A DNA stretch of 64,000 nucleotides, taken from IMG/VR virus record IMGVR_UViG_3300000868_000017. One strand, written 5' to 3'. Under the pieces are notes generated by a model. It was given only the letters and a program-made list of their open reading frames with translations. It did no database searches and had not been told where the DNA came from. This document shows positions 1 to 64,000 of the stretch, piece after piece; positions within the stretch are counted from its first letter, which is position 1; the number at the start of each line of letters is the position of its first letter. The position numbers and the translations under genes are program-made. This DNA is from an uncultured virus (IMG/VR IMGVR_UViG_3300000868_000017) (lineage: Duplodnaviria > Heunggongvirae > Uroviricota > Caudoviricetes > Thumleimavirales > Hafunaviridae).

Positions 1-200
1 ATGTTCATTGAATTGGTCGGCCAGTTCTGTCGGGGTTTTCGCTCCCTCAAGAAGTTCGATAACGATATTTGTTCGATGTTTACTTGCGAGAATCTCAGAC
101 GCGACCTCGTAGTTGTCTTTATCCATACGTCGTTGATTGATTTAAGGTTGCAGAAAGGGTTATAGGTAGTTAGAACATAGATAACATCTATATAACAGAC

Positions 201-1136
201 ATGACCTCCAAGGATAGTAAGGAATATTCGGAGTGGACCAGAACTGATGACCAAGCGATGGAGTCTTTAGAAATTGAGAACCAGACTGTCTACTTCAAAA
301 GTTCAGAAGATATAGATGAGGTAGAAGATGCCGACCTAGTGATTACCAGCCCTCCATATTGGAATCTTAAGGACTACGGGCACGAAAACCAAATTGGGCA
401 TGACGAGGCCTACGATGAGTATCTCGACAGGTTGCAGAAGGTATGGGACGCCTGTTACGAGGCAACTCAAGAGAACGCGATAATGGTCGTCAATATTGGA
501 GATCGGAGACACAAAAAGAAATTCTATCCTATCGGCATGGATATTTACAACCGAATGGATCGTTGGAATCTTATTGATAATCTTATCTGGTATATACCTA
601 ACTCGCTACCTCAGCCCGCCTACTACCTAGATAAACTGTTCGATGACAAGTATGAGAACTTACTTGTATTCGCAAAAAACAACGATTACGAGTATACATT
701 CAACAAGATCCGAGTAGAACAGAAATACAAAGGTGTAGACCCTCGTGAAGAGAAGTTGAATGACGAAGGTCGAAGCGTGGGTAATGTTCTGAAAATGCGG
801 GCGTACCGCCCCCCAACGATTAAGCAGCAGAACTATCACGCTGCCGCGTACCCCGAAGAACTGATTTACGCGTTAATGTATACGTTCTCTAACCCGGGCG
901 ATAAAGTGCTTGACCCGTTCCTTGGCTCGGGCACTACACTAAAGGTTGCTCGAAAGATGGACCGAATCGGGTTTGGCTACGAGATTGATGACGAATACAA
1001 AGATCTCATCGGTGAGCGTATCAGAGAAGACATGGCCGAGCCAACGTGGGAACAACTAGACATCCTTACTGATGCTAACCCTAGCAACGAGAAGAAACAG
1101 ACCGAGGAATCGTCACTCTCTGATTTCTCCGACTAA
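201..1136 (+). CDS. DNA methyltransferase, beta class (N4-C/N6-A)
   Basis: Catalytic TSPPY near the N-terminus, SAM-binding VLDPFLGSGTT near the C-terminus, H-x-A-x-YPEEL motif. Confidence 0.92.
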   Translation: MTSKDSKEYSEWTRTDDQAMESLEIENQTVYFKSSEDIDEVEDADLVITSPPYWNLKDYGHENQIGHDEAYDEYLDRLQKVWDACYEATQENAIMVVNIGDRRHKKKFYPIGMDIYNRMDRWNLIDNLIWYIPNSLPQPAYYLDKLFDDKYENLLVFAKNNDYEYTFNKIRVEQKYKGVDPREEKLNDEGRSVGNVLKMRAYRPPTIKQQNYHAAAYPEELIYALMYTFSNPGDKVLDPFLGSGTTLKVARKMDRIGFGYEIDDEYKDLIGERIREDMAEPTWEQLDILTDANPSNEKKQTEESSLSDFSD

Positions 1137-2293
1137 ACGTATAAGCTAGCTTCCCCCGCTTCTATCTCCTCAGTTCTACTGGGTGGTGTTCCTGACGTAA
1201 TTACATCGACGTTGTCAAGATAGTTGTTCAGCCGTTGAACTTCGTCATCCGTATAGAAATCACTAAATTGGATGGCTTCGACGTTCGAAACACCTCGCTT
1301 ATCGAGAGCGACGGGGAGCTTCCACAGTGATTTGATTTGAACCCAGTCGTCCACGTTATCCATGACGTTGCGAAGGGCAGCACTGTTCATGGCGAAGCCA
1401 GCGCCGTCACAAAAACTCCATAGTTCACACTCTTTCCCGGACGGCGCGCTATTATTATACTCGCTAATACTTCCTGTGTATTCTTCTGTTTCAGCCGTCT
1501 TAGAAACGCCATATTGTCCGGGATTACTGGTGTGGAATAAACCAATGATCCCCACACGAACATTACCGCGGTCATCCTCAACGAGGAGGTCGTAACTTTG
1601 TCCCTCGAAATCAACGTCTCCCGCCATGGGATTTGAAATCTTATTCCTTGGCCGTATCTCGGCTCCGGTCGCTTCCAGTACGCGAGCTATCTCAGCCTCT
1701 GCTCCATGACCCTGACGCTTTGCCTTAGACTGTCGTCCGTCGTGAGGTAGAATTGCTTCCTTGATTATATTGTGGCGCCCGGAGGGTGAGAGTTCAGCAA
1801 ACTCTTCGAGTACATCAAGAGCACCTATGTTGTCGAAATAGCCAGCAACCGTTTCAGCGGCTTTGCGGACCTCGGCATCATTACGACGACTGCCACTCAG
1901 GAAGTTTTTGAAATAGCTGTAGGTATGGGTAGTGAGTTCGTCAGTGTCACAACCACAAAGTGAGGGATCTCCGACCGGGCTTTCCGTCCCCCGAAACGCT
2001 AGACTCAGGTCGATACTCAACTGAGTCTCCGTCTTAGCGACGAGAAGTCGTAACATATCTATTAATTCGGGTTCGTTGATGAGCTCCCTCTTGAGAGATT
2101 CCACGGTGGCTTCATCGCTATCGAAAGTCTGCTGGCCACCATTCCCGTACATGCTTTCAATGAGGTCATCCATGGGATCAAAATTGATCGAACTATGCAT
2201 CGCAGTGCCAGCACGAAAGGTGGGATCTGTGAGTGGGTTATAGACGTGACGGAAGAACTCTGTCTCGTCGTCGGAATAAACTCTATCCAACAT
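1133..2293 (-). CDS. Putative type II restriction endonuclease (PD-(D/E)XK-like)
   Basis: Convergent with the MTase (4-bp overlap); G-x-x-AE helix, YDLLVED strand and FCDGAGF segment resemble type II REases. Confidence 0.6.
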   Translation of the reverse strand: MLDRVYSDDETEFFRHVYNPLTDPTFRAGTAMHSSINFDPMDDLIESMYGNGGQQTFDSDEATVESLKRELINEPELIDMLRLLVAKTETQLSIDLSLAFRGTESPVGDPSLCGCDTDELTTHTYSYFKNFLSGSRRNDAEVRKAAETVAGYFDNIGALDVLEEFAELSPSGRHNIIKEAILPHDGRQSKAKRQGHGAEAEIARVLEATGAEIRPRNKISNPMAGDVDFEGQSYDLLVEDDRGNVRVGIIGLFHTSNPGQYGVSKTAETEEYTGSISEYNNSAPSGKECELWSFCDGAGFAMNSAALRNVMDNVDDWVQIKSLWKLPVALDKRGVSNVEAIQFSDFYTDDEVQRLNNYLDNVDVITSGTPPSRTEEIEAGEASLYV

Positions 2294-2461
2294 ATAAAAT
2301 AGCGACTAACTCAAGAGTCAAAAGAAAAGTTAGAGTTTGTATAGGGCTTATATAACAATTTGGGGCACGCTATAGTCTCGCGCACACGGTAGGACACACT
2401 CGGAAGCATCGGAACACAGCTAAAATTGACCGCGTAAGGGCATTGAACCCTTTTATCTAGA

Positions 2462-2513
2462 AGCCTAGGCCGGAATTTGAATCCGGGGTCTCGTCCTTAC
2501 CAAGGACGCGCTT
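2462..2513 (-). repeat. att site: 3' portion of tRNA-Thr(GGT)
   Basis: Minus strand reads AAGCGCGTCC-TTGGTAA-GGACGAGACCCCGGA-TTCAAAT-TCCGGCCTAGGCT (anticodon arm with GGT, T arm, 3' acceptor strand); the 5' acceptor strand and D arm are missing. Confidence 0.88.
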
Positions 2514-2732
2514 CCGTAGCCGCCTGCGGCGGCGGTAAAGGGGCTAAATCTGCCGGTAGGCCCCACGATGCGTGCTTCTCTACCCTCTACTTACACACCT
2601 GCTTATAAATAAACTACGGGTATAGGCCCGGATGCCGTGCCAGTATAGCACCGTTTCCACAAACAAGTTCGGTGAAAGTAACCCTACCCCCGACCACCAT
2701 CATTTATAACACCACGGGGTGTGATTCTTTAT

Positions 2733-2921
2733 ATGCAGTTCACTCCCAAACAACTCGCCTTTTTGGAACACGAACTGGAAGCAATCAAGGACAACCCCGA
2801 CCGCGACTACGAAGATCGAACCATCGCCTCAGAAATCTTCGGCAAGGTCAAAGGGGAGATCGAATGGGAGAAACAACAGCACCTTAACGGCAATATCGCT
2901 CCCGAAGAAATATTCTCATAA
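2733..2921 (+). CDS. Small hypothetical protein
   Basis: Acidic 62-aa ORF preceded by TTTATAA at about 2703. Confidence 0.6.
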   Translation: MQFTPKQLAFLEHELEAIKDNPDRDYEDRTIASEIFGKVKGEIEWEKQQHLNGNIAPEEIFS

Positions 2922-2969
2922 TGCGCTGGTAGTGGCTTTCATAAGAGACGGCTGGTTATCGACATATAC

Positions 2970-4133
2970 GTGATGAGTCCGAAGATTATCACAGAGGACG
3001 AATATAGATTCTCTCTCGAATATGATGATGTTGACGTTAAGAAGTGGGCATACTACAGAAACTTCGATTTAGACGACGACATTCTCATTCTGGATTTAGC
3101 TATAAAGGACGAATACGGCGACTCAAATAGTCGATATATTGTTCAAAATCTCAGTCATATCGCTAATAGCATCGAGTCATTCCTTCGTGCAGATGGCGTC
3201 GTAATCGTATTTATGGGTGACGAGAGTATAGTTAGAGCGACTATCCGTGGCGAGGATTACAATATAAGCAATCATGCGCTCTTGTGGCAATTGGGAATTA
3301 CCTTGTCATGGGGGGTTCAAAGCCACAAATGCGTTTCAAAAGTAGACGAAGATGTTGTTGAGGAATATATCAGCTTAGCGAACGAGGCGGAATACTACAT
3401 CGACTACGACGGTGCTGAGTTTGATGATGTAGAAGTCCTAATGACCCGTGGAGAACACGGCTCCGTATGTGGGGCGGCTTTCCAGTCGTTCGATGGTTCA
3501 GGAAATGGCACATTAGTTGTTCTCCCCCGACCAACTGATCTTGCTACAAGACCTGAAAATTGGTTCAGTACGACTCTTTCGACGGCATATCCGTACTTCC
3601 CCAAATATCTCAAAGACAGTATTGAGTCCGACGACTCAAATGAGGACGAAAATATACCGGACGAAATCCCTGAGATTGAATCCGATACCAAAGTTCTACG
3701 CATTTGCGAGAGATTTCCCAAAGTTGCTCAACAACTCCAAGATCGTCATAGCAATAGGAGTACCATCAGCGTCAGCGACGAGCATGATGTTCAAGACCTT
3801 CTTCATGCCCTTTTGCGAGTTGAGTTCGATGATGTGAGGGCTGAGGAGTATTCTCCGAGCCACGGTGGGAGTGCTTCGAGAATTGATTTTCTACTGAAAG
3901 AAGAACAGCTCGGAATCGAAGTGAAATACGCAAATAGTAGTAATGCTGAGAAGGAACTCAAAAACCAGCTCTCGGAGGATAAAGAGCATTACAAAGCGCA
4001 CCCCGATTGTGAGAAACTAATCTGCTTCATCTATGACCCCGAATTTGCTCTCGAAAATCCAAGTGGATTTGAGAAGGATTTGTCCAGCCCGTCCGGAACG
4101 CTCGAAACTACTGTCGTTGTTTCTCCAAAGTGA
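2970..4133 (+). CDS. Protein with C-terminal REase_DpnII-MboI-like nuclease domain
   Basis: E-x-DVQDLLHALL...EE-x-x-P...SRIDFLLK...IEVK...QL-x-x-D-x-x-x-Y-x-x-HP-x-C...FIYDP signature. Confidence 0.8.
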   Translation: MMSPKIITEDEYRFSLEYDDVDVKKWAYYRNFDLDDDILILDLAIKDEYGDSNSRYIVQNLSHIANSIESFLRADGVVIVFMGDESIVRATIRGEDYNISNHALLWQLGITLSWGVQSHKCVSKVDEDVVEEYISLANEAEYYIDYDGAEFDDVEVLMTRGEHGSVCGAAFQSFDGSGNGTLVVLPRPTDLATRPENWFSTTLSTAYPYFPKYLKDSIESDDSNEDENIPDEIPEIESDTKVLRICERFPKVAQQLQDRHSNRSTISVSDEHDVQDLLHALLRVEFDDVRAEEYSPSHGGSASRIDFLLKEEQLGIEVKYANSSNAEKELKNQLSEDKEHYKAHPDCEKLICFIYDPEFALENPSGFEKDLSSPSGTLETTVVVSPK

Positions 4134-4213
4134 ATCGACGATTAGGAGATCAACTTCATCGAGGGGTGTTCACCATCCCGACGTTCAAGTGAGATTGCGA
4201 CCAAGACTGGAAT

Positions 4214-4777
4214 ATGGTCATTCAGGAGTTCTATGCGGGACTCAAAACCATCTCTTTTCTTCAAGAGAGATTGCCTCCCTTTGAAGAAGTGAAGCAAACA
4301 GCAGATTCGATTCGAGGAAAATCGCTTCCAGAGTCGATTGAGGGCTGTCTGTTAGTGGACGACGTTCATTGGCGATTCTCTGCCGAACGAGAGGAGGAAT
4401 CCTTAGTGGAGCTGGATGTAGATCAATATCCGTACTGCCCCAATTGTCACACCGAATTAGAGAGAACCACGGACGACCTAATCGGGAGCAGTATGATTAG
4501 TGAAGTACGAAACCGACCGTTTTGGGACTGTGTGGAGTGTGATGATTCTTGGTCGCGTACCAAGCGAATCCGCTCTGACGTAGAGAAACACGCTCGAAAG
4601 AATGCGGAGAAAATCATCGAGACGAGAGGCAAACCGTTCTCCCTTGATGTTCTCGCTGACAAATATCGGGAGCAAAACGATGGAGAAACTCCCTCTGGAA
4701 AGGATATTTGGCGAGTCTATGTCTCTGAACAAGATGGTGAACGGTTGACTACAAATTGCTTCTACGACGCTGATTGA
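4214..4777 (+). CDS. Hypothetical Zn-ribbon protein
   Basis: CPNC and CVEC pairs. Confidence 0.6.
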   Translation: MVIQEFYAGLKTISFLQERLPPFEEVKQTADSIRGKSLPESIEGCLLVDDVHWRFSAEREEESLVELDVDQYPYCPNCHTELERTTDDLIGSSMISEVRNRPFWDCVECDDSWSRTKRIRSDVEKHARKNAEKIIETRGKPFSLDVLADKYREQNDGETPSGKDIWRVYVSEQDGERLTTNCFYDAD

Positions 4778-4780
4778 CTG

Positions 4781-5005
4781 ATGCAACACTTCGATAAAGG
4801 GGAGCGAGTCCGAGTGGATATTCCCGATGAGACTGACCCCGATCACCGACTCCACGGCGAACACGGTACTGTCGTTTCGGTACTTCAAGACGACGCCGGA
4901 ACCACCACAGGGGACGAACGCGACGACGTAATCTATCGTGTTGAGTTGGCCGATGGGGAAAACATCGACCTGCGCTGGCGTGACCTCAGGCCACCTATTG
5001 AGTAG
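4781..5005 (+). CDS. Small SH3/KOW-like protein
   Basis: F-x-x-GERVRV...GTV...YRVEL...DLRP beta-barrel pattern. Confidence 0.65.
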   Translation: MQHFDKGERVRVDIPDETDPDHRLHGEHGTVVSVLQDDAGTTTGDERDDVIYRVELADGENIDLRWRDLRPPIE

Positions 5006-5055
5006 TTACTCCGGTTGATGCAACCTTTTTAGTGTGCGACTGTCTCGGGTTTGTT

Positions 5056-8000
5056 ATGCCCGACACGTCTGCGATTCTTGATGCCCTCCACGGGATTGCC
5101 TCCCGGCTCGATGAGGATATGACTGAGAAGGACGTTGAGAACGCATTTCTCAACGAGAATTTCTACACGCACCTCGGATACGAAGGAACAGGCCACGACC
5201 TCCGTAGTGAGTGGACGCTCCCCGACGACCGGCGGCCCGACTACGTTACCCTCGACAACAACGAGTCAGTCACCGTCGTCTACGAGTTCAAAACTACCGG
5301 ACGTGATCTCACCCCACACGAAGACCAACTGTTCCACTACGTCGATGAGCTGAAAGCCGACTACGGTGTGCTGACCAACGGACAGGAGTTCCGACTGTAT
5401 AGGCGAGACGGCCATACTCGAATGGCTGGATTCGCTCTTAGCGAGGCCACCGAGAGTGACGCCGCCGATATTGGTCACGCTCTCGAAAAACCCGAGTGGG
5501 ACATTACTGACCCACAGAGTGTAGACGAATTTCTCACCCGACTCGATGAGGTGGAACTCGATACGGAACTCGGTCGGGAACACTTCTTCGACACCTTCCG
5601 CTTAGAGGAGAACAGCCCCTTCGCTGATCTCGTAACAGCGATGATGGACTTGCTGGTTGAGCTTCGAGACGAAAGAGAAGCGAAGTTCGTGAAGGGAGCC
5701 TACGACTTTTGGGAAGCCAGCTACGCCAGCGAACCCGACGAAACGCCGGAATCATGGGAGCCATTCATCGACGGGCAACATACCCTTCGGGACTTCATGT
5801 TCTGTCTGGAGAGTGGTCACGCCCTTCTCGCCCGAGTCCTGCTGGCGAAGGCGACTGAAGACCACGAGTTCTTCCGTAACACGGCATACAACGGAATGGA
5901 CGAATACTTCCAAGGACTCCAAGGGTTTGGGAACGATATTAGCCTCGACGCCTACCCCGTCGCCGCCAATGGCCTAATCGAGGATATGGAGGAACACCTC
6001 GTCCAGAGCCTTTTCGAGGACGACATTTTCATCTGGTGGACTGACGGCTTCGCGGAGCAAATGACACGCACGCACGCGACGAGAGCCAGTCAGTTCGAGG
6101 ACGTTGCCAAGGGTACTGGTGAGGTCACGAGAATCAGCCCTGCTACGAGAGACAGGTTTAGTGACGCAATCGCTCACATAATATTCTCCGTCCTCAAGTT
6201 CGACTTCTCCGAGATCGAGGGCGACCTCTTGGGCGATCTCTATCAGCACTACTTCGACCCCGAGACGCGGAAGGCCCTCGGTGAGTTCTATACTCCGCAA
6301 GAGGTCGTGGACTACATTATGGACGGTGTGGACTACGATGTTGGCGTATCCGGTGAACGTCTCATCGACCCGTCCTGTGGTTCAGGTACGTTCCTTGTTG
6401 AAGCGATTGACCGCTATGTGGAGGACGTGAAGCGGTACAACGACGACCCGGATTGGGAGGAACATCTCATCGACCTCTGTACGAGTCCGCACATCGTTGG
6501 GCTGGACATTCACCCGTTCGCGGTGTTGATGGCGCAGATTCGGTTTATGGTCGCTATTCTCCCCCAGTATCGGGACGCGAAAGAGGAGAACCGGGATTTC
6601 ACAATTCGCCGTCTCCCGATCTACCGAACGGACACACTCCGAAACGAGCGTGAGCTGACCGGAATCGACCTCGGTGACGACGGACAGAAACAAATGACCC
6701 TCGATGGGGTGACGGACGACAATCAAGACGTGAAGATTCCCGTCCCCCTTCCTGTGGAAGTGGATGAAGACGAAGTTGATGAGACAGAAGACGGGTTCCT
6801 CGTCCAGCGGGTTCGGATGCCCCTATACGACACCGCTCGCCTGAACGCCAATATTCGCAACTTCGATGAATACTTCGCGGCGCTTCAGGGTGTCCTCGAC
6901 GTTGTAAAGTGGTACATGGAGGAGGAAACGTGGGAATATAGCGGCGGACTTGAGCAGGGTATCTACCGTTATACGAGCCAAGAGTACGACGGCATCGAGG
7001 AGTTCTTCGCACCCTATGTAGACGACATTCTCGATACCGTTCGGTATCTCCGTGTTGAGCATGGCGACGGTCGCCTGTTCAAAATCTTCGAGGACACCGT
7101 ACTGGCCCTCGTTGTGAAGAACTACATGGACTACGACTACGTGGTGGGGAACCCGCCATATGTCCGAATCCAGCATCTTCCCGACCAGCAGAAGGCGATG
7201 ATGGAACAGCTCTATGAGTCTACCACCGGGAACTACGATCTCTACTGTCCTTTCTATGAACGGGGGCTTGATTTCCTCAAGGAAGGAAGTGGGAAGCTCG
7301 GCTACATTACGCCAAATCAGTTCATGGTCACGGACTATGGGGAGGGCATTCGTCGAGTCCTACTTCGAGAAACCCGACTCGATGAAGTGTATGACTTCCG
7401 CGATTCAGGGGTGTTCGAGGACGCTACGAACTATCCTGCTATTGTTATCGTGGAGAACGAACCGGATGAAGACGTTAGAAAAGAGAACCAAATCCGGTGC
7501 GTGAGGGTCAAAGGCAACGTCAATGAGGATAGTGGGCCTTCGGTAGATGAAGAAATCATCGAGGGGGTACGCGAACACCGGGACGAACCGGGATACTCGG
7601 ATGACTATATCGACGTGTTCGACTTCCCACAGGCCCAACTGAGTAGCCAATACTGGGCGTTGATGCCCCCCGAAGAACTCTCCGTATTCAACAAACTCGC
7701 AGAGAACGGAGATAACCAAATCAAGGATGTGACACAGGGGGTCTTCCAAGGAATCCGAACCAGCGCCAACAAAATCTACATCGTGGACGTATTGGACGCT
7801 GATCGAGTCGAATCACAGGATACAGAGGGTACTGTAACGATAAGCCCGATTGGAGGAAGTAAGGAGTTTGAGATTGAGAAGGAGCTTCTTCGCCCGTTCC
7901 TCCAAGGAGACGAAATCGGACGGTGGCGTGGTGAGTGGTCGGGCCGTCACGTCGTTCATCCCTACCGGGTTATCCGAGACGACGAGGGCGAGATCGTTGA

Positions 8001-8940
8001 CGCGGAGCTGTATTCTCAAGACTACCTCGAACAAGAACTCCCGAAGACGTGGGACTTCTTCCTCCATTATCGAGAGGAATTGGAAGGGCGAGAAGGTGGT
8101 CGGATGGAAGGCGAAGACGACTGGTATGGGTACATCTACCCCAAAAATCTCGAACTGTACGAGAACCCCAAAATCATCCAGTCTGAAATCTGTTCGCGTG
8201 CCACCTATATGCTGGACGAAGTGGGCACTTGGTACTTCACGACAGGATACGGCGCACTTCTGGAACCGGGCTACCGGAGTCAGACCGAGGAGATCGTCAG
8301 CCAGCTAAACTCGAAAGCTCTTGACTTCTACTTCAAGCACATAGCTGTCATCAAAGCCGGAGGGTATTACTCGTACAGAACTCAGTACGTTGAACAACTC
8401 CCATGTATCACCAACGGTGAGAGCCGTCTGGAGCAAGAACTTGAAGAAACTATCTCGAAAATCACCGACCTAATAGATACGGGCACTCGAACTGATCGGT
8501 TCCCTGAAGCGTATCTTGAACAGTATGATGGCAGTCTCGCCTACATCAACTACGAATGGCAAACTCGCCGCTACCCTGTGAGCGCCGATATTCAGGAAAA
8601 GGCCGATGGCAGGTTCGCTGTAACTGCTGGTCGTTCTGACGAAATCACCGCTCCGCTGATGGACAAGGGAGATAGAGAGGAGAGAAAACTTCGGGCAAAG
8701 TATGTCCAAGCCGCCGTCGACGGACGGAATATGAAAAGTGGCGAGGAGCAGACGATACCAATTCCCGACACTCAGGGCGGAGTTGAACAGCTTATGGAGG
8801 CGCTGGAAGCTGACAGACAGACCATTGAGGAGACCAGCATCGAGGAGCTTGAGGGGGAGATCGACCAAACGGTGTACGAACTATTCGACCTCACCGACGA
8901 AGAACAAGAAGTCGTAGAAGACTACCTCGAAGTCTTCTGA
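5056..8940 (+). CDS. Type IIG restriction-modification enzyme (fused REase, N6-adenine MTase, TRD)
   Basis: N-terminal RPD...YEFK...QL..Y...LTNG nuclease; GEFYTP, DPSCGSG (motif I), GNPPY (motif IV); TaqI-C-like TRD (LNSKALDFY). Confidence 0.92.
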   Translation: MPDTSAILDALHGIASRLDEDMTEKDVENAFLNENFYTHLGYEGTGHDLRSEWTLPDDRRPDYVTLDNNESVTVVYEFKTTGRDLTPHEDQLFHYVDELKADYGVLTNGQEFRLYRRDGHTRMAGFALSEATESDAADIGHALEKPEWDITDPQSVDEFLTRLDEVELDTELGREHFFDTFRLEENSPFADLVTAMMDLLVELRDEREAKFVKGAYDFWEASYASEPDETPESWEPFIDGQHTLRDFMFCLESGHALLARVLLAKATEDHEFFRNTAYNGMDEYFQGLQGFGNDISLDAYPVAANGLIEDMEEHLVQSLFEDDIFIWWTDGFAEQMTRTHATRASQFEDVAKGTGEVTRISPATRDRFSDAIAHIIFSVLKFDFSEIEGDLLGDLYQHYFDPETRKALGEFYTPQEVVDYIMDGVDYDVGVSGERLIDPSCGSGTFLVEAIDRYVEDVKRYNDDPDWEEHLIDLCTSPHIVGLDIHPFAVLMAQIRFMVAILPQYRDAKEENRDFTIRRLPIYRTDTLRNERELTGIDLGDDGQKQMTLDGVTDDNQDVKIPVPLPVEVDEDEVDETEDGFLVQRVRMPLYDTARLNANIRNFDEYFAALQGVLDVVKWYMEEETWEYSGGLEQGIYRYTSQEYDGIEEFFAPYVDDILDTVRYLRVEHGDGRLFKIFEDTVLALVVKNYMDYDYVVGNPPYVRIQHLPDQQKAMMEQLYESTTGNYDLYCPFYERGLDFLKEGSGKLGYITPNQFMVTDYGEGIRRVLLRETRLDEVYDFRDSGVFEDATNYPAIVIVENEPDEDVRKENQIRCVRVKGNVNEDSGPSVDEEIIEGVREHRDEPGYSDDYIDVFDFPQAQLSSQYWALMPPEELSVFNKLAENGDNQIKDVTQGVFQGIRTSANKIYIVDVLDADRVESQDTEGTVTISPIGGSKEFEIEKELLRPFLQGDEIGRWRGEWSGRHVVHPYRVIRDDEGEIVDAELYSQDYLEQELPKTWDFFLHYREELEGREGGRMEGEDDWYGYIYPKNLELYENPKIIQSEICSRATYMLDEVGTWYFTTGYGALLEPGYRSQTEEIVSQLNSKALDFYFKHIAVIKAGGYYSYRTQYVEQLPCITNGESRLEQELEETISKITDLIDTGTRTDRFPEAYLEQYDGSLAYINYEWQTRRYPVSADIQEKADGRFAVTAGRSDEITAPLMDKGDREERKLRAKYVQAAVDGRNMKSGEEQTIPIPDTQGGVEQLMEALEADRQTIEETSIEELEGEIDQTVYELFDLTDEEQEVVEDYLEVF

Positions 8941-8957
8941 ATAGGCGATTTTTTGGA

Positions 8958-9503
8958 ATGAGTGATGTTCAAATAGTAAACGTCGTCGGGTCAGGTGCGG
9001 TTAGCTCTGAGTTCGACTTAGAAGAACTCAGTTCCGAGATCGGTAGCGAAGCCGAATACGACCCTGAGAATTATCCGGGGATGTATCTCCGCTTCGAGGA
9101 GAAGCCCACCATCACAGTCTACCGAACGGGCAAGTTCATCATCTACGGAGCTGACAACGTTGATGAAATCTACGCCGCGCGGGACTTCCTCCTTTCACAA
9201 CTTGCCGACCTCGGGGCAATTGAATCACCCGAAGATACGGGGTTCTCGATACAGAACGTCGTGTGTACGGGGAAACTTGAGAGCGAGCAAAACCTCAACG
9301 CGGTCGCCATCCAGTTGGGATTAGACCGGACTGAGTACGAACCTGAGCAGTTTCCCGGTCTGATTTACAGACCAGAGAAACACGATTGCGTTATTCTGAT
9401 TTTCGGGAGTGGGAAGGTCGTATTAACTGGGTGTAAGAGTTCAGATGCCGCACAGAGAGCATTAGATGGGCTAATCTCTACGATTCAGGACTTGGGCGTA
9501 TAA
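8958..9503 (+). CDS. tbp: TATA-box binding protein
   Basis: Two TBP repeats: NVV...YDPENYPGMYLR...YRTGK and NVV...YEPEQFPGLIYR...IFGSGK. Confidence 0.95.
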   Translation: MSDVQIVNVVGSGAVSSEFDLEELSSEIGSEAEYDPENYPGMYLRFEEKPTITVYRTGKFIIYGADNVDEIYAARDFLLSQLADLGAIESPEDTGFSIQNVVCTGKLESEQNLNAVAIQLGLDRTEYEPEQFPGLIYRPEKHDCVILIFGSGKVVLTGCKSSDAAQRALDGLISTIQDLGV

Positions 9504-11155
9504 ACTCCTAGCTCCCCTTCCAGCATCTCGATAAACTCTACGTCGGTAAGGAACTCCACATCCTCCTTCTCGATGTAGGATGGAACAACATTTGACACCA
9601 CAAACATCCGCACATCGAGGTCAGTCCATTCTTTCGCAAATTGCTGTTCTACTCGATCTTCACCGTCTCGGTCAAGATGGGATAAGAAGGAGCTTCCCGG
9701 CTTCTCATTCAGCCACGTTTCCACCTTCTCGGGGAAGGGTTCCCCCGATTCTGCATCGTAATGCTCTGTATCTTCTTTGTAGACCTTAGAATCGAACTTA
9801 TGATTGAGTCGGATTACCCCGTTTGCTGTCCTCATATGCGTTTCTGGTAAGAGGAATTTACACTCGATAAACCAGAGTTCCTCATCCGATTCATTGACCA
9901 CGATTAGGTCGATCTCACGTTGGTCTGATTTTGTGAACCACGAGCTGTAATAGCACTCGTAGCCATCGTTCTCCAGATACTTGTAGAGGTTATACTCAAA
10001 CTGTTCTCCGCGTTTTTTACACTCTTTGTCTAACAGGGCTACACCACTCGGTGAATCCCCATTCTCCAATAGCGGGAACAACTGGAACCGAATGAGTTGA
10101 TTGTAGTACCGTGGATAGAGGATAACTGGTTCATCCCTCGTAACAGGAGGTCTTCCAGCATCCTGTGTAACAACGTGTTCCCGAATGACTTTGAAAAGGA
10201 ACGGGTGGGCATCTACGTTATCATCGCTAACAAGAAGGCTATCTCTGACTTCCTCCCAATCATCACCAAAGACGTCTTCCCCACAATGATTTACTCCTTC
10301 TTCAGCGGCGACAGGGAGGGTTCCCGTCTCGTCGATGTGTGCTATCCCTTCCTCGGTGAACTGAGAATCAATACAGTCTAAGAACTCTTTTAGATCGAGG
10401 GCGTCAACGCTGTCAGGTAGCGATTTGTTGTATATTTCATTAAGCGTCTTATCCGTGGAGAGCATGAACGCCATCGTGACGATGATCTCGAAAAACGTGC
10501 TTGTGAATTCCTGTAACGAATCTATATTATCTACATCAGTTTTCTCAAAGCTTCGAGCTTCTTCATGCGCCCGGTAGAAGAACTCAATGCCCTCCTTACT
10601 CCCACCAGCAAGACTCTCCAAGCATCGAATGAAGCAGTACCTATACTCCGACTCAAAGAAAAAATGCTCACCAACGAACGGCTTGGGGTTGTGCGGCTCT
10701 ACTATCGGTTTGACAGCGTAAATGAAGCCGTCCTCAACTTGGTCTAACTTTCGGTAAACCTTGTCGATGAGATCATAAATCAGCCCTATCGTTTCGGGTA
10801 GACCGTCTTCCTGATACTCAAACTGCTTATCTCCGAAATCGTCTCGTTCATAGACCAATTTCAGAAGGTAACTCGTATAGGCGAACTTCCGAACGGGGAG
10901 TTCAGAGTCGAATCTCTCATAGAATGAGTGCGAAATTCTATTCAGTTCATCAATGAGAAGGAGTATCAGGTGGTTCTTGTCATACTCACTCAGCATAGTC
11001 ATCGCCCGGTCTTCGCTAACGATTTGCCGGGTCTGGTCTATCTGTTCTTGAACGCTCTCAGGGTCAACTACGTCTAAATCAAGGCAGTTGGGGCAATAGA
11101 GGTTCCCGAATTTATGACCGACCAGTAGAGGAGTATCGCAGGTCGAGCAGGGCAT
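9485..11155 (-). CDS. Zn-ribbon protein with C-terminal NERD/PD-(D/E)XK nuclease domain
   Basis: N-terminal CSTC...CPNC; C-terminal GEQFE...EIDLIV...FIECK. Confidence 0.7.
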   Translation of the reverse strand: MPCSTCDTPLLVGHKFGNLYCPNCLDLDVVDPESVQEQIDQTRQIVSEDRAMTMLSEYDKNHLILLLIDELNRISHSFYERFDSELPVRKFAYTSYLLKLVYERDDFGDKQFEYQEDGLPETIGLIYDLIDKVYRKLDQVEDGFIYAVKPIVEPHNPKPFVGEHFFFESEYRYCFIRCLESLAGGSKEGIEFFYRAHEEARSFEKTDVDNIDSLQEFTSTFFEIIVTMAFMLSTDKTLNEIYNKSLPDSVDALDLKEFLDCIDSQFTEEGIAHIDETGTLPVAAEEGVNHCGEDVFGDDWEEVRDSLLVSDDNVDAHPFLFKVIREHVVTQDAGRPPVTRDEPVILYPRYYNQLIRFQLFPLLENGDSPSGVALLDKECKKRGEQFEYNLYKYLENDGYECYYSSWFTKSDQREIDLIVVNESDEELWFIECKFLLPETHMRTANGVIRLNHKFDSKVYKEDTEHYDAESGEPFPEKVETWLNEKPGSSFLSHLDRDGEDRVEQQFAKEWTDLDVRMFVVSNVVPSYIEKEDVEFLTDVEFIEMLEGELGVYTPKS

Positions 11156-11197
11156 AAGACCAGATTTGTACCCTATTGCACATAATGTCTCCCCTGC

Positions 11198-13615
11198 TCA
11201 TTTACACGGCGAGTACCAGCACTCCGGGCACACCGCACAGTCGTCCGTCTTCTCCAGCTCACCGTCACCACACTCCGGGCAGGTGAGCGTATCACTCCCG
11301 GCGTCCTCCTCCGAGACGATACCGAGACGTAGTGCGGCCTTCTCGCTCACCTCGCCCTTGAGGTACAGTTCAAGCAGATCGTCGTCGCGGTCGCCGCCGT
11401 CGTCCAACTTGTTGTCAACGCGGGTCGTAAGCACCTGTTCGTTCCGAGAGCCGTCCCGGTAGACGGTGAGGCCCTTGATAACTGCGCCGCGCTTGTCCGC
11501 ATCGAGGGCGAGACGGTAGGCGTTGCTCACGTCGTAGTGAGTCGCCCCGTTCGGGAGGTTCACGGTCTTGCTGATGCCTGAGTCGCAGAACTCTTGGAAC
11601 GCTCTCTGCATCAGCCCGTGCTGTTCAGAGGACAAGTCCTGCGTCGTGACGAAAACCTCCTTGATTCCCTCGGGAATCAAGAGGTCGTCAACGCCGTCGA
11701 ACTCGTTGTTCCGCATCAGCGTCTCCGCTTCCTCCTTCACAGCGTCCACGTCGATGCCGCTGGCCTCCAGCGTCCGCAGGAAGTAGTCGTCAAACTCCAC
11801 GAGCAGATCGTCGCCCTGAATGTCGTCACCGACGTTCTTGAAGTTCGCAACGTTGTAGGCAGGCTCACAGCCGCCCGTCGTGTTCCCGATCATCGAGGTC
11901 GTCCCGGTCGGGGCGATAGTCGTGATGTTGTGGTTGCGGATGGGGAAGCCACCAGCCCAATCCTCGGGGTCGAGGCCCGTCCGACGAGCGAACCAGTCGG
12001 CGTACTCGGTCGGCTCCGCGTACTTCGACTTGTCCCACGCATCAAACACGCCGCGCTCCAGAGCGAGGTTGTGCGACGACCACGTTCCCTTCCGGTCGAT
12101 GTACCGCATAACGGCGCGGGCCATCTCGTAGGAGTCCTGTGTCCCGTAGGGAATCCCCATCTGGAAAAGCATCTGCGCGAAGCCCATGATGCCGAGGCCG
12201 ATCTTCCGCATCCCGTTCACCTGCTCGGTGATCTCGGGGATGGGGAAGTCGGACTGAGTGACCACGTTATCGAGGAATCGGACACCCGCCTCGATGGTTC
12301 GATCAAGGTCGTTGAAGTTCACCGCCGACTCGAAGTACCACTCCACGGCCCCTCGGGTGGATAGGTCGCCGCTGGCTATGTCCGCGAGCTTGTCCTCAAG
12401 GAACTCGTCGTAGGTCGGAGCGTCCTCGTTCAGAATCAGCGAGAGGTTGATGTGGCCGAGGTTGCACGCTTCGTACTCGACGAGCATCTGCTCGGCGCAG
12501 GGATTAGTCGCGTTCATCTGGTACTCCGGGTGCTTCTCCACGTCGAAGGAGTGCTGGCGGTTCGACTCCTCGAAGTTGAACAGGCCCGGTTCGCCGTTGC
12601 GCCACGCCCCGTCGATCATCACGTCCCAAATGAACGCGGCGGGAAGCTCCATCGGCTCACCCGCTTCGAGCCGTAGACCCTCGTGGCCCTCCCACTTCTC
12701 GCGGAGGGACACGCGCTCGCCGTACAGCTCACACTCGATCTCGTCGGCGTAGTCCCGCCAAAGGTTCTCCTCTACGATAGCGCCCTCGCCGTCGTCAAAC
12801 GCCGAACGCGGGTTGTCCTGATACTCGGGAGAGTAGAAGTACGCGGACTCCTCTCGGACGGTGTACGCTTCCGTGTAGTCCGTCTCGGGGTCGTAGAGAG
12901 TGTAGGAGTCCTGAGCCTCAACTGCCTCGATGAAGTTGTCCGTCGTAGCGACCGAGATGTTGAAGTTCGCAAACTCGCCCTCGTTCCGCTTCGCCACGAT
13001 GAAGCGGCCAATATCGGGGTGGTCGGCGCGGAGAATACCCATCTGAGCGCCCCGACGCTTCCCGCCCTGCTTGACCTGATTGCACGTCTCATCGAAGACC
13101 CGCATGAAGCTCACGGGGCCGCTTGCTTCGCCTCCTGTGGACTTGATGAAGGCTCCCCGAGGTCGGAGGTGGGAGAACGCATAGCCGACGCCGCCGCCGC
13201 TCTGGAACGTCAGCGCGGCCTGCTTAGCCGTCTCGAAAATGTCCTCCATGTCGTCGCGGGGTTCCAGTACGAAACACGCTGAGAGCTGGTTCATGTCGGT
13301 TCCCGCGTTCATCAGCGCGGGACTGTTCGGCATGAACCGAAGTTCGGTCATTTGCGTGTAGAACTCGTCAGCCCACTTCTGGAAGTCCTCGACGTCTTCA
13401 GCTCCAGCGACGTTCTCAGCGACTCGGGTGAACATCTCCTCGATGCTCTCGGTGATCTCGCCGTCGCTGTTCTTGCGGAGATACCGGGCGGGGAGAATAC
13501 CGTGGGCGGCGTTGTCGGTGAGGCGTTCTTCTACGGTGAGCGATTCGTCGACGGTCTTGATCGGGGTTTCGAGAGTCTGTTCAGATTCGTCTTTTTCAGT
13601 TGTGACTACGGACAT
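11198..13615 (-). CDS. nrdJ: Class II (B12-dependent) ribonucleotide reductase
   Basis: FMPNSP, LSACF, QGGKRRGA, TNPCAE, CNLG, IAPTGT, ISKTVN, YRDGSR motifs; C-terminal Zn ribbon; no small subunit gene. Confidence 0.95.
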   Translation of the reverse strand: MSVVTTEKDESEQTLETPIKTVDESLTVEERLTDNAAHGILPARYLRKNSDGEITESIEEMFTRVAENVAGAEDVEDFQKWADEFYTQMTELRFMPNSPALMNAGTDMNQLSACFVLEPRDDMEDIFETAKQAALTFQSGGGVGYAFSHLRPRGAFIKSTGGEASGPVSFMRVFDETCNQVKQGGKRRGAQMGILRADHPDIGRFIVAKRNEGEFANFNISVATTDNFIEAVEAQDSYTLYDPETDYTEAYTVREESAYFYSPEYQDNPRSAFDDGEGAIVEENLWRDYADEIECELYGERVSLREKWEGHEGLRLEAGEPMELPAAFIWDVMIDGAWRNGEPGLFNFEESNRQHSFDVEKHPEYQMNATNPCAEQMLVEYEACNLGHINLSLILNEDAPTYDEFLEDKLADIASGDLSTRGAVEWYFESAVNFNDLDRTIEAGVRFLDNVVTQSDFPIPEITEQVNGMRKIGLGIMGFAQMLFQMGIPYGTQDSYEMARAVMRYIDRKGTWSSHNLALERGVFDAWDKSKYAEPTEYADWFARRTGLDPEDWAGGFPIRNHNITTIAPTGTTSMIGNTTGGCEPAYNVANFKNVGDDIQGDDLLVEFDDYFLRTLEASGIDVDAVKEEAETLMRNNEFDGVDDLLIPEGIKEVFVTTQDLSSEQHGLMQRAFQEFCDSGISKTVNLPNGATHYDVSNAYRLALDADKRGAVIKGLTVYRDGSRNEQVLTTRVDNKLDDGGDRDDDLLELYLKGEVSEKAALRLGIVSEEDAGSDTLTCPECGDGELEKTDDCAVCPECWYSPCK

Positions 13616-13794
13616 TTGTATAGTATAGATTAGTAGGTGAACTACTGGGAGTGATTCACTTCATCGAGGGGTTTGTCCTCTATCCTACCCTCTCCTAAGC
13701 GAACTACTTAGAGTGAAAAACACCCCATACTACCCACTAAGGGGTAATACGGGGTGTGGATAATTCGAGTGAATTACTCCGCTCGTCACGAAGT

Positions 13795-13833
13795 TCCTCA
13801 CTCTAATAGACGGCGACTGAGGACTTAAAGATG
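13795..13833 (-). promoter_or_regulatory. Repeated viral promoter (class A), upstream of nrdJ
   Basis: Minus strand CATCTTTAAGTC-N10-GTCTATTAGAGTGAGGA; five copies in the window. Confidence 0.75.
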
Positions 13834-13978
13834 CCGATATAAGTCTTAGTTTGTTAGTCTTCTGTCGGAAGGAACTGGTCGAGGACAGCTTTAATCCGAC
13901 CTCGTTTGAGTGCTAATGCCATGAAGAAGCCGAGTGCCCAAGCTACGAGGGGTGGGGTGTTTGCGAGTTCGGGGAACA

Positions 13979-14485
13979 TTAGAGTCTGATTAGGAATGTG
14001 CTGTCGTCCAAGTAGTCACGAGCAATGTCAACTCCAGCGGCGGCGCTGAAGTTTTTGGCTCGGAGGTGGGCGATAGGAGCCGTTCGCCAATCGTTTTCGT
14101 AGTGGGCATAAAACTCACGACCGGGTTGATCGTCAGCTCGCTCGAATATCGTTACGTGAAGTTGCATCCCCGGAGCAACGTGGTCGGGAGCGTCTTCGTT
14201 CAGAAGAACCCACGACCCCTCGCTCTCGCGTCCATCGGGGAGAGATTTGAAGCAAGAAATTGGATTCCGGCGGAAGCCCACATCGACCAGCTCCACCTCG
14301 ATGCTTTCTTCATCTTCGTCGAACTTCCCGACGTACTGGTTGTAGCCGATCTTACCGACTGCGTACAACGGAACGCCGATTCGGTCGCCAATACCGTCGA
14401 GTGTGTTGTGGAGTCGGGGATACCAGTACCGCCGGAGATCTTCTTGCCAGTCGTCGTCGCTATCGAGTAGGAATGTTGGAAGCAT
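13979..14485 (-). CDS. Hypothetical protein
   Basis: 168-aa acidic ORF. Confidence 0.7.
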   Translation of the reverse strand: MLPTFLLDSDDDWQEDLRRYWYPRLHNTLDGIGDRIGVPLYAVGKIGYNQYVGKFDEDEESIEVELVDVGFRRNPISCFKSLPDGRESEGSWVLLNEDAPDHVAPGMQLHVTIFERADDQPGREFYAHYENDWRTAPIAHLRAKNFSAAAGVDIARDYLDDSTFLIRL

Positions 14486-14509
14486 AGTGTTATAAAGACT
14501 TAAGAAGCA

Positions 14510-14544
14510 ATCTTTAAGTCATAGCACCGCGTCTAATAGAGTGA
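14510..14544 (+). promoter_or_regulatory. Repeated viral promoter (class A)
   Basis: ATCTTTAAGTCATAGCACCGCGTCTAATAGAGTGA, 6 nt before ATG 14551. Confidence 0.75.
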
Positions 14545-14550
14545 AGACAG

Positions 14551-15381
14551 ATGGATTTTTCGAGTGTAACCGGGTCGCTTAGTGACCTCTCTAACTACGT
14601 GAGGCCGGATGGAACGCCAGCAGAAGAAGGACAGGAAGAAGACCAGCTCATCGAGTTTGTGACCGAAAAGGAACTATACGGAGCTATCCCTGAGCCGATT
14701 CCGGCGAACAAAGTTCTGCCCGATTGGTATAGGGAACTTGGTCAATACATCTCAGAAGATGGAGGTAGTCAGAATAATCGGCCCGGACTCAATCGGTCTA
14801 CTGTGAAGCGGTGCGTCCCGTTTATGGAAGCTATGACGATGGGATGGATAATTCCGCTTCCCGCTGAACTTCATGTCGTTGCAGAAAATGGAGATGTTGA
14901 CTGTAATTGGGAATTTGAGAGAGAGCTTATTTCGGGGCACTCTTTGGGTCAAGTTGGAGGAGATATGTTCCCCGGAAACCAAAACCCAATTCTGAAGTTC
15001 CATAATTATTGGAATATTAAGGTTCCAAGTGGATATACAGTTCTATTCACTAATCCTATGAACCGCCCCGGCCAGCCGTTCGTTCCGTTCTCCGGGGTAG
15101 TTGACCTTGATAATTACTTCAACTTCGTCAACTTCCCCTTCATGTGGATTGCCGAGATATTCGATGGGGTTCTTCCTGCGGGAACCCCTATGATTCAGGC
15201 TATCCCGTTCAAGCGAGATACAATGTTGAGCGATGCGACCGCGCGATCAATGAGCGAAGATGAAGCTCTTGAACAGGCGAGAACTAAGACAGAACTTTCC
15301 TCACATGAATCAACGTACCGAGATGATAGGTGGATAGCCAAGGATGGGTCACGGATGATTCCACAAGATGTGGATAAATGA
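14551..15381 (+). CDS. DUF6065-like protein
   Basis: PEPIPA-x-x-x-LPDWY, TVKRCVPF-x-EAM-x-x-GW-x-IP, LKF-x-N-x-W, SGVVD-x-D, GTPM-x-Q-x-IPFKR pattern. Confidence 0.65.
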   Translation: MDFSSVTGSLSDLSNYVRPDGTPAEEGQEEDQLIEFVTEKELYGAIPEPIPANKVLPDWYRELGQYISEDGGSQNNRPGLNRSTVKRCVPFMEAMTMGWIIPLPAELHVVAENGDVDCNWEFERELISGHSLGQVGGDMFPGNQNPILKFHNYWNIKVPSGYTVLFTNPMNRPGQPFVPFSGVVDLDNYFNFVNFPFMWIAEIFDGVLPAGTPMIQAIPFKRDTMLSDATARSMSEDEALEQARTKTELSSHESTYRDDRWIAKDGSRMIPQDVDK

Positions 15382-15389
15382 AGCTCTAA

Positions 15390-17477
15390 TTACAGCTTCA
15401 TTATGAACGCCAGCGCGTAGTACGGCGGGCGGTTTTCGTGAGCATCATTTCCACCAACCGAACTCGTCTGTCCGGTGATGTTGTGGGAGTGATTGCCGTC
15501 GTTAGATGTGTTTCCAGAGACGTTGTGAGAGTGATTACCGCTGTTGCTAACTAAGTTTTCTCCGTGAACCGAATTTCTGTAATTCGTCCCGTAACTGTTG
15601 GAGTTGTTGTTGTTGTTTCTCGCATCATACTCGTTGTACTGAACCTCAACTGCGGCGTTGTACCTCGAATTTCCAGCATATTGAGCAAGACCGTGGTTGT
15701 GAGAACCACCATTGCTGGTATTACCACTTACATTGTGGCTGTGTCCACCCGTATTGTTGATGCTGAAATTACCAGTACCGTGTGTGTGACTTGGGATTTC
15801 GTTACCGGAAAGCTCCACAGAGTTTTCTCCGCCGGTATCTCCAGAGCTGTATTCGTCACCAGCACCAACTACGAACCTATCTCTTAGGTCAGGTGTTCCA
15901 TTGCTTCCATCACACAGAGTCCATCCGCTTGGAACACTACTGCTTGAACCAGACCACATACTGATGAGGCCGGTAGGAACGAGAGTATTCCCATTCTGCT
16001 TAACTGCTCCAGCATCTATATCCTCACTAACGCTTAGGGAGCCGGTGATTTCATCTCCATCTTGATTGACGTATTGGTAATCGGGGTTGACGATTACCTT
16101 CCCGTCTTCAACGGAAACTGCGTCCGTTTTAAAATCAAATTCGTAGACGTTTTCTTCTATTTGCTCTCCGAACGAATAGACGTTAACGCCGTTATCACCG
16201 GGTCGGAGAAACCACCTTCGATAAAGGGAGTCGAACGATGGGTCATTCGATGTATTTTTCCGCGTAAGCTTCACACGAATCTGTGGGTTCGTCCCCGCGT
16301 CAACCGCCGTCGAGAGATCTTCGTTGGAGTCAATATCAGCGACGAGTGTGTTTCCGTTCTCGTCTTCAACATCCACCACAACGCTCTCGCCGTCGAACGT
16401 CCGGGTGAACCGAAGCAAGTCCCACCCCTCGATGCGTGAATCCGGTTCGGGGCACGACACGACGACCTCGCCGTACTCCCGCGCTCCGGTGTGAACATCG
16501 TCTACATAGACGCTTCGAGTAGAACCGGAATCCGTCGTCTTCGAGCCAAACCAAATGTTCGAGATAGCCGTCGCGTCCATCGGGCGACCGCTGATGATAG
16601 TCTGACCGTCGATTACCACATCGAGGTTCCCTGCGTCGAAGTCCGGGTCAACCTCGAATGCGTAGGTCTGCCCGGCAGTCCACTCGGGGAGTAGTTCCGT
16701 GCCGTCACTCAGAGAGACGTTCCCCGCACCGTCGTTGAATTGAATCTCCAACTCGCGGTTCCCTTTCTCGTCGTCCAGTCGGATGATAGACTCGTCGTTG
16801 ATGTTCGACGTGTCCTCAGAAACCTCGAAGGAGAACTCTAAGTCTTGAGAAACGGGAACGTCCCGCTGAAGTTTCGGTGTGTACGTTTCCCCGACCGACG
16901 TGATCTCGGCGCGACTCCCGGTGTGAGAAATACCGGAGGTGTCGCTCCACGACCACGCCGAATGGTCGGGGGAGATACCGCTCTCGAAGTCAGCGACGAC
17001 CTGCTCGTTGATGAGCTTGAGACTCCCCGCATCGAGGCGAGTCCTTGCAGGAGTCTCGTGGGAAACAGAGAACCCTTCTTCTCCATCGAAGTTTGACGTT
17101 TCATCATACCCAACCTCTGGACGAATATCATAGTCCTCGCCGTCAGATACGTATAGGAGTCCCGCAGTATCCTTGAACCACGTTGTTCCATTTTTAACTT
17201 CATCTGGATTGGCCGCCTGAATGAACTTGAAGCCACCAAGTTGTTCGGGGGCCATTCCTTCAACAGTCTCGGCGTTGGCTACCTGACCATCATTATCCGG
17301 GTCAATAGAGTTAGTGAGGTCAACAAGGTGCTGAACGTCCTCAATTAGATTGTGAATGAGGAAATTATCGAACTCTACGATGGGTGGGTTTTCTTTCGTG
17401 TATCTATACCCATCGGGGAACTCAGCACGTTCATTAACGTCAGCTCCCCATTCTTTTAGCTTAGAAGTGTACGTCAT
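15390..17477 (-). CDS. Tail fibre with collar domain and HxH tip repeats
   Basis: Follows baseplate genes; PTGLISMWSG...W-x-LCDG-x-NGTPDLRDRF collar; HTH/HSH/HNH repeats; ends NRPPYYALAFIMKL. Confidence 0.88.
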   Translation of the reverse strand: MTYTSKLKEWGADVNERAEFPDGYRYTKENPPIVEFDNFLIHNLIEDVQHLVDLTNSIDPDNDGQVANAETVEGMAPEQLGGFKFIQAANPDEVKNGTTWFKDTAGLLYVSDGEDYDIRPEVGYDETSNFDGEEGFSVSHETPARTRLDAGSLKLINEQVVADFESGISPDHSAWSWSDTSGISHTGSRAEITSVGETYTPKLQRDVPVSQDLEFSFEVSEDTSNINDESIIRLDDEKGNRELEIQFNDGAGNVSLSDGTELLPEWTAGQTYAFEVDPDFDAGNLDVVIDGQTIISGRPMDATAISNIWFGSKTTDSGSTRSVYVDDVHTGAREYGEVVVSCPEPDSRIEGWDLLRFTRTFDGESVVVDVEDENGNTLVADIDSNEDLSTAVDAGTNPQIRVKLTRKNTSNDPSFDSLYRRWFLRPGDNGVNVYSFGEQIEENVYEFDFKTDAVSVEDGKVIVNPDYQYVNQDGDEITGSLSVSEDIDAGAVKQNGNTLVPTGLISMWSGSSSSVPSGWTLCDGSNGTPDLRDRFVVGAGDEYSSGDTGGENSVELSGNEIPSHTHGTGNFSINNTGGHSHNVSGNTSNGGSHNHGLAQYAGNSRYNAAVEVQYNEYDARNNNNNSNSYGTNYRNSVHGENLVSNSGNHSHNVSGNTSNDGNHSHNITGQTSSVGGNDAHENRPPYYALAFIMKL

Positions 17478-18131
17478 TTATTGAATCAGTCCTCCTTTCG
17501 TCCCACCCTCTCCGGTCGGGTTGCCCTCGGAGTCAAGAGCATCATAGCCTCCATCGTAACCGTTCCAGTTCGTCTCCTCGTAGTCCTCCTTGGACTTGTA
17601 CCGGAGTGAGCCGTTATACTGAGACTTTACCGTAGTCCCGGCAGGAGCGAGCTTCTGGACGATTTTCGAGATCTCCTCTCCCGAGAGGTCGAGGTTTTGT
17701 ACGTCGTCGTATGGTAGGAGGAAGCATACCGTTCGGTTGTGAATTTCACCGAACAGGAACCGCCAATCCTGAAACCAGAGGTTTTCGACCTCGCAACCAA
17801 GGATAGTCGCCATCGAGTTGAAGGCATCCTTGGTCGTTCCCTCGCTCGTGTTGAGCTGGTACTCCGCGATAATCCTCGCTCGGTAGTGGTCGCGCCCTTC
17901 ACCAGAACGTCGGCGGAGCTGAACGATTCCAGCAAGTTCTTCGAGAGAGTTTACGTCGAGAGCTTCCTGAACCGTCGTCTCGGCGTCAAGTTCCTCAATG
18001 TCTCCATCGAGGTCTACAACTTGGCGACCGACCGCATCGAGCAGTTTCCAATTCCCGCTCTCGTCATCGTCAGCGTAGTAGGACGGGAGGAAGTTGACCA
18101 GTTGCTCAACCTCGTCGTGAATCGTCGCCAT
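17478..18131 (-). CDS. Baseplate wedge protein (P2 gpI-like)
   Basis: FLP-x-YY, R-x-x-GE-x-x-x-x-YR-x-RI, PAG motifs; follows gpJ. Confidence 0.75.
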   Translation of the reverse strand: MATIHDEVEQLVNFLPSYYADDDESGNWKLLDAVGRQVVDLDGDIEELDAETTVQEALDVNSLEELAGIVQLRRRSGEGRDHYRARIIAEYQLNTSEGTTKDAFNSMATILGCEVENLWFQDWRFLFGEIHNRTVCFLLPYDDVQNLDLSGEEISKIVQKLAPAGTTVKSQYNGSLRYKSKEDYEETNWNGYDGGYDALDSEGNPTGEGGTKGGLIQ

Positions 18132-18135
18132 CCAA

Positions 18136-19371
18136 CTACACCTCGGTCGTCGTGAGCGTAATGTCCGTGCGAGCGTCCGTGTTCGCCTCCTCCATGTTCC
18201 CGATAGAGATGTTGTCGGTGGAGTCCGGCGGGTCTGTGCGACCGATCTTGAGGCTTGGCACGTCGTACACGCCGGGAATGTCCCGAATCCGGTACTCGAT
18301 CTCGCCGTGGAGAACGTTGTCGGTCACACCAAGCTCGCCGTCGCGCTCGAAGCCGTCCGTGGTCTGACCACCGACGTACTTCACGATGCTGTCCAGTACG
18401 TCCTCGTCGCTCTCGTAGGTTGAATCGACCTTCACATCTGCCTCGATGTAGATCGTCACCGGGTTCGCCCGCGAGAAGTCAACCGGGTGGGTCTGACCGT
18501 TCGGAAGTTCAGCCTCTACGCCCGGAACACCGACCCCGTTTACCCCCGCAATCAGGGTTGAATCCATCCCCTTCGTTTCCAAAATCGCCTGAGCAATCGC
18601 GGAGTCGTCGCCGCCGGTCACGACCAGCTCACCGGAGTTGGCCGGGAGGTTGTAGCCGCGACCGTTCTCGTCCGGGGTGTCGTTGATGAGGATGCTCACC
18701 GAGGTCACGCCTTCGACCTGCTGAACAGCAGTCACCAGCGCCGGGCCAGTCGCGCTCGAACCCTCGGCCAGCTCTCCTTTCGCTCGGTCGCGGAGAAGTT
18801 CGTCAGTCTCGCGGTTCTCGCCGCCAGCCGTACTCTCCTCGTTCGTAACCCGCTCGACGCCGGAGAGAGGAACAGGCAGGGCCGTAATCGTATTCGACCC
18901 CAAGTTACTCTGAGCGCCGGGTTCCACCGCGATCACCGGAGCGGTGGTAGAAAGTTCACCCTCCGCGATAACCGCGCCCTCGGTCGTCACAAACTCGATT
19001 GGGGGTTCGGTTCGTGTCTGAACCTCCGTCCCCGCAGGGATGTTGTAGTCCATCTCGGCGGTGTCGCCGCGAGAGAACGTCACATGACCCTCAGCGCGAA
19101 CTGCGGGTTCTCGGGTGACGCCGATGAGCGCCGTGAGAAGATCGAGAGCCGCGCCCTCCGCGTTGTCTATCTGTGTTGATTCAAGAACGAGTCCAATATC
19201 GTCCTGAGCTTGAGCGAGACGCCGAGCGATAGGCCGGTAGAAATTGCGAATTACAGCAAGGTCAGACTCCTTAATGTCCTCTGACCAATACTGCTTCGCG
19301 TCGGCAACCATCGCATCGAGGATTTCCGCCTCAGTATCGCCGCCAAAAGAGCCGTCTTCGTTAATCGTCAT
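18136..19371 (-). CDS. Baseplate J-like protein
   Basis: AEG-x-x-LD, IPAGT, A-x-x-x-G-x-x-x-N, GG-x-x-x-ETD-x-x-LR-x-R motifs. Confidence 0.9.
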   Translation of the reverse strand: MTINEDGSFGGDTEAEILDAMVADAKQYWSEDIKESDLAVIRNFYRPIARRLAQAQDDIGLVLESTQIDNAEGAALDLLTALIGVTREPAVRAEGHVTFSRGDTAEMDYNIPAGTEVQTRTEPPIEFVTTEGAVIAEGELSTTAPVIAVEPGAQSNLGSNTITALPVPLSGVERVTNEESTAGGENRETDELLRDRAKGELAEGSSATGPALVTAVQQVEGVTSVSILINDTPDENGRGYNLPANSGELVVTGGDDSAIAQAILETKGMDSTLIAGVNGVGVPGVEAELPNGQTHPVDFSRANPVTIYIEADVKVDSTYESDEDVLDSIVKYVGGQTTDGFERDGELGVTDNVLHGEIEYRIRDIPGVYDVPSLKIGRTDPPDSTDNISIGNMEEANTDARTDITLTTTEV

Positions 19372-19694
19372 TCACTAATTGTTTCCTCGAAAAATTCGTC
19401 CGATTTGTAGTCGATACCGATAACGTAGGTGTGCGGATTGTCCTTGTGCGGGGCCACGCTGATTCCTGAAATCTCGGAGATTCGGTCGTGCTTGCGTGCT
19501 ACCCTCGATGCTTCGAGCTTGAGCTTCTGCTCGATGGTCGCTTGGTCGAACTCCCCGATAGCGGAGTCCCGCATCAGCTCGGTGAGCATGATCACGACCG
19601 ACTGCTCGAACTGTTCCCTCCCGCTTACCGTCGCAAGGTCGTTACTTCCGTCAAGAAAAACGGAGAAGTCACTATCAAGGGCTAAATCAAGCAT
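19368..19694 (-). CDS. Baseplate gp25/gpW-like protein
   Basis: DLA-x-V-x-G-x-E-x-x-x-Q motif; size and position before gpJ. Confidence 0.7.
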   Translation of the reverse strand: MLDLALDSDFSVFLDGSNDLATVSGREQFEQSVVIMLTELMRDSAIGEFDQATIEQKLKLEASRVARKHDRISEISGISVAPHKDNPHTYVIGIDYKSDEFFEETISE

Positions 19695-19714
19695 ACGAAG
19701 GGAGTCCTCTAATA

Positions 19715-19739
19715 CTATTAATGGTAAAGGGTTTATATA
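19715..19739 (-). promoter_or_regulatory. Putative late promoter (class B), copy 2
   Basis: 25-bp TATATAAACCCTTTACCATTAATAG, identical to 39455-39479. Confidence 0.75.
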
Positions 19740-19760
19740 CGATGTGAGCGGCTGAGCGGC

Positions 19761-20132
19761 CTATTCCGTGTGCGTGACCGTCCCGTTGCCGCCACTATCC
19801 AGCACTACGGCAGTACCCGCTCCGGGGTCGCTCGTACTATCCCCGACTCGTACAATCGGGCGTCCGTTAATCGTTACATCGGGGTTCTGGTCGGGAACGA
19901 GATCGTGGCCGTAGTAGTCGTCGCAGTAGCCACCGTCGTCTGTTTCCACGTAGTTGTGAGCGTGAGAGTCGAACCGCATCGAGTCGCCGTGGTCGGTGAC
20001 AGGAATCCCGTTAATCGTCACGAATGTATCGCCGTCGTTGTCCTGCGTCGAACCGGAGACGGTCGATTGGCACTCTCCGGGGTGGCCGTCCGCCTCACAG
20101 CTCGCGCCGTGGACTACCCACTTCTTGCTCAT
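19761..20132 (-). CDS. PAAR-like spike tip protein
   Basis: Two V-x-ING-x-P...GD repeats with Cys/His ligands. Confidence 0.8.
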   Translation of the reverse strand: MSKKWVVHGASCEADGHPGECQSTVSGSTQDNDGDTFVTINGIPVTDHGDSMRFDSHAHNYVETDDGGYCDDYYGHDLVPDQNPDVTINGRPIVRVGDSTSDPGAGTAVVLDSGGNGTVTHTE

Positions 20133-20563
20133 TCTCCACCAGAGGTGTCGAAGTCAACCGAGGACGACTTGAACTGAAGGTGTCCCTCACTCTCAATCGT
20201 CACGTCCCCGGACGCTTTGATGTTCAACTCGCTCGATGCGTTGATATTCACGTTGTAGCCGTCCGAATCGGACTGCTTGACGCTGATCTCAGTCCCATCA
20301 TCGAACGCCATCACCTGTTCATGCTCGGCCACATCGTCCGGTAGAATATCCTCGTTCGTTTCAAGAACACCAAGAATCACCCACAGATTATCCGTCGTCC
20401 GGTCAAGGAGAACGCGAGAACCCTCCGTGATAGACTGGATGTGTCCGGGGAATTGGTGCATCATTGGCACTTCTTTGTAAGTTACCCCCGCTCGTGCCAC
20501 CTGAACGTCAGCGAGAATAATGCCGGAGCTGACCGTCGTAGATGTAACTATACCGTGAATCAT
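20129..20563 (-). CDS. Baseplate central spike (gpV/gp45-like)
   Basis: N-terminal OB-like segment followed by beta-helix-type repeats; precedes PAAR. Confidence 0.75.
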   Translation of the reverse strand: MIHGIVTSTTVSSGIILADVQVARAGVTYKEVPMMHQFPGHIQSITEGSRVLLDRTTDNLWVILGVLETNEDILPDDVAEHEQVMAFDDGTEISVKQSDSDGYNVNINASSELNIKASGDVTIESEGHLQFKSSSVDFDTSGGE

Positions 20564-20565
20564 AA

Positions 20566-22002
20566 TCAGATGATGTCGTTAAGCTGGAAGCCCTCGTTGT
20601 CCTCCTTCCGGGCCTCATACGTCTCCTCATCAACGTAATCGCCACTCGTCGGGTCGAAGTAGCGATTGTAGACCTTGATGTTGTCCGGGTGCAAGTGCCC
20701 GTCCTCAACGGGAACCACGCTTAGACGGAGACTCCACTCGCCGTCCTCCGAGAGCTTGTGCTGAACGCCCGTAATCCAGAATCGCTCTAATCGGACGCTC
20801 GACTTGCACTCCCCGCTGTTGTTTTCCGGTGGGACAGTAACGATTGAGTCACCGATCTGCACGTCCCGAATGTCCGTCCAGACACTACCGGAGTGAGAGG
20901 GAAGAAGCTCAAGATTCCCGCTCCATTGCTTCTTCTGCTCGTTCCTCAACTTCCGGTCAGCAACTTCCTTCAACCCGTCAGCCGCCGCTTCGAGGTCTTC
21001 GGGTTCGATGATACGCCCGAAGTCTATATCGGGACGTTCAGCGACCCCTTCCATACGGAAGTCCAAGATGTTCCGGTCTTGATTGACGAACTCCCCGATG
21101 TTGTTAACGAGACTGTCGTTCGGGTCGTGAACCTGCTTCCCCCGAACGACGACCTTCATAATTGGGTCGCGGGGCGGCGTGATGTTGTAGTCAACGAGCC
21201 GCCACACTCGGGGGTCATCGGGAGCCGCGATGTGATCGATGCCGGTAGCGTCTCGACTGCCGACCCAAAACTTCCCGTCCGGGGCCACCCACGTCGTGAC
21301 GCCGAACTTCTCGTTCATTTCGAGGATAGCTTCCCACGGGGACACCTGCTCGAAATCGAGGGCGTAGTGCCCGTCGATGATGTTGTGGACGTTCTCGGCT
21401 TCGAGATCGCGGATAACGTCTTCTTGGTGGCGAACCGTGTGTTCGTCAGTCCGCTCTTGTTCCTCAATCAGCCGCCACGTCTTGCGATTCTTCAAGTCGA
21501 TAGGCCCCAGTCCGGGCTTCATCCGACTGTCCAGTTGCTCGAACGCTGACTCGGGAACAGAGAAGTCGATACCAGAGAACATCTCGCCGTCCGAGGTGTC
21601 CCGCTGGCCGAACACGTAGCGATAAGCATCTTCGAGGCGGACGTTCTGCCTCTGGTAGTCAACAACGCCCCGGTCGAGGTACTTCTGACAGTCGTGTAGC
21701 TCGATATGGACGTTATTGCTCCCGAAGTGAATCGCGTCGGGAAGGTAGAGCATCCGGTGAACCGGCAACCCGCCGAGCATGACAACAACCGGGCGGGGGC
21801 GGTGAAGTGCGCCATCCTCATCGTGGACAGCCGACTCGATGTGTTCAGCCACACCTTTCGAGAACTTGGCGCGAGCGAAATCGAACTGATTGCGATTACG
21901 CTGGAAATCCATCGTCAGCGGGCGAATTTCCACAATCGGATTATCGAGATCGTTGTCCGTCCCGATAAACGCGAACGTAATATCAGCGTCTTCGCAATTC
22001 AT
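20566..22002 (-). CDS. Baseplate hub protein (gpD-like)
   Basis: Position; S-x-WEAI...W-x-x-x-DG, IGD, ITGVQH motifs. Confidence 0.7.
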   Translation of the reverse strand: MNCEDADITFAFIGTDNDLDNPIVEIRPLTMDFQRNRNQFDFARAKFSKGVAEHIESAVHDEDGALHRPRPVVVMLGGLPVHRMLYLPDAIHFGSNNVHIELHDCQKYLDRGVVDYQRQNVRLEDAYRYVFGQRDTSDGEMFSGIDFSVPESAFEQLDSRMKPGLGPIDLKNRKTWRLIEEQERTDEHTVRHQEDVIRDLEAENVHNIIDGHYALDFEQVSPWEAILEMNEKFGVTTWVAPDGKFWVGSRDATGIDHIAAPDDPRVWRLVDYNITPPRDPIMKVVVRGKQVHDPNDSLVNNIGEFVNQDRNILDFRMEGVAERPDIDFGRIIEPEDLEAAADGLKEVADRKLRNEQKKQWSGNLELLPSHSGSVWTDIRDVQIGDSIVTVPPENNSGECKSSVRLERFWITGVQHKLSEDGEWSLRLSVVPVEDGHLHPDNIKVYNRYFDPTSGDYVDEETYEARKEDNEGFQLNDII

Positions 22003-22535
22003 TGATCGAGAATACTGCTCACCACGTCGTTCTCCGTGTCGTTGCCAAACTCGTCGAGGCCAGTAGAGACGAAATCAAGAGTGTATTTGAACATCCATTG
22101 CTTCTCTACCGGATTCCAGCCCTCGATCTCGCCAACGTCGCCACCCTTGATGTAGCACTCCATCCCCCCGTTCGGGGAAACCGGAGTGAACATATCCACG
22201 ACGCCTTCGTGTTCTGCGAGCGCCTGAACGACGCGGAGGTTTTCCTCAAGAATAACGCCGGTCGCGTGGAACTCGGAGTTCTTCTGATTCTTTAGAGAAA
22301 CGTCCTCTCCACGGCATTGCTGACCCTCGCGGCGTAGCTCCTTATCGAACTTCTGATTGAACCTATCCGGGTAGAACATCGGAGCGAACTCGAATAGAGC
22401 CGGACGAGACACCTCATCGGCTTCCTCGTCGTTTTCTACTTGAGGTTCGCCCAACGCGACCACGCGGAACGTGATCGTGTCGTTCGGCCCCTCAGAGATG
22501 GGGTCTTCATCGAAGTTATATTCAGAACTACTCAT
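21999..22535 (-). CDS. Putative tail tube initiator
   Basis: Position between tape measure and hub. Confidence 0.5.
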   Translation of the reverse strand: MSSSEYNFDEDPISEGPNDTITFRVVALGEPQVENDEEADEVSRPALFEFAPMFYPDRFNQKFDKELRREGQQCRGEDVSLKNQKNSEFHATGVILEENLRVVQALAEHEGVVDMFTPVSPNGGMECYIKGGDVGEIEGWNPVEKQWMFKYTLDFVSTGLDEFGNDTENDVVSSILDQ

Positions 22536-24356
22536 TTAGGTTCCTTCTCCATCGTTGAGATTCAGCGACCGCGTGGAGTCGGTCTGGTTGTTCAGCGATG
22601 CAATGTCCCACATCTTCTCCTCAGTCGGCCCGTCAACCGAACCGTCAACGTTGAAGTTGTAGGTGTCTCCCTCGTTGATGACCGTGTTTCCGTAACCGCT
22701 GTCCGTGTAGCCGGAGTAACCGCTACCCCCGGACGGCGGGCCTTTCGGCTTCAGAGCCTTGTACGCAAGCAGGCCACCGCCGACCAGCAGAGCGCCAATC
22801 CCCGTCGCAACCAGAGCCGCCTGAAGCGCGGTGAGAGACATGATAGTGGCCCACACCTTAGCCTGAACAGCACTCAGCGCAGTGAGCGCCGACCCCGCGA
22901 AGGAGGCCATAGCGCCCGACCCCGTGATGCTCATAATCAGCAGAGCGATACGGAGTTTCGCCATCACAGCGATAGTCTTCACCAGCAAGCCGACGAACAC
23001 GCCGACGACAACCAGCACGGAGATAATCGCCCTCGCAAGGCGACTCTCGAACGTCTGAGTCAGCCATAGCACGAAGCCGATGAGCGGACTGAAGACGATG
23101 ATGAGCTGAGAGAAGACCTTGGAGAGATTGTAGATGATCTCCACAACGTCCGCGATAACCTGTCCGAGCCGAATCAGCGTCTCCTGATTCAGATAGGCTT
23201 CTTGGACAAGCCACGAGAAGAAGTCGAGGATGTTCGAGCCGATAATGTCCCCGAACCGCATGGCGAGCTGAGCAATCATCCCGTCCATCGCGCGCATCCG
23301 GCTGATGAACTCCGCGATGAACTCAATCGTGCCACCAGTAGCGTCGAACAGCGCGTACTGGAAGCTGGTTCCCTGAAGCTGTTTCAGCTCATTATTGACG
23401 AGCGAGAGCTTCTGCGGGAGAATATCAAACCAAGCGTCCTGAATCGGAGCGAAGGTCTGCATCGAGGGTTGGAACGTCTCGAACAGGTCTTCCTTGAGAT
23501 CGGAGAGCTGTTTCTGAGCGTTCCGCCACGAATCGGCCATATCGTCGCCGTGACCGACCAAGCCGAGGCCGATGAACGCCGCACCAGCGGCGGCCATCGA
23601 GAGCATAGCCGCACCGACACCAGCCGCCTGAACACCGAACGTAATCAGGGCCGGGAGTGCGAGCGCAATCAGTTGCCACCACGCCGCCATCGAGGGAATC
23701 GTACTACGGATAATCCCACGAAGGTTCGTAACCCTCCCACTCAGTCTCCGAGTAGCCTTTCCGAGCTTCCCGAACTGAAGTCGCTTAGCAGAGACGCCCT
23801 TCCCTTCGAGCATCGACGGGATGCCCATGCTCCGGTCGGACGTGTAGCCGCCCCAGTTCGCCTGCTTCGTGAGGAACCCAGAGATAAGCCCATCACCAAT
23901 CGAGTTGGTCATGGCCTCTTTCAGCCCCTCGATGCGTTCCCGACGCTCTATTTCAAAGCCAAGATCGGCATCAGCAACAGAATCAGCGGTCGGGCCGAAG
24001 TCCCCACCACGGACACGGCGCATGATTTCTCGCATTCCCATCGTCGCGCCGGGGTTATCCGCAAGGTAGCGATCTCCGCTATCACTCCCAGTATCTCCAC
24101 CAGAGTCTCCACCACCAACGGTGGAGCCTACGTCAATATCGAGGTCTTCGAGCCGGTTGGCTACTTCATCGAGGTCGTTAACCAACGAATCGCCCAACCC
24201 ATCGAGGGTCTTGGCAATATCGTCAAGCTGAGCCTTGAAGTCGCCGTCGAAGGAAAAGTCGAAGTCGTTTTCCAGCCGTTTGAGCTGTTTTTCCACTCCT
24301 TCGAGAGTAGCAACCACGTCCTCGGCTCGAATATCGAGGTCGATTGTAACAGACAT
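22536..24356 (-). CDS. Tape measure protein
   Basis: 606 aa, Ala/Gly-rich helical with hydrophobic segments, downstream of the chaperone genes. Confidence 0.8.
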   Translation of the reverse strand: MSVTIDLDIRAEDVVATLEGVEKQLKRLENDFDFSFDGDFKAQLDDIAKTLDGLGDSLVNDLDEVANRLEDLDIDVGSTVGGGDSGGDTGSDSGDRYLADNPGATMGMREIMRRVRGGDFGPTADSVADADLGFEIERRERIEGLKEAMTNSIGDGLISGFLTKQANWGGYTSDRSMGIPSMLEGKGVSAKRLQFGKLGKATRRLSGRVTNLRGIIRSTIPSMAAWWQLIALALPALITFGVQAAGVGAAMLSMAAAGAAFIGLGLVGHGDDMADSWRNAQKQLSDLKEDLFETFQPSMQTFAPIQDAWFDILPQKLSLVNNELKQLQGTSFQYALFDATGGTIEFIAEFISRMRAMDGMIAQLAMRFGDIIGSNILDFFSWLVQEAYLNQETLIRLGQVIADVVEIIYNLSKVFSQLIIVFSPLIGFVLWLTQTFESRLARAIISVLVVVGVFVGLLVKTIAVMAKLRIALLIMSITGSGAMASFAGSALTALSAVQAKVWATIMSLTALQAALVATGIGALLVGGGLLAYKALKPKGPPSGGSGYSGYTDSGYGNTVINEGDTYNFNVDGSVDGPTEEKMWDIASLNNQTDSTRSLNLNDGEGT

Positions 24357-24358
24357 AA

Positions 24359-24694
24359 TTAGTCAACGAACGTGACGTTCGCCTCTGGATTCTCGTCGGG
24401 GTTGTCGTTCACATACCGTACCGTCTCAGACTGCGAGTGCCGGGAACCCGGACTGCCGCCGCCCGATGGAACCTTCGGATGTGCGGGGTTCGGAGTGCGA
24501 CCCCCACCGCCCATCTTTCCATTTTGGGCGGCCTGCATCCGATCTTGTTCCGCGTTGTGTTCCCGCACTTTCTCGGCCTCGAAAATCTGCCGTTGGAACG
24601 GCGTCATTTCGAGTTGACTTTCGCACCCGACGAAGCCAGCGCCGAGTTCGGTCTTGAGGCCAAGAACTACGCCTGCGGCCCCGCTATCTGCGAA
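24359..24694 (-). CDS. Tail assembly chaperone C-terminal extension, reached by a +1 frameshift
   Basis: Open +1 frame beginning at TTT-CGC at the end of the chaperone gene and running up to the tape measure start. Confidence 0.65.
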   Translation of the reverse strand, partial: FADSGAAGVVLGLKTELGAGFVGCESQLEMTPFQRQIFEAEKVREHNAEQDRMQAAQNGKMGGGGRTPNPAHPKVPSGGGSPGSRHSQSETVRYVNDNPDENPEANVTFVD

Positions 24695-25154
24695 ACTTTT
24701 TGGCGTCCTCTGCGTTGCTGGAGATGTCCAGCACACGCTCCGCGATCTCGATGGACTTCCCACCGAGAAGCATCCGAATCGTATCGAGGACTTCCTCCTC
24801 GGTCATGCCCTCGGCGTCCCCCTGCTCGGTGTCTACGCCCTTCGCGGCGGCCTCTTGCATGATGCCGACGAACTCCCGGTCGAAGTTCGAGGCGTCAATC
24901 TCGTTGTCCTCACCGGACTCTCGCTCCTCCTCGATGCGTTCCTTCGCTTCCTCGGCGTCCATGTCGAGCTTGTCTTCGAGGAACGCCGCAATCGGTAGGA
25001 ACTCAAGGTCGGTGAGCGGCTTGAGGTAGAGAGTCAGAGATTCACCGAGGTAGTCGGTGTCAAATTCCTCGCGATAGTTCTTCCCCCGGAGAGCAAGCTC
25101 GCGGAGCTTCGAGATGTTAACGTCGTTACTGTCGTTGTCGGTTTCTTCAGCCAT
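24684..25154 (-). CDS. Tail assembly chaperone
   Basis: Acidic 156 aa between tube and tape measure; ends AAG TTT CGC AGA TAG. Confidence 0.75.
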   Translation of the reverse strand: MAEETDNDSNDVNISKLRELALRGKNYREEFDTDYLGESLTLYLKPLTDLEFLPIAAFLEDKLDMDAEEAKERIEEERESGEDNEIDASNFDREFVGIMQEAAAKGVDTEQGDAEGMTEEEVLDTIRMLLGGKSIEIAERVLDISSNAEDAKKFRR

Positions 25155-25211
25155 GATAGAGTAAGTGTAAAGAAAGTTAGTAGTAGGTCGATTCAGTAGA
25201 GAGCGACCCGA

Positions 25212-25721
25212 TTACGAACTCTCGGAGTCCGTCTCAGGGTCTTTCATCACCTTGTCCATCGCAATCCAGTCGAAGCTCGTCTCAGTCTCAGACTCAGACT
25301 GAACCTCGTATGCGTCGGAGGTCACGAGAACGTCCTCGAACGTCTCCGACTTGCCGGAGAGTTCGTGGGTGATGGTGATCGAGCAGGGAACCGGGACGCC
25401 ATCCGAATCGTAGATCAGCGACTCGATGCTGACAGGCTCGTTGTCGGGGCCGTGGACGCGCTCGCCTTTGAACATCATCGAGCCGGAATAGCCGATGGAA
25501 GTGACCGAGTAGCCGCTTGCCTTCAGCGAGGATTCCCGAATCTCGGAAATCTCAATGTCCTTGGTCGTGTCCAACCGCGAGATCGGGACGCGGAGAGTAC
25601 CCGCGTCAACCGCGCCGCCAGCGTCATCGAAGTCGCCTTCCGTAACCTGTTCGCCACCCTTCGAGATGTTCAGAGTGATGTTCGCCGCGCTCTCAATCCG
25701 GTCAACGTTAGAAGCAGACAT
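25212..25721 (-). CDS. Tail tube protein
   Basis: Beta-rich 169 aa directly after the sheath. Confidence 0.75.
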   Translation of the reverse strand: MSASNVDRIESAANITLNISKGGEQVTEGDFDDAGGAVDAGTLRVPISRLDTTKDIEISEIRESSLKASGYSVTSIGYSGSMMFKGERVHGPDNEPVSIESLIYDSDGVPVPCSITITHELSGKSETFEDVLVTSDAYEVQSESETETSFDWIAMDKVMKDPETDSESS

Positions 25722-25749
25722 AATGAATTAGAAAGAGTATTTTGAGTCT

Positions 25750-27042
25750 TTACGCCGAAGTCCCAATCGTAATCGTATTCTCGATGAACCGGAGCGGCTT
25801 CGCCGTCTTCACCTGAATCTCAACAGCCGAGGTCGTCGCATCGACGCGAGACACCGACACGCGGTAGTCCGTGATCGCGTTCGACCGCTTGAGCGAGCGG
25901 AGTTGGTTGCTCAGTAGACCCTCAAGCGCCGCACGGACAGCGCGACTGTTCAGCCGACCGATGAAGGGCTGTTCGTTCAGGCGAACCGTCGTGATAACGT
26001 AGTCCATCACGAGTCGCGTGAAGCCGAAGCGGATGCCCGCCTCCTCGGTATTCGTGTCGCTCACTGAGTTAACGTCGTCAGCAATCCGAGCGCCCTCGTT
26101 CTCGTCGGCCAGCGGAACAACGCGCTCGTCAATCAGCGCACCGCGCTCAGCCTTGTTCAGACTGACAGCGAGCGACTTGACGGACGAGAGGCGCTTGTTG
26201 ATCGGCGTGGTCGTGATACCGAGCTTTGCGCGAAGGCCAGCGTAGGCCCCGAGTGTAGAGTACCCCTCCGAGTCCCGAGCGGGGTAGAGAACCTGCACGC
26301 GAGAATCGTCGAACTGGTTACTGTATTCGTCCGGGTCGATGCCAACGCCAGCACCGACGATAGCGACAGCGAGGTTGTATTCCGTCGCCATCGCCTTCAC
26401 GACCTGCTGAGCGTCAGCCGTAACAGCCGAGTCCTCACTCAGCGTCGTGAAGAAGTCAACAGCGCCACCAGCACCGTCAGCAAGAGCCGCGTGGCCCGCC
26501 TCGTAGTCGGCGGTCGTGTAGTCAACGGAGTCGCCCGTGTTCCCGACCGTCAGCTCGGCGGCGATCTTGAACTCTCGGGACGACGGGTTCACGTACACCT
26601 CGCCAGCGCCCGGAGAGAGATCGGTCAGGTCTTCGTAGACCAGAACCGTGTTCAGTTCCGCGCCGTCGACGGTGAACACCGTGGCGGTCGCGTCCTCGCT
26701 CACGGGGCCTTCTGCGAGCGTGCCCGTGTTTGAGGCAAGACCGGAGAGGTCTTCGCCCGTAACGTCCACGAGGTCAACCGCGACCGCGTAGACCGGGTAC
26801 GCGCCCTCGGAGAGGGCATCGAGGACGTTGCGGGTAAGGGGACTGTCCTCACCAAACCACTCACGGGCAATCGTCGCGCGAGTAACCTGATAGACAGCGT
26901 TCGTTTCAGCCGAACCGTTCTCAAGGTCAGCCTGTCCCACGATACCAACGTCAGCAGGAGCGCCCCCACTCGAAGTGACAGCGAGCGCCGAGTTGACATT
27001 CGTGACAATACCGGGTTCGATAGTGTTGCCGTAGTCAGCCAT
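25750..27042 (-). CDS. Tail sheath protein
   Basis: N-terminal EPG, FG-x-x-S-x-L; C-terminal R-x-x-D...FIG-x-x-N...L-x-x-L...KPLRFI. Confidence 0.9.
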   Translation of the reverse strand: MADYGNTIEPGIVTNVNSALAVTSSGGAPADVGIVGQADLENGSAETNAVYQVTRATIAREWFGEDSPLTRNVLDALSEGAYPVYAVAVDLVDVTGEDLSGLASNTGTLAEGPVSEDATATVFTVDGAELNTVLVYEDLTDLSPGAGEVYVNPSSREFKIAAELTVGNTGDSVDYTTADYEAGHAALADGAGGAVDFFTTLSEDSAVTADAQQVVKAMATEYNLAVAIVGAGVGIDPDEYSNQFDDSRVQVLYPARDSEGYSTLGAYAGLRAKLGITTTPINKRLSSVKSLAVSLNKAERGALIDERVVPLADENEGARIADDVNSVSDTNTEEAGIRFGFTRLVMDYVITTVRLNEQPFIGRLNSRAVRAALEGLLSNQLRSLKRSNAITDYRVSVSRVDATTSAVEIQVKTAKPLRFIENTITIGTSA

Positions 27043-27051
27043 AGGTTAGAA

Positions 27052-27561
27052 TTAGGAAATGTCGAAGTGTTTGGAGATAGACTGAATCACATCATCGGTA
27101 GAATCAGTCGTCTCGAAGAACGATACAAGCTCGAAGGCTTGGTGGATTTCAGTCTCAGCAGGCTCGTTGAACGTGTAGCTCACCGAACCCGAACTGAGAA
27201 GCCGGATTTCGTTCACATCCGGGTGGAACGATTCCCACGGCCTCTCACTCAGCGTAGCCAGCGCCGCTTGGAGATGAGTGAGAATGTCGTAGGCTCCCGT
27301 CTCGGAGTCGTCTCGAACGACGAGATCGAAGCGAAGCATGTAGTAGAAGCGGTTGATTTCCGCAACTTCGTGACCCGTCGTTGAATCAAACTTAGAACCA
27401 GCGTAGTTCGAGTTGTGCGCGTTGATATTTCGCAGATCAACACCATCAATCAGAACTGCTGGAATCGGTCGCTCCTCCTCGATGCCCGCCGTATGGACAG
27501 GGGGAGGAATTCGACTGTTCAGCTCTGAGATTAGAGTTGAGACTGCTTCTTTAGGAAACAT
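27052..27561 (-). CDS. Putative tail terminator/completion protein
   Basis: Size and position before the sheath. Confidence 0.6.
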   Translation of the reverse strand: MFPKEAVSTLISELNSRIPPPVHTAGIEEERPIPAVLIDGVDLRNINAHNSNYAGSKFDSTTGHEVAEINRFYYMLRFDLVVRDDSETGAYDILTHLQAALATLSERPWESFHPDVNEIRLLSSGSVSYTFNEPAETEIHQAFELVSFFETTDSTDDVIQSISKHFDIS

Positions 27562-27597
27562 AGGAGAAAAGGAGAAGGAGAGAGCCGCTACGTCGCG

Positions 27598-27819
27598 TTA
27601 GTAAACGTCGTCCATCTCACCCTCGATGATTCGTTTCGCCATCATCGGCCCGACTTGCCGCATATGGGATTCTGCGTTTTCGCCCCCGTCCGGGCCGGGG
27701 TGCATGAAGTGAATCCCCTTCACGCCGTGGTGCTTGATGTGATTCTGGAGCCAAAACGCCTTACGGACGGTATCCTCGCCCCATTTCTCCATCAGCGCAT
27801 CTATTTCGTCGTTAGCCAT
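27598..27819 (-). CDS. Small hypothetical protein
   Basis: 73 aa, tightly coupled in the late operon. Confidence 0.65.
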   Translation of the reverse strand: MANDEIDALMEKWGEDTVRKAFWLQNHIKHHGVKGIHFMHPGPDGGENAESHMRQVGPMMAKRIIEGEMDDVY

Positions 27820-27824
27820 TCAGA

Positions 27825-28124
27825 TTATTCGTCTACCCAATGAACCTGCGCTCCGTAGAACTGGAGATCACGAGCAAGACTTTCAAGCTGTTTGTCCCAC
27901 GGCAACGGCACGAGCTGTTCACTCGGCGCAACCGCACCACTCCGGCTCGTCTCTACAACTGGTTCACCCGTGTCCATTTCATCGTAGAGTAGGCCATCAT
28001 CGAGGTCTTGGAGCAAACCGAGGATTTCCTCGTGGTCGCCTTCGTACTCCCACGAGAATTTCTCGGTGGACTCATCGTACTCAGCCCACCCTTGGTTCCC
28101 CCGCTCGATGAATACGAACTTCAT
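27825..28124 (-). CDS. Small acidic hypothetical protein
   Basis: 99 aa; ATGA overlap with the 816-aa gene. Confidence 0.7.
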   Translation of the reverse strand: MKFVFIERGNQGWAEYDESTEKFSWEYEGDHEEILGLLQDLDDGLLYDEMDTGEPVVETSRSGAVAPSEQLVPLPWDKQLESLARDLQFYGAQVHWVDE

Positions 28125-30571
28125 AGGAATCCCTCGTCTTTCAGTACCTTCTCGGCCTCGCTACTTACTGGTTTCCGTGTTAGCAGGTATGCCCTCACGA
28201 AGTACGGGTACGTGTCCACCAACACCCGGAGTTTCCGCAACTGCTTCCGACTCGGGTTCGGGACAGTCATAGCCTCGCTGAACGTGGACATGACCTCCTC
28301 GAAGTAAGTGGACGAATAGCCGCCCCGGAACACGATCTCCTTCGAGTCGGCCTTGTTCGGAGACTCGTCGTTTGCAATATGGACGACCTGATACCAGAAC
28401 GCCATATTCGCCGCCTCCTGAAGCCGCTTCTTCGGCTCCGACTCGGGAGTGGTCAGCTCGGGGAACTCATCCATCGACTCGTCGTAGAACTTCCGTTCAA
28501 TCGTCCCGACGAACTCGGGAGCGTCTGCTTTCGAGAGCGTGATTTCACCCCAATCGTTCATCGAGGTCGCGTAAATCTCCCCGTCCTCGTCAACATAGAA
28601 CCCCTCGTCGCCGTAGTCTTCGTGCGGCTTCTTGAATCCGTAAGCGATTGCGCTATTCGGGACGCCCTCCTCGTCACTCGATGAGAAGGTGGACGGGGAA
28701 TTGGGGCCATCCCATCCCGTAAACTCGATTACTTCGACTTCTCCATCGCGGAGAACCGCAACGAAGTCGCCCTGTTCGAGCTTCATATCGTCGGGCTTGA
28801 GAACCTGCTTCGGCGTTACCTCCCGAATGTGGTCTTTCAGGGCTTCCGTCGCCGGAGACGTTCCCTGAGCATCGAGTCGCGCGATCACCTCTACCTCGTC
28901 TTCCCAATCATGGAAGCCGTAGGGTTCGAGCTGGTCGCGGTTGTCCTCGACGATGTTTCCGTTCGAGTAACGAACCCGGTTCGGGGTTGAACCGTCGCGG
29001 GCCATGTACGACTCGATGTATCCGTGAACTGCGTTTTCCTCATCGTAGGGATTCCAGTCGGGAAGCCCGGAGTCATACATATGAGAGTGGGACGGGTCGT
29101 TACGCTTCGACCACGGCCCTGCGAAGTGGTACTCATCGGGGTCGTTCCCGTAGAACGTGTATTCGGCCTCAGTCGGCATACTGTATGCGTGACCGAACTC
29201 GTGTCCGAGCGTCGTATCCCACGAATTGCCTGAGCCGGGAGAGTGCTGGAGCCGCCAGCCGTCCGGGTCTGACCCGACGTGATCGCGGTCTTGTCGAATC
29301 CGAGCGTTCTCCCACTCGAAGATAACCCGACCGAGGTGTTCTCTGTCCCGAAACGACGGGAAGATGAAATCCTCCACGCCGTCGCGGAGACTCTGAACGT
29401 CAGCCGGGGAGGGAACACCGCCGTCCCCATCGGTCTTCGCCACTACATCATCGAAGTGGCCGAGCATCAGCTCGTCCTGCCGGGACTCCGAAGCTTGTGT
29501 GAAGTCTTCGAGGTCACGAATGACCCATCCGTTCAGGTCGTCGTCAACGTCGAACTCCTCGCCGTTGTCCAGCTCAACTTTGAAGCCGTCGTCCTTGTTG
29601 ATCGGGGAACTTGAGACGACGCCACGGGCGGTTTCTCCCGAGTGTTCGTTGTACGCCACGACTTCGGCCTTGTAGTAGGCCATCTGAGCCTTCCCACCCG
29701 CTGTATCGCGGATGAAGACCCGCTTCATCGAGTCGGTAGCAAACGATTCGTCGTACTCCGGCCTGTCTTCGACCTGAAGAACCCGAGTGACCGGAACCAT
29801 GTGGCTCTCGTCGGAGTCCACTTCTTCGACCACGTACCGGCGACTGTACCCGATGTAGTGGGCGTCACCCGTGACGTAGCCGTACAGGAGGTTCCCGTCT
29901 TCGTCGTACCAGTAGACGCGATCTCCTACGTCGGCCCGCCCGTCAGTATCCAGCGACGGGTGTTCTCCGAGCGGAGAGATAATGTCCGAGTAGTCAACGT
30001 CGTACCTGTCGCCCCCGCCGGTCAACGCGGTGAAGGAGTCGTCGTCCTTCTCTACAACGTCAACGAGGTAGTCAATATCCTCGTCGTGCTTGATGAACAC
30101 TCGGTCGCCTTCGTCCACGTCGTCGCGGTCGTAGCGCCCTGTGAGCGACCGGGGAACGTCGGGGCCTACGTCGAACACGGAGCCGCCGTCGTCGCCGCCG
30201 CCGTCGTCGTCTCCCCCGAGGGAGAAGCCCTGCATCTTCCGGGCGACCCACGGGAGTAGGGCTTGAACCGGAGGGCCGCCGTCAGCGTACTCGGACGCCG
30301 GAACACCAGCATCGAGCGCCCCCGCGTGGGGAGCCTCATTGATGAGCTTGATACTGGAACGAGTCGCGGTATCCCGACCGTCGACGAGTCGGAACCCCTT
30401 GGCGACCTCGTAGTTGAAGTACGCCTGATTCCGATTGATGATTTCGAGGGCTTTGTCCCGACCAGACTCCGCGATCTGCTCGGTGGACTTGTCCATCCCG
30501 CGCTTCAAGTCGCGCTTGATGTTGCGGATGGTGCGGTCTTCGCCCTTGACTCGAACCTTGATCTTCCCCAT
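28121..30571 (-). CDS. HK97 gp10-like neck protein with a ~690-aa C-terminal extension containing an HExxH motif
   Basis: Basic N-terminal ~120 aa (N-x-APHA-x-x-L-x-x-G...PP...L-x-x-W-x-x-RK), G/D linker, GDRV repeats, LGHEFGHAY. Confidence 0.7.
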   Translation of the reverse strand: MGKIKVRVKGEDRTIRNIKRDLKRGMDKSTEQIAESGRDKALEIINRNQAYFNYEVAKGFRLVDGRDTATRSSIKLINEAPHAGALDAGVPASEYADGGPPVQALLPWVARKMQGFSLGGDDDGGGDDGGSVFDVGPDVPRSLTGRYDRDDVDEGDRVFIKHDEDIDYLVDVVEKDDDSFTALTGGGDRYDVDYSDIISPLGEHPSLDTDGRADVGDRVYWYDEDGNLLYGYVTGDAHYIGYSRRYVVEEVDSDESHMVPVTRVLQVEDRPEYDESFATDSMKRVFIRDTAGGKAQMAYYKAEVVAYNEHSGETARGVVSSSPINKDDGFKVELDNGEEFDVDDDLNGWVIRDLEDFTQASESRQDELMLGHFDDVVAKTDGDGGVPSPADVQSLRDGVEDFIFPSFRDREHLGRVIFEWENARIRQDRDHVGSDPDGWRLQHSPGSGNSWDTTLGHEFGHAYSMPTEAEYTFYGNDPDEYHFAGPWSKRNDPSHSHMYDSGLPDWNPYDEENAVHGYIESYMARDGSTPNRVRYSNGNIVEDNRDQLEPYGFHDWEDEVEVIARLDAQGTSPATEALKDHIREVTPKQVLKPDDMKLEQGDFVAVLRDGEVEVIEFTGWDGPNSPSTFSSSDEEGVPNSAIAYGFKKPHEDYGDEGFYVDEDGEIYATSMNDWGEITLSKADAPEFVGTIERKFYDESMDEFPELTTPESEPKKRLQEAANMAFWYQVVHIANDESPNKADSKEIVFRGGYSSTYFEEVMSTFSEAMTVPNPSRKQLRKLRVLVDTYPYFVRAYLLTRKPVSSEAEKVLKDEGFL

Positions 30572-30573
30572 CG

Positions 30574-30909
30574 CTATTCAGAAACCTTCTTGCCGAAAAT
30601 CGCAACGTGAGTGTCGTACACGGTCGGGGACTCCAGTTCGTAGAGAACCCCGTCGTACCGAATCCGGTCGTTACCACCGGGGGCGTCGTCGCGTGCGAAT
30701 AGGAACACCGGGTGGTCGCGCTTCCGGGGGCCGCCCCGGTTGTTCAACTCTGTGTTCCGGTTCGGATATGTTCTAACGCATCGAGTGGTGTGAGAGAGAA
30801 TCCAATCATACTCGGGGTTGTTAAACTCGTCAACCCCGGCCTTCCCCTCGATGAGAACGTCGACGTCTTTCCCAAGACGGTCAATCGCCGCGTGAGCTTG
30901 CCGTCGCAT
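30574..30909 (-). CDS. Head closure protein (SPP1 gp16-like)
   Basis: DEF-x-NP...DRI-x-Y-x-G-x-x-Y pattern and position. Confidence 0.7.
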   Translation of the reverse strand: MRRQAHAAIDRLGKDVDVLIEGKAGVDEFNNPEYDWILSHTTRCVRTYPNRNTELNNRGGPRKRDHPVFLFARDDAPGGNDRIRYDGVLYELESPTVYDTHVAIFGKKVSE

Positions 30910-30911
30910 AA

Positions 30912-31352
30912 TCAGAGTGAGACGCTACCGGAGTCGTCCTCCTCGTCAGTACCGTACTCCCGGTCAGTCCGAGAGACAGAGGAAAGACCGAACGCCGCGC
31001 CGGGCTTGGTAATCCGGCGAATGGCGCTCTCCATATTCCGATACCAAACGGTCGTCTCGTTATTCCGCTTGGCGAGAAGTGCCTTATTGTCTATCGCGCC
31101 TACCTGAACGGTCTGAGCATCGAGTTCGCCTGCGGCAACCTTGAGGAAAAGCTTGGTCGCCCAATTAAGGGCTTCTTCCTGAGCCGGGTCGCCATACCAG
31201 TCGATCTCGGCCTCGTGGAGTGAGGTTCGGAGCTTGATATGCCGCTTAGCGTCCGAAACGACAGCATCCATCTCCTCATCGGAGATTCGAGATTCCTCGA
31301 TGCCGGTGAACGCCCGGACTTCGGATTTGAGTGTAGTATCGTCAGTTGCCAT
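30912..31352 (-). CDS. Head-tail adaptor
   Basis: Helical 146 aa directly after the major capsid gene. Confidence 0.65.
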   Translation of the reverse strand: MATDDTTLKSEVRAFTGIEESRISDEEMDAVVSDAKRHIKLRTSLHEAEIDWYGDPAQEEALNWATKLFLKVAAGELDAQTVQVGAIDNKALLAKRNNETTVWYRNMESAIRRITKPGAAFGLSSVSRTDREYGTDEEDDSGSVSL

Positions 31353-31396
31353 TGAATGTACGAAAAAGAAAAGTCGAACTCGAACGGCCCGTCCGC

Positions 31397-32350
31397 TTAC
31401 GAGAAGTTCGCGCTCTCGCCCGTGAAGTGGACAGCGCCGAGCGGGTTCGTCATGCTGACGCCGAACGACATCGTGCCGCTGGAGTTGATGATCTCACCCG
31501 GCTCGGTCGCGGGGCCACCCGTGGGGCGCGTGACCTGCATCGGACGGTCGATGTATTCCTTGACCGGGTTCTCACCGACGCCGATGACGTAGAACTCGTC
31601 ACCACGGAGGTACGGCGTGGTCATCAGCTCAACACCGTCGATGCTGAACGTCTGCTCACGCACGTCCTGCGAGCGCATCCCCGTCGCCATCGGGATGTGG
31701 TAGTCCATATCCCACGACAGCTCGTTGCGGAGCTTGCGCTTCAGGTCGATAGACATGAGCGCGACCTTCTGCCCGTTCCACCCGTGGTGGCGAAGCTCGT
31801 CAGCCGCGTACTCGATGTGTTCGCTCGCACGGGCCGAAGTCTGCCCGAGCAGGTCGTCCGTGCCCGAGAAAACGTGGGAGTGCGTGCGGTCGAAGCCGTA
31901 CTCGCCGTGGTCGGGCACGTCGAACCAGACCGGCTCGCTACCGTCTGCGATGCCGTTGAAGATCACATCGTGGATGATGCGGTCTTCCGTTTCCTTGCCC
32001 TCAGCCAGCACATTACGAACCTGCTTCATAATGTGTTCGCTGGTGGACTTTTCGAGGAACCGCTGAGTGAACCCGAGCGACTTCCCGTATTCGCTCGTGC
32101 GAATGGTCATCTGGAGGTAGTCGTCGTCATCAGCGCGAGTCGTGCCGGGGAACTCGCCCTCACTCAGCTTTTCCCACTCGCCCGGCTCAGCCTCGATTTC
32201 CTGAAGGAAAGTCTGCTGATCGACCTGCTCAACGAACAGGTCGCGGAACGGGCGGTCAGCCTCGTTAAAGTAGTCAACGAGATTCTGAGTCTGCTCAGCA
32301 ATCTCGACAAGCGGAACGTCGTCCTTAGTGAAGATTTCGCGGTTAACCAT
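31397..32350 (-). CDS. Major capsid protein (HK97 fold)
   Basis: 317 aa; E-loop SEGE-x-P, YG-x-x-x-x-FT, spine helix; position in the head module. Confidence 0.85.
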   Translation of the reverse strand: MVNREIFTKDDVPLVEIAEQTQNLVDYFNEADRPFRDLFVEQVDQQTFLQEIEAEPGEWEKLSEGEFPGTTRADDDDYLQMTIRTSEYGKSLGFTQRFLEKSTSEHIMKQVRNVLAEGKETEDRIIHDVIFNGIADGSEPVWFDVPDHGEYGFDRTHSHVFSGTDDLLGQTSARASEHIEYAADELRHHGWNGQKVALMSIDLKRKLRNELSWDMDYHIPMATGMRSQDVREQTFSIDGVELMTTPYLRGDEFYVIGVGENPVKEYIDRPMQVTRPTGGPATEPGEIINSSGTMSFGVSMTNPLGAVHFTGESANFS

Positions 32351-32391
32351 AAAGAGTTAGAAGATAGAGATTAAGTCTTTAGGCTGGTACT

Positions 32392-32907
32392 CTACGCCAG
32401 CGTCTCGTACTCGTGGTTCACGTCCAGAAGGAACGTGGTCGCGTTGACGGCAACCCCGAGGTACTGCACCAGTTCGCCCGACGCGCTCGGAGCGGTCTGC
32501 GTGACGCCGCCGCCGACGCCGAGATAGACCGGCTCGTTCGGGGCGAAGTCCACCGTGGCGTCCTCGTCTTCGAGGTAGATGCCGTGGGTGAAGTACGTCA
32601 CTTCGTCGCCAGCCTGCGTGCGCTCCTTGTCGTAGGCGTCGTCGAGGCGGCGACCCATCGTGCCGTTGTCGTGGAGCGTGGCCGACCAGTACGAACGGTC
32701 GCGCACGTCCTCCATGAGAACGCCAATAGCGGGCTGTGCAACGCCAGCGTCAGCGTCAGCGGGGACGACGATGGTGTTCCCATCAACGTCCGCATCCAGA
32801 CCAACGAGATCGCCCTCAAGCAGAGGGAGATTGGCCTCGGGGTCGAGAGTTTCACCGTCGCGGTTCAGCGGCGTGTCCTTGAACTTAGCGAACTTGAAGT
32901 TAGCCAT
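32392..32907 (-). CDS. Capsid decoration/cement protein
   Basis: GD-x-V...ADA...AIGV...VYL-x-x-x-G-x-x-T-x-TAP...LG-x-A pattern. Confidence 0.7.
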   Translation of the reverse strand: MANFKFAKFKDTPLNRDGETLDPEANLPLLEGDLVGLDADVDGNTIVVPADADAGVAQPAIGVLMEDVRDRSYWSATLHDNGTMGRRLDDAYDKERTQAGDEVTYFTHGIYLEDEDATVDFAPNEPVYLGVGGGVTQTAPSASGELVQYLGVAVNATTFLLDVNHEYETLA

Positions 32908-32929
32908 TATATATCAGAAATTCCTTTGT

Positions 32930-33358
32930 TTAGAAGCCAAGCCCCGGAATATCCCCGAGGTACTCCTTTGCGAAGTCTGCCTTCGCGTCTTCGTCGTGCG
33001 TCTCACCGCGCTGGCCCATGTCAGAGAACTCGGCCTCCTCGTCCCCCTCGTCGTCCTCCTCCTCATCCTCGTCCGCCTCAGCGAACTCAGCAAGAAGCTC
33101 GCGCTTCCGCGAGATCGAGAACACCGCCAGCTCGTCCTCACCAAGAGGCGAGGCTTCGGCAAGCTCGTCCGTCAGTTCAGCGTCGAACTCCTGAACCTCC
33201 GAGACGCGGCCCTCAAGACCTTCGATAGTCTCGCTGGCCTGCTCGAACTCCGCAATATTCTGTTCCTGTGCTTCAGAGAACTGACGAACGAGCGAAGCAA
33301 GCTCGTCAGCCTCCATCTCATCGAGATCGGTGTCAAAAGTAACCTTCTGGAAATCCAT
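32930..33358 (-). CDS. Putative scaffolding protein
   Basis: Very acidic coiled coil between protease and capsid genes. Confidence 0.55.
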   Translation of the reverse strand: MDFQKVTFDTDLDEMEADELASLVRQFSEAQEQNIAEFEQASETIEGLEGRVSEVQEFDAELTDELAEASPLGEDELAVFSISRKRELLAEFAEADEDEEEDDEGDEEAEFSDMGQRGETHDEDAKADFAKEYLGDIPGLGF

Positions 33359-33364
33359 GATTAG

Positions 33365-34126
33365 TTAGAAGGAGATAGTCTCCGTGCGGACAGAGAAGGC
33401 CGAGTTCTCCGAGGACTCCCCCACATCGAGGGGGTTGGCTTCGTCCTCATCATCGACAGCGGCGTTCACCTGCTCCATGATGTGTTCTGCGAAGGCGGCG
33501 CTCGGAAGTCCAAGCCCACCATCATCGTAGCCTCCGGGGAACGGGACGGTACTGAACTCTCGAATCTGCCCGTCGATGAGTTCAGGCTCACCGTCGTCGT
33601 TCACCACCGCTTCATACTGATTACCGAACCCGACCGAGCCATCGGTCATCGTCGGCGGGGTGTACGTCAGGCGCTTCACCACTTCGTCGTGGGTCGGAGC
33701 GCCCGTGTTGAACACCCGATTCATCAGCATCAGCTTGCTCACCGACTCCTCAAACCACACCCGCTGGACTTTCCCAATCTCGTCCAGCGGGCGGTCAGAG
33801 TGGCCGAGCATATACGGCTCATGTCCCGAGTAGTTCTTCTCCGCGACCTTCCGCAGAAACGTGTCCGTGATACGAACGCCGTTGCGGTCTTCGGGCGGGC
33901 CGGGTTCCATTGCTTCGTACACAACATCAACCGACAGGAGATCGCCCTCGTCGTCGCGGTTCTCACGCACCCCGTACTCGTTGAACCCATCGAGGTCAAC
34001 GGACTCGGGGAAGTGCCGCCCGGCAGTAAACTCAAGCTGAGCGTCGGAATCAACCGGCGTCGGCTTATCGTCGGGCGGGGAATCGGTACTGGTCGAAAAT
34101 TCGATTTCGTGTAGATCGAGACTCAT
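33365..34126 (-). CDS. Prohead protease
   Basis: DRNG, LGH...IG, GSVGF, EFS-x-VP-x-P motifs of HK97-type maturation proteases. Confidence 0.8.
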   Translation of the reverse strand: MSLDLHEIEFSTSTDSPPDDKPTPVDSDAQLEFTAGRHFPESVDLDGFNEYGVRENRDDEGDLLSVDVVYEAMEPGPPEDRNGVRITDTFLRKVAEKNYSGHEPYMLGHSDRPLDEIGKVQRVWFEESVSKLMLMNRVFNTGAPTHDEVVKRLTYTPPTMTDGSVGFGNQYEAVVNDDGEPELIDGQIREFSTVPFPGGYDDGGLGLPSAAFAEHIMEQVNAAVDDEDEANPLDVGESSENSAFSVRTETISF

Positions 34127-34407
34127 AGCAGAGTAAAGAGATACGTCACAGCCGCCCCGAAACCGAGAGTAAGTGCAGTTACGAACGCCCCGATAATCAA
34201 GGAGTTACGTCGGCTACGGTTGTCGGTCTTCTCGACTTGTGCTTCCATCGGGACAATCCGGTTATCGCGCAGATTCTCCACTTGTTCGCGGTTGTTTCGA
34301 GAACGCTCGTCGGTACGAGCAAGCTGTGAGTTTAGGTCTTGAATCTCACTCAGAATACTCTTGAGGAGTTTCACCTCGGAGTCTCCATCCGGGGATTCAG
34401 CGGGCAT
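34123..34407 (-). CDS. Coiled-coil protein with C-terminal transmembrane helix
   Basis: Heptad segment followed by LIIGAFVTALTLGFGAAVTYLF. Confidence 0.65.
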   Translation of the reverse strand: MPAESPDGDSEVKLLKSILSEIQDLNSQLARTDERSRNNREQVENLRDNRIVPMEAQVEKTDNRSRRNSLIIGAFVTALTLGFGAAVTYLFTLL

Positions 34408-35846
34408 TAGGCATTTTCATCCTCCGTGATGGACTGCCGATTACGCTCATTCGAGCTGTCTCGTCCCGATTCTCGGGACTTGACCTCCCCACCCGCCGAC
34501 TCTACACCAGTCCCGGTGTCAGTCGGACGCCCACCATCAGGGTTCTGCGCCCTGTCGCCACGCCCGGCGAGTTCCGTAATAAGTGGAATAATCTCGCTCG
34601 TGAGCTGGTCGGGGGACGGCAGTTCAACCTCGGGGTCGATGCCAGCCCGCTCAGCGAACGCTTCACGAGTGAGGAACCCGGACTGATAGAGCTTGATGAG
34701 CTTATCAATCTCAAGCCGCTTCTCAGCCGACGAGTGTTCCCCGAACTCAAATTCGGGAACTACGCCGTCAAACTCATCAAGCGAGGATTCCACCATCAGC
34801 GACTTGAGAATCTGGTTCTCAACAGCCGACTTGATGATGTTCTGAAGACGCTTGATACGCCGCTTGAACGCAGGCATAGAGGCGGTAGCTTCGCCCGTTG
34901 TGCCGCCCATGTTCATCAGGAGCGCGGGAATCCCAAGCCCCGTGATGATACGGTTCTGAAGATGCTCGAACGTCCCTTCGAGCTTCATAGCCCCCGCCGT
35001 CGATGAGGTAGAGGTCACGCCGACAATCTCGGATTCAACGTCGTGGGGAGCCGCGAGCATCGAATCCGGCTCGATCTGCTCCACGGTGTCCAACCACCCG
35101 GAGATTTGGTCTTCCGACCATTGCTCCTCCTCAGTCCCGAGCTTCCACAGCACGGGGGGATACGCCTTCGTCGCTACGAAGCGGGCGTAGTCGAACTCCA
35201 TGTCGCGGAGCATATCCGCCTGCTCCTGAATCGGCTCGACGAACGACCGCCCGAAGTCCTCGGCGGGGTCTTTCGTGAACCAAAGCTCAGCGACCTCGTG
35301 TGGGTCGTAAATCGTCGCGTCGTCGTCGTCGGGGCCACCGCCACCCGGAGGCTCCAAAGCATACTTCGTGACGAACCCGTACTCGTCCGTCTTCTTGTGC
35401 ATCCGCTCGGTCGGGAGGATACGCGGACGGAACCACTCATCCTCCACAACCAACTCCATGAATGAGTGGCCGTCCTGAGCCGCGTACTCAACCCATTGGT
35501 TGAACACGCGCCAATACTCGGAGTTGTGAAGCAGAAGCGAGATCGGCGCAATGTCCTCCTCGGTCTGCTCCATCCCCGTACCGGGGACGTTCCGAGGTGA
35601 GATGTTGAAGCCGTCACCGCAGAGCCAGTCGATGAGCGTGTAAAGTCCCTCGTGAACGTGGGGGTCTGTGCGAACTATGTCTCGATTCTTCTGAATCTCC
35701 GACTTGGGAGCCTCAGATGATCGAGGGCCGGTGAATCGACTCCCACCACCCTGTCCACGTTCCTTGATCGCGCCCTTCGGGGAGTCGGCGGCGAAGTCCA
35801 TCCGCTCGCCCTCCTCGGGAGGGTCAACAAAATTTCCAGTAGTCAT
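34407..35846 (-). CDS. Portal protein
   Basis: 479 aa after terL; DG-x-x-F-x-E, FG-x-S, GIP-x-x-L motifs. Confidence 0.88.
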   Translation of the reverse strand: MTTGNFVDPPEEGERMDFAADSPKGAIKERGQGGGSRFTGPRSSEAPKSEIQKNRDIVRTDPHVHEGLYTLIDWLCGDGFNISPRNVPGTGMEQTEEDIAPISLLLHNSEYWRVFNQWVEYAAQDGHSFMELVVEDEWFRPRILPTERMHKKTDEYGFVTKYALEPPGGGGPDDDDATIYDPHEVAELWFTKDPAEDFGRSFVEPIQEQADMLRDMEFDYARFVATKAYPPVLWKLGTEEEQWSEDQISGWLDTVEQIEPDSMLAAPHDVESEIVGVTSTSSTAGAMKLEGTFEHLQNRIITGLGIPALLMNMGGTTGEATASMPAFKRRIKRLQNIIKSAVENQILKSLMVESSLDEFDGVVPEFEFGEHSSAEKRLEIDKLIKLYQSGFLTREAFAERAGIDPEVELPSPDQLTSEIIPLITELAGRGDRAQNPDGGRPTDTGTGVESAGGEVKSRESGRDSSNERNRQSITEDENA

Positions 35847-35860
35847 TTAAAAAGAGTAGA

Positions 35861-37552
35861 TTAGAACTTCCGTCGCCGCCTTCCAGTTGAACGGCGTTTG
35901 TGTCTTGAGCTGTAACCGCGTTCCTTGCGTCCGTGCGAGAGAGCATACCCGCGACCGCCGGAGGACTGCCCGCTAATCTTCAAGCCTGCCCATCCGTCGC
36001 GTTCCTGTGGTTCTTCCACCTGAACCGAAGGGGTCACGTCCTCTCGCTGTTGGAGATTCCGTGACTTGTCGGCCTTGAAGTTCGGCGGGAACGCCGCGAG
36101 AACCGTCGCCATAGCGAGGTCGTCCTTCCCCTCCGGGGCGTGTTCCTTCCCGGTGAACTTCGGCTTCTGCCAATCCTCCTTCTGCTGTTTGACAATCGCG
36201 CCGAGCTGTTCACGCAGAGGTTCGTCCTCGGGGAGCCACACGAGGTCGTTGTGAAGGGCGTAATTCATGTTGCCCATCATCTTCTCCACCTTGTCCTTCG
36301 CGGAGAAATTGAAGCCCGTGTAGGCCCGTCCGATACGCCGCCGAACTTCGTCGTGGAACCCCTGCCCCACGCCCGTCATGTCCATCACGACGTTGGAAAC
36401 GCCCATAGCGTGATACACCTGAGAGATACGCTCGGCAACCGCCGCAGGGTTCTGCCGACTCGATGGAGTGATTCCCGCCTGCGAAAGCACGCGGTCGTTC
36501 ACGATCTCCTTGTACCGGCAGTACCGACGCGGGCCTTCATGCTCGAAGACCGCGAGAGCCGTGTCGTCGGAGTTGAACCCAATATCCACTCCCATGACCA
36601 GCGTGTTCGTCGTCTCGTACCGCCTGAGGCCGTAGGAGTAATCCTCAGCGGCCCCCCGACCCATTGCGACCTCTATGGTGGGCATAGAGAAGAAGCGGTA
36701 CTCGTCGCTCACAGGGCGGCACAGATACTCTTGTGCGAAGCCGTTGGGGTCGCTGGCTCGCTGAGTTTCCGCCGCCATCAAGTCAAAGTCGCCCCGGACG
36801 GGTTCCACGTCCTGCTCGAACAGGGAAACGTCCGTCTCGATCTCGTCCGCGTTCTTGAACGTCGGCTGTTTCAGCGCGAGAATCCCGAAGTCGTTGCGAC
36901 CGTCCGGCGTCCCCCGCTCGTTGGCCTGCATGAACTCATCGTTCGACGCCTTCGGAGTGGACACCTGAACCATCTGACTCGAACCGAGACTGATGGTGGG
37001 CAGGTACGCATCGAGGGTGGCGCTCTGGTCTTCGAGGAAAGCCATCTCGTCAATAAAGACCGTCTTCGGCGGGTCTTCACCACGAGCGGAGTCCGGGTCG
37101 CCCGTGTACGCCTTGATACGCGACCCGTTCGAGAGAACAATCTCGTCCTGATTGTCCTTTTCCAGCTCAATGTCGATCTTCGCGTTCTTGATTAGCGTCT
37201 TAATGTCGCTAATCCGCGAGTTCGACTGCCCCTTGGTCTTCGAGAGAATGGGATAGAACGTGTCCGGCTTGAGAAGCGCCTCAAGCAGAATACAAATCCC
37301 AATTACGTAGGAAACGCCGATACGACGGCCCTTGTAGATGTTCAGAATCTTCGAGCCGCCGTAGAAGTAGGCGTGCATAATCCGGGGCTGGTACGGTCGA
37401 AAGAGCGTTAGCGGCTCAATTTCGTCCGTATCCAGATTCTTCGCCCGGAGAATGTCCTCTGCGAGAAGATCGGGCCGTCCATCCCACCTCTCAAGCAATG
37501 CGTCAACGTCAGCATCGCTCTCGGAGGCGAACTCCTCAGCTATTTCCTGCAT
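35861..37552 (-). CDS. terL: Terminase large subunit
   Basis: PYQ, KGRRIGVS (Walker A), ARG, FIDEMAF (Walker B), STP, QEY-x-C, GVDIG, DMTGVG, DD-x-x-x-A. Confidence 0.95.
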   Translation of the reverse strand: MQEIAEEFASESDADVDALLERWDGRPDLLAEDILRAKNLDTDEIEPLTLFRPYQPRIMHAYFYGGSKILNIYKGRRIGVSYVIGICILLEALLKPDTFYPILSKTKGQSNSRISDIKTLIKNAKIDIELEKDNQDEIVLSNGSRIKAYTGDPDSARGEDPPKTVFIDEMAFLEDQSATLDAYLPTISLGSSQMVQVSTPKASNDEFMQANERGTPDGRNDFGILALKQPTFKNADEIETDVSLFEQDVEPVRGDFDLMAAETQRASDPNGFAQEYLCRPVSDEYRFFSMPTIEVAMGRGAAEDYSYGLRRYETTNTLVMGVDIGFNSDDTALAVFEHEGPRRYCRYKEIVNDRVLSQAGITPSSRQNPAAVAERISQVYHAMGVSNVVMDMTGVGQGFHDEVRRRIGRAYTGFNFSAKDKVEKMMGNMNYALHNDLVWLPEDEPLREQLGAIVKQQKEDWQKPKFTGKEHAPEGKDDLAMATVLAAFPPNFKADKSRNLQQREDVTPSVQVEEPQERDGWAGLKISGQSSGGRGYALSHGRKERGYSSRHKRRSTGRRRRKF

Positions 37553-37558
37553 GAAAAA

Positions 37559-37765
37559 CTACTGAATGTTGTCTAAATTGACGTAAGAATCGCCGTCCAG
37601 CGCCTCAATCCACGCATACCAGTTGCGGGAGTCCTCGATGAGATACCGAGGCGGCTCCACACCGGAGTCACCAAACTCCAATCCGACGGCTTCGCCGTCC
37701 AACGGAGTATTAGTTCGGGGGTATGCTTCCGATTTAGACACCTTCACCGGCTCATAGGGGTTCAT
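37559..37765 (-). CDS. Hypothetical protein
   Basis: 68-aa ORF in the late operon. Confidence 0.6.
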   Translation of the reverse strand: MNPYEPVKVSKSEAYPRTNTPLDGEAVGLEFGDSGVEPPRYLIEDSRNWYAWIEALDGDSYVNLDNIQ

Positions 37766-37800
37766 AAAGAGAGATTCGCCGCATCGAGTCGGGGAGAACG

Positions 37801-37995
37801 CTACTGAACCGTGATCGTGATCGAATCGCCGCAGATTTCGATTTTCTCCACGTCAGCGGGGTCAACATCCGTAGAACCACGGATATGACCGTCCAGAACC
37901 GACGCGAGGGGGAGTGAAAGGCCAAATTCGACCGTATCGTACTCGAAATCCGGCCCAGAAAGGCCGCAGTCGCAGTTTTCGCAAGGCTGAGTCAC
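37801..37995 (-). CDS. Small CxxC protein
   Basis: CENC motif; operon context. Confidence 0.55.
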   Translation of the reverse strand: MTQPCENCDCGLSGPDFEYDTVEFGLSLPLASVLDGHIRGSTDVDPADVEKIEICGDSITITVQ

Positions 37996-38092
37996 GATTC
38001 AGTCCTCGAAGGTGAGGTTTTCCTCGAAATTCGCTTCTTCAGTCTCCTCTCGGACGAGCTTGCCGTCCTCAGAGACACTAAACTTAGAGTTT

Positions 38093-38209
38093 TCAGACGT
38101 TTCCATTGACTTGAGTCGCCCCCTCGATGCGGAAATCCCCAAGAAGAACGCCACAGGTGGAGCAATTCCCGCCTTTGGGGGCGTGATAACCGCAGTTATA
38201 GCAATTCAT
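38093..38209 (-). CDS. Zn-finger microprotein
   Basis: MNCYNCG...CSTCG, 38 aa. Confidence 0.55.
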   Translation of the reverse strand: MNCYNCGYHAPKGGNCSTCGVLLGDFRIEGATQVNGNV

Positions 38210-38216
38210 AGTTGAT

Positions 38217-38480
38217 TCACCGTCGCACCAGCAGGGTAGAACCGCCCACCCTTCGCCCCCGGTTACGCCGGGGAATCGCACATTGATCGCTGAGAACCTG
38301 CTCGGAGGGCCTGAAATTGTAGTGAAGCCCGCCGACCATACCGATTACCGGCTCGCCAAGGTAGAATGCGAGATCGTCGTACAGATCAACGTCCATATGA
38401 GCCTCCTGCTCGCTCCACGTCTGAACGGTCGCGTCCCGAACAAGCGCGTAGCCAGCGGAGAATGGTTCAAGTTCCGCCAT
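38217..38480 (-). CDS. Hypothetical protein (possibly DUF5802-like)
   Basis: LEPFSAGY N-terminus; overlaps the end of the terS candidate. Confidence 0.55.
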   Translation of the reverse strand: MAELEPFSAGYALVRDATVQTWSEQEAHMDVDLYDDLAFYLGEPVIGMVGGLHYNFRPSEQVLSDQCAIPRRNRGRRVGGSTLLVRR

Positions 38481-39246
38481 CTTCGTCCTCGAATATGTCG
38501 TCGTCGGGGTCGAACTCCCGGTCGGAGTTGTCCCCACCGAGAACAGCCTCCGCCGCGACAGCGGCGAGCTGTTCCGTTGCGCTGGCGGCCTTCTCGTCCG
38601 TGTCCATCTTCGCCGCCTCCTTCGGCGTCAGCCCAAGTTCCTTCATAATGTCCAGAATGAGCTTCTGCTTGAGGCGGAGGTCTTCGGAGAGGCCGTGCGC
38701 GTCTGTGATAACGCGAAGGTTCCCGTTCTCGTCGTACACTTCCTGCCTGTCCATCTCACCCTCGTCGAGGATGTATTCGGACGACCGGGCTACTCGAACA
38801 CGAGCAATCGCCGCCTGCTCAAGCAGATCGTGGCGAGCGGGGTCTTCCTCCTTGGACGGCCAGCCATAAGCGTCCGCCCACGACATTACGAAGTCGTAGA
38901 GCCGCTGGTCGTCCTCGGTGAAAACCTCCTCTAAGTGTTCGTCAGTAGCGTACATTCCGTGTTTGAGTGCCGCGAGAAGTTCGAGATTGTCGTTGTTGCC
39001 GTTCGCGTTCTGATTCGCGCCGTGAAATCGGCACGAGTGAGCGTGCCCACCCTCATCGAGGCGGGCTACTCGGTTACTGCAATATCGTGTTGACCCGTCA
39101 TAGTCCTCGGGCTGTTTCCCGATTCGTGTGAGGCAGTAAGCAGTATCGAAAGGAATCCCCTTCTCGGCCTTCGGTGTCTGAAGATACTCGTGGCGTAACT
39201 CCGCGAGTTCCTGCACCGTGTAGCCGGTTACTTCTGCCTGAGCCAT
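38467..39246 (-). CDS. Putative terminase small subunit
   Basis: First late gene; C...C...CRFHG and KHGMYA motifs; ELGLTP tail. Confidence 0.65.
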   Translation of the reverse strand: MAQAEVTGYTVQELAELRHEYLQTPKAEKGIPFDTAYCLTRIGKQPEDYDGSTRYCSNRVARLDEGGHAHSCRFHGANQNANGNNDNLELLAALKHGMYATDEHLEEVFTEDDQRLYDFVMSWADAYGWPSKEEDPARHDLLEQAAIARVRVARSSEYILDEGEMDRQEVYDENGNLRVITDAHGLSEDLRLKQKLILDIMKELGLTPKEAAKMDTDEKAASATEQLAAVAAEAVLGGDNSDREFDPDDDIFEDEDGGT

Positions 39247-39454
39247 TGTGTTGTACGTAAAGTGATTCACCGCATCGAGTCGTTTTCCTCTAACTCGGGT
39301 TAGAAAGAGTAGAAACTCAGGTAGAGAAAGGAAAGTACCTGAGTCAAAACCGACGTAAAACAGAACCAGAGAGAAGAATCTGAGTCACCAGCTCAGAATC
39401 CAGAGAAGAAAGCCATCGGTAGGAGGTCTTCGTCGTCGCTTCACTCCTACACTC

Positions 39455-39479
39455 CTATTAATGGTAAAGGGTTTATATA
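39455..39479 (-). promoter_or_regulatory. Putative late promoter (class B), copy 1
   Basis: TATATAAACCCTTTACCATTAATAG upstream of the packaging/head operon. Confidence 0.75.
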
Positions 39480-39553
39480 GGAAGGGGGGTGTTCAAATAC
39501 TACTTGTCAACTAAGAGGATAGATAAACGGACAGTATCTGATCACGATTGGAG

Positions 39554-40156
39554 TTATGTAGACTGTGGTTCCATCATATCCATCATTTCATTCCAAGCGC
39601 TCTCGCGATCAGAAACAGTAAACAATTCGGGTATTCGTGCGGTGTTCTGCGCTTCTTCGACCTTCTTTCGTGCCCGAGCCGCGTGACTACGGACGGTTCC
39701 AATCTCTATATCGAGTGCCCCTGAAATTATCTCCTCGTTTGTCTGTCCTTCCTTCATGAGATACACCAAAAATTGCTTTTTCGTGAGTGAAGACGACTCA
39801 AATAATTCTCGGTACAAGTCACAGTAATTGTCGTAGAACTCTTGTGCGAACTCTCTTGCAATTGAGATCAGCCTTGGCGGGTGAAATCCGCTGACCTTAT
39901 CGGGAGTCTTGCTCGGTACAAGAACATATCCGTCTGTGTCAGGTACGGTTCCTTCTGTCGGTGTAAACGCATCAGTCTTGAAAGATGATTCGCGCAACAC
40001 CTCTAATTTATCATCCTTGTCGTCGTGATCTTCCCAATCGTCGACGGTATATTCAAGCGCCATCTTGGAAATATTACTGTTTACTTTGGGGTGTCCATCT
40101 TGGAGAAGAATCACCAAGTCCTTCGGAGTGAGCGTATCTGATTCGTGTTCTACCAT
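39554..40156 (-). CDS. Protein with C-terminal sigma-r4/LuxR-like HTH
   Basis: LT-x-KQ...EEI-x-x-x-L-x-I-x-x-GTVRSH-x-x-RAR-x-K; AT-richer than flanks. Confidence 0.7.
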   Translation of the reverse strand: MVEHESDTLTPKDLVILLQDGHPKVNSNISKMALEYTVDDWEDHDDKDDKLEVLRESSFKTDAFTPTEGTVPDTDGYVLVPSKTPDKVSGFHPPRLISIAREFAQEFYDNYCDLYRELFESSSLTKKQFLVYLMKEGQTNEEIISGALDIEIGTVRSHAARARKKVEEAQNTARIPELFTVSDRESAWNEMMDMMEPQST

Positions 40157-40360
40157 TCTATTACAATATACGTAATAGCAGGCACTTATATGTTGGGTGA
40201 GATTCCGTTCTCATAGTGCCTATTCAGCGACCAGCAATACCGAGCGGAGATCTGGTTGAAAACTCAGATACTCTTCACAGATTTTCTATGCGTCTGAATC
40301 GCACACTAAGAAGAAGTTTGAGCGATAAGTCTTAATACCACGACTCTCTCCTAAACAGGT

Positions 40361-40807
40361 ATGCCTGACCCGGTACACAGTCACCATGTTGCGGTTGATG
40401 AAGGACATGATCTGCTTAGCCGGGGAGCGCACGACACGAGAGGGCCGGGTTCTCTCACCGTGTCAGTAATCAACGAACTATCTGCCCTCCTCGACGTAGA
40501 CCCTACGAAAGAGCCAATTTATCTGGAAGACTGCATCGACGCGGATTGGCTCGACCAGCTCCCCAACCGAGATACCGTCCACGGATGCAATAACACCGGA
40601 GTCGCCTTCCACTACGGAGACTACAAGGTGTTCTGCTGTTCCTGCGGCAAGATCGCCGTGTATGGCGACCTCGAAATGCACGAGAAAGGCGAGATGGTGA
40701 CTCCCCACTCGATGAGTAACATCACACCAGAGAGAACCGAAGTAGAAATCCCCGATCATATCCGACACAAGAGGCCGTCCACCAGAGGCTCACCACCCGC
40801 CGACTAA
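40361..40807 (+). CDS. HalOD1 output-domain protein
   Basis: SL-x-x-x-VI-x-x-LS-x-x-x-x-VDP...L-x-D-x-ID-x-D-x-LD-x-L...V-x-F-x-Y pattern. Confidence 0.7.
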   Translation: MPDPVHSHHVAVDEGHDLLSRGAHDTRGPGSLTVSVINELSALLDVDPTKEPIYLEDCIDADWLDQLPNRDTVHGCNNTGVAFHYGDYKVFCCSCGKIAVYGDLEMHEKGEMVTPHSMSNITPERTEVEIPDHIRHKRPSTRGSPPAD

Positions 40808-40999
40808 TCCCAGTCGTGTTCTCCCAAGAGAAAGGAGAACTCCTCTCCAAGAAACACGTAGTGGCCGTCCACACCAGCTCGTCCCCGCCACCCGACCTGA
40901 GAAGCAAAAACCGATTTTTCTAACCTCAGAGGTGAAAATTCTGAGAGCTACTTACTAAAGCTCGTGTGCGGAATGTGCCTTAATGTTCTAACCGCCTGT

Positions 41000-41490
41000 T
41001 CGTCCCTCGGCCCGGTCGTTGGGGCTTGTACCTGCTGATATGTGCGTTGTTGGCCGCCCTACGCGCGGGCGGCGTGCCTGCCTGTTCGTCTCCGGTCGGC
41101 CCCCGCCCCGTCCCTACTGGGGCCGGTCGGCCCGTCCCGTCCGTCCCGTCCGTCCCGGTCGGCCCGTCCCTCTCGATCTCACTCACGGCCCGCCCCGTCC
41201 CGTCCGTCCCGTCCCGTCTCTCGGGCCTACTGGGGCCGTCTCACGCCCCGCGCGGGCCGTCTCTCCCCCTCTCGGGCCGTCCATACGGGCCGTTATCCGG
41301 TATCTCCCCGCCCCTGAAAACGCCGCGTTCGGCAAGTACGGGGGCCGTCCCGTCCGTCTCTCCTATGTCCGTCCGTCTCCCGTCCCGTCCCGCGCGTTCC
41401 GTCTCTCGCGTTCCGGCCCGCGTTCTCCCTGTTTGTACGTTGTGGGCCGTCTCCCGTCCGTCCGTGGGTGTTTCGGCGCTTTCGCCGTCT
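41000..41490. repeat. Strand-asymmetric CCGTC/CCCGT-rich repeat block
   Basis: Roughly two dozen CCGTC units and six GGGCCGT; very few A on the + strand. Confidence 0.85.
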
Positions 41491-41759
41491 CATTTAATAA
41501 ATCTCTTTGCCGGTATTGTTTACCCGCTATATTACCACATCGAGGCTTGTATTCCCCGCGTTCGACAATCTCGAACTTTTACCTTTATATGTATAATCAC
41601 TACTAAAATCTATCAGGTTACAATACTTGCCGGTTATTTTTATTATGTCGGTGAAACTATATCCGCCTATTGTCCCGTCTACCTTCTGTCTACGCTGGAT
41701 TAATAGTATATAATGATTATACACCCGTCACTTATATATACCCCCCGGATGCTTGGTAT

Positions 41760-43165
41760 AGATGTCGCTCGGTGAAAGCGGCCCGCCCCGGATTGATGTT
41801 ATCCGGGGCGGTCGGCCCCCTGAAATGGGCCGGGGGATATACTCCCCGGCGTTAAAGGCCCGGAAACCCCGGAAAACCGGCTTAAGTCCCGGTATCGGGG
41901 GCGTTGCCATATGCGCCCCCCGTTGGAGGTTTTCGTTAGCACGTTGCCACCTTCAAACGGAATTACCGCTAATCTCCCCTCGAACGGTCGGGGGCGGGTA
42001 AGTAGGCCAGTAGGTAGAATCTCCCCGTTTCGGCCCCTGTTTCGGGCCGACCGGAGAGACGGAACTACGGGCCGAATTGACCCTTACGAAATGTAGGAGA
42101 CGGGGCCGGAAACGGCCCGTCTTTCACGGTGAAACGGCCCTTAGGGGCCGAAAACCCCGGCGTGGAAGCCGGGGCCGGGATTCTTAGTAAGGTCGTTAGT
42201 ACGGAAACGTCGGATTAACCGACAATTCCCCGAGAGACGGGGAGATAACCGGGAAACGGCCCGAAACGGCCCGAAACCACATAGGCCCGTCTTAGTACGG
42301 GGGAGATTTACCGGCCCTACGGGGCCGGGGCGGGAAAGAGGGGGCCGGTCGGACGAAACGATATGTGATCGAGAAATCCGGCCCGGCCCCTGATACGACA
42401 AAGGAAAGGCCCCGAATGCGCCCGGAGATAACCTCAAAGGTAGCATAGTTCGGCCCCGAACGCCTTTCCCGGTGTTACGTTTGAAGTACGGCCCGAACGG
42501 GACGGCCCGCGAAAGCGGCCCCGTCCCGGTATGTAGGCCCGAAACCGGAAAGCGGCTTTCCGGGGAGTATTTTCAGGTGATAGGGGGAGTATGGCCCGGA
42601 CAAAGAGCGTCCCTTAGGGCAAAGAGTGACGAAAATAGACACATCGAGCGATTAACGTCTCGAAACTGTCGAACCAGATGTATTAGATACATCTATGGAA
42701 ACGTGAATCCCACCCACTTTCGGATGCGGTTACGGTTAAAACAATAGGCGCTTAGCCTATGGAACGAAAGTCTATGCCATAAACAGGTTCGTAGGGAGAA
42801 GTACGTAGTAGTCAAGAGCGAATGCTCATAGCGATTAACGCGAAAGACTCTTTGAGATTTGAAACTCCGCATAGCGAGCAGATCGCACAGCGTAGCGTAT
42901 AGCAATCGGCTTTGAGGGGTAAGTGTCACACTTAATTCGCTCGTTCGTATGTTCGGCCCGTCCCGTAAGGGACGGGGAAGGATAGACGTAAAGGTTCCAG
43001 CGACAGCCAACCCCGAATTGACGGGGGCTTGAGGCTTTACGGGGCTAAGCCCCGTGCTAAGCAACCACGACTTGAGTGAGTGAGAGTCATCTCTCTCCTT
43101 GAGTCGGAATGGGGGGTTTGGTGCTTCCCCTTCGGAAAGTAGCACTAAGTGACACCCAACGAACT
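41760..43165 (+). ncRNA. Candidate large structured non-coding RNA or very long leader
   Basis: No credible ORF; more than 15 GC-rich hairpins, several with GAAA, GTAA, cTACGg or cTTCGg loops; TTATATAT at 41732. Confidence 0.5.
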
Positions 43166-44059
43166 ATGTCTGTGAAAGTCAACAGCGACGGCGACTTCGT
43201 TGAGAATACGGTGAGCAAGATCGGCGCTAACCCTGTTAGTGACCTCTACGACCTTCTCCAGAAGGACGACTACTCCGTGGTGAGCCTCGCTCACGAGGTT
43301 CGCAAAGCGTTCGGAGAGGATTCTGTGAAGAAGGGCGGCGAGAGTGAAATCGCTAAGTGGTGTGAAGCGCCCCGGAATGTGAACCTGATCGAGCCGTGCG
43401 AGGCTAACGATAGCGACGGCTCTCTCGGGAGAGCGTTCTACCTTTCCACCGACTACACCGCCAACGACTACAACGCCTTTAGTGGCAAGTACGACTCCTT
43501 AAAGGAGGAAAACGGCGGGTTCGGTGTGAAGCCACTTGCCGAAGCGGATGAGTTCCAGCGTGAGCTACTGCTCTCGGAGGAAATCATCGAGGCAAGTGAC
43601 ACCGTGATGGTTCCCATCAACAGCGACGGGGAGCCGATTGTCCCGGTAGTGGCAAGTGAAGGTCGTCAAGAGGCGGCGGAAGGCTTCGAGGTCGGGAGTG
43701 TCCCGACTTACGAGGAAGCCGAGGAACGCCTCAAGACCCTTCTGAGTGACTACTTCGGAGAAGTCGAAGTCGATGAGACGGCGGAATCGAACGATAAGAG
43801 CAACAGCGGCGGCGACGGCGAGAGTGACACCGGCCTCGATCTTCCCGAGGAACTATTCGACCCTACGGAAGTGAAGGGTATCGGGAACAAGTACGGTGAG
43901 GCTCTGCTGGTTCACATCGTAGAGAATCAGATCAGTCTCAACTGGGAAGACTACGAGGGACACGTCGAACTTCCCGAGCCGGAGGTTCCCGACGTGAGTG
44001 AGATGAGCCAGCGCGAGAAGGACGCCCTTCTTCAGCAGTTGCTCGAAAACTCCGAGTAA
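43166..44059 (+). CDS. First early protein, acidic, with HhH-like motif
   Basis: EVKGIGNKY motif; ATG downstream of GTGACACC. Confidence 0.75.
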   Translation: MSVKVNSDGDFVENTVSKIGANPVSDLYDLLQKDDYSVVSLAHEVRKAFGEDSVKKGGESEIAKWCEAPRNVNLIEPCEANDSDGSLGRAFYLSTDYTANDYNAFSGKYDSLKEENGGFGVKPLAEADEFQRELLLSEEIIEASDTVMVPINSDGEPIVPVVASEGRQEAAEGFEVGSVPTYEEAEERLKTLLSDYFGEVEVDETAESNDKSNSGGDGESDTGLDLPEELFDPTEVKGIGNKYGEALLVHIVENQISLNWEDYEGHVELPEPEVPDVSEMSQREKDALLQQLLENSE

Positions 44060-44088
44060 GGCGCAAAGACTCAAAGACGCTTCAATAA

Positions 44089-44160
44089 TCCTTAGTGGCG
44101 ACACCGGGGTTCGACTCCCCGGAAGGGCCTCGGTAGCAACGGCTACCACGAGTGACACCT
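44089..44160 (+). ncRNA. Anticodon-less tRNA-like element, copy 1
   Basis: TCCTT/AAGGG stem, AGTGGCG linker, CCGGGG-TTCGACT-CCCCGG arm, GGTAGC/GCTACC hairpin. Confidence 0.7.
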
Positions 44161-44298
44161 ATGGAACGACGAGAGCGATACCCACGACGTAGCGGCGGCG
44201 CTGGCAGTCTCACGAACCCCCTTAGCGACGAGGATTATCGACGTGAGATGGACAAGTTAGCGGCGCTCAACGCGGCGGATAGTGAGGAGAGCGAGTAA
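44161..44298 (+). CDS. Small hypothetical protein (45 aa)
   Basis: ATG right after the RNA element; TAATG coupling to the next gene. Confidence 0.55.
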   Translation: MERRERYPRRSGGAGSLTNPLSDEDYRREMDKLAALNAADSEESE

Positions 44299-44627
44299 TG
44301 TTCTCCCCGAGGCTCGGGACGGTACGAACCTCCCAACGGGAGGAAGAAAACCAATGGAGCCACCGCGCTGACCTCAAGATCGACCAGAGGCATCGAGCCT
44401 TCGGAGCGGTAGTTGAGGAACGACGCGAGGGAGAACTGCTCGAAGGAGAGGAACTTGCTGAGTTTATCGGATGGACTCCTGACCCGAGTGAGATTCATCC
44501 CCACCACGAGAAAACGTCGGAGCCTGAGGAATACGAAGGCTCCGGCCTGACCGACGACGAGATCGAGGCGAAGAAGAAGGCCGAGAAGTACCGGCGGCGC
44601 TACTCCGAATACCACGACAGCGAGTGA
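44298..44627 (+). CDS. Hypothetical protein
   Basis: Coupled acidic ORF. Confidence 0.65.
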   Translation: MFSPRLGTVRTSQREEENQWSHRADLKIDQRHRAFGAVVEERREGELLEGEELAEFIGWTPDPSEIHPHHEKTSEPEEYEGSGLTDDEIEAKKKAEKYRRRYSEYHDSE

Positions 44628-44983
44628 CAACTATGAACGAGACACCGACTTTCAGCCGAGACGCAAGGAACTACGAATACGACCCTCTTTCTCACGGAGG
44701 GAACCGGCGGCGGGAGCGACGGATTCCGATGAGTGCGATTGACCAAGCGATTGAGAATGGTGAGGCACACCTCGGTCGCAAAGGACGGGTTCTCTTAGAG
44801 ACTCGATGGAGCGGCCAGCTCATCACGGTAGTCATCGACCCGAGGGATGAGTCGATCATCACGACCTACCGAGGGACGGGGAAGAAGCTCAAGAGCCTTC
44901 AGAAGCAGGAGCAACGACGCAAAGAACGGCAGAAGAAGATTCGAGAGGGCCGGGGAGCGGCATATACCGGCGCTTGGATGTAA
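44624..44983 (+). CDS. DUF4258-like (RelE-fold) basic protein
   Basis: SH-x-x-x-R-x-x-ER-x-I...I-x-x-AI-x-x-G...VV...IIT-x-Y pattern. Confidence 0.6.
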   Translation: MTTMNETPTFSRDARNYEYDPLSHGGNRRRERRIPMSAIDQAIENGEAHLGRKGRVLLETRWSGQLITVVIDPRDESIITTYRGTGKKLKSLQKQEQRRKERQKKIREGRGAAYTGAWM

Positions 44984-45195
44984 ACAGCAAAGACTTAATA
45001 CAGCAACGTTGTCTCTTAGAGTGAGGAACTTTTCGGGGACAACGATTCGATGCGAGTAACCCCAAATGAAACGACCACATTCCCTGAAACCGGACTGTAA
45101 CTGCTGGTACTGTGACTTAGAACGAGCCAAGCGAGCCGATCATCGACGAGGTTACAATCGGCTCTAAAGACTCAAGTAAGCAACTCTAATCCTTT

Positions 45196-45268
45196 GCTCC
45201 GAGTGGCGGAAACTACGGTTCGACTCCGTAGCGGAGCCTCTGGTAGTGAAAACTACCGGGTGACACCG
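45196..45268 (+). ncRNA. Anticodon-less tRNA-like element, copy 2
   Basis: GCTCCG/CGGAGC stem, AGTGGCG linker, CTACGG-TTCGACT-CCGTAG arm, GGTAGT-GAAA-ACTACC hairpin. Confidence 0.72.
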
Positions 45269-45562
45269 ATGGCAGTAGCAGAAAAGACACCAACGACAGA
45301 TCGACGCATCGACCTAAGCGAAGAAGACCTCGAAAAGAAGATCGGAGACTACGCTTACCGACTCCGCAAGGCTTCGGTGGCGAGGTACTACGAGGAACCC
45401 CAATCGTGGGGAGGGATTGACGTAATCCCGAGTGAGGAAGAATACCTGATTCTCGGCATCGACGGGGAGTGGCGAGAGCCGATTCCCCGAGAGGAACAGG
45501 CTATCGAGCAACTTGTGGCGCTGTTCGACTCGGCGCTGGAAAAGGCCCTGAGCGACCTTTAG
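45269..45562 (+). CDS. Hypothetical protein
   Basis: ATG right after the RNA element (MAVAEK...). Confidence 0.65.
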   Translation: MAVAEKTPTTDRRIDLSEEDLEKKIGDYAYRLRKASVARYYEEPQSWGGIDVIPSEEEYLILGIDGEWREPIPREEQAIEQLVALFDSALEKALSDL

Positions 45563-45568
45563 AGAACG

Positions 45569-46891
45569 ATGTACGACAACTACTACCCCGACTTCCACGA
45601 CCCGGAGATGAACGACGACGCAAGTTACGACGACCGCGACGAACCCGGCTTCGATATGGACGAGCTGGACGGCTTCAACAACCCGATGGAGAAGGTGGCT
45701 CACCTATGAGCAACGCCGTAGAAATCGACCGGCTGGCGTTAGCGACTCTTGCCGATGAAGTGAGTGAGGCGCTGAAGAACTGTGGCCGGGATTATCGAGA
45801 GACGGCGGCTGGCTACCAGCTTGCTGAGGCTCTTGATGAGGCATACTCGGCCCTCGATTACGAACCAGACTATGAGCGGTGATATTCTTGCCCAACGAAT
45901 CCGCCGAGAGCGATACCGAGAGTGGAAGCGACGACGAGAGCAACGCGACTCCCTTCCTGAAGATCGACCCGAGGGATGGCGGGAGCGACGACGACGAACC
46001 ACCAGCGGCGGGAGCCGTGATGGTTTCGAGGAAACCGAGCGGCCCCAAGCTGAGCTTGGCTCCTACGGCGGAACCGAACCACGAAGCGAAGCCTGAGGTT
46101 GTGACAATATGAACGAGTACCACCTAATCGACCCGACAGAACCATACTTCGATGTTGGAAAAACCGGCGTTCAGTTCGATATTATCGAGTCCTTCCCCAC
46201 GAAGGAAGCGGCGGAACACGTCCTCGAAGCAAACCACGGACTCCAAATCATCAAGGGATGAGTCTCGAAAAGCACCTCATAGACCGGCTGAAGGAGGACT
46301 TGGACGTATTCGCCGCTGAGTATGCGGTGGATGAAGACGATGACCTCGATGCGATTTTCGCGGCGACAGACCTTCTCGAAGAAGACCTCGATGGTCGCTG
46401 GATTATCTACGAGAACTTCACCGCTGACACCGAGGGTTATCCCCGTGCTGTGGTGGAGATCGAGGTGTTCACCGATGCGAAGGAATCGGAGTTCGAGCAA
46501 GCGGAAGCGGTCTACCAAGCAGGATACGCATAATGGATATTCTGGAAATCGCGGTTCAAGAAGTGATGGCAGAGGACGACGACTACGTGAAGCCCGGCAC
46601 GGTCTACGAGACGCCGAACGGCCACTACATCGTGGAGTGAGAATGTCAGTTATTGGATTCACCGACCACCCGACGAGAGAGAATCGCTACGAGATCATAG
46701 TCACCGCCGAATCGGACGTGGATGCCGTCGTAGCGTTCAACGAGGCGTTTGACGACGACGAGAACTACACCGAAGCCTACGACGTTCACCAATACGACTC
46801 CGAGACATTTGGTGTGTTCTTCTGGTCGGAAGACCCGATAGACACCGACGAAGAACCGCTGGTTCTCCCCATCGAGGAGGTCGAAGCATAA
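45569..46891 (+). other. Run of short coupled early ORFs (45569-45709, 45706-45882, 45879-46112, 46109-46261, 46258-46533, 46643-46891)
   Basis: Acidic ORFs chained by ATGA/TAATG overlaps; no recognisable families. Confidence 0.6.
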
Positions 46892-47559
46892 TGACGTGGG
46901 ACGATTACCCCGAGGACTGGATGGGGAACCCGGACGGTCGGGACTACCACTACCGATTCCACGCCAACGACGAAGAAGCGTGGCGGAAACTTCGGAAGGC
47001 CCGCTGGATGGGGCGCTGGTTCGAGCTGTACCCGAGGGATATGAAGCACCTTCGGGTGAAGTTGCCCCACGTCACCCTGAAGACCTACGATCATAAGGGC
47101 CACATCGAGGGGATGGCGACGTATTCCTGCTCCCCTGATTGGCAGGTCGTTCCCTACTCCCGAGGGAAGTGGGAGATGAAGCACGGCTCCCGTGGCGGCT
47201 CGAAGCTCCGATGTGAGGAATACACCGGAGATACGTGGGGAACGGTGACTGTCGAGTTCACCGTCGAGGCAACGCCGGGAGAGATTAAGGACGCTTACGA
47301 GAACGGCGTCAACGAGGCCGAGATCGAGACTTCCATCCGAAATGGGATTCGTTGGGCCGTCGACGAGCGTATCGACGAACTCCGCGAGGAGGAATGGCAC
47401 TACCAGAACGAGGTCTGTGACCACGACCACGTAGTGAAGGTCAAAGGTCGGAGCCACCCGTTCGCTTACTGCGAGGACTGTCAGAAGGATTGGGAGGACG
47501 AGATGGACTTCCAAGAGGATTACCTGAGCGACGAGCTGACTCTGGTTGGTTCGGTATAA
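46891..47559 (+). CDS. Hypothetical protein with C-terminal C-x-H...CxxC
   Basis: 222-aa coupled ORF. Confidence 0.7.
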   Translation: MTWDDYPEDWMGNPDGRDYHYRFHANDEEAWRKLRKARWMGRWFELYPRDMKHLRVKLPHVTLKTYDHKGHIEGMATYSCSPDWQVVPYSRGKWEMKHGSRGGSKLRCEEYTGDTWGTVTVEFTVEATPGEIKDAYENGVNEAEIETSIRNGIRWAVDERIDELREEEWHYQNEVCDHDHVVKVKGRSHPFAYCEDCQKDWEDEMDFQEDYLSDELTLVGSV

Positions 47560-47577
47560 AGACTTAGAGACATAATA

Positions 47578-47946
47578 ATGAGTGTTAGACCCACCGACGA
47601 CAACGGAGAGGAGTTAATCGGAATCGAACGACGGGAAGCCCTCGTGGAAATGTGGGGAGTGGATACCGAGGTGTTCGAGCCACCCCACGCTTCGGACGAA
47701 AACCCCTTCCGGTCGATGCCTTCGGGGATTCACTTCGAGGGATACCACCACGACGACTACTGCCCGGAGTGTGGTCGGGGAGGGCGGGAGAAGGGCGTCC
47801 TGAGCGACTACACCGGAGGTATCAACGGCGGCTATATGACGGTCTTCCTCTGCGAAGGCTGTCTCTCGGTGTGGCTCAAGTCCTTCGGCTGGTCGGCTCA
47901 GCGAGAGTACCCCGAGAACCACATCTTCCACCCAAAGAACCGATGA
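47578..47946 (+). CDS. Zn-finger protein
   Basis: CPECG...CEGC. Confidence 0.65.
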   Translation: MSVRPTDDNGEELIGIERREALVEMWGVDTEVFEPPHASDENPFRSMPSGIHFEGYHHDDYCPECGRGGREKGVLSDYTGGINGGYMTVFLCEGCLSVWLKSFGWSAQREYPENHIFHPKNR

Positions 47947-48212
47947 GTGTCACCCATACCAAGACCCACGACGTGATAGCCCGACCGAAGAACGACTCCC
48001 GTGGTGGACATATGTTCCACCTCAAGCCGAACAAGCTCCCTCTCGAAACGCGGCGGGAAGTCGCATCGAGGCTCGAAGAAGCCGGAGTGTTCGCTAAGGA
48101 CTATCCTCACGAGAAGGTCGCGGAGGTCGTTATCGATTCCACGGTTCAAGGACAAGATCGGAGCAAGCCGTTCCGAACGAGCGAGATACAGGAGTTGACT
48201 CTGGATGTGTGA
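47943..48212 (+). CDS. Hypothetical protein
   Basis: ATGA coupling with the upstream gene. Confidence 0.6.
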   Translation: MSVTHTKTHDVIARPKNDSRGGHMFHLKPNKLPLETRREVASRLEEAGVFAKDYPHEKVAEVVIDSTVQGQDRSKPFRTSEIQELTLDV

Positions 48213-48669
48213 CCACGAGAACCGAACGTGGCTCTCCGGTCGGGGTTATCAGGCGAATTGGCGGTGTAAGGACTGCGGCGAGAGGGTTCGGGGCGGCTAC
48301 GATCACGACGAAGGCCGGTTCATCGAGTTCCGAGGTGGAACGTGGCCTTAGAGTGTGAGAGATGTGGCGGCCCTCGGTTGAACGGAACGCCGGTCACTCG
48401 GGATAAGCAGAATGGCGGTTGGCGAATCGCCTTCCCGAGTGACAGCGACAAGCGGTACTACTGCCGGAGCTGTGCGAAGAAGGTCACTCAGTAATGGAAC
48501 CACACGACGACTACCCCGAGAACTGTCCTGCGTGTGACGCGGATGTTGAGGAACGCTCCTACGGAGTGCGTTGCTCGAACTTCCGGTGTCTCTGGAAACG
48601 GTGGTGGCAGGACAAGCTCCCGATGTTCAGCGCAAAGACTCACGAACAGCACTACGCGGAGACTCACTA

Positions 48670-48858
48670 ATGGTTGACTTTGAACACTACCACGGCGGCG
48701 AGATGTGTCACCACGGACGAACAGTTGCGACCGACGACGACCCCTGCCCCTACGAAGGGAGCAAGATCGCGGAGGACGACACCGGACGATTCATCCTCTG
48801 TGGACAGCACCATCAGCGGCTCGTCGGTGGAATGGCGGCGCGGCAAATGACCCGGTAA
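48670..48858 (+). CDS. Small Cys/His protein
   Basis: C...C...C-x-x-H pattern. Confidence 0.5.
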   Translation: MVDFEHYHGGEMCHHGRTVATDDDPCPYEGSKIAEDDTGRFILCGQHHQRLVGGMAARQMTR

Positions 48859-48860
48859 CG

Positions 48861-49715
48861 ATGCTTCCTACTACAATAGAGACAAAGGCCGGAGAGTCGC
48901 TGGTAAACACCCTCGAAGCGAACAGCATCAGCCCGCCCCGGCTTGAACCGAATGACCCGGTTGACCCGGTGTGGAAGGCCCGGAAGCTCACCGACGCCGA
49001 CGACCCCCTTCCGCTCTACGACGAGTTCTGGATTCGGGAGTGGTTCAACGGTAAGAGTAAGACCCTCTACCGGGAGAAGCCCGACGCCGAGTTCAGCAAC
49101 GAAGACGACCCTACGGTGTACGAGACAGAGTTCGGACGCATCGAGCAGTTCTACACTACCTCGTTCAACAAGGTCGATGCCTACTACCGGCGGTTCGTCC
49201 TGAACCCGGCGACCATCAAGCAAACAATCGAGGACGGGTGGAAGTCGGACACTCCCTACGGAGTGATGGCAGAGCTGAACGAGAACGTGGCGAAGATTCT
49301 CACGGTCGGTGACTTGGAGGCCCACCTCAACGAGATCGACAGCCTCGATGCGTTGATGGAACCGGAGAACCGCGAAGTCCTCCACCTCCACGAGAAGCGT
49401 CGGAGCCTCTTGAACAAGATGTGGGTGTCCCACCACGGCGGCGACCCGGAGAAGACCCACCTATGGGGTTCCCTCACGAAAGAGACGCCGACGACCTTCC
49501 AGATAGAACAGTTCCCTCAGGGGTTCTTCGTGATTCCCCGGCTCTGGAACGAACACGTCTGCCGAGTCGTGGACGACGCCCTTCAGGAGCAAGACCTCGG
49601 GAAGTTCAGTCTCGCTTGGCGGGGCTTCATCGTGAAGCCGGAGAACTTCAGCGAAGTGGCCGAGCTGATCGGGCCGCTCTACGTGGACACTCCGGGGGTT
49701 GAAGTGTGGAACTGA
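48861..49715 (+). CDS. Hypothetical protein
   Basis: 284-aa ORF with viral codon usage. Confidence 0.75.
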   Translation: MLPTTIETKAGESLVNTLEANSISPPRLEPNDPVDPVWKARKLTDADDPLPLYDEFWIREWFNGKSKTLYREKPDAEFSNEDDPTVYETEFGRIEQFYTTSFNKVDAYYRRFVLNPATIKQTIEDGWKSDTPYGVMAELNENVAKILTVGDLEAHLNEIDSLDALMEPENREVLHLHEKRRSLLNKMWVSHHGGDPEKTHLWGSLTKETPTTFQIEQFPQGFFVIPRLWNEHVCRVVDDALQEQDLGKFSLAWRGFIVKPENFSEVAELIGPLYVDTPGVEVWN

Positions 49716-49782
49716 GGGCGATTCTGCGAGACTTCTTCAAGCGACGAGGAGGGAGCGGTGGAGCAGTAATTCTGGTGTGATA

Positions 49783-50709
49783 ATGAGCAACAAATACGAT
49801 TCCTTCGAGGCATACATCCGAGAGGTACAGGCTACCGCAAAGCGATACTACGACTACTCCCGAGAGGGAGGAGACGAGATACGAACCTCGGCGTATAACC
49901 CCGACGAGATTCCCGAGGACGTTCCCTTGTGGGCTATCGCTGAGGCCGCTGTGGAGAACCACGACCTGATTCAGTATTACCAGCGATGCGTGATCTACCA
50001 CGCCGAGGAAGGGTTCTACAACGAAGGCGGGGAACGGTACTACAACGACCCGGACGACCAGCAGGAGGCTGTTCAACAGCTTGCCCTCGCCGGGTTCTAC
50101 AACGACGTAATCACGAAGCTCCGCTTCATCGAGGAAACTCGTGATGATTTGGGTGAAGCGATAAACCTGCTCGAAGGGCCGATCTACGGTAAGGGAGTTC
50201 GCTTCGAGTACGACTACTACATCCACCTTTCCTCGAAGGAGCCGGTGACGTACACTCTCGAATGTCTCCGTGGAGATGAGTGGCGAGTGTACGACCCGGA
50301 CGGTGAGCCGTTCGAGGTAATCAGTCCACGAGTCGCGGTGCGGAACGCCGACCGGGAGATTCCCGAGTATTCTCTCAAGCTGTTCCTCGATAACGTCTGC
50401 GCTCGCCGGGAACGAGATCGTGAGATAACGACATTCAACAACGCAACAGAGGAGGAGAAGCTGGAGGAGATAGCCCGACAGGGCGACCGAGCGCACGTCC
50501 TGTGGGAATTGGCGAGTGATGGACGAGACTTCTGTGGAATCGACTTCGTAGCACGGGAGTTGGATATGGAAGACGAATCCCTCGAAGCGGTCGCTAAGCG
50601 ATTCGTGGAAGATGTGAACTGCTCTCTCGAAGAAAACCCCGACCCTCCGAGCTGGCAACACTTGGAAGCGGTGTACGGAGATCGAGCGGACGAAATTCTC
50701 AGCGAGTAA
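49783..50709 (+). CDS. Hypothetical protein
   Basis: 308-aa acidic ORF. Confidence 0.75.
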   Translation: MSNKYDSFEAYIREVQATAKRYYDYSREGGDEIRTSAYNPDEIPEDVPLWAIAEAAVENHDLIQYYQRCVIYHAEEGFYNEGGERYYNDPDDQQEAVQQLALAGFYNDVITKLRFIEETRDDLGEAINLLEGPIYGKGVRFEYDYYIHLSSKEPVTYTLECLRGDEWRVYDPDGEPFEVISPRVAVRNADREIPEYSLKLFLDNVCARRERDREITTFNNATEEEKLEEIARQGDRAHVLWELASDGRDFCGIDFVARELDMEDESLEAVAKRFVEDVNCSLEENPDPPSWQHLEAVYGDRADEILSE

Positions 50710-50715
50710 CCCCTA

Positions 50716-51048
50716 ATGAGTACCAAAGCACTCCCGGCAGGTAGCGACAGCACCGAAGAACCGAGCGTCGACGAGGTTGACTACGACGATCTCGAAGAAC
50801 AAATCCTCGACGAGCTTCCCGAGCGGTTCCGTGAGCTGAGCCACATCCGGGAGGGGAAGATGGGAGACGTTCAGATGCTCCTGATTCCGTTCCATCCCTA
50901 CGTGGACAGTAGCGGCGACCCGTGTTCCCACCTCGTGATGAACAGCGAGCGGAAAACGATGGAGGAACACGGGTTCTCGTTCTCGTTCGCTACTCTCACC
51001 GGGAAGGGAGCGGGAGTGAAGTTCTGGTTCGAGTACGACAGCGAATAG
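50716..51048 (+). CDS. Hypothetical protein
   Basis: Acidic ORF. Confidence 0.65.
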   Translation: MSTKALPAGSDSTEEPSVDEVDYDDLEEQILDELPERFRELSHIREGKMGDVQMLLIPFHPYVDSSGDPCSHLVMNSERKTMEEHGFSFSFATLTGKGAGVKFWFEYDSE

Positions 51049-51349
51049 ACCGACGAACATCCTGCGGTGTCCCCCGGTAGTATGGAAGAAAATATTGAGA
51101 AGATCGAGCAAGCCGACTACGATTACTTCTACTCCATTCGGAGGAAGGCGTGTTGGCGACGGCGTGGAAAGTCGAAACCTCGCCGCGATGTATCAGAGAT
51201 AATCAACATCGAGCGGCGGTACTGGCAAGAGTAATGGCGAAACGGGGAGCGCCCCCGTCGTCGGGAACTGGTCGTCCCGGCCTATGATGAGCTGACCAAA
51301 AGCGGTAAAGACTTATAGATACTATTCCGAGTCTTAGAGGTTACAGAAA

Positions 51350-51754
51350 ATGGAAGCCAACGACGACCGATTCGAGCCGAATCTGACCGACCACGAACGA
51401 CGCCTACTCCGGTGGGCCGGAGCTGACGAGCGACTCATCGAGGTGTGTGAGTTCGACATTTCCTCGATGGAGCAAGAGCGCGACGACGGCAAAGACGTCT
51501 ACCGTAACTCCGTGCTGGAAGAAGTGAAAAAGTACGTCCGGGGAACCGACCACGTTCCCCCGTCGCTGACCGAGGAGAAGGCCGAGGACTTCCGGCCATA
51601 CGGCGGACACTTCTTCACGGCACTTTGGGAGGGCGACCTCTACCGAGCTTACGCCCGAGCTGACTACAACAATCAGGCGATTATGCGGGAGGTCTTCGGC
51701 CTCTACCGCATCAACGCGACCCGACCAGAACACGCCCCGAAGGTGACTGCGTAA
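51350..51754 (+). CDS. Hypothetical protein
   Basis: Preceded by AAAGACTTATA; GGHF-x-x-ALW-x-GDL-x-x-A-x-x-RAD-x-x-N segment. Confidence 0.7.
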   Translation: MEANDDRFEPNLTDHERRLLRWAGADERLIEVCEFDISSMEQERDDGKDVYRNSVLEEVKKYVRGTDHVPPSLTEEKAEDFRPYGGHFFTALWEGDLYRAYARADYNNQAIMREVFGLYRINATRPEHAPKVTA

Positions 51755-51755
51755 A

Positions 51756-52022
51756 ATGAACAACGGACTACGCGGACGATACCTCGAACAGCTCGAAGCG
51801 TGGAACCTCGCCCGGCAGTTCTCGGCTGAACTAATGGTGGCGTTCTACGACAAGTCCCGCTCTCTCCGGGGAGTGGTGAAAGAGTGGATGGACGTTCGGG
51901 ACGCGACGTTCCCCCGACTCGATGCGATCAAGCAGATGGTGTCGAACGTCCTGTTCCTGAACGGTCGGGATTCCATCGACCAGCTCGCCCGTCAAGTGAT
52001 GGGATTCGAGGGGTGGTGGTAG
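51756..52022 (+). CDS. Hypothetical protein
   Basis: Coupled ORF. Confidence 0.6.
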   Translation: MNNGLRGRYLEQLEAWNLARQFSAELMVAFYDKSRSLRGVVKEWMDVRDATFPRLDAIKQMVSNVLFLNGRDSIDQLARQVMGFEGWW

Positions 52023-52168
52023 GTGTCGCGCTCTGAAAGAACCGGGTGTCAACCTCGTGCGGTTAGTATCGGTATGTCCGCCCGAATTGTTACTCCCGAC
52101 TCACCCCTTCCCGACCTACTGGATGGAGGAGAGCGAGATGATGAACCCGATGGAAACGGCGTCATAGA

Positions 52169-52594
52169 ATGAGTACGCTCGCAGACTTCGGGGCAGAAAC
52201 CCCCGAAGAAGAACCGTGGAAGGACGCAGAAACGCTCCACGAACTGTATCACGACAAGGGGCTTGACCAGTCCGAGATGGGAGACGAACTCGGCTGTTCC
52301 GCCGGGACGATCTCCTACTGGATGAACAAGCTCGGTGTCGATACGACCCACACCTCTCACAACACTCAGTCGGAACCCCGACCTGAGGATTGGGAGTGTG
52401 AATACTTCGAGGTCTGTGGCAACGAGACGCCCGGCCCTCGAAACGGTCTGTGCGACGACTGCCTCGATATGGTTCGAGACAACCAATCGTCGTACTACGA
52501 CGGCGAGACGGTCGAGCGGAGTAGCTTCGACGATATGACGGAGTTCGTGAAGGCTCTGTACGAACTTCGCGGCAAAGACTCAGAGAATCAATGA
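52169..52594 (+). CDS. HTH plus Zn-finger protein
   Basis: W-x-D-x-x-x-L-x-ELY...LGCS-x-x-TI-x-x-W-x-x-K-x-G HTH; C-x4-C...CxxC. Confidence 0.75.
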   Translation: MSTLADFGAETPEEEPWKDAETLHELYHDKGLDQSEMGDELGCSAGTISYWMNKLGVDTTHTSHNTQSEPRPEDWECEYFEVCGNETPGPRNGLCDDCLDMVRDNQSSYYDGETVERSSFDDMTEFVKALYELRGKDSENQ

Positions 52595-53031
52595 TGAGTG
52601 TTACAATCCAAACTGATGAGGAGAAGTTCGAGGAACTGTTCGGAAGCGCGAATACCGAAACGCTCGAAGGAGCGATAGAGAACGACGAGAACACGGTCTG
52701 CCTCGGAACCTACGGCGAAGACTTGAGGGAGAAGAACAAGCGGATAACGTGGGACTACACTCTCGCGTCGGAACACCCTGAGGTCATTCAGGACATTATC
52801 GCCGGGGAGACTGAGGTAGTTGATCTGTGGCCGGAGGAGGCCGAGGACGCCACGGTGAAGACACGGATTCAGAAGGACTACTTCGAGAAGGCAGAGGAGT
52901 TCTTCGACATCGACCTTCGGGAGAACAAGGACGCGATCTACGTCCACCCCGAGTGGAACTTCATCGCGGTAATTCACCCCGAGGACTCGGAGAAGTACCT
53001 CGCAATCGCTCCGGTGGTGTACGGTGAGTAA
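52591..53031 (+). CDS. Hypothetical protein
   Basis: Coupled acidic ORF. Confidence 0.65.
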   Translation: MMSVTIQTDEEKFEELFGSANTETLEGAIENDENTVCLGTYGEDLREKNKRITWDYTLASEHPEVIQDIIAGETEVVDLWPEEAEDATVKTRIQKDYFEKAEEFFDIDLRENKDAIYVHPEWNFIAVIHPEDSEKYLAIAPVVYGE

Positions 53032-53479
53032 TTACCCACCGGGAACGTCGGCTGGCGACCCACGAGCGCCGTGGAACGCTCCCGACCATTCTCACGACCA
53101 CGAGTGGATACCGTGTGACCCGGACTACCCTATCTTCGAGGACGGTGCGGCTATCTTCAACGAGTCGTGCCACTACGCCGAGGGTCGATGGGGAGAAGGA
53201 TGGGAGTGTGAGGAAATGCGTTCGTTCCGGTGTGACGTGGAGCGGGTGGTTCTGCTCCGCGACGACGAACCGGACGTTGCCTACCTCGCCTCGGAGGAGG
53301 ACTTCAACAACGAGTGGCGCTTCATCGAGCGATTGTACGAGGAGGCGCTGATTGCGGCGGAGAAAGCAGACCGCGACGGCGACCTCGAACTTCTGGATTG
53401 TGACCCGCCGAACGAGTACGGCGACGGCTACGTTCGGGTTCGAGTGAACGACTACGAAGTAATCTACACCCAAGAATGA
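53024..53479 (+). CDS. Hypothetical protein
   Basis: NYPPG...DP-x-APWN N-terminus. Confidence 0.65.
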   Translation: MSNYPPGTSAGDPRAPWNAPDHSHDHEWIPCDPDYPIFEDGAAIFNESCHYAEGRWGEGWECEEMRSFRCDVERVVLLRDDEPDVAYLASEEDFNNEWRFIERLYEEALIAAEKADRDGDLELLDCDPPNEYGDGYVRVRVNDYEVIYTQE

Positions 53480-53772
53480 GTACGCAAAACCGAAACTTCG
53501 CTTACGGAAAGGACACGGTTGGTGGATGCTGTTGCCCGGCTGTCGCGGCAGGTTACGCTCCGAACACGGGTGACGAATCCACCGAAATCGCAGAAACTTA
53601 TGACTACTACGTTCGTGAGCTTGACCTCGATAACGCCGACTCAATCATCACGGAGAAAGAAGCCCGCCAAGCATGGCTCGCGGCGGTCGAAAGCATCGAG
53701 CAGGATGAGTACGCCGCTGATCGAAAGGCGAGGCTCGGGGAGGACATTGCGGAAGACCTCGGGTGGTTGTAG
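53476..53772 (+). CDS. Hypothetical protein
   Basis: ATGA coupling. Confidence 0.6.
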   Translation: MSTQNRNFAYGKDTVGGCCCPAVAAGYAPNTGDESTEIAETYDYYVRELDLDNADSIITEKEARQAWLAAVESIEQDEYAADRKARLGEDIAEDLGWL

Positions 53773-54104
53773 TGGCGGTCAAGACCGACACGACCGGCAA
53801 CCACGTCGGCCCTGATCTCACCAAGTACGATTGGGAATACTGCCCAATCGGAGGCAAAGGGTACGACTTCCGGCTCATCAGCTACGAAAAGTGCGTTGAG
53901 GTGGAGGTCTACCCGGAGAACGACGACCCCGAGCAGGGATACAATATCGTCGTTCGAGACTTCGAGATTGTGAATGAGGGGACGCCCGACGAGTATATCG
54001 AGGACGGATACCCGGTCTACTCGACCCAAGCCGGGCCGTGGTTTATGGAAATGATGTGCGCCCTTGCTACGGCAATCTCGTGGGTAGAGGAGAGTCGTGA
54101 GTGA
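53763..54104 (+). CDS. Hypothetical protein
   Basis: Coupled acidic ORF. Confidence 0.6.
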   Translation: MVVVAVKTDTTGNHVGPDLTKYDWEYCPIGGKGYDFRLISYEKCVEVEVYPENDDPEQGYNIVVRDFEIVNEGTPDEYIEDGYPVYSTQAGPWFMEMMCALATAISWVEESRE

Positions 54105-54677
54105 GCTGGTGAGCGGCCTCGCTGTGTTCGGGCTATGTTCATCGGAGTGGTCATACTGCTTCCCGTGTTCCTTCTCCAGAAGGCAATCGCGGAGAATCGC
54201 AACGAAGACCGACGTGCGGAAATCGAGAAGCAACTTGAAAATGAGAAGCTTCTCTGACTTTCTAACCGTTCTTTCCCTCGTGAGAGGACACGTCGACGTA
54301 GCCAATTACGCCGACAAAGATTATCTCGATGAGGCCGCCTCTGCGCTTGAAGCCGCGCAGTCCGTCGTTCTTCGAGTGTAGGGTAACGCCTTCCGAAAGT
54401 ATAGTTAGCGAAATAGCAAATGTCGCAATTCGTCGATCAGCAGTTGAACAGCCATAGAAAGAATATCTACGAAGCTCTGCGTCCAGCTCTTGTTTTCTAC
54501 GAGAAATTGAGTTCGACCGACCGAGTGATTTTGACTCTCGGGAAAGTCGTGGAGTTATCCACGTATGATAAACAACCAGAAGACGAATATCAGTAGTATA
54601 GAGTGTGAAACGCGCCTTTTACAGCATCGTAATTCGATCACGCTTGAGCAGAAGCTCGTCGGCAGAGGTGTGAACGT

Positions 54678-55142
54678 TCACCCTCGGTTGTGCCACCACT
54701 TGAGAAAATCGTAGGTGAACTGCTCTGCGTCTGAGTCTGTCGGCTTGAAGAAGAAGTCCACGTTGTAGTAGCCCGGCCACTTTTCGACCGTCCCAATGAT
54801 GGAGTTGGGATTGATGTTCCGCCAGTAGTTGCCCTGCGTGAAGTCAAGCCACGGGGCTTCGATCACGACCGGCATCGGGGCTTCCCAATCGTCGGCTCGC
54901 TTCAGCTCCCGCTCGAAGCGGTCGCGTTCGTGAGTGATGGAGTTAAGGAAGTCACCCTTCGCCTTCCGTTCAACGGCGAACGGCGGGACGTAGGTTCCGT
55001 GCTTGCCGTAGTAACCCGGTTCCTCTACGGCGTAGTCTCCGGTGCGGAGCTTCTTCTCCTTCACCCTCACGGGGTAATCCTCGAACCAATACCCGTGGCC
55101 TTCGTGTTCTCGGGTATCTCGGAGGATGGTGAACTCGCTCAT
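54678..55142 (-). CDS. ERCC4/XPF-family nuclease
   Basis: DTRE...L-x-x-GDY...VERK-x-x-x-D...RF-x-x-E. Confidence 0.9.
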   Translation of the reverse strand: MSEFTILRDTREHEGHGYWFEDYPVRVKEKKLRTGDYAVEEPGYYGKHGTYVPPFAVERKAKGDFLNSITHERDRFERELKRADDWEAPMPVVIEAPWLDFTQGNYWRNINPNSIIGTVEKWPGYYNVDFFFKPTDSDAEQFTYDFLKWWHNRG

Positions 55143-55618
55143 TCGACCCTCCGGTGGTCGATGGTGAGAATAATGCTGAGTTGCTGGTTCTCGGTGAAGC
55201 CGAGGTCGTCAGCAATCGACTCGAACAACGAGCAGGTGTCGTTGGATGTGGGCCAATAGCGGGTTCCGTTGGGAACGTCGTCGTTGGCAACCAGCGTACA
55301 AACGCCGAAAGCGACGAGCGATACAGACTTGCCGAGCTTACCCAATTCCAGATCATCGAAGACTCGACGAGCCTTCTCCTTCTGGAAGCGAGTAAGATCG
55401 AGCTGACCAGCAAGAGAGTCCAGAATTGCGAGATTGTCCTGTCGATGAGTGACCCTCTTGTTTTCTTCTCGGCGGTCTTTCCACGTTCCACGGTTGTAGA
55501 GCATTAGCCGCCGGAATTTGCTCGGATTGCTGTTCCGTTCGTTCGGGTCGAAGTACGTTGCGTTCTCTGTGTCGGGAGTGATTGTTTCAGGTGGGTGCTT
55601 CTCTTTGGGAGATTCCAT
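55139..55618 (-). CDS. Truncated TFB-like protein (B-linker plus one cyclin repeat)
   Basis: RRL-x-x-x-N...NL-x-x-L-x-x-LA-x-x-L-x-L...EKA-x-x-VF...GKSV-x-x-VA resembles the TFB linker and first cyclin fold. Confidence 0.55.
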   Translation of the reverse strand: MESPKEKHPPETITPDTENATYFDPNERNSNPSKFRRLMLYNRGTWKDRREENKRVTHRQDNLAILDSLAGQLDLTRFQKEKARRVFDDLELGKLGKSVSLVAFGVCTLVANDDVPNGTRYWPTSNDTCSLFESIADDLGFTENQQLSIILTIDHRRVE

Positions 55619-55801
55619 AGAATATCATCTTAGGTAGAGTTCTCCCCCGTAGCTGACCTAACAGTATAACTAAGTGTATAACTACTAAGTGTATTACTAA
55701 GAGTAGTTCACTACATCGAGTCTCTTTATCTAACTGAGTTTTATCAGAGTAGTTAGAATAGAGTAGGTACTATACTGTGTAGTAGAACCGCTCGGAAGAA
55801 C

Positions 55802-55840
55802 TCCTCACTCTAATAGACGGGAACTAAGGACTTAAAGATG
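55802..55840 (-). promoter_or_regulatory. Repeated viral promoter (class A)
   Basis: Near-identical to 13795-13833, including flanking CCGCTCG. Confidence 0.75.
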
Positions 55841-55906
55841 TCGTTTCTAAGTCTTTAGATTGATGAACAATGAATGACTTAACACGCCACCCCGAAACTG
55901 GGTGGT

Positions 55907-56392
55907 ATGAAAGAGGACGACGTAGCGTATCTCTCGGGAGTGGTCGATTCGATTGGCCGCTTCCGGGTTGAGATAGAGGAAGACGACGAATACAAGACCG
56001 GCTACACGATGAAGCCGGTGTTCAAGATGAACCGGAGCGACCCGGAGACGGTCGTGTTCGGGATGCTTGAGGAATACTGCTCGGAGCAGAGCGTCGGGTG
56101 GGAAATCAAAGACCTGCAATCCACGATGTCGTTCGTGGTGTCGGGCGCTGAAGACCTTGATAAGTTCTTCAGCCCGCTTGCCCCCTACATCATCCAGAAG
56201 AACGAGCTATTGGGAATCTTCATGGGTGAGATAGTCATGCCGGTAGCCGAAGGGAAGCACCACTCGAAGCAGGGCTTCTACGAGATCGTGAAGTCGATGA
56301 ACGAGATGTACCGCAACGACCCATCCATCAATCGGTGGAAGTACGAAACGTCGTTCTTCTCGAATAAGTGGCGGGACGAGATCGAGACTTAG
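55907..56392 (+). CDS. Free-standing single-motif LAGLIDADG homing endonuclease
   Basis: AYLSGVVDSIG-x-F; PY-x-x-x-K; G-x-H-x-x-x-x-GF. Confidence 0.8.
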   Translation: MKEDDVAYLSGVVDSIGRFRVEIEEDDEYKTGYTMKPVFKMNRSDPETVVFGMLEEYCSEQSVGWEIKDLQSTMSFVVSGAEDLDKFFSPLAPYIIQKNELLGIFMGEIVMPVAEGKHHSKQGFYEIVKSMNEMYRNDPSINRWKYETSFFSNKWRDEIET

Positions 56393-56940
56393 AGTAGCAT
56401 CTCCCGTGCCTTGTTTGCCGCCGTGAGCTGGTCGTTCGATTCAGCCCACTCGATGTAGGCAATCACGTCAGCTCTCGGTACGGAGCCGTCCCGCCGTTCT
56501 TCCGTGGACGGCATCAGGTCGGGGTCGCCCTGCTCCACGACCTCGATGACGTTCCGGTTCTCATCGACGTGAGCAACCGGACAATCATCCTTATCGACCA
56601 TATCAGCCGCGTCTTCGGGGTGATTCTCCTTGCCCTGAATCTGCCCAAGGTGAATCATTACCCCTTGATACCCGTTGAACGGGCGACGGCAGAAAGGACA
56701 GAGACGGGCTACGTCTTCTCCTTTACGCTCAGACGGGTAATCCATTTCAACTTCCTTTGTACCCACCACTTCCAAATTACTAAAATCTAAGCCGTCGGGA
56801 ACATCCCCGTTAGGGCCGTGTCCGTTGCCGCTCGATTGACGAACGTGAAGGTGCATACCTCGGGACAGGCCCTCGTGGTCGCACCCCTCCACGGGACACT
56901 TGACGACTTTTTCTTCGTTCTTGTGTTTCGTCTTAGCCAT
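56389..56940 (-). CDS. Double C2H2-like Zn-finger protein
   Basis: CPVEGC...H...H and CPFC...H...H. Confidence 0.7.
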   Translation of the reverse strand: MAKTKHKNEEKVVKCPVEGCDHEGLSRGMHLHVRQSSGNGHGPNGDVPDGLDFSNLEVVGTKEVEMDYPSERKGEDVARLCPFCRRPFNGYQGVMIHLGQIQGKENHPEDAADMVDKDDCPVAHVDENRNVIEVVEQGDPDLMPSTEERRDGSVPRADVIAYIEWAESNDQLTAANKAREMLL

Positions 56941-57010
56941 ACCTCCAAAGAAGAAGTCTGTCTATTAAGTCTTTGCCATGCCAGCGCGAGGGAATAAGAC
57001 TCAAAAAGGA

Positions 57011-57048
57011 ATCTTTAAGTCATAGAACCGCGTCTAATAGAGTGAGGA
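57011..57048 (+). promoter_or_regulatory. Repeated viral promoter (class A)
   Basis: ATCTTTAAGTCATAGAACCGCGTCTAATAGAGTGAGGA; one mismatch to the 14510 copy. Confidence 0.75.
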
Positions 57049-57137
57049 GGTCGCGGCGGCCCCCTCGACTGCTTTGCTTGGCTGAATCTGTAATGGTTTG
57101 ACTCGTTGGTATCCAGCCACCGCTACGGTGGCTTTTC

Positions 57138-57184
57138 CGAGTAGCTGGTACGCATAGAGGGATGGTTCGATTCCTCCCAACTCG
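57138..57184 (+). ncRNA. Anticodon-less tRNA-like element, copy 3
   Basis: CGAGT/ACTCG stem, AGCTGGTA linker, GGGA(T)GG-TTCGATT-CCTCCC arm. Confidence 0.55.
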
Positions 57185-57205
57185 ATGCGGTGTATCGCTG
57201 ATCTT

Positions 57206-57285
57206 GCGACCAATGGTGGCCCCGTGACCATGCCCCTCGACGGGCGTGGGCGGGGTCAAGGTGTGGTTCAATTCCCGCCGGTCGC
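57206..57285 (+). ncRNA. tRNA-like element, copy 4 (non-canonical middle arm)
   Basis: GCGACC/GGTCGC stem, TGGTGG linker, GGTG(T)GG-TTCAATT-CCCGCC arm, internal TGACC/GGTCA and ATGCCC/GGGCGT stems. Confidence 0.55.
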
Positions 57286-57367
57286 TTCCCCTTTGGTCAT
57301 AGGGGATTCTGTATCGCTACCTTGAGACGCGCCAGCGGCGGCTAACTGCTGGAACCAGAGAGACGCT

Positions 57368-57787
57368 ATGTTTGGATTCATCCGAAACCTACTGTTCCGA
57401 CGAAGTAACGACGACGACCCCCTCGACTACCTCGACCTCGGTGGCGCTGATGCGGTCTTCAACGCAATCGCTGAGCGAACGGACTCCGGCTTCGAGGTAC
57501 AGATCGAGCTTGGTGAGCCGAGACTCATCGACCGGGGCGAGCTGACCGAAGACCTCTACGTGGTGATTCCCACGTACACGGCGAACGGCCCCGACCCGGC
57601 TAACTTGGAGTTCGATCTCCCCGATGGCATCGAGGACGCGGCGGCTGAGTTCTTCGACCTGCTGGATGCGTTCGGCATCGAGAAGGTGGCCGACGTGTTC
57701 GAGCTGTCCGGGCAGAGCGTTCCCGGCGAGCGCGTGAATGGTACGGTCGTTCCGAACTTCGACGCACTCTCGGAGGCGGCGGAGTGA
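57368..57787 (+). CDS. Hypothetical protein
   Basis: 139-aa acidic ORF. Confidence 0.7.
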   Translation: MFGFIRNLLFRRSNDDDPLDYLDLGGADAVFNAIAERTDSGFEVQIELGEPRLIDRGELTEDLYVVIPTYTANGPDPANLEFDLPDGIEDAAAEFFDLLDAFGIEKVADVFELSGQSVPGERVNGTVVPNFDALSEAAE

Positions 57788-57870
57788 TCGACGACCCTTC
57801 GAGTTCTCTACTTGCTACTAATTTCATCGAGCGGGGTATCCCTCCCGACGACTTCTAAGAATCATATAGG

Positions 57871-57909
57871 CATCTTTAAGTCTTAGTTCCACATCTAATA
57901 GAGTGAGGA
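57871..57909 (+). promoter_or_regulatory. Repeated viral promoter (class A), upstream of tRNA-Asn
   Basis: CATCTTTAAGTCTTAGTTCCACATCTAATAGAGTGAGGA. Confidence 0.75.
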
Positions 57910-57935
57910 CAAGCACCCGCCCCTCATTTTCTCTT

Positions 57936-58008
57936 GCCGAGGTAGCACAACTGGTAGTGCGACGGATTGTTACTCCGTAGGTTGCAGGTTCGAGTCCTGC
58001 CTTCGGCG
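57936..58008 (+). tRNA. tRNA-Asn(GTT)
   Basis: 73-nt cloverleaf: GCCGAGG/CTTCGGC, GCAC/GTGC D arm, ACGGA-TTGTTAC-TCCGT, GCAGG-TTCGAGT-CCTGC, discriminator G. Confidence 0.93.
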
Positions 58009-58088
58009 TTTCGCTACGACGCAAACACAATGTCGTAGCCTGAGCTGAACCGACTGACGAGCAAACCAGAGAAACCTATACAGCAATA

Positions 58089-59036
58089 ATGAGCCTGTTC
58101 TCCACCGACTACAACAGCGGCGGCAACACCAACAACCAGAGCGGCGCGGACGGCGACTTCGAGGAGCGCATCTCCCTGAAGATGAACAACTACGCCTTCA
58201 TCGAGTTCTCGATCTCGCGGCTCGGTGAATACACCGGGTCGTCCTACGGTCAGTCCCTCATCGTGGACGCCGACGACGTGAAGGTGATCGACGGCATCGT
58301 GATGGAGCGGTCGCCGGGCGACGACTCCGACGACACCCTCAAAGTGTTCGGGTGGGATACGTGGTTCGCCACCGACGACAACGGCGCTCCCACCGAGGAT
58401 GTGGGCGCTGACGAAGTTCCCTCCCGACACAACGAGCAGTTCGGTAGCAACAACTTCACGTACAAGCTTCAGGAGGCCGTGCGTGAGGGCGACGACCCGG
58501 TGAGCCTCGGCAACTGCACGCTGTGGCTCTCGAACGGGACGAAGAACCGTACCTTCGCCAAGGTCATCACGCCCGCTGGTCACGATGTGGTTGACGACAA
58601 GGACGACAACTACAACTGGCTGAACGAGGACGCCATCGAACTGCGCGACGACCTCGAAGGGCGGCGCATCATCCTCTCCTACTACAAGGACGGCTTCCTC
58701 CCCGACGACGCGGAGAGCGAGGACGACTACGTGGAATACACGGACGCGAAGGTTCTCGACGCCGAGACGTTCGCCGGTATCACTATCGCCAACAACGGCG
58801 GTGGCTCGTCGGACGACGACGCCGAGGAGTCCTCGGGTGGTTCGCTCGGCGGCGGTAACGCTACCGACGAGGAGCTTCCTGAGGGTGTCCCGCAGGCCGC
58901 TGACCAGATCATCGACTTCATGGCAAACACGGGTGAGACGACGCCGGAGAACGTCGAACAGCTCGTCGACGGTGAGGTTGGTGACGCCGAGTACGACCTC
59001 GATGCGGTGATTGGCGAGATCGAGCGCCGGATGTAG
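58089..59036 (+). CDS. Very acidic protein, possibly ssDNA-binding
   Basis: Strong codon bias, beta-rich core with acidic Gly-rich tail, upstream of replication genes; function is inference. Confidence 0.55.
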   Translation: MSLFSTDYNSGGNTNNQSGADGDFEERISLKMNNYAFIEFSISRLGEYTGSSYGQSLIVDADDVKVIDGIVMERSPGDDSDDTLKVFGWDTWFATDDNGAPTEDVGADEVPSRHNEQFGSNNFTYKLQEAVREGDDPVSLGNCTLWLSNGTKNRTFAKVITPAGHDVVDDKDDNYNWLNEDAIELRDDLEGRRIILSYYKDGFLPDDAESEDDYVEYTDAKVLDAETFAGITIANNGGGSSDDDAEESSGGSLGGGNATDEELPEGVPQAADQIIDFMANTGETTPENVEQLVDGEVGDAEYDLDAVIGEIERRM

Positions 59037-59082
59037 ACACTCTTGGCGTAAAGACTCGGACGGACAACGTTAACTCATACAT

Positions 59083-59313
59083 ATGGACAAGGACGAAGCC
59101 AAGCAGTACGTGACGGAGGTACAGGTCGGAGCAGACAAGAAGAAACAGTTGGGTCAGTACGAACCGGCGACTGCCCACACGTTCCTCACCGCCGAGGTTC
59201 CCGCCGACGAAGACGTGGACGAGGTAATCGAGGCGCTGGAAGACCTCGCGTGGGAATCCACCGAGAGGAGCATCATGGAGCGGTGGGAGAAGCACGTCCG
59301 AAAGGACGAGTAG
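59083..59313 (+). CDS. Hypothetical protein
   Basis: 76-aa ORF. Confidence 0.65.
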   Translation: MDKDEAKQYVTEVQVGADKKKQLGQYEPATAHTFLTAEVPADEDVDEVIEALEDLAWESTERSIMERWEKHVRKDE

Positions 59314-59414
59314 GCTCTGTTTTCCCGCTCGATGAAGTAGTATAGCAACCGGACTCAGGACATGAAATAGGCGTATGCAACGCAGTCCGTGAGACGACCT
59401 CGATTCCTCAATTA

Positions 59415-60881
59415 ATGGAAGACACCTACATTCCGAACCTGTACGATCTCACCCTGATGAAAGAGGACTTCGGCCTGATGGGGGAAGAAGACACCCTTCA
59501 GACCGTATTCCTCTCGTGGTTCAACGGGGGGTTCGTCGCTATGACCGGCCTCTCTCGGGGAGGTAAGGACATGGTGGTGGACGCGGCGGACTACTGCACG
59601 AAGGGCGACTTCGTGTTCAAGGTTCCCGACTCCACCTCGAAGACTGACCTCTACATGAAGGAAGACCAGATGAACTCGGCCCGTGTCCACCGTTACCCGG
59701 ACATTGCGACCCTTCAAGACAAACAGCACTTGGAGGAGATTATGAAGCGCCACGGGGAGGGTAAGTCGGCTACTCACTCCCGCGCTCTCGGCACGAGCGG
59801 CCAAACAGAGTCGTTCGAGCTGAAGCCCCCGGACGCTTTCGTTCTGTTCGTCGCTTCGGACAACGAGCAGGTCGATCTCAACGACTACCCCGAACTACGA
59901 AACCGGGCGCTGGTCGTCTCGATTGACGCTTCCGAGGAGCTGACCAAGAAGGTGAACCGGCGACAGGCCCGACAGGAAGCTGGCCTCGTCGAGTATAACT
60001 TCACCGAGGATGAGCGAGAGGAGATTCGGAGTTACGTCTCCGGCATCCCGGTCAAGATGTTCGCTTCCGACGAAGGCCCGAACGGTGGGACGCTGAACCC
60101 GGTGTCGGTGGCTCTGAACAACCAGAACCCGCTCCCTCAGCATTTCACCGAGGCCCGACAGGACTTCCCTCGCCTGCTGGACTTCTGCCGGTCGGTGGCT
60201 TTGTTCCACTACAAAGACCGGATGACGCCCGCGCTCCCCGACCGGAAGGAGACGGCGACTCTCCTAATCACGCCCGCCGACGTGTGGTACGCTATGCGGA
60301 TTTTCGGTGAGCAGATGATTCTCTCCGCGCTCAACCTGCGGGAGATCGACTTCGAGATGCTGTCGATGCTTCGGGACACGAACGACGGGTACTCGAAGGC
60401 AGAGATTCAGATGGAGATGCGCGACCGTGGCTTCAACATCACGAACCGCGACGTTCACTCCGCGCTGAACAATATGCTCACGAAGGGCTACGTGCGGAAA
60501 GACCAGAGTGAGAACCCCGTGATGTGGAAGGCGTCCGAGTTCGCGGCTCAAGCCCGCCGGGACGTGACCCTCAACTGGGAGGAGATGATCGAGGACACGA
60601 AGGAAACCGCTCGGCAGGCCCTCCCCGACGATATTGCGGAGGAATACATCGAGCGGTACTGCGAAGGCGACGGCCTGTTCGTGACCCATCCTTTCACCGG
60701 GGAGAAGCTGAACATCACGAAGCAGAACATCCTCGAAGACAAAGTAGAGGAGGCCGAGAGCGCCGAGGAAGACGTCTTCGGTCAGTCGCTCTACGGTGGC
60801 GACAACTCCGACGACTCCGAGGCCGAAGTCGATGCCGACGCCGACGCCGAGGAAGCCTTCGCTGGCGGGACTCTCGGATGA
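59415..60881 (+). CDS. P-loop ATPase with wHTH, putative replicative helicase or initiator
   Basis: GLSRGGKD Walker A variant, ELRNR Arg-finger-like motif, C-terminal wHTH; next to primase. Confidence 0.6.
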   Translation: MEDTYIPNLYDLTLMKEDFGLMGEEDTLQTVFLSWFNGGFVAMTGLSRGGKDMVVDAADYCTKGDFVFKVPDSTSKTDLYMKEDQMNSARVHRYPDIATLQDKQHLEEIMKRHGEGKSATHSRALGTSGQTESFELKPPDAFVLFVASDNEQVDLNDYPELRNRALVVSIDASEELTKKVNRRQARQEAGLVEYNFTEDEREEIRSYVSGIPVKMFASDEGPNGGTLNPVSVALNNQNPLPQHFTEARQDFPRLLDFCRSVALFHYKDRMTPALPDRKETATLLITPADVWYAMRIFGEQMILSALNLREIDFEMLSMLRDTNDGYSKAEIQMEMRDRGFNITNRDVHSALNNMLTKGYVRKDQSENPVMWKASEFAAQARRDVTLNWEEMIEDTKETARQALPDDIAEEYIERYCEGDGLFVTHPFTGEKLNITKQNILEDKVEEAESAEEDVFGQSLYGGDNSDDSEAEVDADADAEEAFAGGTLG

Positions 60882-61006
60882 ACGGGCGTTGGACGTGCCG
60901 GTGCTGTGAAACCAGTACGGGCGGCCTCTCCGAATACTGCCCCGACTGTCAGAGCGCGGGTTGTACCAGCTTCGCCACGAGGTGTACCGAATGACCACAC
61001 TCACAC

Positions 61007-62245
61007 ATGGGAAATCACGAGAAGCTTCTATGGGAAGCATCGAAAGTATGGTGTCCCGACGTGGGGCCGAACGCTCCCCGTCAGGCGAGTACCCGGTTCA
61101 AGATTCAGGAACCGGCGAATAATCGAGTAGAACTGGTAAGCAACCTTCTGGAAGCCGGTCGTGCTGGAAAGGCAGGCTACGTGTCTGTTTACTCCTTCCC
61201 TCGGGGTCACACCGACGACGGTGACAACATCCCGAAGATTGACACAATCTTCATCGACTTCGATATTCCGAAAGACTCGGAATACCGCGAACGGAACCGA
61301 ACCCTCGATGCGTGGAAACGCTCGATGAGTGACCTTCTGATTCGCGTTCAGCTCGTCGCTGAGGCGATCATCGAGGGAGGGAAACAAGACCATTGGCGAG
61401 CGTCCCTGTCCGGCCACAAGGGAATCCACCTGTTCTTCGACTTCGAGGAAGTGGACGTATCGAACGGCTCCTACACGCAGTTCAAGCGTGGTCTTGAGCG
61501 GTACGGCGACCAGATGATAGAACAACTGGACGAGATCGCGGGCGGAGTTAACATCGGCCCGTGGGTGGACGTTGACTCAAGCGACCTCGCTCGTCTCGTC
61601 CGGCATCCGAACACGCCTCATCCCGGTGCGGAGCATCGAGATGAAACGAGTTGGTGCGTCCCGGTGGGCATCGAAGAACTGGTAGACCTCACTCCCGAGG
61701 AATACCTGAAACTTACCAGCGGCCCCCGGCCCGTGCCCTACAAGGAGCGAACCCCCTCGAAGTACGGACGCCGGGAGGTCGCCCTCGAAGTACGGAACGC
61801 CAGCGGTGGCGACAACACGTACAGCGAGCGCCGCCGGTCGGTGAAAGACCCGAAGGCGGTGAAACGCTACACGGGGGAAGCGAACGACCGAATCAAGGTC
61901 AGCGATATTCCGCTTCTCGTTGCGAACAAGCCCTGTATTATGGAGTTCGTCAAGCGCGACGACTCCTACGGTTACGGCTCCGAGAGTCGCGTGATGGAAA
62001 TTAACGTGATGAAGGAGCTGATTCAGAAGAAAGTCCCCATCGACGTGATCGTGAACTTCTTTCGCCCCATCGAGGGGTTCAACGAGTCCACGACGCGCTC
62101 GCTTGTTGAAGACCTAATCACCCGATACGAAGGGCCGTTTGTCTGCAAGAACGTTTGGGATGCGGGCGGCGAGTTCTGCGTTGGAATGAACGACCTCTCG
62201 GACGAATCCTGTCGAATCTACGACGAAGAATACGTACCTACATGA
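61007..62245 (+). CDS. Archaeo-eukaryotic primase with C-terminal PriL/PriX-like extension
   Basis: IFIDFD, SGHKGIHL, D-x-x-RL-x-R-x-PNT; KPCI helical C-domain. Confidence 0.85.
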   Translation: MGNHEKLLWEASKVWCPDVGPNAPRQASTRFKIQEPANNRVELVSNLLEAGRAGKAGYVSVYSFPRGHTDDGDNIPKIDTIFIDFDIPKDSEYRERNRTLDAWKRSMSDLLIRVQLVAEAIIEGGKQDHWRASLSGHKGIHLFFDFEEVDVSNGSYTQFKRGLERYGDQMIEQLDEIAGGVNIGPWVDVDSSDLARLVRHPNTPHPGAEHRDETSWCVPVGIEELVDLTPEEYLKLTSGPRPVPYKERTPSKYGRREVALEVRNASGGDNTYSERRRSVKDPKAVKRYTGEANDRIKVSDIPLLVANKPCIMEFVKRDDSYGYGSESRVMEINVMKELIQKKVPIDVIVNFFRPIEGFNESTTRSLVEDLITRYEGPFVCKNVWDAGGEFCVGMNDLSDESCRIYDEEYVPT

Positions 62246-63423
62246 ACTACGAACAGAACCTCACACCGACCGAACTGGAAATCATCGACTATCTGCCTGC
62301 GACCTACTCTGCTCTCTCCGAGGAGTTTGGGTTCTCCGAGTCAACGGCCCGCGATCACATCAGCAGTATCGAGCGGAAGGGAGCGCCGCTTGCCAAAAGA
62401 CGCATTGAGGGTGGGAAGGTCGAAGCGTATATGCGGAACGTGGAGAAGGAACATCCCACGAACCAGAACCGGACGACTGAGTACGGTTCCACCACGAAGG
62501 CGACGAAGACGAAGCGGCTGAACAATGCCGCCGGGTCACTCTCCCGACGACTCGATAAGGTGCTGAACGCGACGGAACCCGCTATCAGCGAAGTTCCCCT
62601 CTCCGAAGGCGGGGAGGAGGACGTGGTGATTCACGTCACGGACGACCACATTGGCGACGTTCTCGAAGACGAGTTTGGGAACGAGGTGTTCAACACCGAA
62701 ATCGCTCTTGAGCGGATTCGCTACCGGACGAAGAAGACGCTTGAGCTGGTCGAACGACAGCGGAAGGCCGGGTGGGAGTTCCACACGGTTCACTACCTGA
62801 TGGGCGGTGACATTATCACCGGCTCCGGTATCTACCTCGGCCAAGCGTGGGAGATGGAGAAGAACCTGAACGAGCAGATCGACATTGCGACTCAGGCTCA
62901 CTTCGAGCAGATTCGGATTCTCGCGGAACACTTCGAGGCTGTTCAGGTCGTGTGTCAGACCGGGAATCACGGCGAGATTCGCATTAGCGGTTCGAGTCAG
63001 CAGGCGAACGGGGACGACATCGTGTACCGGATGCTCGATGCGATTGTCCGGGCGTCGGAGTACGAGAACATCACCTTCATTCGGAACGACCGGACGGGGT
63101 TCACGAACTTCGAGATGCGGGGTCACAAGGCCCACCTCCGGCACGGGCAGAACGCGGCGGAACACATCGGGACGGCGGCCTCGAAGCGGGATTGGAGAGG
63201 CTGGATGCTTCAGCACGACTTCGAGATCGCCTACGCCGGGCACTACCACACGCAGGGCGTTGACCGCGTGATGAACGTTCCAGTCATTCGCTCGGGTTCC
63301 ATCAAGCCGCCGGGTGACTTCGAGGAGTCTATCTCCGAGTGGTCGATGCCCGGTGCGACGATTCACGGAGTCTCGGATAGCCTCCCGCTGACGTGGCTCT
63401 ACGACGTTCAGTATCAGCCGTAA
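62242..63423 (+). CDS. HTH-fused calcineurin-like metallophosphoesterase
   Basis: N-terminal HTH; TD-x-H-x-G, GGD, GNHG, HG, GHYH motifs. Confidence 0.85.
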   Translation: MNYEQNLTPTELEIIDYLPATYSALSEEFGFSESTARDHISSIERKGAPLAKRRIEGGKVEAYMRNVEKEHPTNQNRTTEYGSTTKATKTKRLNNAAGSLSRRLDKVLNATEPAISEVPLSEGGEEDVVIHVTDDHIGDVLEDEFGNEVFNTEIALERIRYRTKKTLELVERQRKAGWEFHTVHYLMGGDIITGSGIYLGQAWEMEKNLNEQIDIATQAHFEQIRILAEHFEAVQVVCQTGNHGEIRISGSSQQANGDDIVYRMLDAIVRASEYENITFIRNDRTGFTNFEMRGHKAHLRHGQNAAEHIGTAASKRDWRGWMLQHDFEIAYAGHYHTQGVDRVMNVPVIRSGSIKPPGDFEESISEWSMPGATIHGVSDSLPLTWLYDVQYQP

Positions 63424-63508
63424 AGACTCGGAGACTTAACGGTGAGTCTTACGGAAGACTTAAGCAACGTTCTCTGATTCTTAGCAGTACGCAAAAGCAG
63501 GACACTAA

Positions 63509-63943
63509 ATGGATACTAAAGACGAGTTCTTCGGCAAGCCAAGAGCTGACACGGTTAAAATGGAGAGCGGCCCCGGAATCCACGACTACTGGGCGCTCCA
63601 CAAGTTCGCACTCGAAACCGAGTACGACTGGATGCCCACCCACCTCCGCTGTTACCACCCCGGACGGATGATTGACGGCGAGCTGATGGAAGGATACTAT
63701 GACGAGTTCATTCCTATAGCTCACGACTCCCCGAGAGGCCGTGTGCTGAAGAAGAAAATCACGGAGGAAACCCTCTACTGCCCGGACTGTGAGGAAGCCG
63801 CGAAGAAGATAGACACGGGCGAGCCGGTTTGTCCCGAGTGCGGTCTTATCTGCGACGACGGGCGACCCACCTACGAGATCGTCAGCGACCCGAAGGCGGC
63901 GGGCCGAGTTGACACCCAATCTGGTTACTATGGAAGCGACTGA
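63509..63943 (+). CDS. Protein with C-terminal TFB-type Zn ribbon
   Basis: CPDC...DTGE-x-VCPECGLI. Confidence 0.7.
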   Translation: MDTKDEFFGKPRADTVKMESGPGIHDYWALHKFALETEYDWMPTHLRCYHPGRMIDGELMEGYYDEFIPIAHDSPRGRVLKKKITEETLYCPDCEEAAKKIDTGEPVCPECGLICDDGRPTYEIVSDPKAAGRVDTQSGYYGSD

Positions 63944-64000
63944 ATCTATCACCGACACGACTGCCGAGTTGAAACGCCTGATGAACGAAACAACCGTGGA

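Follow-up and report, generated by a model that had tools for sequence, protein, structure and literature searches.

The 64,000-nucleotide window analysed here derives from an HF1/HF2-like haloarchaeal myovirus (Haloferacalesvirus) in a circularised or proviral form. The stretch at 41760-43165, located after the terminal repeat and ahead of the first early gene, appears to specify a large non-coding RNA with an intricate fold, retained throughout the virus genus. A large structured RNA read from the + strand is probably the right explanation. In our reading it is about 1.3-1.4 kb long and comes from the first early promoter, and we infer its exact ends, strand and function. Its secondary structure is kept via compensatory changes beyond what controls produce. 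This covariation, combined with contigs from RNA libraries, supports the first-pass annotation of the stretch as a large structured RNA or a long leader, and all of the tests proposed there that were run came out in its favour.

Since the 1990s HF1 and HF2 have served as model haloviruses, and in the records their first ~1.9 kb has stayed an unannotated gap. In all, 41 phage records match the stretch, every one from the HF1/HF2 group. Of these, 32 span at least 80% of it, identity is 80-90%, and the next gene downstream (43166) is present in the same 41 records. The linear-genome end of the relatives maps to 40954, where the terminal direct repeat begins (40954-41260, extent approximate, as judged from where relatives' records begin and end; it is present here as a single copy). 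The repeat is annotated as a repeat_region of 306 bp in HF2 (at 1-306) and of 315 bp in VOLN27B, and 9-nt tandem CGTCCGTCC-type repeats lie within it at 41129-41220. An AT-rich spacer of 39-42% G+C (41480-41731), delimited by composition, conservation profile and alignment, contains a conserved block (41529-41603) and an insertion of ~125 nt (41604-41728) that is absent from most relatives. The first early CDS (43166-44059, + strand) encodes an acidic homologue of HrrHF2_005 with no Pfam family; its codon-position conservation is 0.949/0.961/0.861.

A metagenome scan for relatives gave four loci. A 25-nt conserved word matched only the same seven viral contigs in the viral collection and had no match in species-representative genomes, where a protein-guided scan produced 317 pattern hits with none confirmed. 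In HRTV-27 and HRTV-25, which belong to other genera of the family, densely packed small ORFs run up to the corresponding end. Mincapviruses carry a conserved stretch of ~1.5 kb at the corresponding end, without similarity to the HF1/HF2-type RNA; among its 500 pairs in five sequences, 12 were compensatory vs 38 broken, weak support for a fold.

The RNA has a putative promoter in the TATA-like box TTATATAT (41732-41739, + strand). This box had been noticed from the sequence at 41732, and the alignment confirms it as real and conserved: it reads TTTATAT in most relatives, and columns T5, T7, A8, T9 and T11 are invariant in alignment A1. Under the spacing rule of HF2 promoters, as given in section 3.2 of PMC8707807, the predicted transcription start falls at 41758-41764 on the + strand, 19-26 nt downstream of the AT box. 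Nearly all relatives show BLAST homology with a sharp onset at 41762, and the box stands ~26 nt upstream of this conserved block.

No conserved ORF was found in 41760-43165, in agreement with its original description as gene-free. Stop-free frames differ in length, frame and place (six frames, 19 homologues), most indels are of 1 nt (257 of 370 gap runs), and column conservation has no 3-base period (0.843/0.830/0.844). With no kept frame, no third-position bias and indels that do not come in threes, a missed protein-coding early gene was rejected. A 150-aa ORF on the - strand (42693-43145) is in a frame not conserved in homologues, and the four hypothetical CDSs that several newer records annotate on the stretch are probably not genes. 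Overall conservation of the stretch (0.839) does not exceed that of neighbouring third codon positions (0.861), so its sequence as such is conserved no better than the neutral level.

What is conserved is the pairing. In A1, the main alignment (16 sequences, 15 distinct, 388 consensus pairs), 97.9% of cells in consensus pairs are paired, vs 91.7±0.2 in shuffles. Compensatory double changes occur in 104 of the 388 pairs vs 49.7±3.8 in shuffles, none of 500 shuffles reaching 104, and the covariation score is 0.197 vs 0.088; since a single virus genus supplied all the sequences, independent events are far fewer than the cells counted. When partners were slid by 1-3 columns, compensatory pairs fell to 12-30. 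The RNA body contains 174 variable pairs, and 125 of these remain paired throughout the alignment. For the 3′ domain, another alignment was made of 18 sequences, Hardygib1 and the divergent HJTV-2 clade among them; here 34 of 127 pairs have compensatory changes. The covariation check suggested by the first-pass annotation thus gave a strong signal, and this includes long-range helices spanning 335, 367, 546 and 682 nt. Covarying helices with arms 335-680 nt apart exclude palindromic protein-binding sites and indicate a folded single strand.

All 15 of the stems originally listed were recovered in consensus folds, 14 of them with at least one compensatory pair in a 19-sequence alignment. The exception is the last stem (43117-43149), which has none there; by eye, the 18-sequence alignment has GTGCT/AGCAC replaced by CGGCT/AGCCG in VOLN27B and the HJTV-2 clade. 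At least one hairpin, 42135-42150, takes different positions in the local and global folds. Single-sequence folding (150-nt windows, 60 dinucleotide shuffles per window) gave z-scores in 41700-42450 of about -0.6 to -3.9 on the + strand and -0.1 to -5.3 on the - strand, beyond -2.4 in 5/10 and 7/10 windows respectively. From 42450 to 42900 z-scores are near zero, no better than shuffles as a single sequence, and in 42900-43124 they are -2.7 and -4.5 (+) vs -1.7 and -2.3 (-). The hairpin density noted earlier is therefore real but uneven, and folding of single sequences does not discriminate between the strands.

The minimal body of the structured RNA covers 41762-43067 on the + strand, as judged from a library contig, the identity among relatives and the 388 pairs. 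In the consensus fold its 5′ part is a multibranched domain (41819-42577, + strand) closed by the invariant helix 41819-41823/42573-42577 and also by 41857-41860/42536-42539, which has two compensatory pairs. Within this domain, the long-range + strand helix 41946-41959/42478-42492 (546 nt span) occurs with three different arm pairs, CAA/TTG, CCA/TGG and ACG/CGT (A1 columns 228-230/778-780), and a second one, 41972-41985/42295-42307 (335 nt span), has compensatory changes in 7/12 pairs. A + strand hairpin at 42498-42528, with an invariant GAAA loop (42511-42514), has them in 8/12 pairs. Inside the RNA, 42545-42572 holds another hairpin with TATTTT after it.

The 3′ domain (42583-43130, + strand) has higher sequence conservation, and its inner helices covary. 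Its predicted closing helices, 42583-42597/43114-43130, 42611-42620/42909-42918 and 42621-42627/42847-42853, are without compensatory change (0/15, 0/9 and 0/7 pairs). The inner + strand hairpins include one at 42947-42987 with an invariant GUAA loop (42965-42968) and four compensatory pairs, a small one at 42999-43008 whose loop is mostly GNRA (GUAA 9, GGAA 4, GAAA 2, GACA 1), and one at 43034-43062 with an invariant UAA loop and four compensatory pairs. Alignments and folds place a variable 19-bp hairpin next (43065-43112, + strand), followed by GGGGGGTTTGG, or by GGTTTTCT in VOLN27B and the HJTV-2 clade. A T run at the 3′ end is the intrinsic termination signal of archaea. After this hairpin there is TTT only, or TTTTCT in VOLN27B and the HJTV-2 clade, and the hairpin is possibly a leaky terminator or a processing site. 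A motif recurrence claimed for GTGACACC was not upheld, as the motif is not enriched: AAGTGACACC at up to one mismatch has 5 matches vs 3.83 expected, and 29/100 shuffles reach 5.

The + strand is favoured by the TATA box, A-rich unpaired sites, GNRA loops, folding energy and a modest G:U excess. Consensus folding reached -464 kcal/mol with 388 pairs on the + strand vs -421 kcal/mol with 340 pairs on the - strand. Among 213 pairs predicted on both strands, minority G:U was found at 15 sites vs A:C at 9. At helix-extending positions the counts were 13 vs 8 sites, random column pairs giving 2261 vs 2295, and with the divergent clade included they were 39 vs 35. Unpaired positions are 38.1% A on the + strand. 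The tetraloops had been said to favour this strand, and this holds for the GNRA loops, since GAAA at 42511 and GUAA at 42965 are invariant in 16/16 sequences. It does not hold for the two UNCG loops: across 16 sequences, neither the cUACGg loop at 42318 nor the cUUCGg loop near 43131 is conserved as UNCG. The loop at 42107 has no fixed tetraloop in the alignment. That the functional molecule is a - strand RNA, an antisense or leftward transcript, we regard as improbable. Hairpins of the first half (41700-42450) do fold equally well on the - strand by z-score, 93 of the 340 pairs in the - strand consensus fold have compensatory change, and the long reverse transcript R52 of HF2 reaches the same end (PMC8707807). 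However, the - strand consensus loses 43 kcal/mol relative to the + strand, G:U remains more frequent than A:C (29 vs 25 sites) even where the - strand fold chose the sites, and no leftward-facing TATA-like box lies near 43100-43400. On the - strand, unpaired sites would be 38% U and the loops would read UUUC, UUAC and UYNC, not GNRA.

Public sequencing runs are consistent with an RNA product. Four of 24 listed runs were examined, three of them recorded as RNA, and all three (X13, X16 and X17) yielded contigs on the stretch, although a contig indicates neither strand, start nor end and DNA can be present in RNA libraries. X13 has one contig at 41776-43067 (word depth 19.2), whose end falls just past the hairpin at 43034-43062; X16 has four within 41876-42921; and X17 has one at 42368-42943. 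Cover from these runs in 36000-50000 is confined to the stretch; since an uncovered part is no evidence, we do not count the lack of cover on the terminal repeat and first CDS in favour of transcription or of a 3′ end. X18, whose RNA label is a guess, has scattered pieces, two of them on or across the region. HF2 immediate-early transcription maps to ~0-5 kb (PMC7230728), and section 3.4 of PMC8707807 describes major Northern transcripts of the left end as unexplained by known promoters. The late antisense transcript R52 reaches HF2 1855-1868 (Table S4, PMC8707807), which corresponds to about 43052-43066 of the window.

In the model that we prefer, host RNA polymerase would start at ~41758-41764 via the conserved TATA box at 41732-41739; moving inward from the terminal repeat of an HF1/HF2-type halovirus, this would be the first promoter. 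The + strand transcript would fold into two large multibranched domains (41819-42577 and ~42583-43130), a fold that compensatory base changes have maintained in evolution. Its folded part, at least 41776-43067, would accumulate as a stable RNA, while some transcripts may continue past, or be cut at, the 43065-43112 hairpin and so supply the first early gene with its mRNA. Among putative roles, that of a scaffold or decoy acting in trans during the immediate-early or persistent phase, in the way of the large ornate phage RNAs, seems most likely.

The fold could also be a cis-acting 5′ leader of the early operon, with the promoter reading through into the first gene, and we think this unlikely. 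The structure would then govern read-through, processing or translation, one option being a conditional terminator that holds the early genes silent during the carrier or proviral state. The immunity RNA of phage P4, which is cut from an early leader, is a precedent. Between 43067 and the ATG neither a clear terminator nor an AT-rich box resembling a promoter is present, the 20 nt upstream of the ATG (43146-43165, + strand) are invariant in 16/16 and 18/18 sequences, and the variable hairpin with its short T run (43065-43122) could be a leaky stop. In addition, RT-PCR of HF2 gave a transcript, F1, that links HF2 1855-1868 to the first CDS: its cDNA was primed beyond the first CDS, and the forward primer for amplification, at 1855-1868, falls within the 3′ hairpin region (PMC8707807, Tables S2 and S4). 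Yet that primer is the most upstream productive one for F1 in the same source, though a 1712-1727 primer is listed, and this limit may mean that late in infection the mRNA is discontinuous with the upstream fold. Moreover, 1.3 kb of RNA in two multibranched domains with more than 100 compensatory pairs far exceeds the needs of any known attenuator. An independent non-coding RNA and a leader are compatible readings, not exclusive ones, and the structured RNA may double as a leader for the first gene.

Two further explanations assign the stretch to DNA replication or packaging. The pairing might act in DNA, as a single-stranded fold or as protein sites for replication, concatemer cutting, packaging or ejection. 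About 500 nt separate the stretch from the terminal repeat, the cumulative GC skew has its turning point at 41-42 kb, the AT-rich spacer lies between mirror-image C-rich/G-rich flanks with GGCCCG and GGGACGG motifs, and pairing is kept about equally on both strands. We nonetheless find this very improbable: helices that covary over 335-680 nt cannot be palindromic sites or cruciforms, the loops are A-rich with conserved GNRA loops, the conserved block starts at the expected start site downstream of the TATA box, and RNA-labelled libraries contain contigs on the stretch. Origin or packaging iterons or palindromes were rejected too, with partners 335-680 nt apart and tandem repeats only at 41129-41220, and an origin/packaging region in which GGCCCG and GGGACGG motifs surround an AT-rich centre was dropped because of the same covarying helices. 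Alternatively, the RNA may be real and prime replication or form an R-loop at an origin next to the AT-rich spacer, for which we see only a small chance. The 5′ domain is G-rich on the + strand, with G runs and a GC skew of +0.11, the AT-rich region adjoins it, and the skew turning point is here. But inward reading of both gene arms, starting at the ends, accounts for the turn just as well, nothing marks an origin, and a full-length RNA-library contig is unlike a processed primer.

The structured RNA does not belong to a known family, as Rfam scans gave nothing for it. With Rfam 15 (4227 models, which we take to include GOLLD, ROOL, OLE, HEARO, raiA, group I/II introns, RNase P and SRP RNA), a permissive scan of 41400-43400 on both strands had no match at E<=1. 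The cmscan check envisaged in the first-pass annotation accordingly found no family for the stretch; at the gathering threshold, the whole window has only a tRNA (57936-58008) and a Hammerhead_II (51235-51300). A full-text literature search gave no relevant large non-coding RNA of a halovirus or other archaeal virus, and Tang 2002/2004, Nuttall 1995 and Sencilo 2013 may describe left-end transcripts.

GOLLD and ROOL are large ornate RNAs of bacteriophages and prophages. They resemble the halovirus RNA in being large, highly structured, non-coding, encoded by tailed prokaryotic viruses and rich in covarying helices. Unlike them, the halovirus RNA belongs to an archaeal virus, is about twice as long, has no Rfam match at E<=1, and has a fixed place beside the genome end, ahead of the first early gene. 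On such RNAs see also the abstract of bioRxiv 10.1101/2024.12.08.627333. Other likenesses are more limited. The phi29 pRNA is likewise a virus-encoded structured RNA whose early promoter occupies the left end of a linear genome, but it has ~170 nt and serves a protein-primed packaging motor, whereas the halovirus combines terminal repeats with a large terminase of T4 type, and the two RNAs have no sequence or model match. P4 CI immunity RNA is a stable RNA from the untranslated early-operon leader of a temperate element; RNAs of its type, however, are <100 nt and act through pairing inside their own leader. ColE1 RNA II and T7 origin transcripts are structured or G-rich, lie beside an AT-rich region and could prime DNA synthesis, but the halovirus RNA is longer and more elaborate and the origin here is only putative. 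The arrays of repeats next to the terminal repeat of T7 and the injection stop region of T5 are gene-free, rich in repeats and hairpins and beside a direct terminal repeat. Those act as DNA, in contrast to the long-range, covarying pairing of the halovirus RNA, with its RNA-library contigs.

If the structured RNA is confirmed, it would be a rare addition to the few very large structured non-coding RNAs of prokaryotes and, as far as our literature search shows, the first from an archaeal virus. A bolder version, which we put forward tentatively, has the virus make a two-domain RNA of 1.3 kb ahead of all its proteins, an RNA that acts by itself and would be the first large ornate RNA of an archaeal virus. 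It could then be a self-assembling RNA particle, a ribozyme, or a decoy against host defence or RNA turnover, and in carrier-state or lysogenic cells it would remain the chief viral product. These viruses are cultured and the RNA is testable now. One host genus, Haloferax, has a genetic system (PMC9229481), and the >100 covarying pairs of the alignment are a guide for probing, cryo-EM and mutants.

A new, large structured RNA with two domains (5′ domain 41819-42577, 3′ domain approximately 42583-43130), transcribed from the first early promoter, is the most likely product of the stretch at 41760-43165. This stretch is the gene-free left end of the viral genome, with the terminal repeat on one side and the first early gene (43166-44059, + strand, a homologue of HrrHF2_005) on the other. 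The left side carries late genes, encoding large terminase, tail sheath and baseplate J on the − strand; early genes follow on the right, on the + strand. The first-pass annotation had described the stretch as ORF-free and dense in hairpins. That observation is confirmed, and its reading as a large structured RNA is supported by a covarying fold, long-range helices and contigs from RNA libraries. All 15 of the stems it named were recovered in consensus folds.

The stretch does not look like coding sequence. No reading frame is kept among 19 homologues, whose stop-free frames, read in all six frames, disagree in where they lie, how long they are and which phase they take. Conservation along the columns shows no periodicity of three, and most gap runs in the alignment are one base long. 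The alignable block starts at 41762 in nearly all relatives; identity falls from 77-90% in the genus core to 63% for the HJTV-2 clade. At 0.839, mean conservation per column is close to the 0.861 of the next gene's third codon positions, so the primary sequence as a whole is under no unusual constraint. Records of the HJTV-2 clade, such as HRTV-24 (L025:512-2117), carry four hypothetical CDSs on both strands over the homologous stretch; these are probably not genes, since no frame is conserved.

Covariation in the stretch is strong. The alignment joined window positions 41729-43165 with 15 relatives (1482 columns, mean column identity 87%), and RNAalifold predicted 388 pairs at −464.55 kcal/mol. 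Both partners change while keeping the pair at 104 of these pairs, against 49.7±3.8 in shuffles, none of 500 of which reached 104. Sliding the 3′ partners by 1-3 columns, a control that preserves the relatedness of the sequences, left only 12-30 compensatory pairs. The covariation score (0.197 versus 0.088) and the proportion of cells paired (97.9% versus 91.7±0.2 in shuffles, 15 distinct rows) point the same way, although kinship alone can lift these two above shuffles, and the pair-counting measures are the robust ones. The RNA body has 174 variable pairs, and 125 of these form in all 16 sequences.

One of the covarying helices joins 41946-41959 with 42478-42492, 546 nt apart on the + strand, where the arms pair as CAA/TTG, CCA/TGG and ACG/CGT. 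Another joins 41972-41985 with 42295-42307 (+), where compensatory changes occur at 7 of the 12 pairs, and 41966-41970 with 42329-42333 and 41857-41860 with 42536-42539 (both +) are also among the long-range helices. The helix 41996-42013 with 42065-42083 (+) has 7 compensatory pairs, and 41861-41872/41923-41935 (+) encloses two covarying hairpins. Conserved stems could also be sites acting in the DNA. The covarying long-range helices decide for the RNA reading: these nested distant pairings are those of a folded single strand, not of protein-binding palindromes or cruciforms. The 3′ domain is less variable; its inner helices covary, and when the 3′ part was aligned separately for 18 sequences, among them Hardygib1 and the divergent HJTV-2 clade, 34 of 127 pairs had compensatory changes. 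The predicted closing helices of this domain do not covary, which leaves this portion of the model provisional. At least one local hairpin (42135-42150), with compensatory changes of its own, is placed differently in the global fold.

Single-sequence folding against dinucleotide shuffles bears out the hairpin density only in part. Across 41700-42450, z ranged from about −0.6 to −3.9 on the + strand and −0.1 to −5.3 on the − strand (beyond −2.4 in 5/10 and 7/10 windows, respectively); it was about zero across 42450-42900, and in 42900-43124 it was −2.7 and −4.5 on + and −1.7 and −2.3 on −. The stretch is thus truly rich in hairpins, though unevenly so, and the two strands cannot be distinguished on this test alone. 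The word GTGACACC, noted earlier as recurring, is not enriched. Within the RNA, where the two domains meet, a hairpin followed by TATTTT (42545-42572, +) has a terminator-like score.

The + strand is probably the functional one, as several modest lines agree. The consensus fold is stronger on + than on − (−464 versus −421 kcal/mol, 388 versus 340 pairs). Both strands share 213 predicted pairs, in which 15 sites show minority G:U and 9 show A:C, the form that G:U on the opposite strand would take; the − strand’s own fold has G:U sites (29) no fewer than A:C sites (25). Positions extending shared helices give 13 G:U to 8 A:C, where random column pairs give equal numbers. A occupies 38.1% of unpaired positions, and unpaired positions of large known RNAs are likewise A-rich. 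The loops GAAA (42511) and GUAA (42965) never vary although their stems do, and the loop at 43002 varies mostly within GNRA. Finally, all 16 sequences keep a TATA-like box at 41732-41739. HF2 promoters carry an AT motif at −19 to −26 (PMC8707807, section 3.2); this spacing predicts a start at approximately 41758-41764, which coincides with the onset of homology. Two observations count against the + strand: with the divergent clade included, G:U and A:C occur at 39 and 35 sites, and HF2 makes a late antisense transcript reaching this genome end (PMC8707807, Table S4).

Public runs listed for the stretch number 24; 20 contain some or all of it, and 5 are recorded as RNA. We mapped contigs from four runs onto 36000-50000, three on record as RNA (X13, X16, X17) and one (X18) whose RNA label is a guess. 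The single X13 contig covers 41776-43067 (1292 nt, word depth 19.2). X16 contributes four contigs, all within 41876-42921, and X17 contributes one at 42368-42943, while X18 has pieces scattered across the stretch; such contigs carry no strand, start or end, and DNA can occur in RNA libraries. The rest of the 14 kb is without cover in X13, X16 and X17, which we do not count as evidence. The X13 contig reads through the terminator-like hairpin at 42545-42572.

The stretch matched no Rfam family at E≤1, and the available portions of PMC8707807, PMC7230728, PMC8651126, PMC8727067 and PMC4284463 mention no RNA or structure there. Full-text literature searches for a large non-coding RNA in archaeal viruses had no relevant hits. 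Russ 2021 (PMC8707807) describes major left-end transcripts unexplained by known promoters, and its RT-PCR spanned the predicted coding region.

As to function, we prefer a stable trans-acting scaffold or decoy. The main rival is a cis-acting leader of the early mRNA. The interval from the fold to the ATG contains no AT-rich box and no clear terminator, and its final 20 nt are invariant. According to PMC8707807 (Tables S2, S4), HF2 transcript F1 was amplified with a forward primer at 1855-1868 (window approximately 43052-43066) on cDNA whose priming site lies beyond the first CDS; the last hairpins, at least, therefore share one RNA with the first gene; primer 1712-1727 is listed there, but the most upstream productive primer is another. 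The two roles may coexist: the variable hairpin 43065-43112, which a short T run follows, may serve as a leaky terminator or a site of cleavage, and the structured RNA may be both a stable product and a leader.

All 41 records matching the stretch and its flanks are HF1/HF2-group haloarchaeal myoviruses (Haloferacalesvirus, Hafunaviridae). The RNA and the first gene co-occur in the same 41 phage-collection records, 7 viral contigs and 4 metagenome contigs, and in none of the species-representative genomes scanned. In the window the virus is circularised or proviral, with a single repeat copy, because linear genomes of relatives begin or end at the position matching 40954 and the HF2 and VOLN27B records annotate terminal repeats (306 bp at 1-306, first CDS at 1970; 315 bp, first CDS 2140 nt from the end). 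The RNA is modular: approximately 42096-42310 is replaced in HCTV-7 and one metagenome virus, a hairpin near 42864-42903 is replaced in four viruses, and the HJTV-2 clade keeps the 3′ domain with a largely different, longer 5′ part.

The neighboring end has features of its own. Tandem 9-nt repeats of the CGTCCGTCC type lie within the terminal repeat (41129-41220), C and T are strongly enriched on the + strand at 41000-41480, a mirror image of the right side with its wealth of G and A, and − strand folding beats shuffles at 41025-41249 (z −2.1 and −3.3). Directly 5′ of the TATA box, an AT-rich insertion of approximately 125 nt (41604-41728) is missing in most relatives and partly common to VOLN27B and the HJTV-2 clade. 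Mincapviruses have a conserved region of approximately 1.5 kb near the same genome end (HRTV-7, L033:1170-2667, and L036-L039; 92-100% identity, 8 records), featureless in the HRTV-7 and HSTV-2 records and bearing 3-5 small hypothetical CDSs in newer ones. It has no similarity to the RNA studied here, and its pairing support is weak (12 compensatory versus 38 broken of 500 pairs, 5 sequences).

Elsewhere in the window, a TATA-binding protein homologue (8958-9503, +; Pfam TBP, E 1.7e-46) lies in a variable region adjoining restriction-modification genes: an N6_N4 methylase (201-1136), a DpnII/MboI-type endonuclease (2970-4133) and an Eco57I-like enzyme (5032-8940). A tRNA-Asn (GTT) at 57935-58009 (+; 72 bits in Rfam) is the counterpart of the viral tRNA-Asn described for HF2 (PMC8707807). 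A type II hammerhead ribozyme at 51235-51300 (+) scores 38.4 bits (gathering score 37), and PMC7230728 already notes the hammerhead as a conserved feature of HF1-group viruses.

Follow-up and report, generated by a model that had tools for sequence, protein, structure and literature searches.

What are the two intergenic elements, here called E1 and E2, that directly precede start codons in this viral DNA, and what might they do in an early transcript? The initial annotation of the window, i.e., of the whole stretch of 64,000 nucleotides that was analyzed, had described two elements that share their loops and linkers, with stems that differ in sequence and still pair, each placed before an ATG, and this is indeed what is seen. 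By its sequence the window is assigned to an HF1/HF2-type halovirus (Haloferacalesvirus). In a megablast search, region 43000-47000 matches 41 phage records at 83-86% identity, all of them Haloferacalesvirus (HF1/HF2 group, Hafunaviridae) or close relatives, for example HRTV-8, HSTV-3, HJTV-2, and Hardygib1, and in these relatives the E1/E2 region is located in the left arm, which is transcribed early, inside its first 5 kb. The homologous stretch was fetched from 17 of the 41 records, which together with the window makes 18 genomes examined; E1 and E2 are both present in all 18, and the position before ATG is kept in all 18 as well. In the window, the two elements and their surroundings are composed as follows.

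44065..44074 (+): AAAGACTCAA upstream of E1, an alpha-type promoter motif
44086-44093: TAATCCTT at E1
44089..44128 (+): E1, candidate t-element core (basis: sequence, covariation, model R1)
44089-44093 with 44123-44127: outer stem of E1, TCCTT with AAGGG, 5 bp including one U-G pair
44094-44103 (+): linker of E1, AGTGGCGACA
44104-44122 (+): T arm of E1, CCGGGG / TTCGACT / CCCCGG, T stem of 6 bp
44128 (+): unpaired C of E1
44132..44147 (+): hairpin 2 of E1, GGTAGC-AACG-GCTACC, 6 bp
44152..44163 (+): GTGACACC at 44152-44159, followed by T and by ATG at 44161
44161..44298 (+): ORF of 45 aa downstream of E1
45166..45175 (+): AAAGACTCAA upstream of E2, an alpha-type promoter motif
45187-45194: TAATCCTT at E2
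45196..45238 (+): E2, candidate t-element core (basis: sequence, covariation, model R1)
45196-45201 with 45232-45237: outer stem of E2, GCTCCG with CGGAGC, 6 bp
45202-45212 (+): linker of E2, AGTGGCGGAAA
45213-45231 (+): T arm of E2, CTACGG / TTCGACT / CCGTAG, T stem of 6 bp
45238 (+): unpaired C of E2
45242..45257 (+): hairpin 2 of E2, GGTAGT-GAAA-ACTACC, 6 bp
45260..45271 (+): GTGACACC at 45260-45267, followed by G and by ATG at 45269
45269..45562 (+): ORF of 97 aa downstream of E2, positional homologue of HrrHF2_035

Both elements can be described as an acceptor-like stem stacked on a T arm, with a GG-bearing linker replacing the D arm and without an anticodon arm, and the earlier structural reading of an acceptor/T half of tRNA is borne out by the comparison of relatives. 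The two linkers begin with AGTGGCG, the T loop TTCGACT is identical, and upstream of both elements AAAGACTCAA and TAATCCTT are separated by 11 nt. In an alignment (A1) of 21 distinct E1/E2 leaders from the 18 genomes, with three helices and 18 pairs, 97.1% of the 378 pair cells hold standard pairs, versus 31.5-49.4% if partners are slid by 1-3 columns; pairing amounts to 92.1% in helix 1, 100% in helix 2, and 99.2% in helix 3 (hairpin 2). Both sides have changed in 9 of the 18 pairs, among them 3 of the 6 pairs of helix 3, and the covariation score was reached by 0 of 500 shuffles. This covariation does not all reflect the split between E1 and E2, because double changes also occur among E2 orthologues, in whose outer stem U-A is replaced by C-G in HRTV-8, HSTV-3, and HSTV-4 and C-G by U-A in Serpecor1. 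In hairpin 2, G-C is replaced by A-U at two pairs, and the 5' strand of the E1 outer stem, TCCTT in the window, is CCCTT in most relatives. In folding energy, E1 does not stand out (z -0.94) and the signal of E2 is clearer (z -3.05); since this measure on its own is weak for E1, the support for the E1/E2 structure is comparative. The GG of the linker is invariant in the 18 genomes and the base preceding it is T, C, or A (AGCGG in E1 of HF2, AGAGG in E2 of HSTV-4). Invariant in A1 are also the columns of GTGACACC-N-ATG, and GCCTC is conserved; in view of the 3' end of 16S rRNA, we take the GTGA in GTGACACC to be Shine-Dalgarno-like.

A T arm and an acceptor-like stem are tRNA-like, and HF-group viruses are described as having, at another genomic position, a partial tRNA that serves as attP (PMC8707807), both of which would be in keeping with decayed tRNA genes or integrase attachment sites. 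Such an origin is already disfavored and highly improbable: neither ARAGORN nor the Rfam tRNA model (RF00005) detects a tRNA cloverleaf at E1 or E2, the outer stem has retained its two strands, which covary, the elements sit before ATG in every genome examined, and HrrHF2_450, the locus of the known attP, is another one. The only tRNA of the window is a tRNA-Asn at 57935-58009. A tmRNA, or its tRNA-like domain, is likewise detected at neither element by ARAGORN or Rfam, and at gathering scores there are no Rfam matches at either element. The best weak match, of E1 (44088-44128) to mascRNA-menRNA (RF01684), reaches 23.1 bits versus a gathering score of 42.5, and Rfam gives no mascRNA-menRNA match at E2. 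mascRNA/MEN-beta (RF01684) is tRNA-like with a reduced anticodon region, and RNase P and RNase Z excise it from a longer precursor RNA. It is a eukaryotic nuclear lncRNA, and its likeness to E1 is therefore an analogy only.

Are there more copies? A covariance model (R1) was made from 15 viral sequences only and comprises 46 positions and 12 pairs; it scores E1 at 65.7 bits (over 44086-44131) and E2 at 66.8 bits (over 45194-45240). With its filters off, R1 finds only E1 and E2 in the window, and a search of the window with model R2 gave no third copy either. The third-best R1 match, at 63330 with 14.1 bits, is inside an ORF and was discarded as a chance match, as was a T-loop word at 12559 in coding sequence. 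Pfam searches with the 45-aa ORF after E1 and the 97-aa ORF after E2 gave zero family matches, and a search for related loci with the 97-aa protein found one locus only.

Outside the window, the pattern AGTGGCG-N5-9-GGTTCGACTCC (exact, 18-base) occurs at 16 loci of viral contigs, nine of them from six HF-group contigs. Among the seven non-HF loci, L005, L008, and L009 have the same stacked stems in different sequences; L010 adds a D-arm-like hairpin, L004, L014, and L015 misfit the architecture, and these four were left out of the models. In one genome per prokaryote species the pattern has at least 121 loci, 7 haloarchaeal and 114 bacterial among the matches listed. A stem script finds a T stem with an adjoining outer stem of at least 5 bp at 4 of the 7 listed haloarchaeal loci, and R1 confirms two further haloarchaeal pattern loci at 47.9 bits. 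The bacterial matches (Collinsella, Chloroflexia, and others), of which 0 of the 114 listed have the stems, were rejected as conserved unrelated sequence.

The search for homologues with a covariance model, as proposed in the initial annotation, led to further viral contigs and to cells. On whole records, R1 detects two copies each in HF2 and HRTV-8, and on two unrelated viral contigs it scores 60.3, 35.9, and 35.3 bits (G002) and 58.6 and 35.9 bits (G003), the new copies of about 35 bits having their own pairing stems, followed by a hairpin and ATG. At E<=1e-4, R1 matches 32 of 151 sampled Halobacteria genomes, some of these matches being non-rRNA copies before cellular ORFs. Of 73 R1 hits in all, 60 are distinct, and in their alignment (A3), which is fitted to the model and favors pairing, a bias shared by the slid controls, 94.6% of cells pair versus 42-52% after sliding. 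Among the 40 distinct hits outside the training set of R1, 450 of 480 pairs form. Across the family, both sides have changed in 6 of 6 pairs of the outer stem, and most members have a stack of 11 bp versus 12 bp in tRNA. A GG is found in the linker of 60 of 60 distinct hits, at offset 3 in 52 of them, and the T loop is TTCGACT in 17 of 17 rows from HF viruses and in 7 of 10 host 5S rows, the other 3 having TTCGATT.

It is the cellular copies that identify the kind of element. R1 hits which are repeated at identical scores within one genome correspond to rRNA operon loci: an Rfam scan places 23S rRNA, the R1 hit, and a 5S rRNA that begins at the last base of the hit in this order at 5 of 12 host loci, and at five more the same 5S-like sequence is recognized by eye downstream. 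As described for Haloferax volcanii, the t-element has a structure resembling tRNA and is situated directly 5' of 5S rRNA, and tRNase Z generates the 5' end of the 5S rRNA (PMC4326828); both RNase P and tRNase Z are reported to accept t-elements as substrates (Maier et al., 2015; PMC4326828), and if they flank a crRNA, they are processed in vivo by these two enzymes in Haloferax (PMC4326828, PMC4946936). The primer of the t-element construct given in that work (PMC4326828) matches three places in 2 of 401 genomes with 1 mismatch. R1 scores these places at 22.4, 22.4, and 20.4 bits, all 12 pairs form in both alignments printed, and at two of the three loci Rfam places the hit between the end of the 23S rRNA and the first base of the 5S rRNA. 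Hence, on sequence comparison, the structure that the viral-only R1 finds between 23S and 5S is the published t-element, and elements of the E1/E2 kind are already described in the host and are not a new kind of RNA.

The likeness between host and viral copies extends to an outer stem of 5-6 bp, a linker of 9-13 nt with GG at offset 3, a T stem of 6 bp with GG/CC as its closing pairs, and the loop UUCGA(C/U)U, and one viral-only covariance model scores both. As in the t-element, the stacked stems of E1 and E2 occur without D stem and anticodon arm, and their T loop conforms to UUCRANY with G-C closure; the fold to which we assign them has a linker of 9-11 nt, GG at its positions 4-5, and a T loop UUCGAYU. 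Location upstream of 5S rRNA is not shared, which is a matter of context and not of fold: the host t-element precedes an rRNA inside the rRNA operon, whereas E1 and E2 precede protein-coding early genes. Also in contrast to the host t-element, a conserved hairpin and GTGA-ATG come after the viral elements, and a promoter whose mapped start is inside is laid over them. Cleavage has been shown for the host t-element, whereas for E1 and E2 it would be expected by analogy.

Probably, though far from certainly, E1 and E2 are viral haloarchaeal t-elements by which early polycistronic RNA is marked for cleavage. In early transcripts that read through from upstream, the element would fold as a mini-tRNA; the cut by the host tRNase Z would fall just 3' of the outer stem (at about 44128-44131 and 45238-45241), that by RNase P immediately on its 5' side (at about 44088/44089 and 45195/45196). 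These cuts would separate the upstream cistron, and the downstream mRNA would begin with hairpin 2, which might protect its 5'-monophosphate end, followed by the GTGA motif and ATG. Processing by RNase P and RNase Z had been suggested in the initial annotation, and this suggestion gains a strong precedent in the host t-element recovered with R1; what it had missed is the promoter inside the element. A 5' end inside E2, at HF2 nt 4384, speaks against processing inasmuch as some RNA lacks the outer stem. Other tRNA-like elements of H. volcanii were reportedly left uncut by tRNase Z in vitro, in work of Hoelzle et al. in 2012. The fold alone is thus no guarantee of processing, and this is the main limit on our confidence.

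The HF2 start site T-4384 was mapped by primer extension, with RNA of infected cells as template (Russ, Pfeiffer, Dyall-Smith 2021, PMC8707807). HF2 nt 4384 (AF222060.2) is the first base of the GG in GAGTGGCGG, within the E2 homologue, 3 nt past the end of the 5' strand of the outer stem, and its counterpart in the window is the following.

45205..45205 (+): G homologous to T-4384, inside the E2 linker (basis: gapless HF2/window alignment to the base)

As to a possible shift in numbering, the numbering agrees with five other published HF2 start sites, which fall on a purine after T/A with TATA at the distance given in the legend, and nothing points to a reverse-transcriptase stop as the source of this 5' end. 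A plausible TATA is situated at about -28 to -33 from HF2 4384, and TT is found at -10/-11 in E2. AAAGACTCAA, which has 12 matches in the window at no more than 1 mismatch versus 4.08 expected, matches the alpha motif of HF2 class I IR promoters. The 14-bp alpha region of class I IRs is described as overlapping the T-4384 promoter, and T-4384 itself is classed by the authors as outside IRs (PMC8707807). In class I IRs the start falls, by our own count, on the G of GAGTGAGG, and GAGTG is therefore a shared initiator. Because T-4384 maps inside the E2 homologue, the promoter takes in AAAGACTCAA and part of AGTGG, and the conservation of the element is partly that of a promoter. With class I IRs, all of them being early or middle promoters of one virus group, E1 and E2 have in common the alpha motif AAAGACTYAA and the GAGTG initiator, whereas they are without the beta motif TCTTTAAGTC and most of gamma CGTCTNNTAGAG as these are given for HF2 (PMC8707807). 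Beta and gamma core are absent from 44060-44100 and 45160-45210, and E1 and E2 are accordingly not class I IRs; where the latter carry beta/gamma, E1 and E2 carry the tRNA-like fold and hairpin 2.

One might then ask whether a class-I-IR-like early promoter with its 5'-UTR accounts for everything, the hairpins merely stabilizing or tuning the leader and the tRNA likeness being without a role in processing. The mapped start on the homologous G and the TT at -10/-11 would be expected from it; class I IRs and an IRB-like region at 44989-45030 have AAAGACTYAA and GAGTG without a tRNA-like fold, and HF2 2880-2937 and 4343-4385 were cloned by the authors as promoter candidates (PMC8707807 supplement). 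We nevertheless consider such a promoter-only origin unlikely. The 5' strand of the outer stem is upstream of the start and yet covaries (two double changes in E2 orthologues, and all six pairs family-wide), the same fold with its GG linker is found inside host rRNA operons between 23S and 5S, contigs such as L009 have the fold without promoter-like upstream sequence, and GG is kept while the preceding base varies. RNA initiated at the start site is without the 5' strand of the outer stem, and therefore only read-through RNA can form the whole element; since the outer stem covaries and the linker occurs in host rRNA operons, where a promoter would not be expected, the whole fold must matter in read-through RNA. 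For the t-element reading this means that the same DNA would also act as a promoter, with alpha motif, TATA-like stretch, TT at -10/-11, and a start at the G after AGT, and that this internal promoter may give rise to a second class of RNA, which would be devoid of the 5' strand and uncuttable.

Published transcripts of HF2 show that such read-through RNA exists. In the RT-PCR experiments of the supplement to PMC8707807, cDNA primed at 2937-2924, inside the T arm of E1, reaches 1855, and upstream HF2 RNA therefore includes the 5' strand and T arm of E1. According to the same supplement (PMC8707807), priming at 15629 gives a cDNA that tests positive for CDS 010 (3073-3093) and negative for CDS 005, and because this F2 cDNA contains CDS 010 and not CDS 005, there is a discontinuity of RNA between 2937 and 3073, an interval in which tRNase Z is predicted to cut at E1 (about 2945). 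The discontinuity between F1 and F2 fits a terminator plus promoter equally well; a T-run is not seen there in the corresponding sequence of the window. The long transcript F2 (3073 to 15629) spans E2 (PMC8707807), and cleavage at E2 would therefore be at most partial late in infection. Among 20 sequencing-run entries with part of the stretch, the four runs that were compared with it consist of contigs. In the window, a metatranscriptome contig spans 45096-45291, across E2, and a contig from a presumed RNA run begins at 45211; contig ends are uninformative in both cases and DNA carry-over is possible.

Two other roles of a tRNA-like leader have to be weighed. Either within the mRNA or as an RNA of about 40 nt, the element might act by binding, as a decoy or regulator that titrates a tRNA-recognizing protein, candidates being an enzyme that modifies the T or D loop, the CCA-adding enzyme, an RNA-repair enzyme of the virus, or a defense nuclease of the host. 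It keeps the determinants of the tRNA elbow, i.e., the UUCGACU T loop, the G-C closing pair, and the GG linker, and the early-middle region of HF2 is described as including tRNA repair genes (PMC8707807). However, an element without anticodon arm offers no target to anticodon nucleases, its placement immediately ahead of start codons, which recurs in several unrelated viruses and in cellular genes, fits a role in cis better, and the analyses here indicate no binding partner, all of which makes us doubt such mimicry about as much as a promoter-only origin. A translational switch, in which alternative pairings of the leader, for example of GGC in the linker with GCC after the outer stem, would gate GTGA/ATG, seems more improbable still. 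Minimum-energy folds of RNAs initiated at the start site do use the GGC/GCC helix, and GCCTC and GTGACACC are conserved; against this, the alternative helix has just 3 bp, its partner is GCT in E2 of HF2, and GTGACACC-N-ATG is unpaired in all four folds.

If the t-element reading of E1 and E2 is adopted, a parallel outside the haloarchaea consists in the t-elements of plant mitochondria, which are described as tRNA-like structures between cistrons that set 5' and 3' ends of mRNAs via RNase P and RNase Z (PMC1920247). Compared with these and with tRNA punctuation, E1 and E2 belong to another domain of life and have no sequence relation, and the mitochondrial t-elements have mapped transcript ends (PMC1920247), whereas processing ends of E1 and E2 are predicted. 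A far-reaching generalization, which we put forward tentatively and consider rather doubtful, would be that haloarchaea and their viruses generally use t-elements to punctuate mRNAs, like the tRNA punctuation of mitochondria, with a promoter deliberately nested in HF-type viruses. Each early gene would then have two classes of RNA, a primary one that is uncuttable and a read-through one trimmed to a hairpin-capped or, at other loci, near-leaderless mRNA, and a virus could uncouple the expression of a gene from upstream transcription as infection proceeds.

That such an element was undescribed in haloviruses, as the initial annotation had supposed, is consistent with full-text literature searches (subscription journals being outside their coverage), which gave no account of viral t-elements; where PMC8707807 and PMC7230728 touch on tRNA-like sequences, only an attP tRNA-like gene is discussed. 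The novelty is the viral, pre-ORF, promoter-nested form, the kind of element being known from the host. To our knowledge, signals for RNA processing have been recognized in archaeal mRNAs in very few cases, and we know of none in viruses of archaea. Should the viral copies be cut, haloviruses would borrow the tRNA-maturation enzymes of the host to divide long early transcripts, and R1 would point to dozens of cellular mRNA leaders that possibly work alike. The idea is testable now with the tools of Haloferax, i.e., recombinant tRNase Z, CRISPRi knock-down of RNase P, and t-element reporter constructs.

The elements have a consequence for annotation as well. Several deposited genomes place the start of the gene after E2 farther upstream, so that its reading frame passes through the element. 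In HF2 and Hardycor2 the linker is shorter by a 2-nt deletion, which disfavors such an upstream start, and the annotation of the gene downstream of E2 is thereby corrected in these several deposited genomes.

The gene that follows E2, the second of the two tRNA-like cores ahead of early ORFs, has been annotated from an upstream start in several deposited genomes (the region corresponding to window 45194-45268, L022, L025, and L026 among others), which yields a CDS of 366-369 nt crossing the element; in other genomes the CDS is 291 nt long. The E2 linker of HF2 and Hardycor2 is shorter by a deletion of 2 nt, and this argues that the element is non-coding, contrary to the annotation as a 366-369 nt CDS.

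Further promoter-like and RNA features of the window are:
44989-45030, +, third promoter-like region of the left end, AAAGACTTAA ... TCTCTTAGAGTGAGGA
51235-51300, +, Hammerhead_II match (Rfam, 38.4 bits; gathering score 37)
56990-57330, +, class I IR-like promoter, resembling the HF2 intergenic-repeat class, then about 250 nt with two T-arm-like words
About 57860-57915, second class I IR-like promoter, ahead of tRNA-Asn
57935-58009, tRNA-Asn, downstream of that promoter
63420-63470, +, clustered repeats of AAGACTTAA / GAGTCTTA words

The region at 44989-45030, situated between E1 and E2, is without the tRNA-like fold and is the counterpart of the 'IRB' fragment, HF2 3666-3706, given in the supplement of PMC8707807. 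In a contig from a sequencing run guessed to be of RNA, the stretch 44602-45003 is followed by 21 A's absent from the window; they could be artefactual or reflect a tailed RNA 3' end shortly upstream of the IRB-like promoter.

The T-arm-like words at 56990-57330 are GGTTCGATTCC and GGTTCAATTCC, and no RNA was called in this interval by ARAGORN or by Rfam (E≤1). Near the end of the window, the repeats at 63420-63470 may be the counterpart of the HF2 region T-17064/T-17022, which PMC8707807 describes as a bidirectional promoter embedded in repeats. The score of the Hammerhead_II match lies barely above the gathering score; a conserved hammerhead ribozyme of HF1-group viruses has been mentioned, and its further study called for (PMC7230728).

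Elements matched in haloarchaeal genomes by R1, the covariance model built from viral sequences, also precede cellular genes. At five loci (L170, L171, L182, L205, and L207) the element is followed by a short C-rich/G-rich hairpin and then by a gene whose protein starts with a twin-arginine-type motif (LSRRK...), and both proteins scanned (L170 and L207) have a SipW-dependent-type signal peptide (TIGR04088). At L174, the element lies upstream of a gene for a Taf-fimbria-like protein. Among the 24 host loci outside rRNA with an ORF call, five (L169, L178, L183, L192, and L203) have an ATG at most 1 nt from the end of the R1 match, and a near-leaderless mRNA would result there if tRNase Z cut at that end. 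L203 contains three elements inside 1.5 kb.
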